Below, in pieces: positions 1 to 64,000 of a stretch of 64,000 nucleotides of DNA. Every line of letters starts with the position of its first letter. Position 1 is the stretch's first letter. Source of the stretch: Nanobdellota archaeon. GTDB lineage: Archaea; Nanobdellota; Nanobdellia; Woesearchaeales; GW2011-AR9. The notes beneath the pieces are model-generated. The model did not search any database. It saw nothing but the letters and a program-made list of their open reading frames with translations, and was not told the origin of the DNA. The DNA is taken from positions 53,322 to 117,321 of the forward strand of contig JAUYPX010000026.1 of assembly GCA_030697505.1 (NCBI GenBank). The letters are read 5' to 3'. The position numbers and the translations under genes were made by a program.

Positions 1-1762
1 CCCATTGCAGAGACCGGTCTGCCTCAATATCTCTGATTATTCTCTTCCCTAGCAAGCTCCAATAATATTTCGGCTTGATGCCAGTTTCTGGTTTTTTCAT
101 GCGCACCATTTCCGCAGTAAGTACTGTGCCCGCAGGAATATCGACATGCGCTACCACGCTCCGTCGAGCTGTTCTTGCAACTTCATCTTCACGCAGAGTT
201 CGCCGTTTCACTCCATCTCCTAAAGCCATCTCAATATTTCTAACTGCCCGTACTAAGGCTTCTAACTCTCCGAAAACTAACGACGCTTTATGATCAGGCC
301 CTGGCAAAGTTTTATCGAGAGTAAAATGCCGCTCCAATATTCTTGCTCCTAAGGCAACTGCAACCGTAGAAGCTTCAATACCCATGGTATGATCAGAATA
401 ACCAATATGTAATGTAGGATAGCGTTCACGCAAACGAGCAATAACATTCAGATTTGCATCTTGGAACTGAGTAGGGTAATCAGATACTGCATGGAGTAAA
501 ATTATTTGTTCATTTCCTACTTCTTGACAGACTTGAATAGCTTCATCAATTTCTTCATATGTTGCCATGCCTGTTGAAATGATCATCGGTTTTCCACATT
601 TGGCCGTATCTTTCAACAGAGGTAAATTAGTAATATGCGGAGATCCTATTTTGTAGGCAGGCGGATCAACCTTCTTTAAAACTTCCAGGCTTTCCGCATC
701 CGACGCAGTAGATAGAAAAATAGTCCCTTTCTTTGCCGCATATTCCGCCAGCATCTTGGTCTGATCTTCGGTGATTTTCAATCGTTCCAGCATGGTTTGA
801 TAATTCCCTTCTGGACCATCATTCTCTTTTTGATAGGTAACTTTCGGAGTAAACTTACTGGTGCCGGTCTGTGGATTAAAGTTTTGAAACTTCACTGCAT
901 CTGCGCCTGCTTCTACCGCTAAATCTATCAATTTGTGAGCCAGATCCATATCTCCATTATGATTAACCCCTATTTCAGCGATAATAAAGGTTGGATGCTC
1001 ATCACCGAGCTGCTTTCCGGCAATAGTTATTGGTTTCCGAGAGATATGGTTTTGTTTTCCTTGCTCTAACCTTTTTCTTTCCTCAAGTATTTTTTCCGCT
1101 ACCTGCCAATCAGCATACGTATCAATGTCTAAAGAATCATCTTGAGACATAATTACAGGGATATTCTTTTCTCCATACAAATTTCCGGTAGAGAGAAATA
1201 CTTCTTTGCGAACTACATAGGCTGCGCCATTAAGGATGTAATGAGTCCTTCGCAAAGATTTGTTAAAAAAAGCAGTCTTGTTTTGAAAAACTAATTTTTC
1301 GCCCTCTTCCACAAACATCAGTTCCGGTTTTTCCTTCACTAGTGCAACTGTTTGACTGGAATCAGCATCATTATCAACTAATTTCTTGATACATTTTTCA
1401 ATTTCAGCAGTTTTTCGAAAAGGACAGGTTGGCTGTAAAAGAACCACTAAATCATATTTTTCCTGTTGCTCTTTCTCAAATTCTGTCACCACATAGCGCA
1501 AGGAATCCTGTGAGGTGGTAGCGTCTTCCGCTAAATGCGCCGGCCTTTTTTGCACTACACAAGGAAACCTACTGCTTACTTTCAGAATTTCATCACTGTC
1601 GCTGGAAACGACGATCTTATCGATCAGCGCTGATCGTACTGCCGCCTGGATAGTATGTCCTATCAAAGGAACTCGACCTAAATTTTTTATATTTTTCCCC
1701 GGAAGTCTTTTTGAACCGCCCCGAGCTAAGATAACTGCAAGTATCTTTTTCCCTTTATACAT
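1..1762 (-). CDS. Bifunctional fusion. The N-terminal domain is an acylneuraminate/nonulosonate cytidylyltransferase (NeuA-like CMP-NulO synthetase). The C-terminal domain is a NeuB-type nonulosonic acid synthase with SAF domain. The 3' end runs a few codons past the window start.
   Basis: Absent from the ORF track because it is open at position 1. Manual minus-strand translation starts at the ATG at 1762..1760 and gives MYKGKKILAVILARGGSKRLPGKNIKNLGRVPLIGHTI (CMP-sugar synthetase motif). It continues without a stop through ...EERKRLEQGKQNHISRKPITIAGKQLGDEHPTFIIAEIGVNHNGD...KFQNFNPQ...PAYKIGSPHITNLPLL... (NeuB TIM-barrel). It reaches a SAF-like ...DIPAGTVLTAEMVRMKKPETGIKP... at the edge, about 587 codons in all. 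Confidence 0.8.
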   Translation of the reverse strand, partial: MYKGKKILAVILARGGSKRLPGKNIKNLGRVPLIGHTIQAAVRSALIDKIVVSSDSDEILKVSSRFPCVVQKRPAHLAEDATTSQDSLRYVVTEFEKEQQEKYDLVVLLQPTCPFRKTAEIEKCIKKLVDNDADSSQTVALVKEKPELMFVEEGEKLVFQNKTAFFNKSLRRTHYILNGAAYVVRKEVFLSTGNLYGEKNIPVIMSQDDSLDIDTYADWQVAEKILEERKRLEQGKQNHISRKPITIAGKQLGDEHPTFIIAEIGVNHNGDMDLAHKLIDLAVEAGADAVKFQNFNPQTGTSKFTPKVTYQKENDGPEGNYQTMLERLKITEDQTKMLAEYAAKKGTIFLSTASDAESLEVLKKVDPPAYKIGSPHITNLPLLKDTAKCGKPMIISTGMATYEEIDEAIQVCQEVGNEQIILLHAVSDYPTQFQDANLNVIARLRERYPTLHIGYSDHTMGIEASTVAVALGARILERHFTLDKTLPGPDHKASLVFGELEALVRAVRNIEMALGDGVKRRTLREDEVARTARRSVVAHVDIPAGTVLTAEMVRMKKPETGIKPKYYWSLLGKRIIRDIEADRSLQW

Positions 1763-1795
1763 ATATTCTCCTCCCAAAAAGACATTCTTAAATGT

Positions 1796-2734
1796 TTAGT
1801 ATCCTTGTTCTAAATCAACAACATTGGTGATCTTCCCGGTAGCGGCAAAAAGCCGTAAGTTCTTGATGACATCATCTAAATGCGGCGCTCCCTCTACCAC
1901 AGCAGCCCTATAAGGAGAAAGGATAATGTTATCTAATTTTTCAAAAGGAAATCTGGTTGAAAATTGTACTGAGTTAGCGCCTTTTAAAAAATCATCATAC
2001 CACACATCGATTGCTGCTGCCTGAATTTGTTTATTCTTTAATGCCGTATACAACGCTTCTTGGTCTATGACCGGCCCTCGTCCTACATTGATCAAGCCAG
2101 CTGACTTTTTCATAAACGCAAATTCTTTCTTTCCGATCAATCCCCTTGTCTCTGAAGTTAACGGCAAGGTCACCACGATGTAATCTGCCTGAGAAAGCAC
2201 TTCTTTCAAATTATTGGTAACATAAATCCCTGGATCTTTCTGCCCCATTTCCTGACGTCTGAAAACCATCAGCCTGCAGCCAAAAGGGCCAAGAAATTCC
2301 GACAATTTTTTTCCGATCTTCCCATACCCTAAAATGCCCACCACTTTTCCTTTCAGGGTTTCAGGTAATCGTTCCTGCCTCTGCACGACCATCTTCTTGG
2401 TTAAGGCCAGAAGCAGAGTGACGGCATATTCGGCGACATAGTGGCTGTTGGAATGCGAATTGCAGAGCAAAATATCTTTTCTTTTCAGCACAGAAAGAGG
2501 TAATTTTTCCACCCCTGCGCTGGGAGTTTGAATTAATTTCAAGTTAATGCAATTATCTAGCACTTTTTCAGTAACCTTCATCCCCAGCAAAACATCTGCT
2601 GAGCCAGCCAGGGAAGCTAGATGATCTTCCGTATACTCATCAGGAAAAATAATAGTGTAAAGATCTTGAAGGCCATTGACTAATTTCTCCTTATCCGTAT
2701 CGTTAAACTTATGCAATGAAAGAAGTGTTAGCAT
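1796..2734 (-). CDS. D-isomer-specific 2-hydroxyacid dehydrogenase family (NAD-binding), paralog 1
   Basis: ORF-track protein has the GxGxxG Rossmann signature VGILGYGKIGKKLSEF plus catalytic-domain similarity to glycerate/phosphoglycerate dehydrogenases. Confidence 0.75.
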   Translation of the reverse strand: MLTLLSLHKFNDTDKEKLVNGLQDLYTIIFPDEYTEDHLASLAGSADVLLGMKVTEKVLDNCINLKLIQTPSAGVEKLPLSVLKRKDILLCNSHSNSHYVAEYAVTLLLALTKKMVVQRQERLPETLKGKVVGILGYGKIGKKLSEFLGPFGCRLMVFRRQEMGQKDPGIYVTNNLKEVLSQADYIVVTLPLTSETRGLIGKKEFAFMKKSAGLINVGRGPVIDQEALYTALKNKQIQAAAIDVWYDDFLKGANSVQFSTRFPFEKLDNIILSPYRAAVVEGAPHLDDVIKNLRLFAATGKITNVVDLEQGY

Positions 2735-2757
2735 TTTTTTATTTCCCCATGCTAAAA

Positions 2758-3933
2758 TCAGAGCCGCAGCTCCTGCACAAATTCTTCAAGGTAGTGAACT
2801 CCTTTCGCAAATTCGGCTTCATCTACTCCTAAACTTATTCTGATATGATCATCCCAATGTTCGCCGAAGACCATTCCTGGGGTAGCCGCTACCCCTTTGC
2901 TCTCTACCAGCTTGGTACAAAATTCATCTGAGCCCAACCCTGATCCAGAGATGTTGATAAAACAGAACTGGCTGCCTTGAGGCTGGACTAATGATAATAG
3001 GCCATTTTGTGAAATCATCTTCTGAAGTTCCAGAGCATTCTTCTGTAACAAGGTACGGAAAGAAGACAAATAATCTGCAGGTAAAGAAAAAGCGGCGCAG
3101 GCTCCTTTTTGGATGAAAGTGCAGACATTGGTATTGACATGATGCTGCATTTCTGCGATATGCTGCGCGATTGGGAGCGGAGCTATCACATAGCCTAATC
3201 TCCATCCAGTCATGCTATACGCTTTGCTGAAGCCATTTACAGTTATCAGTTTTCCTGCCAATCCCTTGACTGAACCAAGACTAAAATGGGTTTCATCTGA
3301 ATAGGCTAACTTTTCATATACCTCGTCAGAAAGAAGATAAAAATCATGTTTTATCGCCAGCTCAGCCAGCTGCAGCAGCTGCTCTTTTGAAAACATTTTT
3401 CCGGTCGGATTATGCGGAGTGTTGACGATCAATAATTTCGTTTTGGGAGTGATATTTTTTTCAATCTCCTCAATATCTAAAGAAAAATCGTTCTTGTTCA
3501 AGTCAATGACATTTATTTTCACTGACGGTTCAGCCAATTTCAATTGAGGGATATAGCTGGGATAGCAAGGAGCGATGACTATGGCTTCATCTTCCGGTTC
3601 TAGTAATGCTAACAAACTTAGATAAATAGCCTGTTTCGCACCAGTAGTCATGACGATATTTTGGATGCCGCATTCAATGCCATTTTCTTCGGATAATTTT
3701 TTCTTGATCAATTCTCGTAATTCCACCAACCCATACTTATGGGAGTATTTGGTATATCCAGCATGTAGTGCGGCGACGGTGCTTTCTTTTACCGCTGCAG
3801 GAGTTGGATAGGGAGATTCGCCTAATCCCAAAGAAATAACTTCCTTTCCTTCCTGAATTCTTTTCCGGGTCGCTTCGCTCACCTTCAACTGTAGAGAACC
3901 GCTAAAATCCATTCGTTTACTTTTATTCATCAT
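2758..3933 (-). CDS. PLP-dependent aminotransferase, class I/II (aspartate/aromatic aminotransferase fold)
   Basis: Motifs NTPHNPTG and SKAYSMTGWRLGY (PLP-lysine region) are typical of fold-type I AAT-family enzymes. Confidence 0.8.
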   Translation of the reverse strand: MMNKSKRMDFSGSLQLKVSEATRKRIQEGKEVISLGLGESPYPTPAAVKESTVAALHAGYTKYSHKYGLVELRELIKKKLSEENGIECGIQNIVMTTGAKQAIYLSLLALLEPEDEAIVIAPCYPSYIPQLKLAEPSVKINVIDLNKNDFSLDIEEIEKNITPKTKLLIVNTPHNPTGKMFSKEQLLQLAELAIKHDFYLLSDEVYEKLAYSDETHFSLGSVKGLAGKLITVNGFSKAYSMTGWRLGYVIAPLPIAQHIAEMQHHVNTNVCTFIQKGACAAFSLPADYLSSFRTLLQKNALELQKMISQNGLLSLVQPQGSQFCFINISGSGLGSDEFCTKLVESKGVAATPGMVFGEHWDDHIRISLGVDEAEFAKGVHYLEEFVQELRL

Positions 3934-5194
3934 TCCGTTTCTCTACCCAAACCGGTTTCTTTAACTTCCAAGTTCCATCCGCAAATTCCCAGAGATTCTT
4001 ATTGCGAAACTTTTCAATACACTCCAAAAACCGTCCCTCGGTTATGCCCAGGTAGTCAAGGAAATCCTGGAAATACTTTTTAGGAAACTCCTGATCAAAC
4101 TTTTTAACTAAAGCGACTGCTTCTTCGCGGGTAATTTTATTGTTCCGGCATTCCTGTGCGGCATCATAAGTAGCCCGGCCGATCCCAAATTTGACTAATT
4201 GTGTATAATAATGGAAAGGATCGCTTTTATCATCGATGCTGCTATACTTGGAGTAAGACCCTTCCGTACGTTCGGTGTTTGCCTCAAATCCTATATGCTC
4301 CACCGCATAATAATACGCTTCCTGAGGATCCCATTTAACATACCATCCTAAATAATGGACTTGAATACCTTTTTGATCATACTCTTCTGGATCGATGGGA
4401 AGATATGCTTTTAGGTCAGTCATGCTAGCTCCGTGCTTTTCAATTAATTCCTTTATCGGAACTCCGCCTAAACACATCTTGTCATAATCGGCGCCAGTAT
4501 GATAATGTTTTTTGCGTTGCGCCCCATCATTTCCTGGGTCGCCATAATCAACTCCTGGTTCTCCATAAAAGACCAGAGGGATATCGAACTTAGCGGCAAT
4601 CTTAGGCGCCAGGTTCTTCTGCCCTAAAATAAACGGTTGGAACGGATGCAATAAATTTTCAAATGCCAGTTTAGTCAAGAGTTTATGCACTTTCCCATTT
4701 GGATGAAAAAGAATATTATCAAACCCTGCACCAATCCAATGCTGCATATTTCGCCAACCTACTTCAGTATACATGTGCGGAGCCCAGGTTACGGTGAGAG
4801 GATTCATTTTATATTTATATTTTAACAAGTGAGCTACCATCACGCTATCCTTGCCGCCGCTGCCGGAAACAATACAATCGTGCGACCCATCGCTCTTTCT
4901 ATATTTGTCGCATAAATCCCATAATAATTTCTCTCGTTCCTGCCAATCGATTTGATTAGTTTTTTTTTCATGATACCGACAGGCCGCGCATACTCCCGTC
5001 TCATCAAAATCAATGGTCTCTGTTGCCGAATTAGAATTATGTTTAAATTCGGATTTCTTGGCTAAAGGCCGCTGATTAGAGATGATGCATTTCGTGCAGT
5101 ATTTGACCTCCCGTGGTAATCCGTAAGGAACATCTACTACCTCAACTTGTTCTGTTTGTTGATGGTTTACATCTTCTAATCTATTTTCTGCCAT
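3923..5194 (-). CDS. N-acetyl sugar amidotransferase (WbuX/WbpG/PseA/AglX family; PP-loop ATP pyrophosphatase)
   Basis: N-terminal Cys pairs (CTKCIISNQRP...CAACRYHEKK, zinc-ribbon) precede the PP-loop IVSGSGGKDSVMVAHLL. It sits next to HisH/HisF paralogs, the canonical WbuXYZ/AglXYZ arrangement. Confidence 0.75.
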   Translation of the reverse strand: MAENRLEDVNHQQTEQVEVVDVPYGLPREVKYCTKCIISNQRPLAKKSEFKHNSNSATETIDFDETGVCAACRYHEKKTNQIDWQEREKLLWDLCDKYRKSDGSHDCIVSGSGGKDSVMVAHLLKYKYKMNPLTVTWAPHMYTEVGWRNMQHWIGAGFDNILFHPNGKVHKLLTKLAFENLLHPFQPFILGQKNLAPKIAAKFDIPLVFYGEPGVDYGDPGNDGAQRKKHYHTGADYDKMCLGGVPIKELIEKHGASMTDLKAYLPIDPEEYDQKGIQVHYLGWYVKWDPQEAYYYAVEHIGFEANTERTEGSYSKYSSIDDKSDPFHYYTQLVKFGIGRATYDAAQECRNNKITREEAVALVKKFDQEFPKKYFQDFLDYLGITEGRFLECIEKFRNKNLWEFADGTWKLKKPVWVEKRNDE

Positions 5195-5203
5195 TTTTCC
5201 ACC

Positions 5204-6703
5204 TCATGCATTAGCAAATAAATTGAGCATATCTAATCCAAATTCCCCGCTTTTTTCAGGATGAAACTGGCATCCATAGATGTTTCCTTTTTTAAAAACG
5301 GCGCAGAATTTTTGTCCACCATACTCAGTGGTAGCCAACACCGTGCCCTGATCATCCGGGACGAGGTAATAGGAATGGATAAAATAAACTTTGGTATTCA
5401 AAGGAGTGTCGCCTAAAATAGTATTGCTCCAAGCCAGGCTTGATGCCGGAGTAAGAGTATTCCACACCACATGCGGTACACGGTAACCTTTGACAGCAAC
5501 TTCTTGCGGTTTCTTGAATCCGACCACTTTTCCTTTGACGATATCTAAACCTTGATGCCTTCCAAATTCTTCACTTTCACTCAATAATAATTGCGCGCCT
5601 AAGCAGATCCCTAAGAGCGGCTTTCCTGAGGCGACATACTCTTTTATCGCTGACGCCAGTCCGCGTTTCTCGAGCTGGGCCATGCCTTCTCCATATGCGC
5701 CTACTCCTGGCAATACCAAATGTGTCGCCTCTTTAACTTCCCAGGAAGCACAGACTATTTTAACCTGAGCTCCAATCTTTTCAAAGGCGCTAATCACGCT
5801 CATGATATTTCCAACACCGTAATCGATGATCGAAATCACCTTTCCTTTTTTCTTCTCATGATTTTTAACTTCTCCTTTTACGGATTCATGATTTTTTCTA
5901 AAAGATAGGTTCGTTTTTTCCTTTTCCAATGCAGTTTTAATTTCAGGGAGGGTAGACTTTTTGTAATGCAATATCGAGCCCACGGCAACCGCATCACAGT
6001 TTGTTTCTATTGCACATTTTACCACGTGCTGCGGATTTCCTGCGCCGCCAGAAGCAATAATTGGAACAGACACTAATGTTGAAATTTTCTGCATCAATTC
6101 AAGGTCATAACCAGATTCGCAGCCATCTCTATCTACAGAAGTGATAAGCAGCTCGCCTGCTCCCAGTTCCACCAGTTTTACTGCCCACTCCACCGCATCC
6201 AAACCGGTCCTTTCCCGGCCATTGTCTACATACGCTTCCCATTTTTGAGGGCCTATTTTTTTAGCTTCGATGGAACCAACAATGCATTGTGAACCAAATC
6301 TCCTCGCCGCTTCCGTGATCAATTCAGGTCTCCGAGTAGCGGCAGTGTTTATAGCAACTTTATCTGCGCCCGCATGCAACAGCTCCTGAATATCTTCCAG
6401 TTTTCGTACCCCGCCGCCTACGGTCATGGGCACATACACGCCTAAGGAGATCGCTTCTTTTACCACATTCGATAAATTATTTCGCCCATATAAACTGGCC
6501 ACGATATCAATATATAAGATTTCATCGGCGCCTTGCTCATAATATTGTTTCGCTAATTCCGCCGGTTTTCCCACTACTCGCAGGCCTTCTAACCTGAGTC
6601 CCTTTACAACGTTAGAACCTTTAACATCCAACCTAGAAATAATCCGTACATTCCTCATGAAAATACCACTATAACGGGTGTTTTTAAAGATTATGATATC
6701 CAA
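5204..6703 (-). CDS. Fused imidazole-glycerol-phosphate-synthase paralog. HisF-like cyclase/ammonia-channel domain is N-terminal and HisH-like class-I glutamine amidotransferase is C-terminal (WbuZ-WbuY-like).
   Basis: N-terminal half has IISRLDVKGSNVVKG, DEILYIDIVAS, PMTVGGGVR, GAGELLITSVDRDGC and PIIASGGAG (HisF). C-terminal half has IIDYGVGNIMSV, LVLPGVGAYG, GICLGAQLL and QFHPEKS (HisH catalytic Cys/His). Confidence 0.85.
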   Translation of the reverse strand: MDIIIFKNTRYSGIFMRNVRIISRLDVKGSNVVKGLRLEGLRVVGKPAELAKQYYEQGADEILYIDIVASLYGRNNLSNVVKEAISLGVYVPMTVGGGVRKLEDIQELLHAGADKVAINTAATRRPELITEAARRFGSQCIVGSIEAKKIGPQKWEAYVDNGRERTGLDAVEWAVKLVELGAGELLITSVDRDGCESGYDLELMQKISTLVSVPIIASGGAGNPQHVVKCAIETNCDAVAVGSILHYKKSTLPEIKTALEKEKTNLSFRKNHESVKGEVKNHEKKKGKVISIIDYGVGNIMSVISAFEKIGAQVKIVCASWEVKEATHLVLPGVGAYGEGMAQLEKRGLASAIKEYVASGKPLLGICLGAQLLLSESEEFGRHQGLDIVKGKVVGFKKPQEVAVKGYRVPHVVWNTLTPASSLAWSNTILGDTPLNTKVYFIHSYYLVPDDQGTVLATTEYGGQKFCAVFKKGNIYGCQFHPEKSGEFGLDMLNLFANA

Positions 6704-6756
6704 GCTAACCTTCCGCTAAAGAAAATTTTATAAATAGCAAGACTGCTCACCGCATC

Positions 6757-7599
6757 ATGAACAGTTCTATATTAGTCATGGGCTATGATGTGGAAAGATA
6801 TATGTCTCCCGAAGATAGGATGTCTTCTCTGCAGGGAGTGAAAAAAATAATTGCCCTACATAGGGCTTACCACGCACCTTTCACCTTCTTCATGCTTGGC
6901 AAGCTTTTAGAATACGATGACTATGTCGCAGAATTGAAAAAAGAACTTGCCCTTGCTGGGGATTTAGCGGATATCCAACAACATACCTATTCTCATCCGC
7001 TCTTAAAAGTCAATGAGAGATACATGCGCGAGAAAAATAGGAAACCCCTTTCTGTCTCTGAAATAGACGCAGAAATTAAGAAAGCTAATCACATCATAGA
7101 AAGTAAATTAGGAGTAAAGGTATTTGGACTAAAAACTCCTATCGGTTTTCACAAAGGCCTTCAGGGAGAAAAAGCCATATTGGATGTCCTTAAAAAAAAT
7201 GGCATGCGCTTTGTTTCTTCAGACCTGGTTGGGAAAGGCGATCATCCGCCTGCGCTCTTGGAAGAAGACGGAAAGCTGAGGCAGCACTATGTATATGAAA
7301 ATGGCCTAACTGAAGTTCCCACTCACGGTTGGCACGACACCCATATACTGTTAAAGAACATGTCTCCCTATAAAGGCGTTAAGGAAGCCTGTGCATACTA
7401 CCAAAATGAATTAAGCAAGGCCCATAATAAAGGCATGATGTACGCTCCAAATTTACATCCTTTTATATATAGCGACCGTGATCACGACCCGCAGGCTTCC
7501 ATCGTGGAAACTTTCTTATCATTTGCAAAAGCAAATAAAATACCGGTGATGAGTTATGCGGGATATGTTGAGCATATTCAAAAAAAATCTAACCCTTAA
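6757..7599 (+). CDS. Polysaccharide deacetylase-like (NodB/CE4 homology domain), divergent
   Basis: HTYSHP-type His motif and overall NodB-like features. Weak, by-eye assignment. Confidence 0.45.
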   Translation: MNSSILVMGYDVERYMSPEDRMSSLQGVKKIIALHRAYHAPFTFFMLGKLLEYDDYVAELKKELALAGDLADIQQHTYSHPLLKVNERYMREKNRKPLSVSEIDAEIKKANHIIESKLGVKVFGLKTPIGFHKGLQGEKAILDVLKKNGMRFVSSDLVGKGDHPPALLEEDGKLRQHYVYENGLTEVPTHGWHDTHILLKNMSPYKGVKEACAYYQNELSKAHNKGMMYAPNLHPFIYSDRDHDPQASIVETFLSFAKANKIPVMSYAGYVEHIQKKSNP

Positions 7600-7610
7600 T
7601 AAGACTATCG

Positions 7611-8279
7611 CTAAGGCCATGACAGGAGGATCTTGCGAAGATCAGTGAAATTTTCGACTATGAAACTTATTTTTGATTTATCTGCCTTTTCCATCTCACC
7701 TAAACCCCAGCCAACCAGGATCATCTTGGTGCCCAGCTTATGGGAAGCCTCAATGTCCGTAGCAGTGTCGCCGACATAATAGTTTCCCTCAAAATCATGC
7801 GGCAAAAAATGTTCTACCAAACGCTGGTATTTTCTATCAGCATGACTCTGCCCAACGGGAACTGGACCGGTAAAGATCACTTTTGAAAAAAAATCTGAAA
7901 TTCCCAAATTTTTCAGCTGATTTACACTATTGTTGATATTATCTCTTAGAGATAGAAGCACTAATTCATATTTTTTTTCCTGCAGCTCAGCTAGGAGCGG
8001 CCGTACTGATTGATGCAGCCTATCCATATCTAGATATCTGCTTTCTTCAAGAATAGAATTTCTATACTGCTTAAAATTAATGATTCTATCTGAAGAGAGA
8101 TGATATTCTTGCACTAATATCTGAGCATCTTTTATCCCTTTCCTTTTAAGATGGAGATATTTTTCTTTGGAGAGGGGAGAAATATTGATCGCTGCACAGC
8201 ATTCACAAAAAACAGCATAATATCGTTCACTTATATCGATGAGCGTGCCATCAAAATCAAAAATTATTTTTTTTCCCAT
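7611..8279 (-). CDS. HAD-superfamily hydrolase/phosphatase
   Basis: N-terminal DxDGTL motif (IIFDFDGTLID). A C-terminal GD..D motif is likely (YVGDTATDIEAS). Confidence 0.7.
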   Translation of the reverse strand: MGKKIIFDFDGTLIDISERYYAVFCECCAAINISPLSKEKYLHLKRKGIKDAQILVQEYHLSSDRIINFKQYRNSILEESRYLDMDRLHQSVRPLLAELQEKKYELVLLSLRDNINNSVNQLKNLGISDFFSKVIFTGPVPVGQSHADRKYQRLVEHFLPHDFEGNYYVGDTATDIEASHKLGTKMILVGWGLGEMEKADKSKISFIVENFTDLRKILLSWP

Positions 8280-8287
8280 ACAACCAT

Positions 8288-9313
8288 CTAGTTCAACAAG
8301 GTATAATTTCGCGGCAATCGCTGCCCATTTTCTTCTACAAAAACTTCATCCCAGTGCCTATACATCCATAATTTATCCTTAAAGTTCCCCAACCGTGGCT
8401 CTACTTTTTCGCCATTGAACAACTTTAACATCAGATAAGGGGTGTTCAAACCGCTGGCGATAGTATGGGCATGAGTGGCGCCGATGCGGGGATTTATCTC
8501 AAAGAGCAATGCTTCTCCAGTCTGCAGGTTTTTGAATATCTGGACGTTTATAGGACCGATCAAACCTAAATGTTCCACAATCTCTTTGGCCATGGTAATC
8601 AAGAGTGGATCCTTGACTGTAACTCCTCTATACGCTGCTCCGTATCTAACTTCTTCTCGAGTTCTGGGTACCACTCCGAGTACTCTGCCATTAAAATCAG
8701 CAGCGACATCGACACTAAACTCTTTCCATGCGCCCAAGTATGGTTGAACAATAGGTATCGGCACTTGACTTGCCTTTTCCTGTAACTCTTCTAAACTATG
8801 GATTACATGAGTGTGTTTTGAGCCGGTTCCTATACGAGGCTTAATGAACAAAGGAAAAGATAATCCGCCAGCTTTCACTTTCTCAACTGCTTCTTCCAAT
8901 AGGAAGGTCGGTACCGTCTTAAAATGGTGTTTCGCAAAATACGTGTAAGCGAGATACTTATCATCACAGATCTTAACTCCCTCAAAATGAGAAACCGCCA
9001 CCATCGTTCCAGTTTCCTTCTCTATTAACTGTTTATGTTGAGAAAGGGCCATGACTTCGCCGTCTGCTCCAGGAAAAAGAATATCTATTTTTTCCTTCTT
9101 ACATACTTTGATGATCTCCGTGACATAAGTAGGATCATCCCCGCGAGGAACTTTGTAAAATGCGTCCGTGAAATATCTGCCTGCATTATCATCCCGCGCA
9201 TCGGTGCTTACCAGATAGACATCAAATTGGTCCTGCTGCCGCACTCCTTTTATGAAACCTTGTGCAGCTACCGTTCCGATTCCCGTTATTAAAACTCTTA
9301 TTTGTTTTTTCAT
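8288..9313 (-). CDS. ATP-grasp domain ligase (carboxylate-amine ligase-like)
   Basis: Domain layout and motifs resemble CPSase/PylC-like ATP-grasp enzymes (ALLFEINPRIG... region, central Gly-rich loop). About 340 aa. Confidence 0.65.
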   Translation of the reverse strand: MKKQIRVLITGIGTVAAQGFIKGVRQQDQFDVYLVSTDARDDNAGRYFTDAFYKVPRGDDPTYVTEIIKVCKKEKIDILFPGADGEVMALSQHKQLIEKETGTMVAVSHFEGVKICDDKYLAYTYFAKHHFKTVPTFLLEEAVEKVKAGGLSFPLFIKPRIGTGSKHTHVIHSLEELQEKASQVPIPIVQPYLGAWKEFSVDVAADFNGRVLGVVPRTREEVRYGAAYRGVTVKDPLLITMAKEIVEHLGLIGPINVQIFKNLQTGEALLFEINPRIGATHAHTIASGLNTPYLMLKLFNGEKVEPRLGNFKDKLWMYRHWDEVFVEENGQRLPRNYTLLN

Positions 9314-9382
9314 ACTTTATCAACAGAGTTGTCAGTTTAAAAGTTTTTTGAATACTAAATCTTTTTCTGATTAGGTTAAACC

Positions 9383-10345
9383 CTATCTGGATTTATCTTT
9401 CTGTTCCAGGTTATCAAAAAAATGAACTACCTTTTTACCGCTATCGCGAGCAATTGTTTGTTGGACTTCCATCACCTGCGCCCCAAGGTGAGGGGTTAGC
9501 AGAATATTATAACCCCGTTTTGCTAGTTTAATGAGTTCGTGCTCGGAATGAGGCGGTTCTTCTTCAAAAACATCGGTAGCATACCCTGCGACGTGGCCGC
9601 TTTCAATCGCCTCCGCCAAGGCCGTGAAATCGAAGAGCTGTTCTCGGGAAGAATTGATGATATAAACGCCTTTTTTTAGCAAAGATATCTTCTCCCTATT
9701 TAGCAATCGATGTGTTTCTTTATTCAAAGGAAGATGCAGAGTTAAAAAATCCGATTGCCGCAGTAATTCTGGTAATGATACTAAAGTAACCCCATGCTTC
9801 GTAGCATATTCTTCAGTTTTTTCCGTATCCTGGGCTATAACTTTCATGCCATGGGCTCTAGCTCTTATAGCTACTTCAGTTCCAATCCTTCCCAAACCTA
9901 AGATACCTAAGGTTTTATTTTTAAAACTGCACCCGGTTAGTAAATCTCTTTCCCATTTTCCATCCAGCATCGAAAGATGAGCTTTTATCAGATTCCTGGT
10001 TAGATTCACTAACATGGCTATGCTATAATCAGCTACATTTTCTTTGCTTAGTTCCGGGCAATTGAATATCTGTATGCCCTTCTTATTTGCCGTTTCCAGA
10101 TGAACATTGTCTAAGCCGTTACCGGCACGTACCGCGCACAGTAGATTGGAGTTGTTAAGCAGTTCTTGATCTAACTTTGTTCTACTTCGGAATATGATTC
10201 CATCATAACCTTTAATGATCGCCTTTAACTCCTCTGCCGAGATATCTGAGCGAACATCTACCTCTAGTTTGGAGTTCCCTTCTTCAACTCCTTCCATGAA
10301 TGCATTTATATCAATGTTATCGCTGATCAGAACTCTTCGGATCAT
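9383..10345 (-). CDS. D-isomer-specific 2-hydroxyacid dehydrogenase family, paralog 2
   Basis: LGILGLGRIGTEVA Rossmann motif. Paralogous to 1796..2734. Confidence 0.75.
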   Translation of the reverse strand: MIRRVLISDNIDINAFMEGVEEGNSKLEVDVRSDISAEELKAIIKGYDGIIFRSRTKLDQELLNNSNLLCAVRAGNGLDNVHLETANKKGIQIFNCPELSKENVADYSIAMLVNLTRNLIKAHLSMLDGKWERDLLTGCSFKNKTLGILGLGRIGTEVAIRARAHGMKVIAQDTEKTEEYATKHGVTLVSLPELLRQSDFLTLHLPLNKETHRLLNREKISLLKKGVYIINSSREQLFDFTALAEAIESGHVAGYATDVFEEEPPHSEHELIKLAKRGYNILLTPHLGAQVMEVQQTIARDSGKKVVHFFDNLEQKDKSR

Positions 10346-10429
10346 AGTAAATGACCCACATTGACCTTATTTTAAATAAGTTGTGAAAGTCCATAAAAAA
10401 TATAAACAAAGATTATGCTACTACGGAAG

Positions 10430-11206
10430 ATGACCCAACATTTCGCCCAAACTAATATTCAGCTCTACAACCAGATGATTAAGGCTGGTTACCCTGAGTC
10501 TGATCTCCACCGCATAACTGAAGCATATAAACTTGCGGCTAAGGTCTTCGCGGGCTGCTATCGTCGCTCCGGTAAAAACCAGCAAGCTCATCTTATCGGC
10601 ACCGCCAGCATCATGGCCTGGCTCAGAAGACCAAGCATTTCGATAGCTGCTGCATTGTTGCACGCTGTCTACGAAGAAGGTAACTTCGGAAGTCGGATCA
10701 ATTTCAAGGAACTGCAGAACGCAACTTGTCCAGAGGTACAGCAGCTGGTCGCTGCTTACTATAAACTAAAGTGGTCGCATGATCTTAAGGAAGTTGATAA
10801 TTTGATCGCGCGTGTCAGTAACATGAATGATTTCTATCGTGAAGTAGTATTACTTCGCGTCGTGAATGAACTTGAAGATTATATCGATCTCGCTCCCCAT
10901 TACCATCTTGGAAGAAAAGGAGATGGAAGTCCAACCTATCTGGATGATGTTTCGCTGCGCAAATTCGCCCTTGCCCTCGGACAACCAAGACTCGCGAAAG
11001 AGATAAGCGCCCAATCCGATGCAGTACGAACGGCACAGATCCCCGCTAGCTTACATTATACATACCCGCGATTCAATCCCTCAGATCCCTACTGCCTTAC
11101 TATACGTGGCCGCTGGCGGCAGCTGCTGCGTAACTATAGAAGAATACGCAAGCCAGGACTGATCAAAATTATTCAAGCGGTAAAGCGTCGGTTAAAAAAT
11201 GATTAA
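10430..11206 (+). CDS. Rel/SpoT-like HD-domain protein with degenerate active-site residues (HD changed to HA)
   Basis: By-eye alignment to the (p)ppGpp-hydrolase HD domain gives YRRSGKNQQAHLIGTASIMAWL ~ [21 protein letters not shown] and AAALLHAVYEEG ~ AALLHDTVEDT. The ADRLHN motif is replaced by NELEDY. Start is placed at the second in-frame ATG (MTQHF), 30-35 bp downstream of an AT-rich TATA-like box. The ORF track starts at 10415. Confidence 0.5.
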   Translation: MTQHFAQTNIQLYNQMIKAGYPESDLHRITEAYKLAAKVFAGCYRRSGKNQQAHLIGTASIMAWLRRPSISIAAALLHAVYEEGNFGSRINFKELQNATCPEVQQLVAAYYKLKWSHDLKEVDNLIARVSNMNDFYREVVLLRVVNELEDYIDLAPHYHLGRKGDGSPTYLDDVSLRKFALALGQPRLAKEISAQSDAVRTAQIPASLHYTYPRFNPSDPYCLTIRGRWRQLLRNYRRIRKPGLIKIIQAVKRRLKND

Positions 11207-11292
11207 CTCTTTAAAATTCTGTGAAACAATTGCAACTCTTCATATATCTATTTTTAACAAGACTTAAAAATAAACTTCTTCTAACTGTGTAG

Positions 11293-12300
11293 ATGAAGAT
11301 AGCCTTAATCACCAGAGAATCAAAAGTAACCAAAGAAGCGACCCACATCACTGCTGGCAATTTTACCAAAGAATTGTCGCGATACGGAGAGATCACGGTT
11401 ATTTCCGATAAGAAGGTATCAGCATTCCTCTCCAAAATAAAAGCCCAGCAACATACCTTTGACATCATCCATAACTTCAGCGCCTCTCCCTTATTCGCGC
11501 TTAAAACTATCCTTGCCAAGAGATATCAGAAAAACGCCAAGACCGTCCATACTCTAAAATCGTATTCCCGCTCCGCTGGGGGATCTTTATACTTTTCAAG
11601 AATTTTAAATCTTGTTGACGCAATAACGGTACCTACCCAGGTCATGGCCGAAAAGCTTCTAAAACAGGGAGTGAAAAAAGAGAAGATCCATATTATCCGT
11701 TCCCATATTGATACCACTAAATTTATACCCTTAGATAAACAAGAATTGAAAGAAAAGTACGGATATCCAAAACAAAAAGTAGTGCTATATTATGGCAGCA
11801 CCTATTTCAAAAAAGGATTACAAAGTTTAGTGCAAGGAAGCCGACTCATCGACACCCAGATTATCATCGCTCCTCGGGATTATCCTAATCAAGAATTTTT
11901 TAATTCAGTTAAAGATAAGCCCAACATCAAAGTGATTACCGATGATATCAATGTCGTTGAGTACGTTAATCTTGCAGATATTATTGTGCTTCCCTATCTT
12001 GATCTTACTGCCACAGAAGGAAATCCCTCCTGTTTATTGGAAGCGATGGCTTGCAAGACGCCGATAGTGACCAGCGATCTTCCTGAATTGCGCGAGATCG
12101 TCGAACCAGAAAAAGAGGTGCTTATGGCCAAGCCGGGAGATGTTGCTTCGTTAGCTTTCCAGATAAATAGATTATTAAAAAATCCCCAATTAGGAAAAAA
12201 ACTAGCAGAAAATGCCTATTCTAAATCAAAACAGTTTGATACTAAACCAATTACAAAACAGTTTTTAGGTTTATACAATAGATTATCAAATATCCTATGA
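11293..12300 (+). CDS. Glycosyltransferase family 1/GT4 (retaining GT-B)
   Basis: C-terminal EX7E-type motif TEGNPSCLLEAMACKTPIVTSD is typical of GT4 enzymes. Confidence 0.8.
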   Translation: MKIALITRESKVTKEATHITAGNFTKELSRYGEITVISDKKVSAFLSKIKAQQHTFDIIHNFSASPLFALKTILAKRYQKNAKTVHTLKSYSRSAGGSLYFSRILNLVDAITVPTQVMAEKLLKQGVKKEKIHIIRSHIDTTKFIPLDKQELKEKYGYPKQKVVLYYGSTYFKKGLQSLVQGSRLIDTQIIIAPRDYPNQEFFNSVKDKPNIKVITDDINVVEYVNLADIIVLPYLDLTATEGNPSCLLEAMACKTPIVTSDLPELREIVEPEKEVLMAKPGDVASLAFQINRLLKNPQLGKKLAENAYSKSKQFDTKPITKQFLGLYNRLSNIL

Positions 12301-12309
12301 TTTTTTCAG

Positions 12310-13662
12310 TCAATACCAATCAATGAGTAACTGAGTTATAACAAAATCAAGAACTTTCTGTTTATCTTCTTCAAAGCTTTTAGTTTCTACCCGCAGATCA
12401 TATCTTAGCTTGTTAAAGATCCCCATTTGCCTCTGCAGCTCTTGGATTGTTTCCGCTGGACGCCGTTGATGAAGAATCTCCGGTGTGTTGTATAATAAAA
12501 TAGAGATAGTCGGTTTAGGAAAAAAAGAATAAAGTTCTTTCTTCCACCATAAAGGAACATTTTTCATAAGTATTATATCGGTACAATAACGATCGGTGAC
12601 AACTATTCTATTGCGCATTCGTAAGGGAAAAACCACCAGCCAGTAACGCAGCAATAAATCTGAAACAAACAATAGCGAAGAGAAAGTATAGAAAAAAGAA
12701 CGTCTAGAAGAAAGATTGGCAGACCCACGCACATCTCGTTTCTTTTCCGCGCTTTTATATTTTCTGCCCAAGGTTGTAAAAGGTAAAATATGTCCCCTTC
12801 CTCTGCCCATGTAAACAACCGCCGGTTTTCTTTCGTTTTTCTCCAAATAAGCATGTAAGGAATGCACTAAAGTTGATTTTCCCGCCCCATCTGGACCAAC
12901 GATACTTATCAGGGGAGCTGGCATCAAAGGACGTTTCCATTGTATCCATCTCACCGTAAGCGCAGCAAAAGTAGTAATATTTTTAATTTTTTTAAATACA
13001 AAAATCAATAGCAGGGAAGGGATAGGAATTTTCTCGAATTGCTTCAATTTCATTAAACTTAGGATCTTCTTGGCCATGTTTTTTGTAAAAAGCATTGATA
13101 ATTTTTGAACAACTGCCTGCTCGTCTACTAATCCTTGCTCTAACAGTAACGACATCTGCTCTTGATATTTAGGCTTGAAATGACGTTTGCCAAGAATCGA
13201 ATGAACCAGCAGCATCAAGAAAAAATCATGGGCGCCGGGAACATAGAAAAATTCTTTTTTTGTCCGGTTGGCGATGATCGTTTCACCGATATACTTCATA
13301 TCATTCCAATATACTCCCCCTATCTGGATATCGAAACTCACTTTGAAACCTTCGACAATTTTAAAGTAAGCTCGATGTCTGAGGGAGAACTGTTGCTTTC
13401 GTTCCGTAAAGCCATGCAGGAGTAGAATTTGATTTACCCTCCCAAAATCTTCTTTACAAACCACCATATCTAAGCCTTCCCAAGGAAAATTAGGGTCAAA
13501 CAAAAATTCGAAATTGCGTAAGAGGCAGTATCCAACTCTACAATTATCAAGATCAAGAAATACTAATTTGAGATGCTCAAGAGGAACAGCATACTTGCTT
13601 TCCATTTGTTCCTGGTTTTTGTGTTGGTGAAAGGCCATATTCAAATTATCTTTTAGATTCAA
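12310..13662 (-). CDS. Two-domain protein. N-terminal uncharacterised nucleotidyltransferase-like domain (NTP_transf_5-like). C-terminal thymidylate-kinase-like P-loop kinase.
   Basis: N-terminal half has ...GYCLLRNFE...GLDMVVCKEDF (LKG...DiDlLV-like pattern). C-terminal half has Walker A IVGPDGAGKSTL followed by a DRY motif (VVTDRYCTD), characteristic of dTMP-kinase-fold NMP kinases. Confidence 0.45.
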   Translation of the reverse strand: MNLKDNLNMAFHQHKNQEQMESKYAVPLEHLKLVFLDLDNCRVGYCLLRNFEFLFDPNFPWEGLDMVVCKEDFGRVNQILLLHGFTERKQQFSLRHRAYFKIVEGFKVSFDIQIGGVYWNDMKYIGETIIANRTKKEFFYVPGAHDFFLMLLVHSILGKRHFKPKYQEQMSLLLEQGLVDEQAVVQKLSMLFTKNMAKKILSLMKLKQFEKIPIPSLLLIFVFKKIKNITTFAALTVRWIQWKRPLMPAPLISIVGPDGAGKSTLVHSLHAYLEKNERKPAVVYMGRGRGHILPFTTLGRKYKSAEKKRDVRGSANLSSRRSFFYTFSSLLFVSDLLLRYWLVVFPLRMRNRIVVTDRYCTDIILMKNVPLWWKKELYSFFPKPTISILLYNTPEILHQRRPAETIQELQRQMGIFNKLRYDLRVETKSFEEDKQKVLDFVITQLLIDWY

Positions 13663-13663
13663 A

Positions 13664-15151
13664 TTATTTTTTAAATACTTTTAAGAGGGTTGTTTTTAAT
13701 TCCAAAAAATCAATGATATTGAAAAGGTACAGCAATAAGGCATACATCATGGAAGCAAAAACAAACGCTAAAATGATCTCTGCATAAATATTGTATCGAA
13801 GGACCCTCGTAACATAAAAGATCATCATGACAAAAACTGCGGCGCTTAAGCATAGTTTGAACCAGTGCAGATAAGGCGAGGGAACGCCTACAGATTTCAT
13901 TAACGTATGTGTTGAAAGGATAAGAGTCAGTAGATAAGCCAAAGAGGTCGCTATCGCTGCCCCCGTAATGCCGTATAAAGGGATCAGAAAGAGGTTTAAA
14001 ACGACATTTAATAAAGCGGAAATTAATATGATTTTAGTGACCGTCTTCGGTTGGCCCATGCTGGAGATGATGATATTATTCACCGAAGCGATGATGAAAA
14101 ACATCGAGCCGACTAAAAGGATACGGAAAGCCAAGGTCCCCACCACGTATTCTTTCCCAAAGAAAACCAGCAGATAGTGGTCTGCAAACGCAAAAAGAAT
14201 AAAGATTAAAGGGATTATCAACGCCAGAGTATATTTATGCAGCAGTGAAATGCCTTTAGCTAGATTTTTAAAATCTTTTTTAAACGAAAGTTCGGTGGAG
14301 ATAGGAAAGACTATCGCTGAAATAGCCCTGCTGACGTGGATAAAGAAAAGAGAGGTGGGGAGGACAACATTGTAGATGCCCACTTCAGATAAAGAGCTGA
14401 AATGGGTCAGCATGATGGTATCAGTATAGGCAATGATCTTTCCACCGATATCCGCAGCCATCAATGGCAATCCGAATAGCAGAAGATCGCGGCTCATCTC
14501 TTTGAGATGTATCACCCGGTGCTTAAAAAAATAAAGTTTGCCTTGGATGAAAGGCTGAAATATGGCAAATAAGACTATGCAGACCAAAGCATACGGAATC
14601 GCTGCGGCCAGGATGCCAAGATTATAACGAAAAAGAATAAGAGTGAGCAGCAATATGAACAGATTTTTCACCGGTTCCATCAAGGAATAAGGGATGCTTT
14701 CTTGAAATCCATTAAAGAGCATCTTGGTGATGATGAACAAGAAACTGGTCATAGTGTATACGACGAGGATCAAAAGAATGATTTTAGATTCTGGAACTTT
14801 AAAATAATGTGTGGAAAGATACCCGGAGAAGATGATGATCAATATGCCGATGATTGAAGAGCTTGCCAGTTGCAGGCAGAAAACCGAAACGATCGCCGTC
14901 TTTATCTCGTTATACTTATTCTCAATCCTAAATTTAGCGATAAAGTTGACCAGCGCGCTGCCTAGGCCCAGATCACGGAAAAACAAGAAAAAAAGAATGA
15001 AGGTTAGCACGGCAGAGAATAGGCCATATTGTTCAGGCCCTAGTTTTCTGGCCACAATGACCCTGGTGGCATAACTGAACAACGCGGCGATAAAAGTCAT
15101 GCCGAATACTAAACCAATGCTTCTTAAGATCTTGCCCAGATGATTAGCCAT
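13664..15151 (-). CDS. Wzx-like oligosaccharide flippase (MOP/polysaccharide biosynthesis protein family)
   Basis: 495 aa with about 12-14 predicted TM helices. The N-terminus (KLGPEQYGLFSAVLTFILFF...) is typical of the PF01943-like family. Confidence 0.75.
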   Translation of the reverse strand: MANHLGKILRSIGLVFGMTFIAALFSYATRVIVARKLGPEQYGLFSAVLTFILFFLFFRDLGLGSALVNFIAKFRIENKYNEIKTAIVSVFCLQLASSSIIGILIIIFSGYLSTHYFKVPESKIILLILVVYTMTSFLFIITKMLFNGFQESIPYSLMEPVKNLFILLLTLILFRYNLGILAAAIPYALVCIVLFAIFQPFIQGKLYFFKHRVIHLKEMSRDLLLFGLPLMAADIGGKIIAYTDTIMLTHFSSLSEVGIYNVVLPTSLFFIHVSRAISAIVFPISTELSFKKDFKNLAKGISLLHKYTLALIIPLIFILFAFADHYLLVFFGKEYVVGTLAFRILLVGSMFFIIASVNNIIISSMGQPKTVTKIILISALLNVVLNLFLIPLYGITGAAIATSLAYLLTLILSTHTLMKSVGVPSPYLHWFKLCLSAAVFVMMIFYVTRVLRYNIYAEIILAFVFASMMYALLLYLFNIIDFLELKTTLLKVFKK

Positions 15152-15418
15152 ACTTTTCTGGGAGAATCTTCCTTTTTAAAATTAATGAATTAGAACCTTT
15201 TTTTCCAATGTAATCTTTAAACTCCTTAACAAGCCCCTTTAATGTCACGAAAGTGCGGAGCAAGAAAAGAAACACCTGAAAATCAACAACGATTGATTTT
15301 TAGCTCTGAAAACAAATAGTTTTTTGTTTTCATGAGTGGTTTCTTCATTTCTTGAGCTATCCATCCTTTTAATGTATTTGAGCTACGAAAAGCTTTTAAA
15401 AGATAGATTTTCACAAGA

Positions 15419-16690
15419 ATGAAGATGATCGTACGAGAGCGGTGCAGGGTAGACGATAGTGAACTCATTGAGTTATTTGATCTAGGAGAGTTATATCTCT
15501 CCCATTTTCAAGATCCCCGCCAGCCGCCGCAACAGCCGAAAGTTCCATTGGTTCTTTGTATGGGAAAAGACAGCAAGATGGTGCAGCTCAAACATAGCGC
15601 CCCTTCTTCTAATATGTACGAAGAATACTGGTACCGCTCCGGGATCAACCAGACTATGGCTGCTGAGTTGAAGTCTATCGCTGCCTCTGTATTGGAGACG
15701 ATGCCATTAAAAGAAAAGGATATCGTTGTCGATGTCGGCTGCAATGACGGGACTTTAGTCAAGAATTATCCGAAGCATCTTACTATTGTAGGTTTTGATC
15801 CTGCTAAAAATTTATATCAATATTCTTCTCAGCACACCACTAAAACTATAGTCAATTATTTTTCAGCAGAAGAATATTTCAAGCACTTTCAAGAGAAAGC
15901 AAAAGTCTTGACCAGTATCGCCATGTTTTATGATTTAGAAGATCCTAATAGATTTGTAAGCGACGTTTATAAAGTTCTAGATCAAGAAGGTTTGTGGATT
16001 ATCCAGATGAGTTATTTGCCCTTGATGCTGAAACAGATGGCTTTTGATAATATTTGTCACGAACATCTGGAATATTACTCGCTGCAAAGCCTAGCCTATC
16101 TCTTAGAACGGCATGATTTTAAGGTAGTAGATTGCCAGCTCAACGACATCAATGGGGGAAGTTATCGCATCTACATCCGCAAAAAAAATGCTAATCCTCT
16201 CTTATTCAGCACCGCGCAATACCGCGATGTCGCCGATTTCAGGGTGCAGAGCATTCTTGAATACGAAAAAAGCCTGAGATTGGACCGGCCGGAGACGTAT
16301 TTCAACTATTTTGAAAAAATGAAGGAAATCAAACAGGAAACTCTTGATTTTTTACAGCAAGAAAAAGCAAAAGGGAAAAAGATATTCGGCTATGGCGCTT
16401 CCACCAAAGGGAATACTTTACTGCAATGGTACGATATCAACCATCAGAATCAGCTTATTGAAAAGATAGCCGAACGCAATCCAGACAAATGGGGTAAAGT
16501 CACCATTGGGACAAACATACCGATCTGTTCAGAAGAAGAAGCAAGAACAGAAAAACCAGATTACTTGTTTGTCCTTCCTTGGCATTTCCGTTACGAGTTC
16601 TTGAAACGAGAGACTGATTTTCTACAGCGAGGAGGAAAATTCATCTTCCCACTTCCCAAGTTCGAAGTTGTTGGCATAGATGACATCTAA
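15419..16690 (+). CDS. TylCIII-like sugar C-methyltransferase family (SAM MTase with C-methyltransferase C-terminal domain), paralog 1
   Basis: VDVGCNDGTL SAM motif, IAMFYDLEDPNRF, GYGASTKGNT and KPDYLFVLPWHF. Paralogous to 20665..21915. The N-terminal zinc-ribbon is degenerate in this copy. Confidence 0.7.
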   Translation: MKMIVRERCRVDDSELIELFDLGELYLSHFQDPRQPPQQPKVPLVLCMGKDSKMVQLKHSAPSSNMYEEYWYRSGINQTMAAELKSIAASVLETMPLKEKDIVVDVGCNDGTLVKNYPKHLTIVGFDPAKNLYQYSSQHTTKTIVNYFSAEEYFKHFQEKAKVLTSIAMFYDLEDPNRFVSDVYKVLDQEGLWIIQMSYLPLMLKQMAFDNICHEHLEYYSLQSLAYLLERHDFKVVDCQLNDINGGSYRIYIRKKNANPLLFSTAQYRDVADFRVQSILEYEKSLRLDRPETYFNYFEKMKEIKQETLDFLQQEKAKGKKIFGYGASTKGNTLLQWYDINHQNQLIEKIAERNPDKWGKVTIGTNIPICSEEEARTEKPDYLFVLPWHFRYEFLKRETDFLQRGGKFIFPLPKFEVVGIDDI

Positions 16691-17435
16691 AATGTCAAAA
16701 CTCTTCATCTCCTATGTACTTCCTGCCTACAATGAGGAAGAAAACGTTCTTCTTCTGATGGACAAAATAACTTCTGCCATGAAAGATATCAAAGAGGAAT
16801 ATGAGATTATCTTTGTCATCGAAGGGACTGATCAGACCTATCCTCTTCTGCTAAAATATAAAGAAGAACATCCAGAAGTAAGCATGAGATTATTCTACCA
16901 GCCTGAACCTTTAGGGCTGACGTACGCCTTCAAGAAGGGATTTGAAAACATCGCAGAAGAAGCGACCCATGTCGTGACCATGGATGTGGATTTAAACCAT
17001 AAGCCTGAAGAATTGCCTTTGCTTATAAAAAAAGCAAAAGAAGGCTACAATGTAGTTATCGGTTCCCGAGCGTTGGATGGGGCGCAGGTCATGAACGTTC
17101 CTGCTTGGAAAATAATGATCAGCAAATTTGCTAATACAGTGTTTAATAAAGCTTTTAATATAGAGGTTAAAGATAAAACCAGCGGCTTTAGGATGATCGA
17201 TGCTGAAACCATCAAGGAAGTGGCGCCTTTAGTACAAGCTAAAAATTTTGAGGGATTGATGGAGTTTTTGTTGATCGCCAATTACCAGAACAAATCCATG
17301 GCCGAAGTGCCTATCACCTTAATCCATCGGCAGTTTGGGGAGACCAAATTCCATCTCTTTAAGACTGGAATAGATTATGCTAGATTGCTATTGAAGCAGA
17401 AATATAGGAAACGGAAGAAAAAAATAACAAAATAA
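16680..17435 (+). CDS. GT2 glycosyltransferase, DPM1/polyprenyl-phosphate sugar synthase-like
   Basis: N-terminal VLPAYNEEENV and D-rich DxD region (VTMDVDLNH). 251 aa, no obvious C-terminal TM. Confidence 0.8.
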   Translation: MTSKMSKLFISYVLPAYNEEENVLLLMDKITSAMKDIKEEYEIIFVIEGTDQTYPLLLKYKEEHPEVSMRLFYQPEPLGLTYAFKKGFENIAEEATHVVTMDVDLNHKPEELPLLIKKAKEGYNVVIGSRALDGAQVMNVPAWKIMISKFANTVFNKAFNIEVKDKTSGFRMIDAETIKEVAPLVQAKNFEGLMEFLLIANYQNKSMAEVPITLIHRQFGETKFHLFKTGIDYARLLLKQKYRKRKKKITK

Positions 17436-17454
17436 TGCTATTGATACGTAACTC

Positions 17455-18477
17455 ATGAAAAAAGCGCTCATTACCGGTATAACTGGACAAGATGGCTCCT
17501 ATCTGGCAGAATTTCTTCTCAAAAAAGGATATGAAGTGCATGGATTAGTGAGAAGGGTTTCAGTAGATACTTTAGGCAGGATAAATCATCTCAAAGATAA
17601 AATAATCCTACACCATGCCGATTTGATGGATCAATTCTCTATCACCAAGGTGATTAAGGAAGTACAGCCAGAGGAAGTGTATCATCTAGGGGCGATGAGT
17701 TTTGTCGGCACTAGCTGGCGTCAGCCCGTGCTTACTGGAGAAATCACCGGGATGGGGGTAGGAAGAATTTTAGAAGCGATCCGCTATGAAAATCCAAAAG
17801 TCAGATTTTACCAGGCCTCCAGCTCAGAAATGTTCGGCGCTGCTCCTGCGCCACAGCATGAAGAGACAAAATTTCATCCGCGCAGCCCATACGGAGTGGC
17901 TAAAGTATATGCTCATCATATGGTGGTCAATTATCGCGAGAGCTTTAACTTATTCGCTTGCAGCGGTATTTTATTCAACCACGAAAGTGAACGTAGAGGG
18001 TTGGAATTTGTCACCAGAAAAATAAGCCATGCTGTGGCGAGGATAAAACTTGGTGCGCAAGAAGTATTGGAATTAGGAAACTTATATGCGAAAAGAGATT
18101 GGGGACACGCCGAAGATTATGTCAAAGCGATGTGGCTGATGCTCCAGCAGGAAAAGCCGGATGATTTCGTCATAGCCACCGGGGAAACTCATAGTGTTAA
18201 GGAATTTGTAGATGAAGCTTTCAAAGTGGTAGGAATGCCCTTAACCTGGGAAGGAGAAGGCGTGCATGAAGTGGGCAAATTTCAAGGGAAGGTAGTTGTT
18301 CGGATCAATCCTAAATATATCCGTCCAGCTGAAGTGGATCACTTATGCGGCGATTACAGCAAAGCAAAAAAAATTCTTAAGTGGGAGCCTGCCATCAAGT
18401 TCTCGCAATTAGTTGAGAGAATGGTGTCAGCGGATTTGGAAAATGTCAGAAAAGAATTGGCTTATCACCGGCATTGA
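17455..18477 (+). CDS. gmd: GDP-mannose 4,6-dehydratase
   Basis: MKKALITGITGQDGSYLAEFLLKKGYEVHG is a near-canonical Gmd N-terminus. 340 aa, extended SDR. Confidence 0.9.
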   Translation: MKKALITGITGQDGSYLAEFLLKKGYEVHGLVRRVSVDTLGRINHLKDKIILHHADLMDQFSITKVIKEVQPEEVYHLGAMSFVGTSWRQPVLTGEITGMGVGRILEAIRYENPKVRFYQASSSEMFGAAPAPQHEETKFHPRSPYGVAKVYAHHMVVNYRESFNLFACSGILFNHESERRGLEFVTRKISHAVARIKLGAQEVLELGNLYAKRDWGHAEDYVKAMWLMLQQEKPDDFVIATGETHSVKEFVDEAFKVVGMPLTWEGEGVHEVGKFQGKVVVRINPKYIRPAEVDHLCGDYSKAKKILKWEPAIKFSQLVERMVSADLENVRKELAYHRH

Positions 18478-19381
18478 AGGTTTTGTAGGAAGTCATTTTT
18501 TCCCGGCGTTGCAGAAACGAGGATATTCAGTTTTTGGGACTACCTGGAAAAAGGAACTTGCAGACCATAAAACTATCTTTTACCTTGATCTTTCTGATCC
18601 TCAGCAGATCGAAGCGATGGTCCAAAAGATAAGACCGCGCTATCTGGCCTTAATCGCCGGGTTCAGTTCCATGCGAGATAGCTTCCAAAAACCAGAAGAA
18701 TGCCTGAAGATAAATTATGAAAGCACGCAGCATTTTTTAAAGGCAATCAGAAAGAACAAACTGAAAACAAAAGTGTTGATCATCTCTTCCGCCATGATGT
18801 ACTGTCCTTCAGATGAAATACTTACTGAAGCTTCAGCCATCTGCAATAGTTCTCCATATGCAGAATCAAAGATAAAACAAGAGGAGTTAATCAAAGAATT
18901 TCCCGAAATAGAAATAGTAGCAAGTAGAAGCTTCAACCACACTGGCCCAGGACAATTGGACAGCTTTATTGTGCCAAAATTAGCAAAAGGATTTGCTGAA
19001 ACAAAGGAGAATAATATTACATTTGAACTAGGAGATATAGACTCAGAACGTGATTTTCTAGACGTCAGAGATGTCTGTGACGCTTATAGGATATTATTAG
19101 AAGAACCCACTGACCATAACATTTATAACGTCTGCCGTTCGCAATGTTTTTCAGTGAGACAAATTATCAACATTTTAGAGAAAAAGACGGGAAAGAAAGC
19201 AAAAATAATCATTAATCCTGAGGTTGTAAATCGTAACGAACGAAAAATAATTCTGGGAGATAATCGCCGTATTTTAAATAATACCTCTTGGAGACCGGTT
19301 ATAAGTTTCGAACAGACCGTATATGACACGTATCTTTATTGGCAAGAGAGAAAAAATGAAGGAAAATGGAGCACTTACTGA
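18443..19381 (+). CDS. NAD(P)-dependent SDR acting on GDP-4-keto-6-deoxymannose (Rmd/Fcl-like reductase or epimerase)
   Basis: Rossmann WLITGIEGFVGSHF and YAESK (YxxxK). Directly follows and overlaps gmd. Start is chosen at the internal ATG (MSEKNW); the ORF track starts at 18413. Confidence 0.6.
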   Translation: MSEKNWLITGIEGFVGSHFFPALQKRGYSVFGTTWKKELADHKTIFYLDLSDPQQIEAMVQKIRPRYLALIAGFSSMRDSFQKPEECLKINYESTQHFLKAIRKNKLKTKVLIISSAMMYCPSDEILTEASAICNSSPYAESKIKQEELIKEFPEIEIVASRSFNHTGPGQLDSFIVPKLAKGFAETKENNITFELGDIDSERDFLDVRDVCDAYRILLEEPTDHNIYNVCRSQCFSVRQIINILEKKTGKKAKIIINPEVVNRNERKIILGDNRRILNNTSWRPVISFEQTVYDTYLYWQERKNEGKWSTY

Positions 19382-19453
19382 ATTTTAGAAATGTCAAAGA
19401 AATTCGACACCACTGGTGAACACCCCAGTAGCATGCCGGTCGAATTTCAGACC

Positions 19454-19479
19454 CTTCTTTTCAAGAAAAGAAGATTTTA
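19454..19479 (+). terminator. Hairpin plus T-run after the gmd-reductase pair
   Basis: CTTCTTTTC-aa-GAAAAGAAG inverted repeat followed by ATTTTA. Confidence 0.4.
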
Positions 19480-19550
19480 TAAAGGGAAGAATTTCTAAAA
19501 AAAAGATCATTCAAAATTCCACAGATCAAAATAAAAATGAGACCGCCGCT

Positions 19551-19949
19551 ATGAAATTCCAAGTGTTGAAACCGACCTGTAACCTTCAAACTATTTTTGA
19601 CGGTAGGGGCGGAATCTTTACCTGGGTTCCACAGGAAGCGATAATGGAGTTTAACCTGCTCTACTGCAATCCCGGAACGGTGAGAGGAAATCATTCCCAT
19701 CCTGAGTTTACGGAATACTTTCTGGTTGTTGAGGGTTCAGGAGTGATGGTATTCAAAGAAACTCCAGATTCAAAAGAAGAAGTGGTTCACATGTCCCGCG
19801 GAGTTTGCACTCGCGCCGAACCGGGGGTTGCTCATGCTTTTCATGCCATTACTCCCGTCGTTGTGGTGGCTATGCTTTCCAAACCCTGGGACACTTGTAA
19901 TCCGCCTATCGTCCATGAAGATGTTACTCTCAAAGGCATGAAAAAGTGA
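19551..19949 (+). CDS. Cupin-fold sugar ketoisomerase/epimerase-like protein (FdtA/WxcM-like)
   Basis: About 133 aa with RGNHSHPEF and a second His cluster (VAHAFHA). Start is at the internal ATG (MKFQV); the ORF track starts with GTG at 19416, spanning the upstream hairpin. Confidence 0.5.
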   Translation: MKFQVLKPTCNLQTIFDGRGGIFTWVPQEAIMEFNLLYCNPGTVRGNHSHPEFTEYFLVVEGSGVMVFKETPDSKEEVVHMSRGVCTRAEPGVAHAFHAITPVVVVAMLSKPWDTCNPPIVHEDVTLKGMKK

Positions 19950-20668
19950 AAACAGTTGCTTTGTTTGGGGCGAATGGATTTGTTGGCGGTGAAATTCTTA
20001 AAGCATTTCATCAAGCAAACCAATCAGCGGATCAATCATCAAACTATTCTGTATCTTCCATAACTCGGGAGAATTTTGAGAATTTTATGGGTAAAAGCTA
20101 CGACTATGTCATCAATGCGGCCATGCCTTCTGCTCGCTTCAAGGCAAAAAATGATCCTCTCTGGGATTTTCGCGAATCGGTGGAAAAAACGGCGAAAATG
20201 TATTATGGTTTTAAATGCAAGAAGTTCATCCAGATCAGTTCCATCTCTGCTCGCTGCCAGCCAGATACTATCTACGGCCGACATAAGCTTGCAGCAGAAT
20301 CGTTGGTGGATGACGGCAATAGTTTGATTGTGCGTCTCGGGCCGATGTATGCTTCTACTCTTTCCAAAGGAGTCTTGATAGACATGCTCAGAGGCGGCAA
20401 AGTCTTTGTCGGAGCTGATAGCAGATATGCTTTTGCTCCATTATCATTTATCGGCAAGTGGATTGTCAATAACTTGGATCGTAAAGGGATCGTTGAAGTG
20501 GGGGCAAAAAATTCGATTGCTTTAGGAGAATTGGCCAGGAAGTTGAACCTTGATGTGCATTTTGAAGGAAAAGATGACCATCAAGAAATACTGGGCCACG
20601 AGAATGATTTTCCAGACGTTGAGGTGGTTTTCGATTTTATGAGGGAACAGCAGAGGAAACTGAAATGA
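19946..20668 (+). CDS. Short-chain dehydrogenase/reductase-type NDP-sugar ketoreductase-like protein
   Basis: Rossmann ALFGANGFVGGE and YGRHK (YxxxK). 240 aa. 4-bp ATGA overlap with the upstream gene. Confidence 0.55.
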   Translation: MKTVALFGANGFVGGEILKAFHQANQSADQSSNYSVSSITRENFENFMGKSYDYVINAAMPSARFKAKNDPLWDFRESVEKTAKMYYGFKCKKFIQISSISARCQPDTIYGRHKLAAESLVDDGNSLIVRLGPMYASTLSKGVLIDMLRGGKVFVGADSRYAFAPLSFIGKWIVNNLDRKGIVEVGAKNSIALGELARKLNLDVHFEGKDDHQEILGHENDFPDVEVVFDFMREQQRKLK

Positions 20669-21915
20669 AAAGGCAAAAAATCAAGGCCTGCCGCATTTGT
20701 GGAAATGCAGATCTGATTCCCTGCATCGACATCGGCGCGCAGTATCTTTCCTCAATTTTTCCTGAAGATTTGAACTATAGGGACAGTTTACAAAAATATC
20801 CTCTGGAAATTGTCCAGTGTTTGAAGTCTAATGGGGACCGATGCGGGGTGCTGCAGTTGGCGTATGATTGTGACCTCTCTGAAATGTACAAATATTACCC
20901 TTATACGAGCAGTTCCAACACCTCCATGCGCAAGATTTTAGAAGAGGTAGCCAATAGCGCCAAGGCGCTCCAAAACTTAAAACCAGGAGATACGATTCTT
21001 GATATTGGTTGTAATGATGGCACCTTGCTTTCCTTTTTCGAATCAGAGGAATTCAATTTGATAGGGATCGATCCTGCTCAAAACATTGAGAGCAAAGTCA
21101 ATTCTTCGAAATTTAAAAGAGTCAAGGCTTTCTTTTCAGAACCATCTTTCAAAAGCGTGTCAAAGAAGAAAGCTAAAATAGTTTTTAGCGTCGCCATGTT
21201 CTATCACTTGAATGACCCGATCCAATTTTGCCGGGATATCAATTCCATTTTGGATGATCGAGGGGTAGTCATTATACAGATGGCTTATCTTCCTGCTATG
21301 ATCAAAACCAATATGTATGACAACATTGTCCATGAGCATATCGCTTATTATGGAACTCAACATCTTAAATGGATTCTCGACCGGGCCGGCCTGGAAATTT
21401 TTGACGTAGCGCTCAATGATGTTTATGGGGGAAGTTTTCGCGTCCTTGCCAAAAAGAAAGGAGACCCGACGTATAAAATCACTGACCGGCTTTTGAAAAA
21501 CTTGCAAGAGGAATTAGCAGGAGGGATTTTTGATAACCTTATCTATAAACGTTTCATGGAAAGAGTGGATTCCAGCAGACGTGAGTTGTGTGAAGTGATT
21601 GATAGATTAAAAAAAGAAGGAAAAAATATTTGGGTTTACGGCGCTTCCACCAAAGGGAATACTATAATGCAATATTGTGGGATCGGAGCTCGGGAGATAA
21701 CTGCAGCCGCTGACTCCAATCCTTTTAAATTTGGGAAATATCTGATCGGATCGGATATTCCGATACGGGATGAAAAGGCCATGAGATCTGAAAAGCCGGA
21801 TTATCTTTTAGTTTTGCCATACAGTTTTGTGCAGGCCTTTCAGGAGCGTGAATCAGATTTGATTCAGATGGGGACGCGTTTTATTGTTCCGCTTCCGGAA
21901 GTGAAAATTATCTAA
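20665..21915 (+). CDS. TylCIII-like sugar C-methyltransferase family, paralog 2 (intact N-terminal Cys4 zinc-ribbon)
   Basis: CRICGN...C...C N-terminal ribbon, LDIGCNDGTL, VAMFYHLNDPIQF, VYGASTKGNT and KPDYLLVLPYSF. Confidence 0.75.
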   Translation: MKRQKIKACRICGNADLIPCIDIGAQYLSSIFPEDLNYRDSLQKYPLEIVQCLKSNGDRCGVLQLAYDCDLSEMYKYYPYTSSSNTSMRKILEEVANSAKALQNLKPGDTILDIGCNDGTLLSFFESEEFNLIGIDPAQNIESKVNSSKFKRVKAFFSEPSFKSVSKKKAKIVFSVAMFYHLNDPIQFCRDINSILDDRGVVIIQMAYLPAMIKTNMYDNIVHEHIAYYGTQHLKWILDRAGLEIFDVALNDVYGGSFRVLAKKKGDPTYKITDRLLKNLQEELAGGIFDNLIYKRFMERVDSSRRELCEVIDRLKKEGKNIWVYGASTKGNTIMQYCGIGAREITAAADSNPFKFGKYLIGSDIPIRDEKAMRSEKPDYLLVLPYSFVQAFQERESDLIQMGTRFIVPLPEVKII

Positions 21916-22016
21916 TAAGAATTCGCAAGAGTTTTTCAAAGAATCTCTAACCAGTAGTGAAAACAAAGATTCTTAATCTTTAAATAGAAATCTGGCCCCA
22001 TCACCGGTTAAGAAAG

Positions 22017-23180
22017 TTGTGGTTACCTATGGATTGGAAAGTGCCGTTATTTAAAACCTATAATGACAATGATGACCTAGCGGCAGTCAGTTCTGTTATA
22101 CGTCGAGGGACCTATTGGGCTATAGGGCCGGAGATCCAAGAGTTTGAAAATAAGATTGCGCCATTCATTGGAAAAAAATATGCGCTTTCTTTTAACTCTG
22201 GAACTTCTGCCTTGCATGCTCTTCTAGAAGCATACAACATAAAAGGAAAAGAAGTGATCGTACCTTCATTTACCTTTATAGCTACTGCCAATGCAGTACT
22301 GCTTGCCGGCGGAATCCCCGTTTTCGCGGAATCAGAAGATACCACCTTTGGGTTGGATGCAGAAGATGTTGAGCGAAGGATTACGAAAAATACGGTTGCT
22401 GTGATGCCTATCCATTACGGTGGTTGTGTAGCTAGAGATATCGAAAAAATTCGGGATCTTTGTGTTCAGAAGGGGCTTCTCCTGATAGAAGATGCTGCCC
22501 AATCATTCGGAGCGGCCATGAACGGCACTAAAGCCGGCTGCTTTGGCGATGCTGCGATGTTCAGCTTTTGTCAGAATAAAGTTATTACCACTGGCGAAGG
22601 AGGAGTAATAGTTACTGACTCTCAAAAGCTCTATGAGAAGCTAAAATTACTAAGGTCTCATGGGCGGGTCGAGGCAACCCAGGATTACTTTTCTCATATC
22701 GGGGATAACGAATATGTAGAAGCAGGATATAATTTTAGAATGCCAAGCATTTCTGCGGCTTTAGGATTATCACAATTAAGAAAATTTGCAGTGCTACAGG
22801 AGAAGCGAAGGCATAATGCCTCAATTTTAGATTGTGAACTTGGTAAGATAGATCCGCGCCTTCTTCGCATACCTTTTAGATCAGGCCGCTTTGAACAGGT
22901 ATATCAGATGTATACGCTCTTACTGGAAAATAAAATAATCCGGGATGGATTGCAGAAATTCCTGGAGCAGAAAGGCATCATGTCTAAAATTTATTTTACG
23001 CCAGTGCATCTTAAAGAGTTATATATCAAGAGATCAGGATATCAGAAAGGCAATCTTCCGCGGACAGAATTATTGTCTGATAGAGTTCTTACCATTCCCC
23101 TCTATGCCGACCTAAGTCCAGATGATCTGCAGTACATCATCAATTCTATTGTTTCTTTCTGCGAAAAGGCGGCCCCATGA
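22017..23180 (+). CDS. DegT/DnrJ/EryC1-family PLP sugar aminotransferase
   Basis: NSGTSALHALL, and the catalytic Lys is retained in FSFCQNKVITTGEGGVIVTD (so not a ColD-type dehydratase). Confidence 0.85.
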   Translation: MWLPMDWKVPLFKTYNDNDDLAAVSSVIRRGTYWAIGPEIQEFENKIAPFIGKKYALSFNSGTSALHALLEAYNIKGKEVIVPSFTFIATANAVLLAGGIPVFAESEDTTFGLDAEDVERRITKNTVAVMPIHYGGCVARDIEKIRDLCVQKGLLLIEDAAQSFGAAMNGTKAGCFGDAAMFSFCQNKVITTGEGGVIVTDSQKLYEKLKLLRSHGRVEATQDYFSHIGDNEYVEAGYNFRMPSISAALGLSQLRKFAVLQEKRRHNASILDCELGKIDPRLLRIPFRSGRFEQVYQMYTLLLENKIIRDGLQKFLEQKGIMSKIYFTPVHLKELYIKRSGYQKGNLPRTELLSDRVLTIPLYADLSPDDLQYIINSIVSFCEKAAP

Positions 23181-24547
23181 CCTTGTCTGATGGTTATTTT
23201 GTGGAGGAAAAAGCAGGCATAAAGGAAGTTATGTCGGTGATAAATCATAACAGCATCAGGATGGTTATCGTGGCAGATCCTACGCGCAAATTGATAGGGG
23301 TCATTACCGATGGCGATATCCGCAGGGCTATCTTAAAGGGTTTTTCCATCAACGATCCTGTCGGCCTGATAGTGAATAGGGCCCCTTTTTTTGCTGCGGC
23401 AGATACTCCTCCGCAGGTACTTATTGAACAGTTTAGAAAAGAACGATACTTTGGAATTCCAATTGTTGATAAAGAAGGAAAGGTCATTGATATCGCCTTT
23501 CCTGATTCTGGCACCTTTTCTTTTTTGAGCGATAACCTACAAAAATCGCGCCGTCTTGAAAAGATACTGGTGATCGGCGGCGGAGGATACATCGGAAGTA
23601 ATCTCGTCCGGAGACTTCTTAAGCAGAGCTACACCGTAAGAGTTTTAGATAAGTTCATGTATGGTGAACAATCCTTAGCAGATATCCGAAATGATCCCAA
23701 ATTAGAAGTGGTCAATGGAGATACCCGGCATCTGGAAATACTAAGCCAAAGCATCCAAGATGTTGATGCGGTAGTTCATCTGGCAGAATTAGTTGGTGAC
23801 CACGCCTGTTCCATCAATACTAAAGTGACGCAGGATATCAATTACCTGGCCACTTCGTTGGTCGCATCTGTCTGTAAGCATTATCAGATCAATCGCTTGG
23901 TATATACTTCTTCTTGCAGTGTTTACGGTGGATCTGAAGGTAATGAATTACTCTCTGAGAATTCAATGTTAAATCCTATTTCTCTTTATGCTAAGATGAA
24001 AGTGAATTCAGAGCAAGCATTGATAGCTATGGCGGACAAAAATTTTGGCCCTACCATCCTTAGGCTTGCTACAGTATATGGATGGTCAGACCGCCCACGA
24101 TTTGATCTGGTAGTCAATACTCTAGCCGTCAAAGCATTGCAAGAAGGAAAAATCACCTTATTTGGCGGAGATCAATGGAGGCCAAATGTGCATGTGGCAG
24201 ACGTCGCCAAGGCCATCCAGCTGGTGCTGGAAGCCCCTTTTGATCTTGTCGCCAATCAAATATTTAATGTGGGATCTGAAGATCAAAATTATACCATCTC
24301 TCAGCTAGGGGACATCATTAAAGCGGAGATCCCTACTGCCTCGATCGAGGTACATTCAGAATTAACTGATAAAAGAAATTATAAAGTTGATTTTTCAAAG
24401 ATAAGAAACCAGCTTATTTTTAAGCCTGATTTTCAGATAGCCCATGCTGTCGCTGAAATCTCTAAGGCCTTTCAAGATAATAAAGTAGGAGACTATCTTA
24501 ACCCTATATACCATAATCATAAATTTCTTCAAGAAAAACTTTCCTAA
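23177..24547 (+). CDS. CBS-pair domain fused to an extended-SDR NAD-dependent epimerase/dehydratase
   Basis: N-terminal about 120 aa have two CBS-like repeats (VIVADPTRKLIGVITDGDIRRAIL...GIPIVDKEGKVIDI). They are followed by VIGGGGYIGSNLVRRLL and YAKMK. Confidence 0.7.
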   Translation: MTLSDGYFVEEKAGIKEVMSVINHNSIRMVIVADPTRKLIGVITDGDIRRAILKGFSINDPVGLIVNRAPFFAAADTPPQVLIEQFRKERYFGIPIVDKEGKVIDIAFPDSGTFSFLSDNLQKSRRLEKILVIGGGGYIGSNLVRRLLKQSYTVRVLDKFMYGEQSLADIRNDPKLEVVNGDTRHLEILSQSIQDVDAVVHLAELVGDHACSINTKVTQDINYLATSLVASVCKHYQINRLVYTSSCSVYGGSEGNELLSENSMLNPISLYAKMKVNSEQALIAMADKNFGPTILRLATVYGWSDRPRFDLVVNTLAVKALQEGKITLFGGDQWRPNVHVADVAKAIQLVLEAPFDLVANQIFNVGSEDQNYTISQLGDIIKAEIPTASIEVHSELTDKRNYKVDFSKIRNQLIFKPDFQIAHAVAEISKAFQDNKVGDYLNPIYHNHKFLQEKLS

Positions 24548-24548
24548 G

Positions 24549-24643
24549 TTTTAGTTGAGGACAATAGTTCTGCATATCTTTTCTTTTGAAAAGTCACGAA
24601 CGAAGTGACTTGAAATTTCTCCTCAACTAAAGTTTGGAAGACC
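24549..24643. terminator. Nested inverted repeats between convergent genes (bidirectional terminator candidate)
   Basis: Outer arms TAGTTGAGGA (24552-24561) and TCCTCAACTA (24620-24629). Inner perfect hairpin AAGTCAC-gaacga-AGTGACTT (24591-24611), with a T-run on the minus-strand side. Confidence 0.5.
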
Positions 24644-24650
24644 TGGATCA

Positions 24651-26513
24651 TTATGTATTAATTATGTCTTCCATTATTTTGCCAGTTTCTGTCGGATCCA
24701 ATACCTCATAAATAGTCACATCTTCATCTTGATACCTTACTACTGCAAATGTAGATATATCTCTTTGCATCAGCTGCTTTTCATAAGGGCCGATGATAAT
24801 GTAATCTAACTTAAAAATAGGAGTTAACTCTTCCCAATTTACCGGTAAGGCGTGATAAGAATCTTTAATCTTCTGTTTAAATTCTGGCGGCATATAACAT
24901 CCAGTATTTGAAAAGAAAGCCTCGAAGGTGATGAGAGAAGAAACTGTCTCTTCATAAGTTGAATAATTGAATTCTTTTTTTCCCCCTTCGAGATACTGTT
25001 TTAAACTATCTCGAGTAGAAGGACAGGGCTTATGTAAGAATACAAAGTTTTCTGTCGAAACATTAAGAAGCCGATATGCTACTAATCTTCGCATTATAAC
25101 TTCTGAAATTGAAACTGATTCTCCTCGAGCACTAGGCACGTAGTTCTGGTTATGTGTATATATGGGAACTAAAAGGATCACATCCGAACTTAAGGTTAAG
25201 ACCACCTCATCAGGATCAGTATTCTCTGTTAGCCACGTAAACGCGTTCCGCTGGTAATCAGGAAGAGAGTAAGAGGAGTACATAGTTGTAGCAAATGCCA
25301 CCTGCCAAATAAGCCCAAATAAAAGGAAGAAAATCATAATCATTATTGGAAACTTCTGTACCATCTTTATCTTGGTTTGGCTAGACCATAAACTCATAGC
25401 ATGAACTATAGTCAAGATCAGTACCGGCCAAACCGCAGCCGAGAGCCATTGCCGATGATCGAGCGAATAGCCGGTTAATACTTGTATATTCATAACTGCC
25501 AGGCTGGAAAATAACAAAGTGATTATAAAGAAAAAATTTTCCTTAGATTGTCCTAATTGTTCAACTCTTTTGTATGAGTAGTAACTATAACCTATGTAAA
25601 AGGCCGCCACGACTAATAAAAGCGCCGAATAAGGTAGGTCTGGAAAGTGGGTAAATTTTGCTCCACTTAATCTAAGAAGCAGAGCTGTTTTCTCGCCCAA
25701 ATTATGGCGTGTAAAAAGTAAAAAATTAGTTATTCCAAAGGAGAACACAATTAATAAATAAGTCCCTATTTTCAATAGGCTATTTTTTCTCAGAACCGTA
25801 AAAGTAAGTAATAAAATTATGATGGCCATGACGGCATAGACAGTCCAATAATAGAAATAAGTAAAAAACAATAAGCCGCCGCTTATACCGCTCAAGAATA
25901 CATATTTCCATTCTCTCTTCTGAAGTAAAAGTAATAAGAATAACAAAGCTAAAGCAAAGATAATAAAGTTAAAAAGAACCGGATAAAATCGAGAAAAATA
26001 TCCTATCGGCTGAGCAATTTTATGGGTTAGGAAATAAAACAGGTTGGTTGCGGGGAAATATAACAGCGGCGCAGCCATGCAAGAGATTTTTTTATTTGAA
26101 GTTAATCGAAAAGCAATTGCATACACTAATAATGAGCCTATGAAAGGGAATATGAAAAAAGAAAAAATGTATATTGGTGTAAGCCCGCCTAAAATTATAC
26201 CTAAGCCTCCTAAAACCATGGCTGGCAAAGGTCCTGCGTGAGAAGGAATTGTTTTGTCCTGCCATTCCCATATTGTAGACCTTGGAATCAAGTGCCCTTC
26301 TATAACATCATGCACATAACCAGCATAAAGCGCCTCATCAGTTAATCTACCGCCAACACCCTTCACGACAAGCGGTAAATATTCTACGCCTTCGTCTTGA
26401 AGTAGAGGTATCAGTATATGCGGTAAGAAAAAAATACTTCCAACTAGAAAAGCCACTAATATTCCATAACGATGTTCTAAAATTACTTTTAATATTTTAT
26501 TAACAGATTTCAT
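24651..26513 (-). CDS. Polytopic membrane protein, PMT_2/ArnT-like GT-C glycosyltransferase candidate, paralog A
   Basis: About 14 TM helices. First-loop acidic motif TDEALYAGYVHD plus SHAGPLPAMVLGG (hPPL-like), as in GT39/GT83. Paralog of 32685..34541. Confidence 0.45.
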   Translation of the reverse strand: MKSVNKILKVILEHRYGILVAFLVGSIFFLPHILIPLLQDEGVEYLPLVVKGVGGRLTDEALYAGYVHDVIEGHLIPRSTIWEWQDKTIPSHAGPLPAMVLGGLGIILGGLTPIYIFSFFIFPFIGSLLVYAIAFRLTSNKKISCMAAPLLYFPATNLFYFLTHKIAQPIGYFSRFYPVLFNFIIFALALLFLLLLLQKREWKYVFLSGISGGLLFFTYFYYWTVYAVMAIIILLLTFTVLRKNSLLKIGTYLLIVFSFGITNFLLFTRHNLGEKTALLLRLSGAKFTHFPDLPYSALLLVVAAFYIGYSYYSYKRVEQLGQSKENFFFIITLLFSSLAVMNIQVLTGYSLDHRQWLSAAVWPVLILTIVHAMSLWSSQTKIKMVQKFPIMIMIFFLLFGLIWQVAFATTMYSSYSLPDYQRNAFTWLTENTDPDEVVLTLSSDVILLVPIYTHNQNYVPSARGESVSISEVIMRRLVAYRLLNVSTENFVFLHKPCPSTRDSLKQYLEGGKKEFNYSTYEETVSSLITFEAFFSNTGCYMPPEFKQKIKDSYHALPVNWEELTPIFKLDYIIIGPYEKQLMQRDISTFAVVRYQDEDVTIYEVLDPTETGKIMEDIINT

Positions 26514-26609
26514 TTTCGAATAGGATTATATTGTTTTTCACCATATCATATAAAAACTTTTGCCCCTGAATTTCTTGCTTAAAAGTTATTTAAAATGTCT
26601 CTACAAAAA

Positions 26610-27812
26610 TCATCTATCTTGAGCTGTAAAAATAACCTTGGGATCCCATACTTTAGATTCCGGTTTAGATTCCGGCCTGATCAACCCTGACAACGCTTGG
26701 TGTTCAATTAATTTCTGATAAATCAGTTCAGCGCCTTTATTATTTCCTTTCTTATTCCAATGGGGATTTAGCGTCCAATATAAATCATCTTTTTCATCGT
26801 GCGCTAACAATCCGGGCAGGAGATCGATAACCACTATATTTTCTTCTTCAGCCCACTTTAAAAATATTTTATTTGGCTTAGCAAAATCATCATAGGCTTT
26901 ATTGGTAGCTGACCCTTCGTTAATTATATCTTTTTGCAGATCAGCATAAACCTGGAATTTTGCCGGGATAAAGACTATAGCAAAAGGAATATTGTTTTCC
27001 TCCGTGAATTGGTGCATTTCTTTGATTAAGGTAAAAGTCCTCTCCAACTTTAAATTGGTATCCTCGGTATAATTAACTTCATAAATATTAGAAATTCCGT
27101 CCCGATTATAAATTGTATCGCCTCCTACTAATTTCCCCAGCTTTGGGCCCATGATATTAACGGCGGTTCTTTCCGTCAGCCGGTAAGAATCTAAATTATT
27201 AAATAAAAAATTTCTAAACAGTTTCAATGGTTTTTGCTTGCTTTTTCTTTTAACGACTAACTGGCCTTCAGGATTAACTTCCCGTTCGCCTGAGACCATA
27301 TTATCGTCAAAGTCATTGGGGTAAAAATGCAGTAAAACCATATCTGGCTTCAATTTTATCCCTCTGCTTTTAAGGTACAACAATTCTTGATCCGTCCCGT
27401 ATCCAGGTACGCCTGCTTTCATAACTTGAAAATTTTTACCATTGCTATTCTCATTTAGCCTAACTTCCAATTGTTTAAGGAAGGTTTCATCTAATTCTGT
27501 GCCGTAAGCTCCCCAAACAAAAGAGTCGCCTAAGGCCAGTATCCTAAAGTCATCAATGTTTTTTTCAGAATATTCACGGTCATTCATCCCATCTGAATTG
27601 ATTTTAAATTTAGTTTTAAATTCTGGCTTGATAAGTTCCCCACTTATCCCTGGGACAATTTTATAGTCCAATAAATCATCATTTTCATATAAGCCATCTG
27701 GATAACCATACAGTGCGGACACCCCTGATATCCGCACCCCTATTTCCAAAAAGACTAAACACACCATAGTAGTGACCAAAAGTAAAAGAATATTAGACAG
27801 TAACTTGTTCAT
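26610..27812 (-). CDS. Membrane-anchored SGNH/GDSL-type hydrolase (esterase or O-acyl transferase-like)
   Basis: Single N-terminal TM, then the block-I motif ILALGDSFVWG. Confidence 0.6.
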   Translation of the reverse strand: MNKLLSNILLLLVTTMVCLVFLEIGVRISGVSALYGYPDGLYENDDLLDYKIVPGISGELIKPEFKTKFKINSDGMNDREYSEKNIDDFRILALGDSFVWGAYGTELDETFLKQLEVRLNENSNGKNFQVMKAGVPGYGTDQELLYLKSRGIKLKPDMVLLHFYPNDFDDNMVSGEREVNPEGQLVVKRKSKQKPLKLFRNFLFNNLDSYRLTERTAVNIMGPKLGKLVGGDTIYNRDGISNIYEVNYTEDTNLKLERTFTLIKEMHQFTEENNIPFAIVFIPAKFQVYADLQKDIINEGSATNKAYDDFAKPNKIFLKWAEEENIVVIDLLPGLLAHDEKDDLYWTLNPHWNKKGNNKGAELIYQKLIEHQALSGLIRPESKPESKVWDPKVIFTAQDR

Positions 27813-27888
27813 TTTCTCTCCTAAAAAATAACATTATTTAAATATTTCGCATCACCGGGCTCGTGAAAAATGAGAATACGTAACTTCC

Positions 27889-29649
27889 TCAATCCTTCGC
27901 AACCGTCTCACTATCCCACTTATCTTTAGGGTTTTCCTCTCGTTTAATAAGATACTTTCCCATCATTACGTAATCTATTCCCGTACCCATCATGCATTTA
28001 TACGCGTCATGCGGCGTACAGACAATCGGTTCTCCGCGGATATTAAATGAAGTGTTAATCAAAATAGGGACCCCGGAAAGTGTTCCAAATTCCTTAATAA
28101 GATCGTAGTAGGAAGGATTTTGTATTCTCCGAATAGTTTGCAGCCGTCCTGAACCGTCTACGTGAGTAACCGCAGGGATTTTCTTCCGCCATTCTTTCTT
28201 GACTGGATAGACCATCAGCATATAATCAGTTGGTTCAGGAATAGGCTGATCGCAGTCAAAATAGGTTAAGGCGTCGTCCTCGCAGACTACTGGAGCAAAA
28301 GGCCTGAATTTTTCCCGATGCTTAACTTTCTGATTTAAGATTTCCTGCATTTTTTTATTGCAAGGGTTGGAAAGGATACTCCTGGTTCCTAACGCTCTTG
28401 GTCCCCATTCCATTCTTCCTTGGAACCATCCTACCACGTTGTTTTCGTAAATTAGTTTAGCAGTAGTGGAGACCAGTTCTTTCTCATCGGCAAAGGCAGC
28501 GTAGGTAACTTTGTTGCTATCCAAAAAATTCTTAATTTCTGAGTTAGTAAAAGAAGGACCAAGATACGCAGTAGTTAAAGTGAAATTCCGCGGGTGATTG
28601 AGAATAGTATGATAAATATATGAAGCAACACCAATGCTATTTCCGCCATCAGTAGCATTAGGCTGGATCCATATTTTTTTAAAAGGAGTGTTACGAAGAA
28701 TCTTACCGTTAGCTACACTGTTAAGAGCGACTCCTCCACCAATAATGAGGTTATCGCATTTGGTAACCGCATGAAGATGCTTCAGCATTTTGAACAGCAC
28801 TTCTTCGGTTATCATTTGCAAGGCAGCAGCGATATCTTTATGGCGCTGAGTTACTTCAGATTCTGGTTTTCTGATTTTACCCTCTAGCAGCTTGCATAAT
28901 CTCCTGGAAGGCATCTTATCTCCATAATGATAGGTAAAATAACCCATATCCATGCGGTAGCTTCCATCATCTTTAATATCGATGATCTTCTTTAGCTGGT
29001 GATAGTATTTATTTTCAGTTTTATTCATATTGCCGTAAGGGCTTAAACCCATTACTTTATATTCGGAGTTGTTGACGCTGAATCCCAAATACCCAGTTAT
29101 GGTGGAATAAAGAAGTCCCAGAGAGTGCGGGAACTTAATTTCTTTCATCAAATGGATTTCGTTTCCTTCTGCCAATCCATAGGAAGTAGTGGTCCATTCC
29201 CCTACCCCATCTACAGTAAGCACCGCTGCTTTATCGAACGGGCTCACCAGAAATGAACTGGCAGCGTGGGCAAGATGGTGATGTATAAAAAAAACATTTC
29301 CTTGGTACTGTAATTTTTTTCGTATGGTTTTCATCACTCGCAGCTTTTGATTGATCCAAGAAGGAAGAGAACTGACAAAAGTTTTGAAACTAAAAGGAAA
29401 CATTTCTAAATGCTGGGAGAGGATACGCTCGAACTTGAGAAAGGGCTTTTCGTAAAATCCGACAAAAGCAACCTCGTTAATAGTAATATGCTGGCTTTCT
29501 AAGCAATACCTGATTGCATTAAGAGGGAAAGAGGCATCATGTTTCTTACGAGTGAATCGTTCTTCTTCTGCTGCCGCCACAATGACTCCATCTTTCAGCA
29601 ACGCCGCAGAGGAGTCATGATAATAACAGCTGATTCCTAGTACGTACAT
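27889..29649 (-). CDS. NodU/CmcH-family carbamoyltransferase
   Basis: Canonical N-terminus MYVLGISCYYHDSSAALLKDGVIVAAAEEERFTRKKHD. 586 aa. Confidence 0.85.
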   Translation of the reverse strand: MYVLGISCYYHDSSAALLKDGVIVAAAEEERFTRKKHDASFPLNAIRYCLESQHITINEVAFVGFYEKPFLKFERILSQHLEMFPFSFKTFVSSLPSWINQKLRVMKTIRKKLQYQGNVFFIHHHLAHAASSFLVSPFDKAAVLTVDGVGEWTTTSYGLAEGNEIHLMKEIKFPHSLGLLYSTITGYLGFSVNNSEYKVMGLSPYGNMNKTENKYYHQLKKIIDIKDDGSYRMDMGYFTYHYGDKMPSRRLCKLLEGKIRKPESEVTQRHKDIAAALQMITEEVLFKMLKHLHAVTKCDNLIIGGGVALNSVANGKILRNTPFKKIWIQPNATDGGNSIGVASYIYHTILNHPRNFTLTTAYLGPSFTNSEIKNFLDSNKVTYAAFADEKELVSTTAKLIYENNVVGWFQGRMEWGPRALGTRSILSNPCNKKMQEILNQKVKHREKFRPFAPVVCEDDALTYFDCDQPIPEPTDYMLMVYPVKKEWRKKIPAVTHVDGSGRLQTIRRIQNPSYYDLIKEFGTLSGVPILINTSFNIRGEPIVCTPHDAYKCMMGTGIDYVMMGKYLIKREENPKDKWDSETVAKD

Positions 29650-29658
29650 GGGATCCCC

Positions 29659-29910
29659 TCAAAATTGTTTATAATATTTCTCACGCTCTTGTTTTTTGAT
29701 ATTGAGATCGGACCAATAAGAATTTACTTTTTTAGAAGTTTTTCTTTCCAGGAAATGTTTTCCAAAAATACGTGCAACGAAAGAAGTAAGACCTACTCCC
29801 ACCAGGTATACCAGGAGCAAGAGCATGGTATTTACAAAGGCAGTGATTTTTTCTCCAAACCCTTTCATGCCCTTCCCTACCGATTTCAAGAATAGTTTTG
29901 CCGCAGTCAT
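29659..29910 (-). CDS. Small membrane protein (83 aa) in a conserved-looking trio next to the carbamoyltransferase
   Basis: One central TM (LLLLVYLVGVGLTSFVA). 4-bp overlap with the next small ORF. Confidence 0.35.
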   Translation of the reverse strand: MTAAKLFLKSVGKGMKGFGEKITAFVNTMLLLLVYLVGVGLTSFVARIFGKHFLERKTSKKVNSYWSDLNIKKQEREKYYKQF

Positions 29911-30110
29911 AATACAAACTTTTGAATAAGACCTCCCAGAGCGGCGACGATCAAGATCGCTGCGAATACTTTCAGAAGAGCGGAAGTGGAATACGAAATC
30001 TTCCCTAATGAAGTGAGAATGTAAAACACTATCAAGGAAGACAAAATATAGCTGATGAAAAATCCTACTTTTACTCCTACTTTTTCAAGAGAGGAAGTAT
30101 GCATGTTCAT
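29907..30110 (-). CDS. Small two-TM membrane protein (67 aa)
   Basis: Two hydrophobic helices. Translationally coupled to the neighbouring small ORFs. Confidence 0.35.
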   Translation of the reverse strand: MNMHTSSLEKVGVKVGFFISYILSSLIVFYILTSLGKISYSTSALLKVFAAILIVAALGGLIQKFVL

Positions 30111-30166
30111 AAACTCTCTTTAACTTGATTTCTTTATAAATTTTTAGAAACAAGGGCATAAATGAT

Positions 30167-30382
30167 CTAGAAAAGAGCATAAATGAATGGCGAGATAGCG
30201 CTGCTTTGTCCAAAGATTATCAAAACGCCCACAAAGACGAGCATGATTATAATGGGAGTAAGCCACCAGGCTTTCCGTTCCTTTAAAAAGTCCCAAATCT
30301 CAGCTAGAAATGATTTATTTCCTTCCATCTTACCGTAAAAAAGAGAGGTTATTTTTAAACGTTTCGACTCCGCGCAACTCAT
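30167..30382 (-). CDS. Small membrane protein (71 aa) with a KxWW..PII motif, DUF5989/SxtK-like by recollection
   Basis: LKERKAWWLTPIIIMLVFVGVLIIFGQSSAISPFIYALF is a pattern I recall from short proteins that co-occur with carbamoyltransferases. Confidence 0.4.
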   Translation of the reverse strand: MSCAESKRLKITSLFYGKMEGNKSFLAEIWDFLKERKAWWLTPIIIMLVFVGVLIIFGQSSAISPFIYALF

Positions 30383-31744
30383 CTACTTTTGCTGGAAAGG
30401 ATCAGGAGGATATGCTGCCGCTGCAGGAAGTTTGATCATTTCTTCTTCTACCAATGATGAAAATAAAACATCTGCGGCCAGCTTATGCCCTTCCCGATTG
30501 ATATGGCCATCGTAAGGGAAATACAGCGGAAAAACAGATGATTCCTGGAAAGGTTCCAGCATCTCAACATATATTATACCATTCTCTTCAGCATATTTCT
30601 TCACTTTTTGCTGTGGAGCATCACTCTGCACGGCGCCTGGACTAAATCCAAACAGATGTCTTCCCAAACTCCATTCGTCGGGAGAAACTTGCACTCCGTA
30701 AGGATAGAGAGTTAAAATAAAAGTGATGTCATTCTTTTTACACAATTCACTAATGAGAGTTATGTAATGAAACGTTCTATCCCAATGTTCCTCTTCATCC
30801 TGCACCGGCAGATCTCTGAGAATAGCATACCGGTCAGTTTTGGGATCTCCTTGCGGCATGGTATTCTGCTTTCCTTCCTTTTTAACAAATCTGGAATCGA
30901 TTAAATTCACCTTATCAAATATAAAACGATTTAGCTGCATCTTGTTTCTGATTTTATATAAGAGCGTGATTTGTTCTTTAATTCCGGAAACACGAATTAT
31001 ATTTCCTTCTTGGTCAAATTCTGCAGCTTGTTCTCGAAAGTAATCATCTTGGATGTCGCTCACATCCAAGTTTAGAATGACGATATCGGGCTGGTAAGAT
31101 AGCCCTTTATATTTGAGCAAGAGGTATTCTAAAGTGGGGGAGTATGAGGTTGCGCCAGCGTTGATGACATCAGCATTGACTCCTTTTGCGTTTAGTTTCT
31201 GTTGTAATACCTCGCTAAAAGTCTCTTCTTTTTCCACCCCATAACCCCAGGTCATGGAGTCGCCTAACATCAAAATCCTGAGATCAAATCGTTCTTTTGG
31301 TAAAATTTCATCGTCACGAAAACCTTCAGCATTAATCTTCACCTTAGTGTCCCATTCAAAGGTAGTAAAGCGCGAATGGCAGTTAGGCGTATATGAATGT
31401 TCGTAGACTGCATCATCCTGCTTGCAGCTTTCGGGAAAAGTAACTTGTAAAATTATCTCAAAAATAACTGCGCAGAGAAAAGTAGTAATTACTAAGATAG
31501 CGATATTCTGCAGATATTTTCGTATTTTGTGATGCTTGAATAATGATGCCGCAGAACCAATCGAAATGACCGCAAAGAGTAATACTAAGGTTCCCATCGT
31601 AATAGCGGTATATTTTATGATGGAAAAAAATATGACCATGCTTTGATTGTAGCTTTCTGGGATAGAGATAAATCGTAAACCTACTGCGATAATGAAAACA
31701 CCAAGAAGTACTGAGATCATTTCACTGATGGTAATTTTACGCAT
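30383..31744 (-). CDS. Polytopic N-terminus plus SGNH/GDSL-type hydrolase domain
   Basis: About 3 N-terminal TM helices, then LRILMLGDSMTWGYG. Confidence 0.6.
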   Translation of the reverse strand: MRKITISEMISVLLGVFIIAVGLRFISIPESYNQSMVIFFSIIKYTAITMGTLVLLFAVISIGSAASLFKHHKIRKYLQNIAILVITTFLCAVIFEIILQVTFPESCKQDDAVYEHSYTPNCHSRFTTFEWDTKVKINAEGFRDDEILPKERFDLRILMLGDSMTWGYGVEKEETFSEVLQQKLNAKGVNADVINAGATSYSPTLEYLLLKYKGLSYQPDIVILNLDVSDIQDDYFREQAAEFDQEGNIIRVSGIKEQITLLYKIRNKMQLNRFIFDKVNLIDSRFVKKEGKQNTMPQGDPKTDRYAILRDLPVQDEEEHWDRTFHYITLISELCKKNDITFILTLYPYGVQVSPDEWSLGRHLFGFSPGAVQSDAPQQKVKKYAEENGIIYVEMLEPFQESSVFPLYFPYDGHINREGHKLAADVLFSSLVEEEMIKLPAAAAYPPDPFQQK

Positions 31745-31747
31745 GCA

Positions 31748-32638
31748 TCACCGAGAAGCGGAACTATTTTCCGGCTTTCTTCCAAAAGTTATCCAATAGC
31801 CTCCTTCGCGATTAGTGCTCCAGATCCAGCCAAGCTGTTTGTATAATTGCACGGGGAAGGAGGGGGGATTTTCTACTTTACTCCAGACTCCGCCAATATC
31901 AATAGCAGATTCAGAGAATAGTGAAGTTGAAGGGACGGTATGATTAAATTGTATGCCATTTTTTGTAAACCAATCGATAACTTCTCCCACCGTGTGGGTA
32001 GTTTCATGAGGGTGTAAATATTGGTCATTCCACCAGCCGCGAGCTCGTTCTTTATCTTCTACCTCTCCTATCTGCATCCTAATATATTTGTCTTTAACCG
32101 CATTGTTATTTTTAAAAATAGTTTTGGCTAAAAAAATACGTTTTTTTAAGAGAAGCCTCCCATACGAATTGTACAACCCAATGGCAACATGACCACCAGG
32201 TTTGACTAGCTTCATAATATTTTTAAACGCTCGGTAAGCATCTCCAGTATGATGCAGTACGCCCAAGCAGAGCACATAATCAAATTGCTTTCCAATAGCA
32301 TCAATCTGCTCTGGATCAAGAATGTCTACTTTTTTAAGATTCCAAGAATCTAATCCTAGTTTTTCTTGTAAGGCTTTGGCCTTCTTTAAGGAACTATCAG
32401 AAAAATCAATACCCCAGACGCATTCTCGCCGCAAGGAGAGAAAAGCAGAAAGTTGGCCGGTACCAGTACCGACATCGATAACAGAAGCATTTTCCGGAAT
32501 ACTCCGGTCAAGTATTTTAGCAAATGAATAAGCAGCTAAAGAAAGATCTTCCTTACTGTTAAATCTGGCTAAGTCGTAGTCTGGAAAAGGCGTTTTATTG
32601 TAAAACCCTTGTACTAGGTTGCCTATCTTTGTGGTCAT
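31748..32638 (-). CDS. Class I SAM-dependent methyltransferase
   Basis: VIDVGTGTGQLSAF motif I and post-I acidic residue (WGIDFSD). Confidence 0.75.
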   Translation of the reverse strand: MTTKIGNLVQGFYNKTPFPDYDLARFNSKEDLSLAAYSFAKILDRSIPENASVIDVGTGTGQLSAFLSLRRECVWGIDFSDSSLKKAKALQEKLGLDSWNLKKVDILDPEQIDAIGKQFDYVLCLGVLHHTGDAYRAFKNIMKLVKPGGHVAIGLYNSYGRLLLKKRIFLAKTIFKNNNAVKDKYIRMQIGEVEDKERARGWWNDQYLHPHETTHTVGEVIDWFTKNGIQFNHTVPSTSLFSESAIDIGGVWSKVENPPSFPVQLYKQLGWIWSTNREGGYWITFGRKPENSSASR

Positions 32639-32684
32639 GTTAATAAGTCTTGAAGAATGTATTTATAACATTTATGCTACTGCA

Positions 32685-34541
32685 CTATTTATCTACCTTG
32701 TAAACGGTAAATTCGGCGTTGCTATACACTAGCTGAGCATAGTCTTCTATTTCACGATGAGAAATGTTTTTTTCATAAGGACCCAAAATAATGTAATTAA
32801 CAACGTATCTGTGGGTTAATTGCTCCCACTCTTCTGGAAGATTGGCATATGTTTTGAAAACTCCTTCTCTGAAATCCTTGGGAATGGTGCATCCTTTACT
32901 TCTGGGAAATGATGCCTCAAAAGTGAGAAGATGGGAAAATGCTTCTTCAAATAAAGAAGAATTATATTTCCCATCCTTAGTGCGTTCAAAACTCATCATT
33001 TCACTAAAAGCGCAAGGATTATTGAGAAATAGGATGTTTTCCTCGGAAACGCCCAACAGTTTATAAGCGATCAATCTTCGTGCGATTATTTCTGGAATGG
33101 GAATCGGTTCTACCACTGCATTGGGTATAAAATTATTGTTGTGAGTATAAACTGGAACAAGGAGGACCATTTCCGAGCTTAACGAGAGGATCACTTCATC
33201 TTTTGCAGTATGGTGGTTCAGCCATTCAAATAATTCTACTTGAGGACCAGAAAGTGTGTACACTGAGTAAGTATTATAAGAAAATGTTACCTGCCAAATA
33301 AGTCCAAATAAGAGCAGTAAGCCGATAAAGATAAAACTTGAGGATTTAATTATTTCTTTCAAAATCTCTCTTTTGAAAAATTTTTTTTCTGTAAAATTCA
33401 AAATATATATCCCTGCCAGAACCAGTGCCGGCCATATAGCTGTGGTCAACCAATGGCGAGGATTGATAGTGTACCCCATAATCACTTGCACATTCATGGC
33501 AACTATTCCTGCAAAAATTAGTATCAGCAGAAAATAAAAACTAGTTTCATTCTTTTCTTCTTTATTATTTCTGTCTTCAGACCTTTCAGATCTTTCACAA
33601 GCAGCGTATGTTAATACTATCACTATACTCAGAAGGAAAAGAGTTATGGGCCAATCTGGACTTCTAGTAAAGATAGGGTTAAGCCGGTGTAGTATTTCAG
33701 CCCGGTTAGCAATGGTGCTAATTGAGTTCAAGAAAAACGTTGTTCCTATTACTGCAGTTACTAGCCCAGATAAGGTTATTTTTTTGAACAGAGTAAAATC
33801 TTTTCTTAAAAGAGAGGTTATCCATATCAAACTTATAAAAATTATGTAAAAAGTCCAATAATAAAAATAGGTGTAAAACAATAATCCTCCTAAAATTCCG
33901 CTGATGAGAGCAGCTTTCCATTTCTGTTTCTTTAAAAGCCACCAAACCGCAAGCAAAGTTATAGCAAAAATAGGAAAATCTACTAAAACTGGATAAAAGC
34001 GGGAAAAGTAACTTATAGGTTGAACAATCTGATCGTTGAAGAATTTAAGCATATAAGTGGGAGAAAAGAACAGCAAAGGAGGAGCGATAAGAGAGAGCGT
34101 TTTGTTTTTAGTCAGCAGATATGAAAGGGCATATATCAATAATGAGCCTATGAAGGTAAAAAAGAAATAAGAAAAAATATAGGTGTTTACCACTCCACCC
34201 AATAACCAGGACATCACTCCTAAAATAAGGGAAGGAAAAGGAGAACCTGCATGCGATAAGATCGAAGTATCTTTCCATTCTAGGATATTAGAACGGGGGA
34301 TGAGATGCCCTTCTGCTGCTTCCTGCACATAGGCAGCGTAAAAAACTTCATCAACGCCTCGTGCATCCACACCTTTCACCACCAGAGGAGAATATATCCT
34401 AGAATCCTCCTGGAGCAAGGGAATGAGCAAGCTAGGCAAAAGAAAAATAAGCCCAATCAGCAATGATACTATTAATGCCGCTCGATGTTCCTTTATCTTT
34501 TTGTAATGATGGTGCAATCGTTCTTTCATTTTTATAAACAT
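32685..34541 (-). CDS. Polytopic membrane protein, PMT_2/ArnT-like GT-C glycosyltransferase candidate, paralog B
   Basis: N-terminus parallels 24651..26513 (LPSLLIPLLQEDSRIYSPLVVKGVDARGVDEVFYAAY...SHAGSPFPSLILGV). Confidence 0.45.
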   Translation of the reverse strand: MFIKMKERLHHHYKKIKEHRAALIVSLLIGLIFLLPSLLIPLLQEDSRIYSPLVVKGVDARGVDEVFYAAYVQEAAEGHLIPRSNILEWKDTSILSHAGSPFPSLILGVMSWLLGGVVNTYIFSYFFFTFIGSLLIYALSYLLTKNKTLSLIAPPLLFFSPTYMLKFFNDQIVQPISYFSRFYPVLVDFPIFAITLLAVWWLLKKQKWKAALISGILGGLLFYTYFYYWTFYIIFISLIWITSLLRKDFTLFKKITLSGLVTAVIGTTFFLNSISTIANRAEILHRLNPIFTRSPDWPITLFLLSIVIVLTYAACERSERSEDRNNKEEKNETSFYFLLILIFAGIVAMNVQVIMGYTINPRHWLTTAIWPALVLAGIYILNFTEKKFFKREILKEIIKSSSFIFIGLLLLFGLIWQVTFSYNTYSVYTLSGPQVELFEWLNHHTAKDEVILSLSSEMVLLVPVYTHNNNFIPNAVVEPIPIPEIIARRLIAYKLLGVSEENILFLNNPCAFSEMMSFERTKDGKYNSSLFEEAFSHLLTFEASFPRSKGCTIPKDFREGVFKTYANLPEEWEQLTHRYVVNYIILGPYEKNISHREIEDYAQLVYSNAEFTVYKVDK

Positions 34542-34602
34542 GTACCTTAAAGCTTAACTCTCATAAAGAACAAAACTTAACCTCAATTTTTAAAACCTAC
34601 CT

Positions 34603-35322
34603 TCAAGAATCACTTTTCTTTGCCACAATGACCACTTGGGTAAAAAAATCTTTAGCTCCAAAGTAATAGTCTACCACCGAAAAACCGGCTTTACTAAATA
34701 TCTCTGTTGCATGCTTCTTAGAATTGATCCTGGATACTTCTGGAGGATGTAGCTGTATATTTCTTCGTAAGATTTTATTGAGAATGAAGTGAAGCGCATC
34801 AAGAGTGTTGGTAGTAGACCCGAAGGTTGGCGGCCAGAATATTACCAACTTGCCGTCATCTCGCAAAATTCGCTTAAATTCAGAAAGGATAACCTTTATT
34901 TCATCTTCACTAAAATGTTCCATAACCCCTTGATTATAGATGCCATCAAAAGTTTTGTTTTCGAAAGGAAGATTCAAAATATCCCCTAAAATCACCTTAC
35001 ATTTATCTCCATGATTTTTCTTATAAATTTCTAATGCATTGGAAGAATTATCAAGAGCCGTTATGGTAGCATAATCCACTATGCATATATCTGCATACCC
35101 TCCTCCGCAACCGGCATGAAGAAGTGTTGAACCTGAAGAGAAGTTTTTTTTAATAAAATGGTCAAATATATTGGTCATAATATATTTTCGATAAAACTTT
35201 GCTATCCGGTCATAGATATTGTTACTTACCTTATTTTTTTCTGACCAGTACGAGTCCCACCCCTGGGCTGGTTTATCATCGCTGTTCTCTTTTTTTTGTT
35301 TTTCTTTTTTTGCTGAGACCAT
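34603..35322 (-). CDS. SAM-dependent methyltransferase
   Basis: LLHAGCGGGY motif I and Methyltransf_11-like layout. Confidence 0.7.
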   Translation of the reverse strand: MVSAKKEKQKKENSDDKPAQGWDSYWSEKNKVSNNIYDRIAKFYRKYIMTNIFDHFIKKNFSSGSTLLHAGCGGGYADICIVDYATITALDNSSNALEIYKKNHGDKCKVILGDILNLPFENKTFDGIYNQGVMEHFSEDEIKVILSEFKRILRDDGKLVIFWPPTFGSTTNTLDALHFILNKILRRNIQLHPPEVSRINSKKHATEIFSKAGFSVVDYYFGAKDFFTQVVIVAKKSDS

Positions 35323-35387
35323 GGCCTAATTTTTCATATAATTTTTTTGTAGGAAGTCTTTTTATGCTTTTTGGTATAAAATGCTCC

Positions 35388-37148
35388 CTACTTCTCGATC
35401 TTAAACAAAAGCACGAATACGAATGGTATTGTAAGTAAAGCTAACAACAAATCTAAATATAAAAATAAAAGCCCAATCATATGAAAAATCTTATTACTAC
35501 CCTGCTTGGGATATTCATCAATATTCAAATCCGAATACTTCCATCCTATCGAAGATCCCCAAAAGACATGGGTCAGATCTATGCTTTGAAATATCGCGGG
35601 AGGTACGGCTATAGTTCCTTGATGAACAAAAAAATGATGATTTGCATCTACCTCACCAACATATCTTAAATGTTGTTTCAAATAATCAGATAAACCTTCA
35701 GCAAATGAATTTACCCGATCATAATCTTCACGTTTCCATCCGCAGGTTGTGTCTCCGCTGCACTCAATGTAATACAATGGCACTTCTACTTTGGGAGAAG
35801 CAGAAGTTCCAATTTCGTTTAGTAATGCTTGGAAATGCATTCCGTTCAAATAATGTCGCTCGTGTAATATCCAAGAATAACTTCCATAGTAAATGCGTGG
35901 ATCCATAATGATAATAGCATTTTTAGGAATATTCTCGACAACATATTTCCTCAGTTCCATGCTGGCTGTTTTTTTAGATATAATTGATTGAAAGTAAATA
36001 GAGGATATAGCCATTATCATAAAGATAATAATAAAAATTACCAACGCCGAACGCAGATTAAACCTTGTAATAAAGATGCGGCCTTTTTCTATAGAATAAC
36101 CGGCAAACAAACTTAAAACTAAAGGAACCCAGAGATAATGTGTAGCACTGCCCGTAATTCCACCTACATAAAACAGTAAAAGCAACGCTGAAAGCAGTAA
36201 TAGGAACGGGCCAGATCTTCTCTGAGGAATCACCAAGAATACTCCAATTATCCCTAATGTTACTATGATCGGATCTGGTATAAAAAACTTAGCAAAAAAA
36301 CGTTTTAAAAAACCCAGCATGGTAGAAAAATTCCATGGATCTACTTGGGAAGTTTCCGGATGAAACTGTGCTCCGATACCCAGCAACGTAGAAACAGTAT
36401 TTTCTGTTTTTCCATTATTCTTAAATTCTAAATAATTGTACATGATAGTCGGCATGAGAAGCAAGAAGACTATAGCTAGACATCCTAATATCATCTTAAG
36501 CAGCTTTATATCGAATATATTTTTATCAAATAAACTTTTATCCTGTTCTTCTTTATAATCTTGACCACTTTTAAGATATCCTTTAGTGTGGAGAAAAAAA
36601 ACCAATGCATACACTGGCACAAATAGAAGTGGTAAAATTTTACAAAGAACAGCCAAAGTCAGGCAAGCGGTAGAAAGATAAAGATAATTCCTCTTTCCGT
36701 CAAGGAAAAATAAGAAAAAGTACATGCTTAGTAAAGCAAAAAAGAAAGCAACCATGTCTGATTCAGTATTATTTTCCAGCACATACCCGGAAAGAGCAAA
36801 TAAAAAGGAGCTGAATAAAGCTGCCTTTCTATTCTCAAATAGCTTTAAAGAGCATAGATAAATAAGGATAACCGTGAGAGAACCAAAAATAATAGAAGGA
36901 AATCTAGTAGAGATTGCATTTACCTCACCAAATAAGATATAGCCAAGATCAGTAAGGTAAGAAAAAAGTGGGCCACCTTCTACCGTACTTAAACGCTGCG
37001 CTGAGATTATCTTCCAGGGAAGAAGAGAATAAACAATCTCATCCGGGACAATTTCAACCGCCTGAGCAACAATTAAGCGTAAAATGAAGGCTAGAATAAC
37101 TACCACAAAAAGAATCAGAAGTGTTTTTTTTATTTTCATGATTATCAC
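35388..37148 (-). CDS. PMT_2/ArnT-like GT-C glycosyltransferase (GT39/GT83-like)
   Basis: First-loop VPDEIVYSLLPW and GGPLFSYL (hPPLyy-like). About 13 TM helices. Confidence 0.55.
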   Translation of the reverse strand: MIIMKIKKTLLILFVVVILAFILRLIVAQAVEIVPDEIVYSLLPWKIISAQRLSTVEGGPLFSYLTDLGYILFGEVNAISTRFPSIIFGSLTVILIYLCSLKLFENRKAALFSSFLFALSGYVLENNTESDMVAFFFALLSMYFFLFFLDGKRNYLYLSTACLTLAVLCKILPLLFVPVYALVFFLHTKGYLKSGQDYKEEQDKSLFDKNIFDIKLLKMILGCLAIVFLLLMPTIMYNYLEFKNNGKTENTVSTLLGIGAQFHPETSQVDPWNFSTMLGFLKRFFAKFFIPDPIIVTLGIIGVFLVIPQRRSGPFLLLLSALLLLFYVGGITGSATHYLWVPLVLSLFAGYSIEKGRIFITRFNLRSALVIFIIIFMIMAISSIYFQSIISKKTASMELRKYVVENIPKNAIIIMDPRIYYGSYSWILHERHYLNGMHFQALLNEIGTSASPKVEVPLYYIECSGDTTCGWKREDYDRVNSFAEGLSDYLKQHLRYVGEVDANHHFFVHQGTIAVPPAIFQSIDLTHVFWGSSIGWKYSDLNIDEYPKQGSNKIFHMIGLLFLYLDLLLALLTIPFVFVLLFKIEK

Positions 37149-37439
37149 TTAATCAAACAAACAAATATACGGGGACTCTCCCGGAGCAGGATTATTAGCC
37201 GCGGAAAGAGTTCCACCAGCACCTGAGCAGCAATTGGAGAGTTCTCTGATCTTTGAACAGAATTGCTCTCCTTTTTCATAGCATTTTTTTTCCACACATT
37301 TCGTATAACCTTTTTTCCCCACATTTTGTACCGCCATTAAGGAAAAGATTACCATCAAGATGATAAGAAAATATAAGCAGCCCAGTAATAATTTCTGAGC
37401 AAGTTTCAAATCATTAAATTTATTGCCTGGCTTATCCAT
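37149..37439 (-). CDS. Small membrane-anchored Cys-rich protein (96 aa)
   Basis: One TM, then CVEKKCYEKGEQFCSKIRELSNCCSGAGG. Confidence 0.3.
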   Translation of the reverse strand: MDKPGNKFNDLKLAQKLLLGCLYFLIILMVIFSLMAVQNVGKKGYTKCVEKKCYEKGEQFCSKIRELSNCCSGAGGTLSAANNPAPGESPYICLFD

Positions 37440-39437
37440 TTAATTCACCTTAAATAAAACTACATTTTCATTAGAGTAAATAGGCGTTAACTTAGTTGAA
37501 GTTAAAAATTCCTGGTAGCGTACCGGAAGCATAGCTTTTACCTCATCTTGGCCAAATTTATCGCTTAAATATTTATAATCCATATTTTTATTGATCATAA
37601 AATATTCATAATTATTGCTTAGTAGGAAAGAATATAACTCATCGTGATTTTTATAAATAATCTCCTTTCTGAAGTCCTTTACCTCCTGGCACCAAGAGCA
37701 GCTAAACCGGCCATACCCAAATACTAGCTTGTCGCGAGGCGCATATAGAAATACCTTGGAATTAAGAGGAATTTGCTTAAAAAGCTCAGCATACAGAAAT
37801 GGTTCCTGCGCGTTAGAGAACGATCCGGAAGTCGGCCAGATAGAAGTATTAGCTTCATATTTGTGCACCCCAGAAGTTAAGATCGCCCCTGCCACTATAA
37901 GCATAGTAAGAGCTACTTGCAACAACTTATTTTTCTTAAAGGTATTGATAAAAACGTAAGTTCCTTCTGCCGCTATAATAGAAACCGGAATCGCCAGCAA
38001 AAACCAGGCTCTAAACGCATCTCGAGCTATGGAAATCGGAAAAGTCATCCCGTTTACCACCCAGAAAGTATAGATCAGCCAAAACAGGACCACTATCCTC
38101 CAACAATTTTCTTGAGAGACTAAAGAAGAACGGTATTTGAAGACTAGATACGCTAATCCAAATAAAGCCAGGATACTAAGAACAACACCTATTCCTATCG
38201 GAGCATTTATCATATTATTTGATTTTGCCACAAAAAAATCTCCAAAGGTATATGCTCTTGATCCTGATCCTCCAGGATGAGTTATAGCTTTAATTACGGA
38301 GAAAAATTTTCCAAAGAAGCTAAACCCCGCAGTATTAGCCACAGCTTCCACACTTGAATTTGAAACCATGGTCTCTCGAAGTGCAACCGGCACCCTCACA
38401 TAGGCACCAATAAAAAATTGTAAAGAATATTTATGTATCATCGCCATCCACCAAAACAGAGAAAGAACCATCCCGCCAAAAATCCCTGCAACGTGATATT
38501 TCAAAAAACGATAGTGGACAACTGATGCTACCAATGCATAAATCAAGAGCATAGTGGTAAGTTTAATCGGTTGGGAGAGATTCTGGGTTACCCAGATGCC
38601 CGCGACCATCACTGCTAAGATTAAAGCCCATTTTTTATTTTCAAATGTCTTGTTAAAGGCATACAGGGCTGGAAAAAGAAGAGTAATGGTCATAGAGTGA
38701 GCCCAAATAAAATGGGAAAGATAGGAAGGAATAACTGCTAAGAAGAAAGTAGCGGCAAGAGCCTTGGTTTTATTCTGCATAAAACTATTCGCAAAAAAAT
38801 AAAAGAAAAAGAATCCTAAAGAAATAATCAAGGCATTAAAGAACTTTATAGTCCAATTAAGGTCTTGGGAAGTTTGGTGTAAAACACCCATCAGAACATC
38901 ATACGCAGGAGGATAGGGATCGATGTAGGAAAAAAATGACTCCGTTTCCTGAGCAGTAGTAGTAATTGGATTATATGCATCTTTGTGGAGAGCAACATAT
39001 TTAACTCCAACAGAATGTCCCCAGGGATCTTCATCTTCAAGATAAGGATAGGCAAAAGCTCCTGAAGCATAGACATAAAGAGAAACTGCAAAAATCAGTA
39101 AAACTGCAGCAACAAAAAGATTGCTTTTAGTTAAGGTTGGCTTAGGGATTTTGGTCGGAAATTTGAAACCATGCTTCTTACAGATTGTAAATCCTGCATA
39201 TAGTGGAACAATCAAGCTCAACAGGAGGAAAATTTTCCAATCTAAAGGAATGCGAAAAAAATTAATGATTATGGAAAGGATGGCAAATACGCCCAGGCCA
39301 ATTCCTATATTCATAATATGCCGCTCAAAAAGATCAGCTTTTGGATTTGCAGATTTAGAATATATAAAATAAGTAAGAGAAAAGCCAAAACCCCAAAGAT
39401 AAATGAAAAATAATAATATGGTTATAACGCTTATCAT
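37440..39437 (-). CDS. Large polytopic membrane protein, PMT_2/ArnT-like GT-C candidate
   Basis: YPYLEDEDPWGHS acidic loop motif and PYPPAYDVLMGVL (hPPLyy-like). 665 aa. Confidence 0.45.
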   Translation of the reverse strand: MISVITILLFFIYLWGFGFSLTYFIYSKSANPKADLFERHIMNIGIGLGVFAILSIIINFFRIPLDWKIFLLLSLIVPLYAGFTICKKHGFKFPTKIPKPTLTKSNLFVAAVLLIFAVSLYVYASGAFAYPYLEDEDPWGHSVGVKYVALHKDAYNPITTTAQETESFFSYIDPYPPAYDVLMGVLHQTSQDLNWTIKFFNALIISLGFFFFYFFANSFMQNKTKALAATFFLAVIPSYLSHFIWAHSMTITLLFPALYAFNKTFENKKWALILAVMVAGIWVTQNLSQPIKLTTMLLIYALVASVVHYRFLKYHVAGIFGGMVLSLFWWMAMIHKYSLQFFIGAYVRVPVALRETMVSNSSVEAVANTAGFSFFGKFFSVIKAITHPGGSGSRAYTFGDFFVAKSNNMINAPIGIGVVLSILALFGLAYLVFKYRSSLVSQENCWRIVVLFWLIYTFWVVNGMTFPISIARDAFRAWFLLAIPVSIIAAEGTYVFINTFKKNKLLQVALTMLIVAGAILTSGVHKYEANTSIWPTSGSFSNAQEPFLYAELFKQIPLNSKVFLYAPRDKLVFGYGRFSCSWCQEVKDFRKEIIYKNHDELYSFLLSNNYEYFMINKNMDYKYLSDKFGQDEVKAMLPVRYQEFLTSTKLTPIYSNENVVLFKVN

Positions 39438-39461
39438 TATTTTTAATCTCCCTGCTCGCGA

Positions 39462-41348
39462 CTATTTAAGTTTATCTGTGGCAAACTTTTCATATTCTCC
39501 ATCTATAAAAATCCTGCACCACAGCTCTATATTTAGAAGAGACCAGATCCGCGCCGCATTGACTAGATCTCTAAGGCCGTCGCTTTTACTATTACAATGA
39601 GTATCCAGCAATTTTCTGACATATTTTTGATTGAATATCCCTCTATTCCCAGTTCTCTCATCTAATAAAACTGAATAAACGTATCGTTTCAAATCCTTGC
39701 GGATCCATAAAGAGAACGGAGTAGGGTACCCTTTCTTAGGTTGGCGGTAATGTATAGAAGGCAGATCTTTTCTCATGCTCTGTTTTATTATGTGTTTAAG
39801 TTCATGATGGTGCAATTTAAATTTCAGAGGGACAGAATTGGCAAAATCCACCATCTCATTGTCGCAGAACGGGACTCTTGCTTCTATCGAATGGGCCATC
39901 CCCATCTTATCCTCACAGACCAGAAGCGAAGGAAGGTACGTTTTGAGATATAAGTATTGGGCCTTATCGGCAGAAGAAGTTATATCCTTGCGTTGAAACT
40001 TTTCAAGTACAACGGTGGTATTTTTATTTTGCAGAGCGCCATAAAAAGATTTAGACAATAATCGTTTACGATGCTTTTTGTTGAACATGATGAATAGGCC
40101 ATGCTTAACTTCTTCATCAAAAAGAGGGAAGAACATAAAATAAAGGCTGCGCGGCAGTTCGCTCCAGGTAAAAAAAGAAAAGAATTTCAGGGCCATAAAG
40201 GGATTTTTCCTGACCAGATCCTTAAAATAAGCGACCTTGTAAACTGGATACCCGGCGAATAGTTCGTCGCCGGCATGGCCGGTGAGCACAACTTTGACGT
40301 GTTGAGATACTAATTTCGAGACTACATCTTGAGAGATGACCGGTATTCCCGTCTTTGGCTCGTCAAGATGATAGAGTATTTTTTCGATGTTTGACAAAAA
40401 ATCTTGAGGGGAGATGGTTGCTTCGTGGACCACGGCGCCGATCTTTTTGGCCACTAACCTTGAACCTTTTGTTTCATCATAAATTCCACCTTCTTTAAAA
40501 GTGCCGGTAAATGTCTCTATTCTCTTCTTACTTTTTCCTGCGGCAAAAGTGGCTACTGAACTTGAATCAAATCCTCCGCTTAGATAACTGCCCAAAGGAA
40601 CATCGCTGACCATGTGCCGAGTTACTGACCTTGATAGTATTGACCTAAATTCGTCATAATAATCTTCCACTCTTTGTTTATCGCTCTTCTTATAAGAAGC
40701 ATCCCAATATTGAGTGATCGATACTGCCCCATTTTGCACCAGAAGATAATGCCCTGGAAGGAGCATCTTTACCCCTTCAAAAAAAGTTTTTTCATCCATG
40801 ATATTCTGAAAGGTGAGATATTCTGCCGCTGCTTGCATATTCAATTTGCGAGGGAACTGTTCATCAGCAAGAAACGCTTTGATCTCAGAAGCAAACATAA
40901 ACCGTTTTGCCTGGTCAAAATAATACAACGGTTTAACTCCTACCCTATCCCGGGCCAGAAAAAGAAGATCTTTTTTTGCATCCCAGATCGCAAAGGCGAA
41001 CATTCCATTGAACTTTTGCACACACTCCGGGCCATGCTCTTCATAAGCCCGTAAGATCACTTCCGTATCGCTTTTTGTTTTGAATCTATACTTATTCTCC
41101 AGTTCTTTTCTGATCTCTTTATAGTTATAGATTTCCCCGTTAAAGACGATAACTGCTGACCGGTCATCATTATAGATGGGTTGCTGCCCGGTTTTGAGGT
41201 CGATGATGCTCAGTCTTTTATGTCCCAAGGAAACATTCTTATCAGCAAAAAAACCTTCTCCATCCGGGCCTCGATGGTCCAAAAAAGAAGTCATCCTTCT
41301 CAAAAGCTTGATATCCTTTGGTCCATACCACCCGGAAATTCCACACAT
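39462..41348 (-). CDS. Asparagine synthase (glutamine-hydrolysing)-family amidotransferase (AsnB/WbpS-like)
   Basis: MCGISGWYG N-terminal Cys nucleophile and PP-loop SGGFDSS. Confidence 0.85.
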   Translation of the reverse strand: MCGISGWYGPKDIKLLRRMTSFLDHRGPDGEGFFADKNVSLGHKRLSIIDLKTGQQPIYNDDRSAVIVFNGEIYNYKEIRKELENKYRFKTKSDTEVILRAYEEHGPECVQKFNGMFAFAIWDAKKDLLFLARDRVGVKPLYYFDQAKRFMFASEIKAFLADEQFPRKLNMQAAAEYLTFQNIMDEKTFFEGVKMLLPGHYLLVQNGAVSITQYWDASYKKSDKQRVEDYYDEFRSILSRSVTRHMVSDVPLGSYLSGGFDSSSVATFAAGKSKKRIETFTGTFKEGGIYDETKGSRLVAKKIGAVVHEATISPQDFLSNIEKILYHLDEPKTGIPVISQDVVSKLVSQHVKVVLTGHAGDELFAGYPVYKVAYFKDLVRKNPFMALKFFSFFTWSELPRSLYFMFFPLFDEEVKHGLFIMFNKKHRKRLLSKSFYGALQNKNTTVVLEKFQRKDITSSADKAQYLYLKTYLPSLLVCEDKMGMAHSIEARVPFCDNEMVDFANSVPLKFKLHHHELKHIIKQSMRKDLPSIHYRQPKKGYPTPFSLWIRKDLKRYVYSVLLDERTGNRGIFNQKYVRKLLDTHCNSKSDGLRDLVNAARIWSLLNIELWCRIFIDGEYEKFATDKLK

Positions 41349-41406
41349 GATAGTCTTCTCTCCTTCTCTCCTTTACGGAGTTATCTTCTTGCTCCTAATG
41401 CCATCT

Positions 41407-42342
41407 CTAGCCCTGTTTTCGTTTCTGCTTCTCCGTATGAGAGACAATAAGTTCGCTGACAAATCCCAATCCAAATAACTGCAAGCCCGCCACCAATAGA
41501 AAAACCGTCAGTAAGACTAAAGGCACACGGGTGCCTACTGCCTCTAAAGCCACAAAATTGAGATACAAGACGTAAATTCCGCATAATAATCCAAAAGCTA
41601 TCAAGAAAGCGCCGAGAGAGCCAAACATGCGCATCGGCCTCTTGGAAAAAGAAGTGAGAAACTTAATCACCAGTAGATCTAAGAACCCGCCCGGTATTCT
41701 TTTTAATCCTATCCTTCCATATTTAGATTTTCCAGATTTTCGAGGATAGAACCTAAGCGGCACTTCTTTAATTTTATATTCCTGTTGTGCGGCTAAAATG
41801 ACAAAATATCGATGCCAATCTGAACGCATCGATTCAATATTATAATATACTTCCTTACGAAATGCCCGCACCCAGCCGACATCGCGGAAATGTACCTTAA
41901 ATAAATGACGCACCAAAGCGTTAAAACTTTTAGAGAGAATGGTTTTCAATAAACCCTGCCGTTTATTCACCCTCCAGCCTATCGCTACGTCATATCCTTG
42001 TTCTAAAGCATTGATCAGCTTAGGGAGATCTTCCCGAGGATGCGATTCCAGATCAGAAGAGGTAAAAAAAATGATATCGTAACGGGCATTTTCAATGCCG
42101 GTGATCATGGAAGAGGTAAGGCCGCGATTCTTGCGATGAGAAATGATCCGTAAACGTGGAAATCGTTTCTGTAGATCTTGCAGTATTGGCAGCGTTTTAT
42201 CTTTGCTAGCATCATTAACAATGATTATCTCTCCGGAATAACTATTTTCTTCAAATGCTAGGTTCATCTCGGTTACAAATTCCTCAATACACCCCTGTTC
42301 ATTATATGCAGGAGCTACTACGCTGATTTTAGATTTCATCAT
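41407..42342 (-). CDS. GT2 polyprenyl-phosphate sugar synthase (GtrB/ArnC/DPM1-like) with C-terminal TM pair
   Basis: ISVVAPAYNEQGCIEEF, DxD region and two C-terminal hydrophobic helices. Confidence 0.75.
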   Translation of the reverse strand: MMKSKISVVAPAYNEQGCIEEFVTEMNLAFEENSYSGEIIIVNDASKDKTLPILQDLQKRFPRLRIISHRKNRGLTSSMITGIENARYDIIFFTSSDLESHPREDLPKLINALEQGYDVAIGWRVNKRQGLLKTILSKSFNALVRHLFKVHFRDVGWVRAFRKEVYYNIESMRSDWHRYFVILAAQQEYKIKEVPLRFYPRKSGKSKYGRIGLKRIPGGFLDLLVIKFLTSFSKRPMRMFGSLGAFLIAFGLLCGIYVLYLNFVALEAVGTRVPLVLLTVFLLVAGLQLFGLGFVSELIVSHTEKQKRKQG

Positions 42343-42452
42343 TTGAAGGCCATTCTTACGATTTTACCTTAAACAACCACATATAAACTTTATGATTATG
42401 AGGCACATAGCCTTAGAATCAGCCTGAAGAAAAGAGTAGAATATTACAGAGA

Positions 42453-43433
42453 TCACCCGTTTTTATTTCGGAGCTGTCCGGCAATCCATTGCTTTGTTCT
42501 TTCCAACCCTTCATCAAAAGTTATTGATTCCTTGAATCCCACATTTTCTATTTTTTTAGTGCTGGGTATGGGCTTAAGATTTTCTCCCAACCGGGGAGCG
42601 ATAAATTCTGGCCTCATCCCGGGAGGACCGTACTTAGATATCACTTGATTGGCTAATTGCAGCACACTGATCCTATTTCTAGATGCCACATTGTAATCCT
42701 GGCCGATCGAGCGGTTATTTTTATATAAAATGAGGTTGGCATCAACTGCATCATCCACAAAAGTGAAACATCTGATCGCTTCACCGGTGCCGCATACTTG
42801 GGGAGGCAGCCCTTTAAGGACCCGCGATAAAAAGATACCGACTACCCCCGCTTCACCAGTATAATCCTGCCGTGGTCCAAAGACATGAAAATAACGCAAG
42901 ACGGTAGCTTTAATGCCGTAAAGCCGATGGTATAATAAGAAATATTTTTCTGCTGCCAATTTGCTTATACCGTACACAGTAGAAGGATTCATAGCGTCAA
43001 CTTCTTCAAAAGGCTTGTCGCTGCTGCCAAAAACTGAACCCGTGGAAGCATGTATTATTCTGGCATCGCTCTCGCTTTTTCTCATGATTTCCGCGATATT
43101 AAAATTTCCGACCACATTTGTTTGAACATCGATAGTCGGGTCTTTTAAACTGACCACCAGTTTGGAAGCGGCTTCATTAAAAATGATATCGCTTTCTTCG
43201 ACCCAGGGCTTTACCTCCTGATAATCCTTAATATCAGCTTTGACGAATGTAAATCGCGGATCGGTTTTCCAATGAGCTATATTATTAAGGCTGCCATTAG
43301 TGCCGGCGAGGTTATCATAACAAATCACTTTTTCAGCACCTAATTCTAACGCTTTATCAACTAAATGACTGCCTATAAATCCGGCTCCGCCGGTTACCAA
43401 GACTACTTTATTTTTAAATAGGTCCTTATTCAT
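42453..43433 (-). CDS. NAD-dependent nucleotide-sugar epimerase/dehydratase (extended SDR)
   Basis: VLVTGGAGFIGSHLVDKALELG and YGISK. Confidence 0.8.
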   Translation of the reverse strand: MNKDLFKNKVVLVTGGAGFIGSHLVDKALELGAEKVICYDNLAGTNGSLNNIAHWKTDPRFTFVKADIKDYQEVKPWVEESDIIFNEAASKLVVSLKDPTIDVQTNVVGNFNIAEIMRKSESDARIIHASTGSVFGSSDKPFEEVDAMNPSTVYGISKLAAEKYFLLYHRLYGIKATVLRYFHVFGPRQDYTGEAGVVGIFLSRVLKGLPPQVCGTGEAIRCFTFVDDAVDANLILYKNNRSIGQDYNVASRNRISVLQLANQVISKYGPPGMRPEFIAPRLGENLKPIPSTKKIENVGFKESITFDEGLERTKQWIAGQLRNKNG

Positions 43434-45058
43434 GGCATTTGCTCATTCTCTTTACTTAAACATTCATTAACCTTCTCCGCTACATACCTAATCTGTTCTT
43501 CAGTCATTTCAGGATACATGGGCAAGGAAACTATTTCCTTTGTAATCTTCTCGACCATGGGAAAATCTCCCTCTTTATATCCCAAAGAAGCATACGCCGG
43601 TTGCAGATGTAAAGGAGTGGGATAATTTATGCCGGAACTGATTCCATTTTCTTTTAAGAAATTAATTAATTTTTCCCTATTTTTAACCCTGATTACATAT
43701 TGGTGATAAACGTGTTTATGATTCTCAGGAACATGCGGTAGAATAATTCCTGAAGAGCTGAGATACCGATGGTATAATCGCGCATTTTCAATCCTTTGCT
43801 GATTCCATCCCTGAAGATGCTTTAATTTCACCGTAAGAACCGCTGCTTGAAGACTATCCAGCCTTTCGTTATATCCCTCCAGTTCATGGATATACTTTTC
43901 ACCCGGCTTTCTGCCATGGTTTCGTAACATCAATATTTTTTCTGCGATGGGATCATGGTTAGTGATGACTGCTCCGGCGTCTCCAAAAGCGCCGAGATTT
44001 TTTCCTGGAAAAAAACTAAAGGTTGCGGCATCGCTGTAAAATCCTGGAGGATTGTTGTTGTACAGGGCACCATGCGCTTGCGCAGCATCTTCTATGACCT
44101 TAAGATGGTGCTTATCGGCAATTTTTCGTATGCTTTCCATATCGCACATCAAACCATTCAAATGAACCGCGAGGATAGCTTTCGTATTTTCAGTGATTGC
44201 TGAGTCTATTTTTGTGACATCCAGCAGCTGGGTCTTTTCTTCGATATCGACAAATTTTATTTTCGCGCCAACTTTTGAGATCGCTTCTGTCGTCGCTATA
44301 AAGGTATGGGGGGCAGTTATTACCTCATCGCCGCCCTTGACTCCGCAAGCTTCCAGTGCCAATGAAATCGCGCTGGTGCCGTTGCTGACGCCAATGGCAT
44401 GTTTAACCTGGCAATAAGCCGCGAAATCTTTTTCAAAATGGCCGATCTGCTCCGACATGATGAAGGAACAATCATCTACTGTCTTTTTAATAGCTAGATC
44501 CAGTTCATCCCGTATTTTTGAATGCTGTAATCTTAAATCTGCTAAAGGAATTTTCATTGCACCAGCTTCTTTTTGAGCTTTAGGCAGATGCCGTATAATT
44601 TTTGCGGGATTTCCTGCAACCACACAATCATCTGGAACATCTTTAGTAACCACCGCTCCTGCACCGACTATTGAATTTTCCCCAATCGTTACCGGCATAA
44701 GGGTGGCATTGCTGCCTATTACTGCATTTCTTTTAATTACGGTAGATTTCCATTCTTTATCCGAACCGGTCCTTCTTTTAGAAGGAGGATGCAGATCATT
44801 TATAGTCATGACTCCATGACCGATAAAAACATTATCCTCAATGGTAACTAAGGAACAGATAAATGAATGAGAAGAGATAATGACATTATCTCCTATTTTA
44901 GTGTTGTTTTGCACTTCCACGTAAGAGCCTATTTTAGTATTTTTTCCGATCTTTGTCCCATATACATTTGCAAATTCCCACACCTGTGACCCTTCCCCGA
45001 TTACTGAATCTTTAACTATTGAGGTACCCGAAATTTTCACTCCGCTGGTCTTTTCCAT
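43430..45058 (-). CDS. Bifunctional fusion. N-terminal hexapeptide-repeat (LbH) N-acetyltransferase plus C-terminal DegT-family aminotransferase (WbpD-WbpE-like).
   Basis: Residues 1-170 carry repeated [LIV]G..x..[LIV] hexapeptides (VIGEGSQVWEFANVYGTKIGKNTKIGSYVEV...). Residues about 180-542 have GVSNGTSAISLALEA, FSFFPGKNLGAFGDAGAV and LRNHGRK. Confidence 0.8.
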   Translation of the reverse strand: MEKTSGVKISGTSIVKDSVIGEGSQVWEFANVYGTKIGKNTKIGSYVEVQNNTKIGDNVIISSHSFICSLVTIEDNVFIGHGVMTINDLHPPSKRRTGSDKEWKSTVIKRNAVIGSNATLMPVTIGENSIVGAGAVVTKDVPDDCVVAGNPAKIIRHLPKAQKEAGAMKIPLADLRLQHSKIRDELDLAIKKTVDDCSFIMSEQIGHFEKDFAAYCQVKHAIGVSNGTSAISLALEACGVKGGDEVITAPHTFIATTEAISKVGAKIKFVDIEEKTQLLDVTKIDSAITENTKAILAVHLNGLMCDMESIRKIADKHHLKVIEDAAQAHGALYNNNPPGFYSDAATFSFFPGKNLGAFGDAGAVITNHDPIAEKILMLRNHGRKPGEKYIHELEGYNERLDSLQAAVLTVKLKHLQGWNQQRIENARLYHRYLSSSGIILPHVPENHKHVYHQYVIRVKNREKLINFLKENGISSGINYPTPLHLQPAYASLGYKEGDFPMVEKITKEIVSLPMYPEMTEEQIRYVAEKVNECLSKENEQMP

Positions 45059-45098
45059 GTCTCTTTTTCTAACTGTTATCTATTTTTCTTATTCTATC

Positions 45099-46076
45099 TT
45101 ATTCTATTTTGCAGATCTCATGATTTTGCGCCGACTTTATGGCCAGCAAACACATCTTTGTGGTAAGGATATTCTCAGCAGAAAGATTGGAATGCACTTC
45201 TTCGCCCATATTTTTTTTATTGCAAAGATGGACAAAATATTTTAATTCTTCAAGCAAAGGCTGGTTTTTTCCGACCTGCGGATCACGAAAGGTTTCCTTC
45301 TTTTCTGTTTTATCTTCTTGGACCACCAGAGGGTGTCTTTCAATGACTTGATCTAAGAAATCAAGATAGAGTTTTTCTTTAGAGCCGATTATCCACATAT
45401 CTCTTTTCTTCAAGGGATGGCAGCAGCTAACCTCAAGATGGGCGCTAAATTTCCCATAGTCAATGGTTATGACGGAAGAATCTTCATTCTGTTTAGAGAT
45501 CAAATGCGAATTTCGAGCATAGATATTTTGCGGGCTAGGCTCTAGCAGGGTATTCAAAAAATCAATAAGATGCACGCCTAGATTAAAAATAACGCCTGAA
45601 TCCTTACGCGGCGGGACCGTAGAATGGATGTACCTGCCGGAGATGTAATGTATTTCACCGATCTCTGATAACAGCTCTTTCATCCTGTTGATGAGGGGAT
45701 TAAAGCGAAGAACGTACCCTACAGAAAGGATAGCTTTCTTTTCCTGGGCCAGCTCCATCAATTCCTGCACCTCCCGGTATTCAAAACAGAGCGGCTTTTC
45801 TACAAAAATATGTTTTCCCTGCAGAAGACATTCTTTAGCCACTTGGTGATGAAGGGTGGTGGGCACCACTATGGTTACTGCATCGACGAAAGGAAGCATC
45901 TCTTTATAATTTTGAAAAAATCGGATATTGTGCTTGGAGGCCAGCTCTCTCTTGCTTTCATCGATATCTGCAAGAGCGACCAGATGACAAGAGGAGATTT
46001 TAGATAAGTCTCGGAGATGGTTTTCGCCCCATTTTCCCGATCCTATTATTCCTATCTTAACCACTCTTAACCACAA
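45099..46076 (-). CDS. Gfo/Idh/MocA-family NAD-dependent oxidoreductase (WbpB-like nucleotide-sugar 3-dehydrogenase candidate)
   Basis: KIGIIGSGKWGENHLRD Rossmann N-terminus and EKPL motif (FVEKPLCF). Confidence 0.75.
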   Translation of the reverse strand: MWLRVVKIGIIGSGKWGENHLRDLSKISSCHLVALADIDESKRELASKHNIRFFQNYKEMLPFVDAVTIVVPTTLHHQVAKECLLQGKHIFVEKPLCFEYREVQELMELAQEKKAILSVGYVLRFNPLINRMKELLSEIGEIHYISGRYIHSTVPPRKDSGVIFNLGVHLIDFLNTLLEPSPQNIYARNSHLISKQNEDSSVITIDYGKFSAHLEVSCCHPLKKRDMWIIGSKEKLYLDFLDQVIERHPLVVQEDKTEKKETFRDPQVGKNQPLLEELKYFVHLCNKKNMGEEVHSNLSAENILTTKMCLLAIKSAQNHEICKIE

Positions 46077-46105
46077 CTAACCTCAAAACCCTTAATTTAA
46101 ATAGA

Positions 46106-47623
46106 TTATGATTCTAAGACCTCATATTTATAGATGGTCACACCTATGAATTTCCTTTCCTCTTTCAATTCGTATAACGAATCCAATCGCAGTTTAAAAT
46201 AATCTTTGGTGTGAAAATTATGGCTTAAAATTAAGTAAGCATCCCTTTTTTCTGAAGCTCTTTCTATCAGCAAGTAATCATCCTCACCTGGTGTTATCAA
46301 CCGCACTTCTTCAACATTGCCGGAATAGTAGTAATCAAAACATAACTTAGCTATAGTGGCGCGATGAAGAAAGAGCACGTCTGCCGAAGTAGCATGACTT
46401 TCTATGTACTCAGCAGCTTCATGAAATTGTTCCTTGGAATCGATATCATAATAAGTGTATAACTCCGCTGAGGCGCTTATCACTATAAGGATGAAAAACC
46501 CAGTTGCCAGGCTATTTTGTTTTATTCGCAATAAGATTCTAGAAAGTAGGATGTAACCTAAAGGAAGCAGAAAGAAGCCGAACCTGATGATATGGACAGA
46601 TGAAAAAAAATACCTGCTCCAGATAAGATCCATCATGATAAAAGAAAGCAGCAGCAAAGAGATTATTTTTTGGTTTGAAAAATAAGTGAAGATGCGTTTA
46701 AGATGGCCAATCAATATGTTCAAATTAATTTTATCGGCCATGACCAGATATAAAGTTATGAAATAGAATAAACCGAGAAAAGCTGCGACAACTACCGCCA
46801 GGGGAAGTAAATCAAAGCCTAATTTTTCAATCAATTTTCCCCCAAGGGATTTATACAGGAGAGGAAGCTGATAAAAGGCCAAGATGTTGAGCCAGGGTAA
46901 AAAGAGCAGAAAGACCATCAAAAGAGCTAAGAAGAACTTTGGAGAAAAAATCTGCCTCTGGAAGAAAGGAGAAACAGTATCTTTTTTCTTCTGCTTAAAA
47001 AAATAACCGGTAGAATAAAATACGATATAACCTGCCAGAATCGCCAGGCTTATAATGTGCGTATAGAGCAACAAAGCTACAGAAACCGAAAAGAACAAGG
47101 TGTTTAGAACAGACGGTTTTTTCATGAATGCAATAAAAGATAGGAGAGACAGCAGGAAAAATGCTGCGAACATACTGTACATCTTCGCTTCCTGAGAATA
47201 AAGTACAGAAGTATACGAAATACTGACCAAAAAGGCAGCCAACAACCCTTCCTTCCAGGAGAAGATTTTTCGTGCCAAAAGAAAGGTAAGAAAAACGGTA
47301 AGAACCCCAAAAAAAACAGAAAGGATACGTAAACTGATCTCTGAATATCCAAAATACTCCATCAACAGATGCTGAGGAAGGTAATACCCGATAGGATGGA
47401 CATCTTTCTTGAGAGTTTCAATTAGAAGATTAACAGGTTTTGAAGCATAATCAAGCGTAAAACATTCATCCAGCCATAAACTCTCTTCACCTAAATCGTA
47501 CAGCCTGAGGATGCCTGCTCCTAAAAGTATTATTGCTAATACCCAAGCTATAATGACTTTATCTCTCAAATCCTTCCTCATGACACCTTTTTTAGAAGAT
47601 GGTTTAAAAGATTTCTGAAGCAA
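46106..47623 (-). CDS. PMT_2/ArnT-like GT-C glycosyltransferase (GT39/GT83 family)
   Basis: LRLYDLGEESLWLDECFT first-loop DE motif and HPIGYYLPQHLL (hPPLyyWl-like). Confidence 0.6.
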   Translation of the reverse strand: MLQKSFKPSSKKGVMRKDLRDKVIIAWVLAIILLGAGILRLYDLGEESLWLDECFTLDYASKPVNLLIETLKKDVHPIGYYLPQHLLMEYFGYSEISLRILSVFFGVLTVFLTFLLARKIFSWKEGLLAAFLVSISYTSVLYSQEAKMYSMFAAFFLLSLLSFIAFMKKPSVLNTLFFSVSVALLLYTHIISLAILAGYIVFYSTGYFFKQKKKDTVSPFFQRQIFSPKFFLALLMVFLLFLPWLNILAFYQLPLLYKSLGGKLIEKLGFDLLPLAVVVAAFLGLFYFITLYLVMADKINLNILIGHLKRIFTYFSNQKIISLLLLSFIMMDLIWSRYFFSSVHIIRFGFFLLPLGYILLSRILLRIKQNSLATGFFILIVISASAELYTYYDIDSKEQFHEAAEYIESHATSADVLFLHRATIAKLCFDYYYSGNVEEVRLITPGEDDYLLIERASEKRDAYLILSHNFHTKDYFKLRLDSLYELKEERKFIGVTIYKYEVLES

Positions 47624-47681
47624 AGACCACTAAACCTACTGATTCACAAAATATTTAAGCTGAACTTCAGCCGATAAAGAG

Positions 47682-48614
47682 ATGGAATCTATCCCCGCAT
47701 CATCAAAAGTTAAACCTTCAAAAAAGCCGAAGGTCATCATTTCTATCCCGGCTTATAACGAAGAAAGAGACCTAGGAAGAACTATCGGCGAAATAAAAGA
47801 AACATTGAGAGAGACTTCTTACCATTATAAAATTTTAGTATTAAATGACGGAAGCAGGGATAACACCGCCAAGATCGCTGAAGAGCAAGGGGCGATGGTT
47901 GTCTCCCATCGGCGCAACAAGGGATTGGCAGAGACCTTCCGTACGGAGATGAAGGAATGTCTGGAACGCCAGGCAGATATCATCGTCCATACCGATGCCG
48001 ATGGCCAATATGATCCGCGGCATATTCCCCAGCTTATAGCGAAAGTGCAGCAAGGATATGATCTCGTCCTGGGCAGCCGCTTCCGTGGGAAGATCCAATA
48101 CATGCCTTTCACCAAACGCGTGGGAAACATTCTTTTTTCCAAAGTGTTAAGCTCTCTGGCCAAAGTGAGAATTACCGACTCGACCACGGGATTCCGGGCC
48201 TTCACTTCCGAGCTGGCCAGAGAGATAGATTTCATCAACACCTTTACCTACACTCAGGAACAGATCATCAAGGCAGCCAAGCAGGGCTTTAGGATCGCTG
48301 AGATTCCCATCGACTCAAGAAGAACCAGAAAAAGCAGGCTTTTCAAGAATCCGCTCCAGTATGCAGTCAAGGCTTGGATAAATATTTTTAGGATCTACCG
48401 AAACTACGAGCCGCTGCAATTCTTCGGAAAAATTGGATTGACTTTCTTCGGCATTGGCATCCTCTTGGGAGTTTGGCTCGTATACCGTTTTATCACTTTA
48501 GGTAATGTAGGAAGACTCCCTACGACCGTCTTAAGCGCTTTGTTTATGCTGGTGGGAATCCAGATTGTTCTGTTTGGTTTTTTAGCGGATATGATCAATA
48601 ATAGAAAGATCTAA
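47682..48614 (+). CDS. GT2 polyprenyl-phosphate sugar synthase (GtrB/ArnC-like) with C-terminal TM helices
   Basis: ISIPAYNEERDL, VLNDGSRDNT and C-terminal hydrophobic pair (GLTFFGIGILLGVWLVY...LFMLVGIQIVLFGFL). Confidence 0.8.
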   Translation: MESIPASSKVKPSKKPKVIISIPAYNEERDLGRTIGEIKETLRETSYHYKILVLNDGSRDNTAKIAEEQGAMVVSHRRNKGLAETFRTEMKECLERQADIIVHTDADGQYDPRHIPQLIAKVQQGYDLVLGSRFRGKIQYMPFTKRVGNILFSKVLSSLAKVRITDSTTGFRAFTSELAREIDFINTFTYTQEQIIKAAKQGFRIAEIPIDSRRTRKSRLFKNPLQYAVKAWINIFRIYRNYEPLQFFGKIGLTFFGIGILLGVWLVYRFITLGNVGRLPTTVLSALFMLVGIQIVLFGFLADMINNRKI

Positions 48615-48665
48615 AGAAAAAACATAGAGAAAAATCAGCCAGACAAAAAGAGATGCCAGTGGAGG

Positions 48666-49394
48666 TCATTTATTCTGTGCAGAAAAAAAATCATCATCAG
48701 CTTTCTGCAGTTTGATGAGCGTCGTAGCTAACTTCTTCACCATCTCTATCGTATGCATCGCCGCATAACATGCCAGACCAACAAATGGTTGATTAAGCAG
48801 AATGCAGAAAAACATGAGATTAAGAGGATGTTCTATGCGCACGAATCCAAATATGAAAACAGTTAATTTACTTCTTTTCCGGGGATTCAGCTGAGTCATG
48901 ATTTCTGCTACCCGTTCCCGCTGCTCTCCTTTGTAGGAGATCAAATTTAAGTTGAAAAGCTTGGCAAATACAAATGCGCCGACAGCTATTCCGCCTAAAT
49001 ACAATGAACGTAGGTCATTAGTCATCTTATATGTGCCAAGAGTCAAGCCGCATAGTACTGCGATTATAGTTATATGATGCGCGATCTGCTCAAGATACTG
49101 GCCTTTCAAGGTGGATTTATTGCGGTATCTAGCCAAATTGCCGTCGACACAATCAAAGAAATGTCCAAGATGGTAAATGACTATTCCTAAAAGCATCCAC
49201 TTATACAAACCGGTCGACAACAAAACTGCACCGGCCAAACCCAAAAATAACCAGAACAAGGTAACCTGATTGGAAGTGATGGGAGTATTGATGAACGGTT
49301 TGGTAAAATAAAATCCGATTTCATGAACTAATTTGTTTGAAAAACCCCAATATTCCTTTTTGCATTTTTCCCTGAGTTCGTTTATAGTGACCAT
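48666..49394 (-). CDS. CDP-alcohol phosphotransferase-superfamily membrane protein with a divergent signature
   Basis: DCVDGNLARYRNKSTLKGQYLEQIAH resembles D-G-x2-A-R-x8-G-x3-D-x3-D, but the last two Asp are E and H. It has multiple TM helices. Confidence 0.5.
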   Translation of the reverse strand: MVTINELREKCKKEYWGFSNKLVHEIGFYFTKPFINTPITSNQVTLFWLFLGLAGAVLLSTGLYKWMLLGIVIYHLGHFFDCVDGNLARYRNKSTLKGQYLEQIAHHITIIAVLCGLTLGTYKMTNDLRSLYLGGIAVGAFVFAKLFNLNLISYKGEQRERVAEIMTQLNPRKRSKLTVFIFGFVRIEHPLNLMFFCILLNQPFVGLACYAAMHTIEMVKKLATTLIKLQKADDDFFSAQNK

Positions 49395-49404
49395 GATTCT
49401 TTCT

Positions 49405-50142
49405 TTATTTTTTGTTTAAGTTATTAATATTACTAATGTTACTGATCATCTCGTGTTTTTTAGTAATATAATACCACATTACGATAGCATCCTGTTCTGC
49501 AGTTGGACTCTCAGAATTATCGTAGGGAATGGCATCCTTCGCTCTAGTCAAAGGGCTTATTATCCTGGTACGGTCACGTTCATCGATATCCTCGATTATC
49601 TTGCGAACCTCTTCCGGAGTATGTTTTGTTTTCTCCCCGGGAGGCAGCATTTTGAAGAACCTCTTTACTTTCACGTCCATGGAAGCATCCAAAAAGAATT
49701 TCCAATCGGCATTAGGAAATACCGTTGTTCCAGTATCACGCCCTTCGACAACAAAACCGCCTTGGCTGGCAATACTGCGTTGAAGCTCCAGAAGCTTTTC
49801 TCTGACCGCAGGAATGCTTGCGACTTTTGAAGCTAAAGAAACAACTTCATTTGAAGTTATGCTCGCAGCCACGTCCTCGCCGTTCAAAAATAAATGACTC
49901 TCGCCTTGGACTGATCTAAATTCCATAGTCACCGCTTTCATGGCCTTGATGATATCCTTCTCCTCTGCCAAACCTTTTTTTTTGACGAAGTATCCGATAG
50001 CGCGGAACATCGCTCCCGTATTCAGATACTGGTATCCCATCAGCTTAGCCAGCGCTTTTGCAGAAGTTGATTTTCCGGTCCATGAAGAGCCATCGATGGT
50101 AATGATCATCTTTTCTCTTTTCTTTCCGCCTTCCATGACCAA
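49405..50142 (-). CDS. cmk: Cytidylate kinase, bacterial type
   Basis: ITIDGSSWTGKSTSAKALAKLMGYQYLNTGAMFRAIGY aligns closely to E. coli Cmk (ITIDGPSGAGKGT...DSGAIYR). DERDRTRIISPL ~ ERDDRDRNRAVAPL. The ORF track uses a TTG start; the true start is probably an internal ATG near 50115. Confidence 0.8.
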   Translation of the reverse strand: MVMEGGKKREKMIITIDGSSWTGKSTSAKALAKLMGYQYLNTGAMFRAIGYFVKKKGLAEEKDIIKAMKAVTMEFRSVQGESHLFLNGEDVAASITSNEVVSLASKVASIPAVREKLLELQRSIASQGGFVVEGRDTGTTVFPNADWKFFLDASMDVKVKRFFKMLPPGEKTKHTPEEVRKIIEDIDERDRTRIISPLTRAKDAIPYDNSESPTAEQDAIVMWYYITKKHEMISNISNINNLNKK

Positions 50143-50199
50143 AACGAAGCAGAAAAGGTTTAAGAAGATTATGGAATAAGGTTTTATGTGAAAGGGTGA

Positions 50200-51351
50200 T
50201 CAACTGATTCTCTTTAATATATCTCGTAAAGCTCCTTCCGTAAGCTCCCGCGGATTGTTATTCACCCTCTCCGGATTAAATCCATGAGCAACAATGATAT
50301 CATGATGTTCTGGAGAGTTTATCTTGAGATCAACCAATCTTCTGGTAAGCCCGATCTGATCCATGAGATTATTTATCTTCTCTTGCAGCTGTTTAGAGGC
50401 CTGCACCTGAAAGAGCGAACATAATTCAGAAAGAGTTTTCTTGACAGATTCGGCGCCTCTTCCGTCAAGACAATCGTCATCGGTCACTGCACTATTGTAC
50501 AAACACATCTCTCCTAAAGTCAACGCGCAGGCATGGCCATGGGAAACTCCAAAATAAGAGGTCATCGGATATGAGACAGCATGGCAGGCAGTAGTCTTAG
50601 ACACATTTATCGCTTTTCCAGCCAGATTGGCTCCCAGCAGCATCGCTTCACGATTCGGTGCGGAAGGATTGTTCACCGCCGAGGCCAAATTATCCAGAAT
50701 TATCTTTATTGCTTTCCGGGCATATTCTTTAGATTCCTCTGTTGACTGGGTAGACCAATATGATTCCACGGCCTGGCATAATGCATCTATCCCTGTAGAA
50801 GCCGTGATATACTTGGGCAGATTGAAAGAAAGGTTTGGATCTAGAAAAACATATTTTGGCAGCATCCATCCCTGATGACCGAGAGAATATTTTGTTTTCC
50901 CGATGTATACGACGGCAAAATGTGTGGCTTCCGATCCCGTACCGGCGGTAGTGGGAATGGCCACAAAAGATTTCGGCTTATGAGCTGCAATCAATTTCTT
51001 AGTGATATAATCTTCCGGTACTTCATATTGAGCTGCAAGAAAATTAATCGATTTTGCTATATCAATGACGCTTCCTCCCCCGATAGCAATTACCAAGTCA
51101 CAGCCTGATCGTCTGAATAAAGCGATCCCTTTTTTAACATCTTCAAGCTGGGGATTGACTGAAAAATCAGAGAAAAAAATAACCTTGTAATCTGAAAGCA
51201 GGGATTCAAACATTTTTTGCGCTCCAGAACGTTGGTAAGAATTTTTCCCCGTCACTACAAAAACAGATGATGGTTTCTCCTTTTCTAAAACCTCACTGAG
51301 TCGAGCAAGACTTCCTGGACCGATATATTCATATTGCATCTTTATCTTCAA
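50200..51351 (-). CDS. Iron-containing alcohol dehydrogenase family (phosphonoacetaldehyde reductase candidate)
   Basis: GGGSVIDIAKSINFLAA Fe-ADH signature. 4-bp overlap with upstream ppd. Confidence 0.75.
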   Translation of the reverse strand: MKIKMQYEYIGPGSLARLSEVLEKEKPSSVFVVTGKNSYQRSGAQKMFESLLSDYKVIFFSDFSVNPQLEDVKKGIALFRRSGCDLVIAIGGGSVIDIAKSINFLAAQYEVPEDYITKKLIAAHKPKSFVAIPTTAGTGSEATHFAVVYIGKTKYSLGHQGWMLPKYVFLDPNLSFNLPKYITASTGIDALCQAVESYWSTQSTEESKEYARKAIKIILDNLASAVNNPSAPNREAMLLGANLAGKAINVSKTTACHAVSYPMTSYFGVSHGHACALTLGEMCLYNSAVTDDDCLDGRGAESVKKTLSELCSLFQVQASKQLQEKINNLMDQIGLTRRLVDLKINSPEHHDIIVAHGFNPERVNNNPRELTEGALRDILKRIS

Positions 51352-52484
51352 CTGCTTTCTTTTTGCAGAAATTCCATGAATTGTTTCTTATTTTCAAGAG
51401 GCGATTGAGTCGGCCTTCCAAGATTTTTACGCGCTCCTTTATTGCAGCGTATTTCCAATAACATAGGGCCGGTCTCCTGTTTCATTTTTAACAAGACTCC
51501 TTTGATCTCTTCAGCCGTTTCCGCTCTGAAAACAGCCTTATACCCATTTCCTTTTGCTATCTCTAAGATATCGATGGCATCAGCGGCAGTGGGTTGTCCG
51601 CCGACTGAATCGTGAGCAAAATTATTGAAGACGATATGATTAAAATTAACTGGCTGCAGTTTGCCGACCGTGGAAAGGATGCCCATGTGCATGATCAAGG
51701 CACCATCGCCATCAAAACAATACACCTTTCTATTCTGCTTCTGGAGAGCAATGCCTACCGCGATGGCAGAAGAATGTCCCATCGAGCCAACCGTCAAGAA
51801 ATCTTGGTGATGCCCTTTCCCGGTTGCTTTACGGAATTCAAACAACTCCCGCGAGGTTTTTCCTGTGGTAGAAACAATGATATCATCTTTATCAAGAAGT
51901 GATGCTACTAATTTAATCGCCTCTTCTCTAACCAACGGAAAATGAGTCTCTTGTTTAGTTTTTAAGGAGTAGGAATCAAAAGTCCCTTCCCTAACTACAA
52001 GAGCATAAGGTGTTTTGTGGTTATTCAGATGTTCTGCTGCTTTTTGCACCGCTGCCTTTGCTTCTTCTTCATTTTCAGGAAGAACAGCATAAGGAATCTC
52101 TAACACTTCCAGCAATGACAAAGTTATTCTTCCCATCTTGCGATGCTGAGGCTCATCTTTTCTGCCTGGTTCTGCTCTCCATCCGATCAGCAGCAGTAAC
52201 GGCAGAGAATAAATCTCTTTATCTGTAAGGGAAGTCAAAGGATTGACACAGTTGCCTAATCCTGAATTCTGCAGATAGACTACCCCTGCTTTTCCTGTCG
52301 CCAAATGATAGCCAGCAGCTAAGGCGATAGCATTTCCTTCATTTGCAGCAATAATGTGATCCTTAGCCGAAGTATTATCCGTGACATAGGCGCAGAAATC
52401 TTTTAGCAATGAATCTGGAACTCCGGCATAGAAAGTTAGGTCGTGTCCCTTCAACTGATCAAAAAAATATCGTGGTGAGATCAT
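51348..52484 (-). CDS. ppd: Phosphonopyruvate decarboxylase (ThDP-dependent)
   Basis: ThDP-binding GDG-X24-N motif (FDGDGALIMHMGIL...NNFAHDS) and N-terminal pyrimidine-binding domain. Operon context with PEP mutase. Confidence 0.75.
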   Translation of the reverse strand: MISPRYFFDQLKGHDLTFYAGVPDSLLKDFCAYVTDNTSAKDHIIAANEGNAIALAAGYHLATGKAGVVYLQNSGLGNCVNPLTSLTDKEIYSLPLLLLIGWRAEPGRKDEPQHRKMGRITLSLLEVLEIPYAVLPENEEEAKAAVQKAAEHLNNHKTPYALVVREGTFDSYSLKTKQETHFPLVREEAIKLVASLLDKDDIIVSTTGKTSRELFEFRKATGKGHHQDFLTVGSMGHSSAIAVGIALQKQNRKVYCFDGDGALIMHMGILSTVGKLQPVNFNHIVFNNFAHDSVGGQPTAADAIDILEIAKGNGYKAVFRAETAEEIKGVLLKMKQETGPMLLEIRCNKGARKNLGRPTQSPLENKKQFMEFLQKESS

Positions 52485-52507
52485 AAAAAAGAGAAATAAA
52501 TACGCTT

Positions 52508-53404
52508 TTATAAAGATGATGAAAGAAGGTTATTGACTATATTAAGATAAGATTCCATCCTCTGCAAGCCGCTCTTCTCAACTAAAGCTACTCCGAAAGC
52601 AGTAGGCGCTTTGCCGGCTTTAATTTTGTTGCCATAACTCCTGGCCACCACATCGGACATGCGCAGATCAAAATTTGCTTTAAGCTTCTCTCGGTCATCT
52701 AATTCAAGCAGATAAGACTTGCCATCATCAATACAATCGGCGACAGTTAATGCCATTAAAGCAAGCTTATCTTTTCCATGAGCAAAATCGTTTCCGCTCG
52801 CTGCACAAGGATTTCCATACTCTTCAAACATAGCTAAAATACTGTGAGGATTGTTCGGATAGTTATATGCTTCAGACCAGGCTGAATAATGTCCCACATT
52901 ATTGAAGCCAGTTCTTTTAGCGATCATGTTCGCAATTTCCAGATAGGCATTATGCTGAGCCGCATCGGCAAGAATTTGAGCATCTAATTCTATAGCCAAA
53001 TGATAAAATGACAATTCTTTTTCTTCTTGATCAAATTCAACACCATATTTCGCAAAAGCATTGGAAAGATCGTGAACTAATCCCATCGCGTACCCCACTT
53101 TAGGAGAAGGCAGTTCCAAATCAGGATTTCTTTCAGAGATGGCTGCGACCAATTGTGAAGTAAGATTGCCGACGCGTAGAAAATGGGCCATCCTTTCATC
53201 TTTTTTAGCAAGCTGTGAATTTGCATCATACACGACCGCGCTAACATCTCTTGCCCTTAACTGCGTAGGATCTTCACGCATGATCTCAAAAACATGGTGA
53301 ACTTTTCTGGTCAGATCAGAAACGCCACTGCCCGGAGAGCGCTGCACCATATTTTCTCCGTCGTAGAGAAAAGGCACTAGAAATTGGATATCTGTCGAAA
53401 CCAT
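52508..53404 (-). CDS. Hypothetical protein, possible HD-domain metal-dependent phosphohydrolase
   Basis: Spaced H...HD...H...D residues (MAHFL...GLVHDLSNAF...FYHLAIELD). Weak. Confidence 0.3.
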   Translation of the reverse strand: MVSTDIQFLVPFLYDGENMVQRSPGSGVSDLTRKVHHVFEIMREDPTQLRARDVSAVVYDANSQLAKKDERMAHFLRVGNLTSQLVAAISERNPDLELPSPKVGYAMGLVHDLSNAFAKYGVEFDQEEKELSFYHLAIELDAQILADAAQHNAYLEIANMIAKRTGFNNVGHYSAWSEAYNYPNNPHSILAMFEEYGNPCAASGNDFAHGKDKLALMALTVADCIDDGKSYLLELDDREKLKANFDLRMSDVVARSYGNKIKAGKAPTAFGVALVEKSGLQRMESYLNIVNNLLSSSL

Positions 53405-53463
53405 AAGATAAGAACCCTGATAGTTATTTTATAAAGGTTATGTAACCTAATGACCAAACTTTA

Positions 53464-54834
53464 CTAAATTTTATTTTTTCCTTCCTTGTTAAACCAAGGC
53501 ATTAGTTCGCTCACCGCGCGATCAGCATTTTCCTTTCCAATCAAAGAAAGCTCACGCTGCGGTTCGCCGGCAGCCCTTCCGCCTATCCTTAAGACTAGCA
53601 GCTTCCCATCTTTTCCACGGAAATTATGATGAACAAACGGTTTTAGGTACAGAGAATCGTCCGGATGAATAAAATCGTGATGCGTTTGTCCAGCAGAATA
53701 CCAATTGACATTTACTGGTGTTTTCCCAACATTATACACATATTGATGCAGGCCAACTTTTAGATCTAAACTGCCTACATCACTGCCTGCATCTTTCAGC
53801 ACCTCCATTTCCAAGGCTTTAGAATGAGGAAGATGACGTGTACCTGCTAATTCGACTAATTTGTATGCCGGATGAGTACTTGGACAATTCCATCTAAAAG
53901 TATCTTGATAATTCTTTACTATCACTTTTTCTCCTACCTTATTTGGCGGCAATAATTCCCTCGCATCAATATTCAAAGCTTCAGCTATAGATTCTAAGTC
54001 AACTCTATTTGGCAAAATATTTCCAGATTCATACCTTACTAAAAGAGCAACAGGAAGCGTAGTTCTCCATTCCAATTCCTCATAATCCATACTCGCTGCT
54101 TCCCTATGAAAGCGCAATAAAGAACCGAACGCTTTCATGGGAGTGGAAAAATCCATAGCATACTGCGAAGCTAACTCTGTTCCCAGCGCCGACAATTCTT
54201 GCTGAGTTTCCCCCGCTAATTTGTTGCCATAGGTCAAGGCGAGGATTAATCCGCTTTCTCCCGCATCGTTTTTGCGGGTAGCGAACGTGTGAGGCACAAA
54301 TGGAGTGATGTACATGGAATCACCGGTATTCATCACCGCTATTTTTTTCTTTCCATCTTCACCTTGGTAATAAAAATTAACAGGTCCCACGAAGTAGGTA
54401 AACTGATGCATGAAGTGGCCGTTGTTCCATTGCACTTCTGGATTGTCAGCCTCATCGTTATTGACAACACAAAGTTCTTTGATCCATTCCGGACGGAATT
54501 GGCTGACGCTGCTGGCGGCAGTATCGCGATATTCGTAATATGGTTTCCCGGCCCGTTCCATGACTCTGCTGCTCTGCGCTGATTCAGTTGCCCGCATGAT
54601 TTTAATGCCATTTGGAGCATCATCGCGCAGACAATAGAAATCACGTTCATTTACCGGCCAGATCTCTGTCGCGCGCTTGGCCACCTTCGCAGGAATTTCC
54701 CGTTCACCGCGCAAATAAGAATTAAATTTTTCGAGAGGAACATTAAGCTCGCGTGCCGCATCTTCTGGACGGCGTTTAAGATCGTTGATGATCCCTTGAA
54801 GATTCTGTCCGCTTCTTTTTTGATAATTGCCCAT
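53464..54834 (-). CDS. mpnS: Methylphosphonate synthase-like bicupin of the HEPD/MPnS family
   Basis: NNGHFMHQFTYF...TGDSMYITPFVPHTF parallels the HEPD NNGH...TGDSYVEPSYCPHTY block. Relative to the first His there is Gln at +4, Phe at +14, Ile at +36 and His at +42. No Glu ligand is present. Start is placed at the ATG preceded by a GGGAGG SD (Met7 of the ORF-track GTG-start ORF at 54852). Confidence 0.7.
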   Translation of the reverse strand: MGNYQKRSGQNLQGIINDLKRRPEDAARELNVPLEKFNSYLRGEREIPAKVAKRATEIWPVNERDFYCLRDDAPNGIKIMRATESAQSSRVMERAGKPYYEYRDTAASSVSQFRPEWIKELCVVNNDEADNPEVQWNNGHFMHQFTYFVGPVNFYYQGEDGKKKIAVMNTGDSMYITPFVPHTFATRKNDAGESGLILALTYGNKLAGETQQELSALGTELASQYAMDFSTPMKAFGSLLRFHREAASMDYEELEWRTTLPVALLVRYESGNILPNRVDLESIAEALNIDARELLPPNKVGEKVIVKNYQDTFRWNCPSTHPAYKLVELAGTRHLPHSKALEMEVLKDAGSDVGSLDLKVGLHQYVYNVGKTPVNVNWYSAGQTHHDFIHPDDSLYLKPFVHHNFRGKDGKLLVLRIGGRAAGEPQRELSLIGKENADRAVSELMPWFNKEGKNKI

Positions 54835-54848
54835 ATAGATTGCCTCCC

Positions 54849-56156
54849 TCACTCATCTCCATTAGGTATGAGCGTGATGATTTCCTTTATGGGCATGCAG
54901 AGTTCCTTGCTTGCCTCGTGACATCGCTTATGCTTTAAAATTGATTCTGCCGCCTTCACCATCGAAGGATAGGCGCTGCGCAATAGATGATTGGCATAAA
55001 TAACGATATTAACTCCGGCTTTCATGAGTTCCTCTTCAGTTACAGTAGCATAGGTGCTGGGTACAGCGATCAAAGGCACCCTATTTTCAAACTTCCGGTA
55101 TTCTTCGCAAAACTGCAGCACTTCATCAGGAGATTTCTCTTTGCTATGGATCATAATGCCGTCGGCTCCGGCTGCGATATACGCTTTCGCCCTAGCCAGA
55201 GCATCATCTATGCCTTTCTCCAAAATCAGACTTTCGATCCTAGCGATGATCATAAAGTCGTCAGACGCTTGAGCCTTCTTGCCTTCAGAGATTTTATGGC
55301 AGAAATTATCTATAGTGTCCTGGATTTGTTCTACTTCCGTCCCAAACAAGGAATTTCTTTTCGATCCGACCTTATCTTCGATTACTACCGCAGAAACGCC
55401 TAACCTTTCCAGCGTTTTCACCGTAAAACGGAAATGCTCGATCAGGCCTCCGCTGTCCGCATCTACGACCATGGGCTTGGAAGTCACTTCAAAAATTTCA
55501 CTGACCGTGTTGCTGATGGAAGTGATATCTACATATTCAATATCTGGCTTTCCTTTAGAGGTAGCATGGGTCAGACTGCTCAGCCAGGTCGCATCAAAAG
55601 TTTGCGGTACCTGGTTCTCATCTTTCACCATCGCTTTTTCGACAATAAGTCCGGTCAGGCCGTTATGAGCTTCCATCACCCGCACCATCGACTTGGCATT
55701 GAGCAGACGACGCAGCATATATCTGCGAACATCGGGAGTGACGCCTCGCTGCTTTACCTTAGTGATCATTTGAGTTGAAGAAATTCCCTGCGTATAAGCT
55801 GGTTCAATTACCTGGCCGCCCCATTCTTTCATCACCTCAATCACTCGTTCCCTTTTTTTGGCTTGTACGCCTGTTTTCCAGTCATCGCCATGGACAAAAT
55901 AATCTGGTTTCAATTCTTGCAGCGCCGGAATGTAATCATCATCTTCCTGCACGTAGACCCTGTTGACCATACGTATATTTTCAATAACTTTTTTACGCTG
56001 CTCAAAAGTCAATAATGGAAGCCGTTTGTAATTGGCGATAGCCCGATCAGTCAGAAGACCGACAATTACTTCGCCTAACTTACTCGCTTCATGAAGGATA
56101 TTCATATGGCCGTCATGCAATAAGTCAGCGGCCATGGGAACGTATACTGTTTTCAT
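54849..56156 (-). CDS. ppm: Fusion of an N-terminal cytidylyltransferase (HxGH nucleotidyltransferase, TagD/PntC-like) and a C-terminal phosphoenolpyruvate phosphomutase
   Basis: N-terminus AADLLHDGHMNIL (HxGH). C-terminal domain has IEDKVGSKRNSLFG (PEP mutase EDKxxxKxNSL) and IIARIES. A strong AGGAGG SD lies 7 nt upstream. Confidence 0.8.
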   Translation of the reverse strand: MKTVYVPMAADLLHDGHMNILHEASKLGEVIVGLLTDRAIANYKRLPLLTFEQRKKVIENIRMVNRVYVQEDDDYIPALQELKPDYFVHGDDWKTGVQAKKRERVIEVMKEWGGQVIEPAYTQGISSTQMITKVKQRGVTPDVRRYMLRRLLNAKSMVRVMEAHNGLTGLIVEKAMVKDENQVPQTFDATWLSSLTHATSKGKPDIEYVDITSISNTVSEIFEVTSKPMVVDADSGGLIEHFRFTVKTLERLGVSAVVIEDKVGSKRNSLFGTEVEQIQDTIDNFCHKISEGKKAQASDDFMIIARIESLILEKGIDDALARAKAYIAAGADGIMIHSKEKSPDEVLQFCEEYRKFENRVPLIAVPSTYATVTEEELMKAGVNIVIYANHLLRSAYPSMVKAAESILKHKRCHEASKELCMPIKEIITLIPNGDE

Positions 56157-56235
56157 CTCAAACTCCTCTTAACCATTTCCATACTGGCAAAAAATCAGTA
56201 TATAAACTTTTAGGAACAACAATACTTTTATGTAG

Positions 56236-56745
56236 TCACAAAGAGAAGTCTCTGTCTTTTATTTTTCGAGCTGGAACTCCGCAATAGACGCTGTTAGGGT
56301 CGACATCCTTAACTACCACGCTGCCCGCGCCGATGACAGAATTTGAACCTACCTTTATGTTTCCCAAAATACAAGAATTCGCACCGATATCAACTCCAGA
56401 ACCGATGATTGGAAATAGGGATCTTCTTTCTTCGATAGTCTTATTTTTACTTTTGTGCGCAGGTAAAAAGCGGTATTTGCTGCCGATGGTTACATTTTGG
56501 CTGATGATGCAATTTTCTCCCATGGTGCTGGCCCCAATGACTATTCCGATATAATGAGGGAACTTTGTTGACCAAGGTACCTGAGCATATGGAGAGATAT
56601 CGCATTTGAAAATGAATATCAATACTTTTCTGAATATTGTCCCAATACAGATTAAAAAAAATATGTTGGATATATAGAACGGCCTAACTAAATATCGTAT
56701 CAAAAATAGATGAATTTTGTCAAACATTTGCTTTAAAAGCGACAA
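56236..56745 (-). CDS. Hexapeptide-repeat acetyltransferase (serine/sugar O-acetyltransferase-like, CysE/WcaB family)
   Basis: IGASTMGENCIISQNVTIG...IGANSCILGNIKVGSNSVIGAGSVV hexapeptide repeats. Confidence 0.7.
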   Translation of the reverse strand: MSLLKQMFDKIHLFLIRYLVRPFYISNIFFLICIGTIFRKVLIFIFKCDISPYAQVPWSTKFPHYIGIVIGASTMGENCIISQNVTIGSKYRFLPAHKSKNKTIEERRSLFPIIGSGVDIGANSCILGNIKVGSNSVIGAGSVVVKDVDPNSVYCGVPARKIKDRDFSL

Positions 56746-56809
56746 AGTTAAAGATATATAAACCTAATTAAACTAGAATCAAAATTATTAAAAAGAGAGT
56801 TGTAATTTT

Positions 56810-57799
56810 GTGATTATGGACAAACCCCCCTTCATCTCCATCATCATTTCTGTTTATAATGAAGAGAAAACATTACGGCCATGTTTGGATTCCCTGCTGG
56901 CATCAGAATATCCAAACTACGAAGTGATCATGGTCAATGATGCTTCTAAAGACCATACTCTTGCCATATTGCGCGAATATCAAAAGAAAAGCAAGAAGAT
57001 ACGGGTTGTCACCTATGCTGTAAATAAAGGCGTCCCTGGAGCGCGGAATGAAGGCATGAAAGCGGCAAAAGGCGATATCTTTGTCTTTACTGATGCCGAT
57101 GCGACCTTTCCCAAAGAATGGCCCATAAAATTGATCGAACCCTTCACCGATCTAAAAGTCGGCGCCACCGGAGGAAGAGACCTAGCTCCGCCAAATCAGC
57201 CCTTGATCCAAAGATGCATAGATTACACTTTGACTTCTTTCATCGGCACTGCCGGATTACGTGGAGCGAAGGTGCGCCTGGCTAAATATGCGGTCACCGG
57301 ATGCAACTTCGCGGTGAAGCGCGAGGTAGTCGAAAAAGTAGGCATGCATGATGAAAAGATACGTTGGCGTGGAGAAGAAAAAGAATGGTGCCAGCGCATC
57401 AGGGAAGCAGGGTATGAGATTCTATTCATCCCTGAATCCTACATCCTCCATTACCGCCGGATCTCTTTGAGATCATTCTGGACCCAAACTTATAAATCGG
57501 GGAAAGCGCGCTTTGACATATTAAAGGCAGCTCCTGGCTCCTTCCAATTGATCCATGTTGTGCCATCATTGTTTGTACTCTATCTCATAATCATGGGTAT
57601 TTTTTCGTTTATTTCGGCAGATGCATTTTCCATGTTCGGCTTAGCCATGGGAATATACCTATCGGTCTTATTGGTCCAATCCGCGCTTGGAACCCTTAAG
57701 ACTAAAAATCCAGGTTCATTTTGTATAGTTCCAATAACCACCATCATCATGCACTTCGCCTACGGAATTGGATTTATCAGAAAATTTCTACATGATTAA
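56810..57799 (+). CDS. GT2 glycosyltransferase with C-terminal membrane segment
   Basis: ISIIISVYNEEKTL, VIMVNDASKDHT, DAD motif (FTDADATF) and C-terminal TM helices. Confidence 0.8.
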   Translation: MIMDKPPFISIIISVYNEEKTLRPCLDSLLASEYPNYEVIMVNDASKDHTLAILREYQKKSKKIRVVTYAVNKGVPGARNEGMKAAKGDIFVFTDADATFPKEWPIKLIEPFTDLKVGATGGRDLAPPNQPLIQRCIDYTLTSFIGTAGLRGAKVRLAKYAVTGCNFAVKREVVEKVGMHDEKIRWRGEEKEWCQRIREAGYEILFIPESYILHYRRISLRSFWTQTYKSGKARFDILKAAPGSFQLIHVVPSLFVLYLIIMGIFSFISADAFSMFGLAMGIYLSVLLVQSALGTLKTKNPGSFCIVPITTIIMHFAYGIGFIRKFLHD

Positions 57800-58619
57800 A
57801 AGTACTGGACTCATGAAAAAATATATCTATAAAGTGTGGGATAATCTTCCGGCGAGAGAAATAATACGCGATAGAATATTTTGGCCGCTAGGTGGAGCAT
57901 TGCAAGACCTTCCTAAAGGGAATATCCGCGATCCTCTTAGAACTACGCTAAAATTAATGTTTGGAAAGGAAAAAATACAGATACGGCTCAGAAAGATACG
58001 GCATCCGATCGCTCTCCGGCCAGGGACATCAGATGTGCCATTATTATACCATATCTTTGTAGAAAAGGAGTACAGCATCAAACCAAAAAAAGAACCTGCT
58101 TTTATCATCGATGCCGGCGCTAACATCGGTTTCACGGCGGTTTACTTCGCCAACAGATTCCCTAAAGCCAGAATAATCGCTATAGAACCAGAAGAATCTA
58201 ATTTTAGGCTTTTGCAAAAAAATACCAGATACTATCCCCACATCAGTTGCGTCAAAGCTGGACTGTGGAACAGCAAAACGCTGCTTCGCATAACCAATCT
58301 CGAAAAAGATAGTAAATGGGGATTTCAGGTTGAAGAGACTACTGGCCACGGACCAGGCACTTGTCAGGCGATTTCTATAAACAGTATTCTCTCGCAGGAA
58401 AAAATAAAAGAAATCGACATTGCCAAGATAGATATAGAAGGATCAGAAAAAGAACTATTTGAGAAAAACTGCCAATGGCTTCCCAAGACTAACCTGATTG
58501 TGATTGAGTTTCATGACCGCATCAGACCAGGCAGCAGCCAGCCGTTCTGGGATGCAGTTAAAGGAATGAAATTTAAGAGATACAAGAAACGTAAGAATAT
58601 TATATTGGTAAAAGAATGA
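57768..58619 (+). CDS. FkbM-family methyltransferase
   Basis: FIIDAGANIGFTAVYFA and VIEFH are typical of the FkbM domain. Confidence 0.7.
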   Translation: MDLSENFYMIKSTGLMKKYIYKVWDNLPAREIIRDRIFWPLGGALQDLPKGNIRDPLRTTLKLMFGKEKIQIRLRKIRHPIALRPGTSDVPLLYHIFVEKEYSIKPKKEPAFIIDAGANIGFTAVYFANRFPKARIIAIEPEESNFRLLQKNTRYYPHISCVKAGLWNSKTLLRITNLEKDSKWGFQVEETTGHGPGTCQAISINSILSQEKIKEIDIAKIDIEGSEKELFEKNCQWLPKTNLIVIEFHDRIRPGSSQPFWDAVKGMKFKRYKKRKNIILVKE

Positions 58620-58658
58620 ATGGGATGGATTATTAGAGATTGATTTAATGTTGATTTT

Positions 58659-59627
58659 CTATCCCTTGTCTTTATGAAATTCCCAGGCGCTCCTGATTAT
58701 ATCCTTGATGTCATACTCTGCTTTCCATCCCCAGTCCTGCTCTATTTTCTTCGGATCAGCGACTAAAAAAGCAGCATCACCACTTCTGGGCGGAGCATCA
58801 ACTAGAGGTATTTTTTTTCCGGTAATTTCTTCTGCAATTTTGATTATTTCACGAACTGAATGGCCTTTTCCTGTACCCACATTATAGATTTGAGGGACAT
58901 CGCTTATTTTTTCCAACGCCAGAAGATGAGCCCTAGCCAGATCCATAACATGAATGTAATCACGGACACAAGTTCCATCTGAAGTGGGATAATCACTGCC
59001 AAATACTTTGATGCAATCTCGTTGGCCAAGAGCTGCTTGCAAAATTAAAGGTATTAAATGAGTCTCTTGCTTATGACGTTCACCAAGGCCATAGGCTGCG
59101 CCGCTGGCATTAAAATAACGAAGAGAAACAAACTTGATCCCATAGATACGATTATACCAATGTAAAAGGCGTTCAAATTTTAATTTAGTCTCTCCATAAA
59201 AATTTTCTGGTGCGAGTATATCGTTTTCAGTTAAAACCCCATCCTTCGTCTTATATACGGCTGCAGAAGAAGAAAAGATGATCTTTGTAACATTATGTTT
59301 GACCATCATGTCCAGAATATTAATTCCATTCACCACATTATTCTGAAAGAAGATAGAGGGGTTCTTCATAGAGTCTCCTGCTTCGATTGAACCGGCAAAA
59401 TGCATAACTGCATCAAAAGAATATTTTTTGAATACGCTGTCTAAAAAATCCCGATCGCCTAGATCACCATTGATAACCTGCACTTTATCTTTAACCTCAG
59501 AAAAAATAGCCTGTGCACGGTCAAGATGAATTTTGTCGACTACTATCGGCTGATGCCCTTGCTCAATCAGGCGCATCACCACATGAGAACCGATGTACCC
59601 TGCCCCGCCAGTAACTAAGATTTTCAT
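58659..59627 (-). CDS. galE: UDP-glucose 4-epimerase-like extended SDR
   Basis: MKILVTGGAGYIGSHVV, YGETK and YNVGTGKGHSVREI. Confidence 0.8.
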   Translation of the reverse strand: MKILVTGGAGYIGSHVVMRLIEQGHQPIVVDKIHLDRAQAIFSEVKDKVQVINGDLGDRDFLDSVFKKYSFDAVMHFAGSIEAGDSMKNPSIFFQNNVVNGINILDMMVKHNVTKIIFSSSAAVYKTKDGVLTENDILAPENFYGETKLKFERLLHWYNRIYGIKFVSLRYFNASGAAYGLGERHKQETHLIPLILQAALGQRDCIKVFGSDYPTSDGTCVRDYIHVMDLARAHLLALEKISDVPQIYNVGTGKGHSVREIIKIAEEITGKKIPLVDAPPRSGDAAFLVADPKKIEQDWGWKAEYDIKDIIRSAWEFHKDKG

Positions 59628-59644
59628 GATATTGACACCTGTCT

Positions 59645-60952
59645 TTACTTGCGCCCCATCCCGATATATTCAAACCCTTCATCCTTCAACAATTCAGGCT
59701 CATAGATATTTCGCCCGTCAAAAATTATTTTCTCTTTCATCAACTTTCCCAGCTCGCTGAAATTGATGCCCCTAAACTCATCCCATTCAGTGACCAGAAT
59801 AACGGCGCTGCTTCCCAGCGCCGCTTCTTCAGCAGAAGAACAGTACGTTATTTTATCGTTAAATATTTTCCTTGCATCTTCCAATGCACAGGGATCATGC
59901 ACCCTAAGCTCCGCGCCATGTGCGAGCAATTCGCTGATGATACTAATTGAAGGCGCTTCCCTCATATCATTAGTCTTCGGTTTAAAAGAAAGCCCCAAGA
60001 CACCAAAAGTTTTTCCTTGGATATCATTATTAAACCGCTCTTTTATTTTGGTGACCATCAGTTTCTTCTGCCGTTCGTTCAAAGCATCCACTTCTTCCAG
60101 AAGTCTCGCTTGATATCCTTTTTCATGCGCAGTTTTTATCAGCGCTTTGACATCTTTCGGGAAACAGCTTCCCCCGTATCCTACGCCGGGGTTAAGAAAT
60201 CGCGGAGAGATGCGATAATCTAGGCCTAAAGCCATGGAAACGATCTTTACATCCGCACCGGTACGATCACAGATATTGGAAATCTCATTGATAAAAGAGA
60301 TCTTGGTGGCTAAGAAAGCATTATTCGCATATTTAATCAGTTCGGCTGTCTCCCAATCAGTTTCCACTATTGGTAAATAGGTCCTCATTCTTCCGGAATA
60401 TACCTTACGCATGATAGGAAGGGCCTTTTCCGAAGCTGTTCCCACCACAATCTTATCAGGATAATTGAAAGCCCTGATAGCATTGCCTTCCCGCAGAAAT
60501 TCAGGATTGGAGACTACATCAAAAGACACCCCGTTTTTATTGTGCTCTGAGATTATTTCTGCCGTTTTTCTGGCTGTTCCAGGAGGTACAGTGCTCTTAT
60601 TGACCACCACTTTGTAATCATTGAGGTGTTCCCCGACAATTTTGGCGACTGAAAACACATATTCTAGGTTAGCAGAGCCATCGCCGTTGCTGGGAGTGCC
60701 AACGCAGTTAAATATCACTTCTCCGAATTTTACCCCTTCCTCCGCCGAAGTGCTGAAACGCAATTTTCCTTTCCTGGCATTCTGAGTCACCAGTTCCTGC
60801 AGCCCTGGTTCAAAAAAAGGGACTTTTCCTGATTGCAGGATCTTAATTTTACTTTCATCGACGTCGACGCAAAGGATGGTATGTCCTAAATTTGCCAGAC
60901 ATGCTCCGGTGGTCAAACCGACATACCCTACACCAAATACGGTGATGTTCAT
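59645..60952 (-). CDS. Nucleotide-sugar 6-dehydrogenase (UDP-glucose/GDP-mannose/UDP-GlcNAc dehydrogenase family; WbpA/Ugd-like)
   Basis: MNITVFGVGYVGLTTGACLA Rossmann N-terminus and catalytic GGSCFPKDV. Confidence 0.85.
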   Translation of the reverse strand: MNITVFGVGYVGLTTGACLANLGHTILCVDVDESKIKILQSGKVPFFEPGLQELVTQNARKGKLRFSTSAEEGVKFGEVIFNCVGTPSNGDGSANLEYVFSVAKIVGEHLNDYKVVVNKSTVPPGTARKTAEIISEHNKNGVSFDVVSNPEFLREGNAIRAFNYPDKIVVGTASEKALPIMRKVYSGRMRTYLPIVETDWETAELIKYANNAFLATKISFINEISNICDRTGADVKIVSMALGLDYRISPRFLNPGVGYGGSCFPKDVKALIKTAHEKGYQARLLEEVDALNERQKKLMVTKIKERFNNDIQGKTFGVLGLSFKPKTNDMREAPSISIISELLAHGAELRVHDPCALEDARKIFNDKITYCSSAEEAALGSSAVILVTEWDEFRGINFSELGKLMKEKIIFDGRNIYEPELLKDEGFEYIGMGRK

Positions 60953-61692
60953 CTTTCATACACCTTTTTTGCTTCTTCTAACGATTCAAATGTTCCTACA
61001 TCAAACCAATGCTCGTCAAAAACAAACCCATGCACTTCTGATTGTTCTGCCAGATATCTGATCAAATTGCCTGGCGCGTCCACTTTTCTTGTTTTTACTA
61101 AATTTCTAATATGGCGTAAATCATCTCTTTTAAAAAAATAGCAAGCGGTGCTGGCCAGGCTGCTTTTCGGTTCTGCTGGTTTCTCTTCAAAATCGATCAC
61201 TTTACTTCCTTCCACTATACCTACTCCATATTTGCCTTTCACTTTATTCTTATCTTTCAGATCATGGAAAGCCACTACTGAAGAATTCTTGTTCTTGAAA
61301 AAATCAGTGAAAGCAAGCAACGAAAAACCAAACAGATTATCTCCAGCTATGACTAAGAGATCCTCGTTAATATTTTCCTGTTGAACTGCAAATTGAATGT
61401 CGCCGATCGCGCCCAAGCGATCCTCATTGCTTTTTGTGCCATCATTGAGTATTTTTAATTTAAATGGCGTTTTGATATTCTTAACCCAACTAGTAAAAGC
61501 AGGATAAAATTTATCATTGGTGACAACATACACTTCTTTGACATTCTCGACTTCTTCCAATTTATCTAGAATATGGTTGAGGATAGTTTTTTCACCTACT
61601 TTCAATAGAGGTTTTGGCGTGTTTTCTGTTAAAGGGTATAGACGTGTGGCATATCCCGCAGCAAGTAGTAAAACCCTAATTTTTACCACCAC
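60949..61692 (-). CDS. Sugar-1-phosphate nucleotidyltransferase (short NTP-transferase)
   Basis: LLAAGYATRLYPLTENTPKPLL signature. 247 aa. Confidence 0.8.
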   Translation of the reverse strand: MVVKIRVLLLAAGYATRLYPLTENTPKPLLKVGEKTILNHILDKLEEVENVKEVYVVTNDKFYPAFTSWVKNIKTPFKLKILNDGTKSNEDRLGAIGDIQFAVQQENINEDLLVIAGDNLFGFSLLAFTDFFKNKNSSVVAFHDLKDKNKVKGKYGVGIVEGSKVIDFEEKPAEPKSSLASTACYFFKRDDLRHIRNLVKTRKVDAPGNLIRYLAEQSEVHGFVFDEHWFDVGTFESLEEAKKVYER

Positions 61693-61793
61693 CTACTAAA
61701 ACCAATACTTCCATAGGATAAAACAAAAGAAAATGCTTTAAAAGTATTATGGAAGAGGAGTTTTACTGAGAATAAAGATAAAAGTCGTTGCTC

Positions 61794-61838
61794 GTGGAAC
61801 TGAACGTAGAGAAGTTCCACTTGACAGAATTTTGGTTC
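61794..61838. repeat. 45-bp direct repeat, copy 1, containing an internal palindrome TGGAAC...GTTCCA
   Basis: GTGGAACTGAACGTAGAGAAGTTCCACTTGACAGAATTTTGGTTC is identical to 61925..61969. Confidence 0.9.
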
Positions 61839-61924
61839 TGCAGCCAGTTACACTAGGCGAATCGTATTCAAGTAGGGTATTCGCGTGGCTCAACCCTACG
61901 ATATTTTAATGAATTACGTTGATT

Positions 61925-61969
61925 GTGGAACTGAACGTAGAGAAGTTCCACTTGACAGAATTTTGGTTC
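61925..61969. repeat. 45-bp direct repeat, copy 2
   Basis: Perfect copy of 61794..61838, 131 bp downstream. Confidence 0.9.
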
Positions 61970-61984
61970 AGCTTTTTTCGCTTA

Positions 61985-62145
61985 GGCGCAAAAAAGATGA
62001 GTGGACAGCTTACCGGGATTCCCGCACGCTAATGCAGTACTGCCCCAGTACGGAGACGCTCTTAACTTCCGAGATCGAAACGGGATCGGGTGAACCGCGC
62101 CCCTATGGCCGTCCGAGAGATTCAATTGGGGGCTTATTTATAAAG
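61985..62145 (+). ncRNA. Candidate structured noncoding RNA or regulatory leader of unknown class
   Basis: A local GC-rich (>55%) island in a roughly 40% GC locus. Several stems: perfect palindrome GCAGTACTGC, CGGGA/TCCCG, and GCCCC...GGGGGC followed by a TTATTTAT run. The only ORF (93 aa) has atypical CG-rich codons. Confidence 0.3.
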
Positions 62146-62198
62146 ATTACGATTACTTTTTCATAACGATTTAAAAATCAAAGATAAACTAGGCTAAT

Positions 62199-63983
62199 GT
62201 GATCGACACAGCAATTATCATCGCCGGGGGCTTAGGGACTAGACTTAGGCCTCTCACCGAATCTACCCCAAAACCATTACTGCCCATACGGGGAAAACCA
62301 ATAATAGAGCACGTCATCAGGAATCTTAGGAAGCATGGAATCACTAATATCATCATTTCTATTGGATATAAAGCTGACCAAGTACAGGAATATTTCAAAG
62401 ATGGCAGCTCTCTCGGGGTAAATATCTCCTATTCCCTGGAAACTCAACCTCTAGGCACAGGAGGGGCAGTAAAACAAGCCTCAAAATTCCTTTCCAAACC
62501 TTTCTTCTTGCTCTGGGGTGATAATCTCATGGATATCAATATCTCCAAAATGAAAGAAGATTACCTCAATTATAACGCCGCTATACTTATGGCTCTTACT
62601 CATCGTGAGGATGTGGAAAACTTTGGGGTAGCCAAATTAGAACAACATAAGATCATCACTTTTGTAGAAAAACCGAAACGGGAAGAAGCTCCTTCTACCT
62701 TGATAAATGCCGGCGCTTTTATTGTTGATCCCTCTTGTTTGCAGCTTCTTCCAGAAGGGATATCCTCATTAGAGAAAGATTGTTTTGAGAAGCTTGCTCC
62801 GCAGGGAAAAATCGCCGCGCACATCCATCAAGGGCAGTGGTTTCCTACCGACACTTTGGAGAAATATTATTGGGCTAATACTGCATTTCAGCCTGATATC
62901 TATCTGCAAGAAAAGAAAGTGATCATCGCCGATGTCGATGACACTATCTGCGAAACTTGCCAGCAGATCTCTTCGGAGATGGCGGAACAGATTTCTCGGA
63001 TGATCAGACAAGGATATGAATTTGCCTTCATCAGCGGCACCAAAAGTGAAGACCTTCAGAAGATGATTTCCTCCAGAGTGAAAGAAAAACATCATCTTCT
63101 CGCTACTACCGGAACAAATTATTCCATCATCGAAAAAGATACCGTAAATGTCATATACAATAATTCCTTTAGCCAGGAAGAAAAAGAAGAGATTATGGCT
63201 GCCTTACAAAAACTTATCTCCAACTACGGGATTATCTCTTTAACTACCCCGGAAGATCAGCTCCAAGACCGAGAATCTCAGATCACTTTATCAGCTATCG
63301 GTAGAAATGCGCCGATAGAGGTTAAAAAGAAGTACGACCCTTCTGGAGAAAAACGCAAGGTCTGGACAGAATTCCTTAAGAAACATCTCGATGAAAATAA
63401 ATATGATCTTAAAATTGGCGGAACTACTTCCATCGACATCACTCGGAAAGGCTTAGATAAGGAATGGGGAATTAAAACCTTCGCAGAGCATCATAAAATA
63501 CCTCTAAATTCTATTGTCTTTATAGGAGATAAGATTTTTCCCGGAGGAAATGACTTCCCGGCAACCAGGATTGTAGACTGCATCTCCGTAAAGTCGCCTC
63601 AAGAAACATTGCAACAGCTGCGAAAAATAGAAATCTTAAGCAGAATCATCATCTCAGAAAGACCTTGGGGAGCATTTGAACGATTTACCGCAAACCAGAT
63701 CAGCACGGTCAAAATACTGGAAGTAAACCCGCAGCAGCGCCTTTCCTTGCAGTCGCATCAGCATCGGGAAGAATTATGGATCGCTCTTGATGATGGAGTG
63801 ATAGCCGAGATAAATGGAGTAAAACTATATCTCAAAAAAGGGGATAAGATAGTGGTTCCAAAAGAAGCCAAACACCGGCTCTCTTCCGAGAGCGGAACTG
63901 TCCGGGTCTTAGAGATAGCCTTCGGGAACTTTGATGAGAATGACATTACTCGCTATGAAGATGATTTTGGCAGAATGAAATAA
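62199..63983 (+). CDS. Trifunctional fusion: sugar-1-P nucleotidyltransferase, HAD-type phosphatase (PMM-like) domain, and type-II phosphomannose isomerase cupin (ManC-like)
   Basis: N-terminus AIIIAGGLGTRLRPLTESTPKPLLPI. The middle has HAD motifs (IIADVDDTICE...FIGDKIFPGGND). The C-terminal cupin has WGAFERF...LSLQSHQHREELWI...GDKIVVPKEAKHRL. Confidence 0.75.
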   Translation: MIDTAIIIAGGLGTRLRPLTESTPKPLLPIRGKPIIEHVIRNLRKHGITNIIISIGYKADQVQEYFKDGSSLGVNISYSLETQPLGTGGAVKQASKFLSKPFFLLWGDNLMDINISKMKEDYLNYNAAILMALTHREDVENFGVAKLEQHKIITFVEKPKREEAPSTLINAGAFIVDPSCLQLLPEGISSLEKDCFEKLAPQGKIAAHIHQGQWFPTDTLEKYYWANTAFQPDIYLQEKKVIIADVDDTICETCQQISSEMAEQISRMIRQGYEFAFISGTKSEDLQKMISSRVKEKHHLLATTGTNYSIIEKDTVNVIYNNSFSQEEKEEIMAALQKLISNYGIISLTTPEDQLQDRESQITLSAIGRNAPIEVKKKYDPSGEKRKVWTEFLKKHLDENKYDLKIGGTTSIDITRKGLDKEWGIKTFAEHHKIPLNSIVFIGDKIFPGGNDFPATRIVDCISVKSPQETLQQLRKIEILSRIIISERPWGAFERFTANQISTVKILEVNPQQRLSLQSHQHREELWIALDDGVIAEINGVKLYLKKGDKIVVPKEAKHRLSSESGTVRVLEIAFGNFDENDITRYEDDFGRMK

Positions 63984-64000
63984 TTTTAGCTCTTAGCACG

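Follow-up and report, generated by a model that had tools for sequence, protein, structure and literature searches.

A methylphosphonate synthase orthologue in a phosphonate cassette of a groundwater DPANN archaeon, with a probable route to the cell surface

In oxygenated water, C-P lyase acts on methylphosphonate (MPn) to release methane. MPn production is known from marine Thaumarchaeota, SAR11 and a small number of further marine bacteria, and N. maritimus was reported to produce an MPn-modified exopolysaccharide (PMC9381506). MPn synthesis is described as dependent on a Phe and an Ile beside the Gln ligand of methylphosphonate synthase (MPnS) (PMC11978286, with reference to Born 2017). A groundwater study of 2025 reported that C-P lyase was expressed, did not settle where the MPn comes from and considered even a geological origin (PMC11978286). 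The MPnS alignment in the supplement of that ISME J paper contains the exact protein described here (HQ_C4_g0077.c0000.00094), and the paper states that the same diagnostic residues were checked; the host, carrier taxonomy and gene cluster are not given for the MPnS sequences in its text and supplements. The novelty of the present identification is limited by this listing. The original prediction placed the gene outside the few described lineages. This claim holds for the literature searched, in which neither DPANN nor Woesearchaeota were connected with MPnS by any paper. Genome databases already contain Phe/Ile MPnS-like genes from many phyla.

In the present study, we analyzed a 64-kb stretch of DNA (the window), the whole of which is a surface-glycan island. 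The mpnS reading frame was found at 53464..54852 as predicted, and its strand, which had not been stated, was minus. The maximal reading frame encodes 462 aa from GTG 54852; ATG 54834 is the more likely start; an SD-like GGGAGG lies 8 nt upstream of it, and the resulting 456 aa equal the NCBI annotation (MDP3698769.1). Using HMMER against the PDB, we observed that the product matched the crystallized Nitrosopumilus MPnS (6b9s) with 533 bits, an E-value of 4.6e-159 and 53% identity. The alignment ran end to end (query residues 9-460, 6b9s residues 11-456), and the active-site block contained no gaps. The class II 2-hydroxyethylphosphonate dioxygenase (HEPD) of S. albus (6b9r) scored 293 bits with 38% identity. 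The clade profile gave 675 bits for 6b9s versus 345 bits for 6b9r, and the class I HEPD PhpD (3g7d) reached 23 bits (E 3e-4) in the C-terminal half only. In NJ trees, the clade of the protein was the sister group of the thaumarchaeal one, which contains NmMPnS. These results agreed with the predicted identity, and the sequence indicated that the gene product is almost certainly a methylphosphonate synthase. It is an orthologue in a well-characterized, already known enzyme family; thus, there is no new biochemistry at the MPnS step.

The diagnostic residues were then located in the block NNGHFMHQFTYFVGPVNFYYQGEDGKKKIAVMNTGDSMYITPFVPHTF of the MPnS reading frame. Counted from the first His of the block, Gln lies at +4, Phe at +14, Ile at +36 and the second His at +42, exactly as claimed; the claimed NNGH-x38 spacer was in error, the distance from NNGH to TGDS being 29 residues. 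Residues were numbered from HMMER alignments to 6b9s and 6b9r and were also aligned by MAFFT with 120 + 150 relatives. The iron ligands H146 (54415-54417), Q150 (54403-54405) and H188 (54289-54291) form a 2-His-1-Gln triad that aligned gap-free to H148, Q152 and H190 of NmMPnS, and the Gln-pinning residues F160 (54373-54375) and I182 (54307-54309) corresponded to F162 and I184, all five codons being on the minus strand. The query therefore matched 5/5 diagnostic residues of NmMPnS, whose numbering in the original prediction was correct, as judged by the alignment to 6b9s. The equivalent sites of S. albus HEPD are H149/Q153/Y163/G184/H190, in agreement with the Tyr/Gly expected of class II enzymes. 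In the same HMMER and MAFFT alignments, a check of the kind proposed with the prediction, the query carried neither Tyr/Gly at the Gln-flanking positions nor the Glu ligand of class I HEPD, but Gln, Phe and Ile. In addition, K26, R100, Y108 and N143 of the query corresponded to K28, R102, Y110 and N145 of NmMPnS and were invariant across the clade; we take these residues to be the phosphonate-binding ones in HEPD/MPnS structures. The Phe/Ile test is discriminating, since two relatives of similar identity to the query (P0058 and P0115, 56-58%) carried Tyr/Gly. The rule itself reportedly rests on a single structural and mutagenesis study, that of Born in 2017.

The genes flanking mpnS encode the supply of its substrate. 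Upstream lies a fusion of a Fom1-like cytidylyltransferase (CT; aa 3-136, PF01467) and a PEP mutase (Ppm; aa 146-432, PF13714) at 54849..56156 on the minus strand. The Ppm domain scored 389 bits against TIGR02320 (cutoff 319.55), and the CT domain shared 57% identity with the Fom1 CyTase domain (5x3d, E 2.8e-46). A Fom1-type fusion is defined by PF01467 with HxGH and (R)TxGISTT and by Ppm with EDKxxxxxNS; the product carried HDGH, GISST and EDKVGSKRNS and was assigned to this type. Directly upstream of the fusion is a hexapeptide-repeat O-acetyltransferase (56236..56745, minus; PF00132, EpsC/CysE-like), whose upstream position is conserved in loci L008 and L009. Downstream of mpnS, the original prediction correctly named Ppd and an Fe-ADH, but it missed an orphan gene for a 298-aa protein (52508..53404, minus) between MPnS and Ppd. 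The orphan weakly resembled HD nucleotide-anhydride hydrolases such as YqeK; it is possibly a divergent metal-dependent hydrolase of the HD superfamily, which is defined by an HD fold with H...HD...D metal ligands. The phosphonopyruvate decarboxylase Ppd (51348..52484, minus; TPP_enzyme_N and _C) scored 499.6 bits against TIGR03297 (cutoff 312.5). The best NCBIfam match of the Fe-ADH (50200..51351, minus; PF00465 and PF25137) was Phn_Fe-ADH TIGR03405, with 196 bits, under the 423.7 cutoff; the protein is the probable phosphonoacetaldehyde reductase yielding 2-HEP, and Ppd was accompanied by an Fe-ADH in most MPnS loci examined. The predicted complete 2-HEP pathway was thus found, with Ppm, Ppd and Fe-ADH adjacent on the same strand. 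The nearest kin of these proteins differed, being Thaumarchaeota for MPnS and nearer Myxococcota and Marinicella types for CT-Ppm and Ppd.

Further downstream, the cassette encodes a (d)CMP kinase (49405..50142, minus; TIGR00017 181 bits, cutoff 135.55), which was found in cassettes L005-L008 and L010 with 78-79% identity, and a membrane protein of the CDP-alcohol phosphotransferase type (48666..49394, minus; PF01066, E 1.4e-11, 45.4 bits, cutoff 22). The motif of the latter, DCVDGNLAR-x8-G-x3-E-x3-H, departed from the signature D1xxD2GxxAR...GxxxD3xxxD4: D1, D2, G, A and R were kept, and in the alignment to the best PDB match (AF2299, 4o6m), D3 was replaced by Glu and D4 by His. A word-index search returned 28 close relatives; all subfamily members, down to 48% identity, had the Glu/His variant, and L002 and L031 likewise carried His at D4. 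The protein is, on its motif, a divergent, non-canonical relative of the CDP-alcohol phosphotransferases, whose chemistry is uncertain because the canonical third and fourth Asp are missing. Next to it are a GT2 polyprenyl-phosphate glycosyltransferase (47682..48614, plus; PF00535, DPMS/GtrB/ArnC-like), matching Dol-P-Man synthase 5mlz (1e-17), GtrB 5ekp and ArnC in the PDB, and a GT-C membrane glycosyltransferase (PMT_2; 46106..47623, minus; PF13231 30.1 bits, cutoff 26.1). The conserved block ends with a GFO/IDH/MocA sugar oxidoreductase (45099..46076, minus; PF01408 and PF22725). These three genes were syntenic in L005-L007, with 89-91%, 64-67% and 78% identity, respectively.

The ten-gene block was syntenic in the independent assemblies L005-L010, and MPnS, second in the operon, was kept in every cassette relative. 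The 11-kb cassette had a GC content of 0.42 versus 0.40 for the window, across which GC was uniform, so that composition gave no signal of horizontal transfer. The only RNA in the window was a 5S rRNA, with no tRNAs and no other phylogenetic marker. Scans of the window for sigma-70 promoters and terminators gave counts under the shuffled expectation and were uninformative.

Based on these results, we propose a pathway with good overall confidence as a whole (MPnS, a 2-HEP operon and surface transfer of CMP-MPn in a DPANN groundwater host). PEP would be converted to phosphonopyruvate by the Ppm domain, to phosphonoacetaldehyde by Ppd and to 2-HEP by the Fe-ADH. MPnS would act as a functional non-haem Fe(II), O2-dependent bicupin oxygenase in which Phe160 and Ile182 keep Gln150 bound to the iron, thereby directing the cleavage of 2-HEP to MPn and CO2 and not to hydroxymethylphosphonate and formate. 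We infer the fate of MPn in the host from the neighboring genes, which probably attach it to the cell surface. The Fom1-like CT domain would form a CMP conjugate of the phosphonate; in Fom1, CMP-HEP is the product of the PF01467 domain, and phosphonate tailoring as a rule proceeds through nucleotidyl activation (PMC6697681). The variant phosphotransferase may then move the methylphosphonyl group onto a hydroxyl group of an acceptor bound to the membrane, with release of CMP, which the CMP kinase would recycle. The most plausible acceptor is a polyprenyl-phosphate-linked sugar from the adjacent GT2. The GT-C enzyme may deliver the decorated sugar to the surface glycan.

An HEPD function, with hydroxymethylphosphonate and formate as products, would fit the bicupin family common to both enzymes, and class II HEPD-like sequences nest within the MPnS clade at comparable identity. 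This reading is extremely unlikely given the Phe/Ile where Tyr/Gly would be expected, the far higher score to NmMPnS than to SaHEPD, the 23 bits of class I PhpD with the clade profile and a ligand that is Gln, not Glu. For the host, we concluded that it is a DPANN archaeon of the Nanoarchaeota/Woesearchaeota type from groundwater, an assignment that rests on MAG binning (NCBI label Nanoarchaeota). Mis-binning of a contig with a thaumarchaeal or bacterial gene has a precedent in the 'Patescibacteria' locus L017, which shares 95.3% DNA identity over 8,976 bp with a Thaumarchaeota contig; several of the closest relatives bear the implausible label 'uncultured Methanosarcinales', and the window carries no marker gene. 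However, several MAGs that were deposited separately contain the same cassette and bear Nanoarchaeota or Woesearchaeota labels. The contig that carries the gene is 122.7 kb long, is labelled c0000 and belongs to a MAG designated HQ, and the GC content of the window is uniform. The architecture also differs sharply from thaumarchaeal loci, with Ppm and Ppd only 32-43% identical, and we therefore consider mis-binning very improbable. MPnS requires O2, whereas an anaerobic life is assumed for many DPANN; oxygen is present in the source aquifers.

A larger share of doubt attaches to the step after 2-HEP. The CT domain might activate 2-HEP and not MPn, since its sole biochemical precedent is 2-HEP (PMC6697681), the known substrate of the Fom1 CyTase to which it is 57% identical. 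The cassette might then install 2-HEP, or 2-HEP and MPn, on the surface, as HEP conjugates on exopolysaccharide are known, e.g., in Stackebrandtia (PMC8942020). Alternatively, a transient cytidylylation might be undone by the HD-like orphan, leaving free MPn as the end product; the weak likeness of this protein to YqeK would parallel FomD, which hydrolyses the CMP conjugate in fosfomycin biosynthesis. Against these alternatives, the retention of MPnS in every cassette relative indicated that MPn is evidently the selected product, and a Fom3-like B12 radical-SAM enzyme was absent from the cassette. The phosphotransferase and CMP kinase make sense only with a CMP conjugate used as donor. Taken together, these alternatives appear unlikely, though clearly less so than the two above, and we favor CMP-MPn transfer to the surface. 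Fosfomycin-type chemistry was also considered and rejected, as the radical SAM protein beside mpnS in the Woesearchaeota locus L002 was SPASM-type and not a Fom3-like B12 methyltransferase.

Assignment of the sample C4 MPnS genes to DPANN, with a complete pathway and plausible export or attachment, provides a concrete, testable biological source of MPn. An O2-dependent oxygenase and a dedicated 11-kb cassette are kept in genomes noted for extreme reduction, which suggests that decorating the surface is of importance to these archaea; it might help against phosphatases or phages, or in contact with a host. We tentatively put forward an undescribed route, which in its full form is doubtful: DPANN of oxygen-containing groundwater may coat glycans or lipids with MPn through Fom1-like CMP-MPn formation, the Asp->His phosphotransferase and a polyprenyl-phosphate-linked sugar. 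If so, DPANN would be the missing biological source of the MPn from which C-P-lyase-bearing Methylotenera and Methylomonadaceae make methane in those aquifers.

Compared with known systems, the protein resembles the N. maritimus MPnS (6b9s/6b9t) in its full-length bicupin with HTH-like linkers, H/Q/H triad, Phe/Ile pair, K/R/Y/N residues and linkage to Ppm, Ppd and an Fe-ADH, whereas the hosts differ (Thaumarchaeota versus DPANN). In the thaumarchaeal cluster (L004), Ppm stands alone and Ppd is split, and two sulfatase-family proteins and NTP_transf_3 enzymes are encoded as well; the DPANN cassette has the CT-Ppm fusion, CMP kinase, CDP-alcohol phosphotransferase and orphan protein. The S. albus class II HEPD shares the fold and 2-His-1-Gln triad but has Tyr163/Gly184 in place of Phe/Ile and makes hydroxymethylphosphonate and formate. 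Fom1 (5x3d) is likewise an N-terminal PF01467 cytidylyltransferase joined to a PEP mutase and followed by Ppd and Fe-ADH homologues, named Fom2 and FomC in fosfomycin biosynthesis; the Fom3 methyltransferase and HppE epoxidase of that system are absent here, and MPnS stands in their place. In PntC/AEP clusters with CDP-OH transferases, a phosphonate is similarly made, CMP-activated and passed to a transferase for the surface or lipid (PMC6697681, PMC8942020). Those clusters carry 2-aminoethylphosphonate and mostly PF12804 enzymes, whereas the DPANN cassette has no AEP transaminase, its phosphonate would be MPn, and its transferase motif is altered to G-x3-E-x3-H.

The window sequence contained the predicted open reading frame at 53464-54852, on the minus strand. 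The longest frame starts at GTG 54852, a codon that overlaps with the TGA of the gene before it as GTGA, and an ATG at 54834 lies six codons inside this maximal mpnS frame. ATG 54834 is the more likely start, because GGGAGG is located 8 nt 5' of it and because it yields the 456-aa product of the NCBI annotation. The active-site block NNGHFMHQFTYFVGPVNFYYQGEDGKKKIAVMNTGDSMYITPFVPHTF was found in the protein. The residue offsets of the original prediction, counted from the first His, were correct (Gln at +4, Phe at +14, Ile at +36 and His at +42), but its "x38" spacer was miscounted and is actually 29 residues long. The protein was then compared with all PDB sequences by phmmer. The best match was the methylphosphonate (MPn) synthase of Nitrosopumilus maritimus (NmMPnS, 6b9s/6b9t; E 4.6e-159, 533 bits), with residues 9-460 aligned to 11-456 of the NmMPnS chain. 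The Streptomyces albus 2-hydroxyethylphosphonate dioxygenase (SaHEPD, 6b9r) scored 293 bits, and HppE epoxidases were marginal matches. The identity was 53% to NmMPnS versus 38% to SaHEPD. The class I HEPD PhpD (3g7d) gave only 23 bits against a profile of the query clade, in the C-terminal half only. The diagnostic positions H146/Q150/F160/I182/H188 corresponded, in the chain numbering of the phmmer alignment, to H148/Q152/F162/I184/H190 of NmMPnS, exactly the spacing given in the original prediction, and to H149/Q153/Y163/G184/H190 of SaHEPD; thus the query has Phe/Ile at the gating positions where SaHEPD has Tyr/Gly. K26, R100, Y108 and N143 (Nm K28, R102, Y110 and N145), whose equivalents we take to be phosphonate-binding residues in HEPD/MPnS structures, were invariant in the query clade. 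With NmMPnS as the best PDB match and all five diagnostic residues present, the MPnS interpretation was borne out at the sequence level, at which the protein is an orthologue of the known, structurally characterised MPnS family.

The H-Q-F-I-H pattern was observed in 118 of the 120 best database matches. The other two (P0058 and P0115) read H-Q-Y-G-H and shared 56-58% identity with the query, as close as thaumarchaeal MPnS sequences. Overall identity therefore fails to separate the activities while the residues do, which argues that the Phe/Ile test does carry information. According to PMC11978286, which cites Born et al. 2017, MPn synthesis requires Phe and Ile adjacent to the Gln ligand. When 1.84 billion cluster representatives were searched exhaustively with HMMER, the MPnS/HEPD-like family proved small (499 representatives at E <= 1e-3). 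We aligned 129 sequences, namely 126 database sequences (mostly those representatives), the query and two PDB references; 94 read H-Q-F-I-H and 22 read H-Q-Y-G-H. In neighbour-joining trees, which were distance trees without bootstrap, the query fell in a tight clade with MAG sequences labelled Nanoarchaeota or Woesearchaeota, sister to the thaumarchaeal clade holding NmMPnS. Three SAR202-type homologues (Chloroflexi/SAR202 loci L035, L037 and L042) carried a hybrid H-Q-Y-I-H, from which the product cannot be predicted. A HEPD-II-like H-Q-Y-G-H copy in a Marine Group I thaumarchaeote SAG (L022) was nested within the MPnS clade.

We also scanned 185,579 species-representative genomes for mpnS loci. 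Phe/Ile MPnS-like genes were found in MAGs of Chloroflexota (including Limnocylindria), Myxococcota, Acidobacteriota, Omnitrophota, Marinicella and Alteromonadaceae, so by sequence data the family is far wider than "a few lineages". In the literature searched, MPnS is ascribed to Pelagibacterales, to a small number of further orders of marine bacteria, to Thaumarchaeota and to a "Crenarchaeota archaeon" (PMC9381506). No paper in that literature paired MPnS/mpnS with Woesearchaeota or DPANN, and phosphonates went unmentioned in a survey from 2026 that covered 208 complete Nanobdellota genomes. The claim of a producer outside the few described lineages held for this literature. The supplement of PMC11978286 (ISME J 2025) contains an MPnS alignment in which the exact query sequence appears as ">HQ_C4_g0077.c0000.00094"; a second entry there, HQ_C4_g0074.c0036.00658, closely resembles it and has the same NNGH...YITPFVPH block. 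That study detected MPnS in groundwater samples C4, C24 and E14, checked the triad and Phe/Ile residues manually, and left the source of groundwater methylphosphonate open; it neither named the organisms nor described the gene cluster. In effect, the identification as MPnS was already published in that supplement. What is new here is the DPANN attribution and a distinct, putatively cytidylyl-dependent cassette that encodes an orphan protein together with a variant phosphotransferase.

The identical NCBI protein, MDP3698769.1, is named [quoted passage not shown] and lies on a 122,665-bp contig. The closest loci in the scan came from MAGs labelled Nanoarchaeota (H51-bin025_1 and C4_metabat.bin.53) and Woesearchaeota (NC_groundwater_274). 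On the window alone, assignment of the gene to DPANN through a binning error is a possible alternative, since the sole marker is a stand-alone 5S rRNA gene at 62000-62116 (minus strand, 64.7 bits); no 16S/23S genes were found near it, and the whole 64 kb lacks genes for tRNA. Several TPA assemblies were also among the closest loci. These co-assembly MAGs (L007, L008, L010, L014 and L045) match the DPANN cassette and are titled "uncultured Methanosarcinales archaeon", probably a placeholder label that could mislead taxonomic surveys of mpnS. Elsewhere in the scan, positions 1-8976 of a "Patescibacteria group bacterium" contig (L017) shared 95.3% DNA identity over the full 8,976 bp with 2424-11396 of an mpnS-bearing Thaumarchaeota MAG contig (L013); the former is probably mis-binned.

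The predicted 2-hydroxyethylphosphonate (2-HEP) pathway neighbours were confirmed around mpnS, all on the minus strand. MPnS directly follows a cytidylyltransferase (CT)-PEP mutase (Ppm) fusion (54849-56156; N-terminal PF01467; TIGR02320 389 bits, above cutoff; EDKVGSKRNS), and is followed by an orphan 298-aa ORF without family assignment (52508-53404), Ppd (51348-52484; TIGR03297, 500 bits) and Fe-ADH (50200-51351). The block continues with a CMP kinase (49405-50142), a CDP-alcohol phosphotransferase family protein (48666-49394), a PMT_2 (GT-C) protein (46106-47623) and a GFO/IDH/MocA oxidoreductase (45099-46076), all on the minus strand, and a plus-strand GT2 (47682-48614), for which the best-matching solved structures are those of Dol-P-Man synthase, GtrB and ArnC. 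This ten-gene block was syntenic across independent assemblies, with identities of 87-97% (CT domain), 83-89% (phosphotransferase) and 89-91% (GT2). No AEP transaminase was found near the cassette. In a Woesearchaeota relative (L002), an opposite-strand gene for a 512-aa radical SAM/SPASM protein (11562-13100, minus strand) lies between mpnS and ppd in place of the orphan gene, and the CMP kinase is absent.

The phosphotransferase signature reads DCVDGNLAR-x8-G-x3-E-x3-H. In an alignment to AF2299 (4o6m), Glu stands in place of the third signature Asp, and His in place of the fourth, the proposed catalytic base. This Glu/His substitution was invariant in every phosphotransferase relative down to 48% identity, and D...D was restored in two more distant relatives. 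The fourth-position His also occurred in the transferases of L002 and L031, which are MPnS-linked too but more distant. The remainder of the window is a surface-glycan island with GT2, GT4, a flippase, DegT aminotransferases, a GDP-mannose dehydratase, C-methyltransferases, a carbamoyltransferase and a second PMT-type enzyme. At the thresholds used, Pfam gave no match for five large minus-strand ORFs of 423-665 aa within this island (3923-5194, 12310-13662, 24651-26513, 32685-34541 and 37440-39437). At 62199-63983 (plus strand), a triple fusion of sugar-phosphate nucleotidyltransferase, phosphomannomutase-like HAD and mannose-6-phosphate isomerase C-terminal cupin, in that order, resembles a GDP-mannose pathway on a single polypeptide.

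By homology, Ppm, Ppd and Fe-ADH would make 2-HEP, which MPnS would convert with O2 to MPn. The PF01467 domain would activate the phosphonate as a CMP conjugate. A CMP-phosphonate corresponds to a CDP-alcohol in phosphonate form, so the phosphotransferase would transfer its phosphonyl group onto a hydroxyl of the acceptor, releasing CMP that the adjacent CMP kinase could recycle. A lipid-linked sugar, later passed to a surface polymer, is suggested as the acceptor by the conserved polyprenyl-phosphate glycosyltransferase and GT-C enzyme. The main uncertainty is whether the CT domain takes 2-HEP rather than MPn. 2-HEP has biochemical precedent, Fom1 forming CMP-HEP from CTP and 2-HEP (PMC6697681); we prefer MPn as the substrate because MPnS is retained throughout the relatives. 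The identity of the phosphonyl acceptor is the second uncertainty.

PF01467-Ppm fusions make up about 24% of Ppm proteins (PMC6697681). By sequence, the CT domain (aa 3-136; 55749-56150, minus strand) resembles the crystallised CyTase domain of Fom1 (5x3d), with 57% identity over 134 residues (E 2.8e-46). Such identity is unusually high for hosts as distant as an archaeal MAG and Streptomyces wedmorensis. The thaumarchaeal cluster (Nitrosotenuis DW1, L004) has a different architecture, in which Ppm stands alone, Ppd is split, and two sulfatase-family proteins and NTP_transf_3 are present. The DPANN Ppm/Ppd shared only 32-43% identity with the thaumarchaeal proteins but 48-64% with their counterparts at loci of Marinicella and Myxococcota where CT and Ppm are fused, so the cassette may be a mosaic. 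An MPn-bearing surface polymer would agree with the report that N. maritimus makes an exopolysaccharide modified with MPn (PMC9381506).

Follow-up and report, generated by a model that had tools for sequence, protein, structure and literature searches.

Archaeal bulge-helix-bulge (BHB) introns interrupt structural RNA genes, the exons of which rejoin into the canonical structure, and in tRNA genes they occur at non-canonical positions as well. In Thermoproteales, different tRNA genes carry similar introns at different sites, and this has been read as the outcome of intron transposition at the DNA level (Fujishima et al. 2010, as summarised in PMC4090602), and the mechanism of archaeal intron transposition is stated as unknown (PMC4090602). 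The integration of mobile elements has been proposed as the origin both of tRNA introns and of scattered gene fragments (Sugahara et al. 2012, PMC3293823).

The stretch of DNA analysed here (64 kb, referred to as the window) comes from a MAG of Nanoarchaeota (DPANN). The closest relatives of a flanking protein are encoded by MAGs of Nanoarchaeota or Ca. Nanoarchaeia, and its own record reads 'MAG: Nanoarchaeota archaeon'. Between two divergent NDP-sugar genes, the window carries a 5S rRNA gene and two identical 45-bp repeats, CE1 and CE2. Judging from the sequence, CE is a previously undescribed short hairpin element, which belongs to a wider, lineage-specific family, E. No description of E is found in the literature on DPANN 5S insertions, K-loop sRNAs and Nanoarchaeota T-loop introns. 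E resembles BHB introns at non-canonical positions in that E-like cores lie in two tRNA genes of one related genome (L006), each with a predicted BHB, and it resembles the transposed introns (PMC4090602) in its several RNA-gene sites and its patchy presence. In contrast to BHB introns, the copies in the window and most other copies are located in the 3' flank of the RNA gene, one of them inverted; the hosts of E include 5S and another small RNA, Y, and not only tRNAs; splicing of E is a prediction; and the lineage of E is DPANN rather than Thermoproteales. Interruption of a structural RNA gene, which defines BHB introns, is found only for the related copies in L006 and not for the window copies.

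Other known systems are matched in part. The RNA-gene fragments derived from mobile elements (Sugahara et al. 2012, PMC3293823) have a counterpart in a 20-nt duplicate of the 3' end of the target gene in the related loci L054 and L064. The identical 45-bp direct repeats are like the att sites of archaeal integrative elements, but neither a recombinase gene nor a kilobase-sized element lies between them, and their sequence is either constrained or very young. As in the LAGLIDADG cassettes of archaeal rRNA genes, a LAGLIDADG_3 ORF (L060) or its remnant (L004) abuts or overlaps the 3' end of 5S, at the site that CE occupies elsewhere, and this fits a cycle of invasion and decay; CE, however, lacks an ORF and does not detectably resemble the cassette, and the window has no such gene. 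The hairpin of CE on the + strand can end, like a K-loop or K-turn, in a U-A pair followed by tandem G·A/A·G and a 7-nt loop, but unlike the L7Ae-bound K-turn RNAs (box C'/D', H/ACA upper stems), CE has no guide regions, and its motif lies on the strand antisense to the intron. K-turns have tandem sheared G·A/A·G pairs beside a helix with a 3-nt bulge or loop. The features of the locus are listed in Table 1.

Table 1. Features of the intergenic region and its flanking genes (positions in the window)
Feature	Position	Strand	Basis
Sugar-phosphate nucleotidyltransferase gene, 247 aa	60949..61692	-	Pfam NTP_transferase, E 3.9e-34
Putative promoter block of the NTP-transferase gene, TATA CTTTTAAAGC	61735..61766	-	Conserved block
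CE1 (repeat copy 1)	61794..61838	-	CM R1, 77.2 bits
X (spacer element)	61839..61901	+	Diverged E-family copy, inverted relative to CE
CE2 (repeat copy 2)	61925..61969	-	CM R1, 82.5 bits
HP, hairpin T6-CGC-TTAG-GCGC-A6	61973..61995		Sequence, folds
5S rRNA gene, full length	62000..62116	-	Rfam RF00001, 64.7 bits, E 2.6e-11
Candidate TATA box of 5S, TTTATAAATA	62135..62144	-	Centre ~24 nt upstream of 5S 5' end; sequence
TATA-like box TTTAAAAAT	62170..62178	+	~25 nt upstream of GTG start (62199) of the 594-aa gene
594-aa fusion gene: NTP_transferase, HAD/PMM and mannose-6-P isomerase cupin domain	62199..63983	+	Pfam

The first-pass annotation had pointed to a GC-rich island in this region, and the island is real, with a GC content of 0.58 at 62000-62099 against 0.3-0.45 around it. 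It had been offered as a structured leader or ncRNA, which is right in kind, because the island is a 5S rRNA gene on the opposite strand. The Rfam search suggested there returns this gene as its sole match in the 64 kb, and the match spans positions 1-120 of the RF00001 model, whose gathering threshold is 38 bits. No 16S, 23S or tRNA gene is detected in the window by Rfam or, for tRNA, by ARAGORN. The 5S gene is an ordinary, unlinked stand-alone gene, and there is nothing unusual in the window copy. It matches the covariance model over its full length and has its own TATA box, an oligo-T stop and a position that is conserved in relatives. An orthologous 5S gene is present at the same place in all eight closest genome relatives (L002-L009; 60.8-73.8 bits), where it sits just upstream of the 594-aa gene; 5S sequence is visible also in L060-L075, the position is kept in 17 related genomes, and the 594-aa gene is syntenic with 5S in every relative that shows both. 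The 5S genes of some relatives (L060, L071) have internal insertions, unlike the window copy.

A block, TTATTTATAAA / TTATTTAAAAA, is located at a conserved distance from 5S in relatives. Its TATA box probably serves as the promoter of 5S, as the geometry of archaeal promoters suggests, and 5S appears to be transcribed from this box and to stop at a T6 run. The A6 of HP (61990-61995) is this T6 terminator on the minus strand, 4 nt past the 3' end of 5S, and the T6 of HP (61973-61978) would stop transcripts of the + strand. HP is conserved jointly with CE, both beside 5S and beside the Y RNA gene, and plain 5S loci without CE have T-runs only. As the T6 run lies between 5S and CE, co-transcription of the two needs read-through. 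The short inverted repeats listed in the first-pass annotation are all in the sequence, but several of them belong to the 5S gene or its promoter: GCAGTACTGC and GCCCC are within the gene, GGGGGC and its 'T-run' are just upstream of it, and the 'T-run' is part of the TTATTTATAAA TATA region. The spacer with GCGAAT..ATTCGC and TAGGGT..ACCCTA folds no better than shuffled sequences (z -0.8 and -1.2).

The sugar genes appear to have promoters of their own, and the GC-rich structured segment between them is explained by a 5S rRNA gene that lacked annotation. On the side of the NTP-transferase gene, the block GNTTTAAAAGNATTNTGGAAGAGGNNTTTTAC (N is a variable position) is conserved in L005, L007, L060, L061 and L067, regardless of whether CE is present, and probably functions as a promoter. 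On the side of the 594-aa gene, the block TTTTTCATAANNNTTTAAA is conserved in relatives, and the mRNA of this gene is probably leaderless, given the distance of the TATA-like box from the start codon. The region is, to a first approximation, the only long noncoding stretch in the window; three small membrane-like ORFs fill the other gap that separates large ORFs (29650-30382).

The two identical direct repeats described in the first-pass annotation are confirmed. The 45-mer GTGGAACTGAACGTAGAGAAGTTCCACTTGACAGAATTTTGGTTC (+ strand) occurs exactly twice, 131 bp apart from start to start, with 0 occurrences expected by chance, and no third copy is found at 3 or fewer mismatches. The similarity is longer than 45 bp and amounts to 56 nt at 95% (61786-61841 versus 61917-61972). 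The palindrome is present, but the length of its spacer has to be corrected: it is GTGGAACT-N11-AGTTCCAC, that is, TGGAAC-N13-GTTCCA and not TGGAAC-N11. In an independent Logan assembly (run SRR13727529), the sequence is broken 30 nt inside each end of the repeat, where a k=31 graph breaks at a true repeat. None of 185,579 species-representative genomes contains the 45-mer in exact form, indicating that its spread is narrow. CE2 is located where relatives have their single copy, directly after HP and the 3' end of 5S, and, in analogy to the copies in tRNA introns, the 5S strand is taken as its 'sense' strand. CE1 keeps the ancestral left flank TTGCTCG, and its right flank is X where HP would be. 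CE1, X and CE2 are all flanking DNA outside the intact 5S gene; none is inside an RNA gene or a BHB motif, and folding reveals no evident hBHBh' motif around them.

A single CE+HP directly follows the 3' end of 5S in L002, L005, L007, L009, L054, L056, L059/L064 and, in degenerate form, L067, so that CE is present at 9 of the 17 orthologous 5S loci and absent from the other 8 (L003, L004, L006, L008, L060, L061, L071 and L072). The same CE+HP module follows the Y RNA gene in four contigs (L050, L051, L052 and L057). Y RNA is a small RNA gene of ~105 nt, unrelated to 5S, and neither it nor the GC-rich stretch L057 4950-5243 has an Rfam match at E <= 10. CE follows 5S whatever gene lies beyond, be it the NTP-transferase gene, an APH-family gene or unrelated ORFs. 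CE tracks RNA genes rather than NDP-sugar genes, and the result comes close to what the first-pass annotation had set against its own proposals, a dispersed repeat family with no positional link to the sugar genes. E units are arranged in tandem in L052, and an insertion in L057 comes with a partial second HP. In L054, L059 and L064, 20 nt of the 5S 3' end are repeated on the distal side of X. Contigs frequently break at CE or at the 5S end.

Identity to the window is 82-98% for CE, 89-95% for 5S and 92-95% for X (in L054 and L059/L064), while the adjacent gene has reached saturation at its four-fold sites (identity 0.29-0.45). CE is thus conserved as well as 5S despite saturated synonymous sites. 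Against mobility, conservation of CE at the level of 5S fits a host function as well as a recent spread.

The layout of E consists of an 'M1' motif (GCGCCUAAGCGAA or ACACUAGGCGAA), a linker, UGUCAAG, a covarying hairpin of 7-8 bp and CGAGCAA, and CE1 and CE2 are identical copies of its hairpin half. The 86-bp spacer between them contains a third copy of E, X, which is diverged and inverted. X comprises the motif ACACTAGGCGAA (61850-61861), TTCAAG and the hairpin GTAGGGT (61872-61878) / ACCCTAC (61893-61899), and is matched by an nhmmer profile at E 1e-21. X aligns with the intron of the L006 tRNA-His gene with a score of 37, against 13.1±2.1 for shuffled sequences, and with L050 6830-6891 (L050b) with a score of 36; the L006 intron aligns with L050b with a score of 40, and none of 2000 shuffles reaches any of these scores. 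The L006 intron aligns also with CE, with a local score of 22 against 12.7±2.0 (3/2000 shuffles). Because direct similarity between X and CE is not significant (score 13 against 12.9±2.1), their kinship rests on the L006 intron as a bridge. The covariance model R1 matches L006 7685-7734 with 28.6 bits (E 1e-3), and a profile of X and the intron matches the CE sites in the predicted orientation (E 0.14-0.26) and finds the second intron copy as well.

The stem of E is supported by the covariation analysis that had been recommended for related loci. In CE alone, 99.1% of the stem cells are paired and one pair changes from C:G to U:A (8 versus 6 sequences). Over the family, 96.4% of the cells are paired and compensatory changes are found in 4 of the 7 pairs (19 cells), which is equalled by 0 of 500 shuffles. 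In each of the wobble-type exceptions (3/3), the G·U pair forms on the strand that is antisense to the intron; this bias is not significant, and it points against the intron-sense strand.

The E-like cores of L006 are inside predicted T-loop (58/59) introns of a tRNA-His gene and a tRNA-Ser-like gene. The minimum-energy fold of L006 7649-7818(-) contains the acceptor stem, the anticodon arm and the T arm (GGGAG/CUCCC) of tRNA-His, with two 3-nt bulges at the T arm that are separated by a 4-bp UUCG/CGAA helix. The predicted fold of the tRNA-Ser-like gene, L006 7937-8156(+), has the same BHB geometry, and the bulges predicted by minimum-energy folding around the UUCG/CGAA helix are AUU/AGU or AU/AGU. 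The orthology of the tRNA-His gene is confirmed by its synteny with the PRTase and HisRS genes. Its orthologues in L078, L079 and L080 have no long T-loop insert and that in L077 has a different intron of 43 nt, indicating that E was gained in one lineage. E is also found as a stand-alone copy behind a TATA box.

The E-like copies are thus located at different sites (5S, Y, tRNA-His, the tRNA-Ser-like gene and a stand-alone site), and their presence varies among relatives, as it does in mobile families. This distribution points to E as a mobile-intron-like (or miniature-repeat-like) repeat, which colonises stable-RNA genes and has been duplicated locally here, with a probability that we put at about 0.5. 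E would be a multi-copy selfish sequence, associated with small stable-RNA genes, the sites of which differ between genomes. It would be inserted at the DNA level in or beside highly expressed RNA genes and would be co-transcribed with its host gene. In the window genome, E would have been duplicated locally or re-inserted, and CE1 and CE2 may be identical either because they are recent copies or because gene conversion keeps them so. We infer the mobility of E, its co-transcription, the relevant strand and any function. No transposase, integrase or homing endonuclease is detected by Pfam in 46 of the 51 window ORFs, the remaining five, each of at least 150 aa, being located between 51348 and 56745. 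Nothing in the phage and plasmid collections matches the region, and among viral contigs a degenerate 20-nt core pattern has a single match, which appears to be fortuitous. Whether mobile or not, E combines conservation at the level of 5S between genomes with saturated synonymous sites, a covarying stem and absence from Rfam, and it links three settings that are usually treated separately: tRNA introns at non-canonical positions, sequences flanking rRNA and small-RNA genes, and a site at which a homing endonuclease has inserted. If E is mobile, it provides a concrete, sequence-defined case for studying the spread of archaeal BHB-type introns. That E is a new kind of ORF-less mobile parasite of RNA genes in DPANN is possible but doubtful. 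In this reading one sequence family could persist in two forms, within tRNA T-loops as a BHB intron that can be spliced out, and behind 5S and another small RNA as a 3' appendage transcribed together with them; the enzyme that mobilises it might act in trans, one candidate being the LAGLIDADG endonuclease at the 5S site that CE shares.

CE may instead be a small RNA of the + strand, convergent with 5S, that shares the T6-hairpin-A6 with it as a bidirectional terminator and has an L7Ae K-loop-like hairpin; the window would then carry two copies of its gene, the first of which is read through X. This is rather unlikely. The hairpin would be capped by a U-A pair and tandem sheared G·A/A·G pairs (5' CUGA, 3' RUGAAG), with ACA 3 nt later, an arrangement that may resemble an archaeal L7Ae-binding K-loop. 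The loop-closing UGA...GAA is nearly invariant in the 14 CE copies of alignment A1 and is seen by eye in the reverse complement of X, and 12 of the 14 copies have a K-loop-compatible sequence on the + strand, but the G·A pairs are broken in L056 and L067. Both G·U pairs of the CE stem (L009, L067) pair only on the + strand, as does one further case in the family, and the T6 run comes immediately after CE on this strand. CE+HP folds with a z of -1.9 on the + strand, but the minus strand folds better (z -3.45), and the two intron copies together with the 5S and Y contexts place the opposite strand in the transcribed sense. There is no TATA conserved at a fixed upstream distance, no C/D box and no pseudouridylation pocket, and a minus-strand ORF begins 8-30 nt from CE in L009, L056 and L002. 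The earlier suggestion of two paralogous small RNAs with a common 5' module is possible but unsupported: no promoter-like box lies at a fixed distance upstream of the copies, conservation begins abruptly at TTGCTCG, and the two tRNA-intron relatives are oriented oppositely. It is unlikely, too, that CE+HP is a vertically inherited host cis-element of stable-RNA units that was duplicated here by chance, either as the 3' module of a 5S or Y read-through transcript or as a termination or insulation device that shields neighbours from RNA-gene transcription. The constant position and orientation of CE+HP immediately behind the 3' end of the RNA at 13 loci of two RNA-gene types, the conservation equal to that of 5S, the RNA gene's promoter as the only conserved promoter in the block, and the T-runs that HP provides in both directions all agree with such a role. 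However, eight related 5S loci manage with plain T-runs and without CE+HP, the 5S strand lacks a U-rich tract after the CE hairpin, and the role makes no sense for the tRNA-intron copies or the inverted X.

An origin by site-specific recombination is quite unlikely. CE, X and the duplicated 5S end would then be att-flanking scars left by a plasmid or virus that integrates at the 3' ends of small-RNA genes and has since lost its interior, and the 45-bp identity would be att-like. Such an identity is typical of archaeal att cores. In L054, L059 and L064, X and CE+HP face each other between direct 20-bp repeats of the 5S 3' end, and the outer flank resembles a plain 5S terminator; PMC3293823 provides a precedent. 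However, no integrase is present at any locus examined and no viral or plasmid copy is found, the window copies enclose only 86 bp without a 5S fragment, and with synonymous sites saturated, neutral scars would be expected to have decayed. The remaining proposal goes back to the first-pass annotation and is very improbable: a dimeric transcription factor would bind the two repeats as paired sites and control the divergent NDP-sugar genes. The half-sites GTGGAACT and AGTTCCAC are palindromic and lie between divergent genes, but half-sites would not be expected to show symmetric compensatory changes or a conserved loop, TTGACA has no -10 partner, and the organism is an archaeon. The comparative data contradict this proposal, since the element follows 5S regardless of its neighbours, follows Y RNA in L050-L052 and L057, and is absent from L060 and L061, which have both sugar genes and the conserved TATA blocks.

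Several other candidates are rejected. The TTGACA within the repeat is not a bacterial -35 element: 61500-62400 contains 0 sigma-70-like sites (-35 and -10 hexamers 16-18 nt apart) against 2.0 expected, and sigma-70 logic is inapplicable because the organism is an archaeon of the Nanoarchaeota. A pseudoknot of the loop CUGAAC with the downstream GUUCAG has 60.7% of its cells paired, no better than shuffles. X had looked like a decayed tandem copy of 5S in an alignment made by eye, but its global z is 0.5, its local score is 14 against 14.4±2.5 for shuffles and it has no Rfam match; the only real duplicate of 5S sequence is an exact copy of 20 nt from its end, located next to X in L054 and L064. 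A small ORF through CE (LVELNVEKFH(L/M)TEF...) has different C-termini at the 5S and Y loci, is frameshifted in L052, stops after TEF in L007 and L059 and has the T6 run within it, and the 93-aa ORF at 61885-62166 is simply antisense to 5S. CE is not a box C/D sRNA (C, RUGAUGA, and D, CUGA, with 10-12-nt guides) or an H/ACA sRNA (a pseudouridylation pocket and ACA after the lower stem): there is no C box on either strand, and ACA lies 3 nt past an 8-bp hairpin without a pocket. Rfam at E <= 10 adds only two chance snoRNA matches, both outside CE. A CRISPR array, with at least three regularly spaced repeats, unique spacers and usually cas genes, does not agree with only two copies, a 'spacer' conserved across species, single copies in relatives and no cas domain in the window ORFs checked. 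An att site of an integrative element is rejected by the 86 bp between the repeats and the lack of an integrase or transposase in 46 of the 51 window ORFs (Pfam). The defining features of a tRNA-like structure, a split-tRNA half, an integron attC, IS200/IS605 ends and an ORB or replication origin are not found where they are assessable from the sequence; TTCCACTTGACAG may resemble mini-ORB consensus sequences, and relatives are single-copy.

A 2026 survey describes order-level 'missing tRNA' patterns in Nanobdellota, and if E is a parasite of the kind outlined above, it would account for some of the 'missing' tRNAs in surveys of Nanoarchaeota genomes. ARAGORN misses both the tRNA-His gene and the tRNA-Ser-like gene with the T-loop introns, suggesting that tRNAs in DPANN genomes may be under-counted by gene finders.

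The GC-rich island seen in the first-pass annotation (0.58 GC at 62000-62099) is a full-length 5S rRNA gene on the minus strand (Rfam, 64.7 bits; gathering threshold, 38), which is already known biology. The Rfam search proposed in that annotation identifies 5S as the sole family reaching threshold in the 64 kb and assigns the repeats to no family. A permissive scan of 61600-62300 yields, besides 5S, only two chance snoRNA matches (E 7-9). The window contains no tRNA gene and no 16S or 23S match at the Rfam threshold, indicating that the 5S gene is unlinked. A candidate TATA element and a T6 run have the spacing expected of an archaeal promoter and terminator, and probably serve 5S as such. 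The supposed hairpins GCAGTACTGC and GCCCC lie inside 5S and GGGGGC just upstream of it, and the supposed T-run is part of the TATA region of its promoter. The 5S genes of two relatives contain internal insertions, of ~27 nt in locus L060 and of ~25 + ~32 nt in L071; one, at the same spot in both (loop C / helix III region), may be a mini-intron.

The 45-bp repeat element (CE) occurs, as first described, in exactly two plus-strand copies 131 bp apart. No third copy is found in the window at up to three mismatches (0 expected by chance), and the exact 45-mer has no match among 185,579 species-representative genomes. The similarity spans 56 nt at 95%, and each copy contains the 8-bp inverted repeat GTGGAACT-N11-AGTTCCAC. 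Two contigs of the independent SRR13727529 assembly carry identical flanking genes; in one, the first copy is cut off after 30 nt by the contig end, and the other opens with the last 30 nt of the second copy. These breaks inside the copies are expected of a k=31 graph, indicating that the repeat is real. TTGACA in the repeat is rejected as a -35 box because the organism is an archaeon; a sigma-70 scan gives 0 sites against 2.0 expected.

In 8/8 of the closest genomes, a 5S gene on the same strand closely precedes the ortholog of the 594-aa sugar gene that neighbours 5S in the window, and this layout is unchanged in further loci fetched via protein homologues. One CE, placed like copy 2 of the window, lies directly past the 5S 3' end in L002, L005, L007, L009, L054, L056, L059/L064 and L067 (degenerate in L067). 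It is accompanied by a hairpin module (HP) of the form T6-CGCTTAGGCGC-A6. In L003, L004, L006, L008, L060, L061, L071 and L072, 5S is present and CE is absent. In some loci a nucleotidyltransferase gene lies past CE; L064 has an APH-family gene there, and in L002, L009 and L056 unrelated ORFs begin 8-30 nt from CE. The TATA blocks of both sugar genes are conserved with or without CE, which removes the regulator-site reading. Thus, the proposal that the repeats are paired regulator sites for the NDP-sugar genes is contradicted, because the gene past CE varies and the promoter blocks are independent of CE.

When metagenomes are scanned for a degenerate pattern of CE, ten contigs match, six of which are 5S loci; Rfam finds 5S in five of them, and the sixth, L054, ends inside 5S. 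In the remaining four (L050, L051, L052 and L057), CE and HP lie, in every case, tail-to-tail with Y rather than 5S. Y is a GC-rich RNA gene of ~105 nt with its own conserved TATA (TTTATATATTAA) and T5 stop. Its long-range stem covaries (GGGGUCCC/GGGGCCCC in L050 versus GGAGCCCC/GGGGCUCC in L057), and it has no Rfam match at E <= 10.

A CE covariance model searched over the 468 kb of fetched loci recovers all CEs at 66-89 bits. Its only new match (28.6 bits, E 1e-3) falls inside a tRNA-His(GUG) gene of L006, on the other strand. Folded at minimum energy, this gene has an acceptor stem, an anticodon arm interrupted by a canonical intron of 13 nt and a T arm in which GGGAG/CUCCC is followed by UUCG/CGAA, a 4-bp helix flanked by two bulges of 3 nt. 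The predicted T arm is a textbook bulge-helix-bulge (BHB) motif around an ~86-nt insert at 58/59. Synteny with a phosphoribosyltransferase gene, and in L078 and L080 with HisRS as well, confirms the orthology of tRNA-His. ARAGORN calls tRNA-His in L078, L079 and L080, where the T loop contains no long insert; the T-loop intron of L077 is a different one, of 43 nt.

The L006 intron reads, in the tRNA sense, GCCUGCUACACUAGGCGAACGU-UGUCAAGUGGGAU-UUCAACA-AUCCCACGAGCAAGCC..., which is the reverse complement of a CE-like sequence with the motif ACACUAGGCGAA before it. Its architecture is matched by that of X, the spacer element between the two CE copies of the window (GCCAGUUACACUAGGCGAAUCGU-AUUCAAGUAGGGU...ACCCUACGA). 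The local score of X against the intron is 37 (shuffles, 13.1±2.1; 0/2000 reach it), and that of X against a stand-alone copy in L050 is 36 (0/2000). The intron scores 40 against the L050 copy (0/2000) and 22 against CE (shuffles, 12.7±2.0; 3/2000). X scores 13 against CE (shuffles, 12.9±2.1), which is not significant, but the intron is similar to both, and only this bridge makes X a relative of CE, in inverted and diverged form. A profile of X, the intron and the L050 copy matches the CE sites in the predicted orientation (E 0.14-0.26) and finds a second L006 copy. This copy, too, is a T-loop insert at 58/59; the host gene is tRNA-Ser(UGA)-like, and its predicted helix-and-bulge geometry is that of tRNA-His. 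ARAGORN calls neither of these two L006 genes nor the tRNA-His gene of L077, and the L006 tRNA-His gene scores only 13.6 bits with the Rfam tRNA model. Such genes could account in part for the 'missing tRNA' patterns that a survey describes in Nanobdellota (bioRxiv 10.64898/2026.05.13.725050). The wider family of CE, X, the intron cores and the L050 copy (E) has no Rfam family and no description in the searched literature; we file it as a previously undescribed variant of archaeal intron-type or miniature repeat elements. Three CE-less loci contain another conserved hairpin, CTTGTCCAC-N7-GTGGGACAAG, preceded by CCTTAGCCGAA; its likeness to the E motif is loose, and it is found on the opposite strand from 5S.

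For a baseline, the window and six relatives were compared in the 594-aa gene, whose four-fold degenerate sites are saturated (29-45% identity). The identity of relatives to the window is 82-98% for CE, 87% for HP, 92-95% for X and 89-95% for 5S. The values for CE and X, far above those of the saturated sites, suggest either constraint or recent spread. The CE stem is paired in 99.1% of cells among 14 distinct copies, and one pair switches between C:G (8 sequences) and U:A (6). Across the E family, 96.4% of the stem cells are paired, and 4/7 pairs show compensatory changes (19 cells; 0/500 shuffles reach it). A proposed CE pseudoknot, tested on the CE copies, is rejected. The spacer folds no better than shuffles (z -0.8 and -1.2).

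The order in L054/L059/L064 is an A-rich old terminator, a second, exact copy of the last 20 nt of 5S, X, CE facing X, HP and intact 5S; the window has no 5S fragment and instead a second CE on that side. L052 contains two tandem E units, the interior of the first being replaced. Between HP and CE, L057 carries a ~75-nt insert that includes an incomplete second HP; a GC-rich stretch at the end of this contig holds a further E-like hairpin, which is weak (UCAAGUGGGGC..GCCCCACGAUAA, E 0.36). In L060, a 242-aa LAGLIDADG_3 homing-endonuclease ORF, convergent with 5S and overlapping its 3' end by the last 10 codons, ends exactly where CE sits in other loci. At the same site in L004, only a 70-aa C-terminal remnant is left. 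Contigs often break at CE or the 5S end.

Coordinates of features in the window and in related loci (L handles)
Feature	Locus	Positions	Strand
CE, copy 1	window	61794-61838	+
X	window	61839-61901	+
CE, copy 2	window	61925-61969	+
T6 run, putative 5S terminator, 4 nt past 5S end	window	61995..61990	-
5S rRNA gene	window	62116..62000	-
Candidate 5S TATA TTTATAAATA, ~24 nt upstream of 5S start	window	62144..62135	-
594-aa fusion gene	window	62199-63983	+
Large ORFs without Pfam match	window	3923-5194, 24651-26513, 32685-34541, 37440-39437	-
Three small ORFs	window	29659-30382	-
tRNA-His(GUG) with T-loop (58/59) intron	L006	~7650-7816 (folded: 7649-7818)	-
CE-model match	L006	7685-7734	
tRNA-Ser(UGA)-like gene with T-loop (58/59) intron	L006	7937-8153	+
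Second E copy	L006	8075-8106	
tRNA-His with T-loop (58/59) intron	L077	~1655-1785	+
Stand-alone E copy	L050	6830-6891	
Y RNA gene	L050	~490-600	-
Y RNA gene	L051	~1085-1195	-
Y RNA gene	L052	~5240-5350	-
Y RNA gene	L057	~1460-1570	-
Tandem E units	L052	5093-5230	+
Insert between HP and CE	L057	1600-1715	-
Extra E-like hairpin	L057	5155-5190	-
LAGLIDADG_3 ORF	L060	2064-2792	+
LAGLIDADG_3 remnant	L004	3833-4045	+
5S gene with insertion	L060	2763-2905	
5S gene with insertions	L071	~2645-2830	
Other conserved hairpin	L003	~5720-5760	+
Other conserved hairpin	L006	~410-450	+
Other conserved hairpin	L071	~2565-2600	+

The descriptive core is solid: the island is a 5S gene, the repeats are copies of a multi-copy element that is conserved, structured and associated with small RNA genes, and the spacer is a related inverted copy. 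As to mechanism, we favour a mobile-intron-like selfish element. E would insert in or beside stable-RNA genes, would be transcribed together with the host gene, and would have been locally duplicated or re-inserted in this genome. This reading is favoured because two intron copies are in sense orientation, E is gained in a single tRNA-His lineage and is patchy at 5S, E borders on a second copy of the end of its target gene, tandem and inverted copies exist, and identity stays high relative to saturated neutral sites. As precedents, similar BHB introns in Thermoproteales are read as having spread at the DNA level, by a mechanism stated to be unknown (PMC4090602), and mobile-element integration is proposed to lead to intron gain and gene-fragment scattering (PMC3293823).

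The weaknesses of the mobile-intron-like reading are that no window copy lies inside any RNA gene, that a T6 run separates 5S from CE, and that the homology of CE and X is transitive only. In addition, no mobilising enzyme is found, Pfam giving no integrase, transposase or homing endonuclease among the 46/51 window ORFs of at least 150 aa checked. Less favoured rivals are att scars of an integrative element, a host module of the 3' flank of stable-RNA genes, such as 5S and Y, and a plus-strand K-loop-like small RNA convergent with 5S. Two G·U in the CE stem pair on the plus strand only, and CE+HP folds moderately better than shuffles on both strands (z -1.9 on plus, -3.45 on minus). A further weakness of the mobile-intron-like reading is that the few wobble pairs favour the strand opposite to the intron sense (3/3, not significant).

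The flanking genes encode a 247-aa nucleotidyltransferase (minus) and the 594-aa fusion of an NTP-transferase (nucleotidyltransferase), a HAD/PMM (phosphomannomutase-like) and a mannose-6-P isomerase cupin domain (plus). The latter gene is kept beside 5S across the lineage, in the related loci where it is seen. The nearest relatives of the protein (74-88% identical) are from MAGs labelled Nanoarchaeota or Ca. Nanoarchaeia; more distant ones are ~480 aa long, without the cupin domain. L003, L004, L006, L007 and L008 (61-78% identity to the protein) are labelled 'uncultured Methanosarcinales archaeon', probably wrongly, because their proteins and 5S loci group with Nanoarchaeota MAGs. A large cluster for glycans and NDP-sugars makes up the remainder of the window; within it, Pfam at E <= 1e-5 recognises none of four large ORFs of 423-665 aa. 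An apparent 730-bp gap between large genes is occupied by three consecutive small ORFs (83, 67 and 71 aa), which are hydrophobic and membrane-like.
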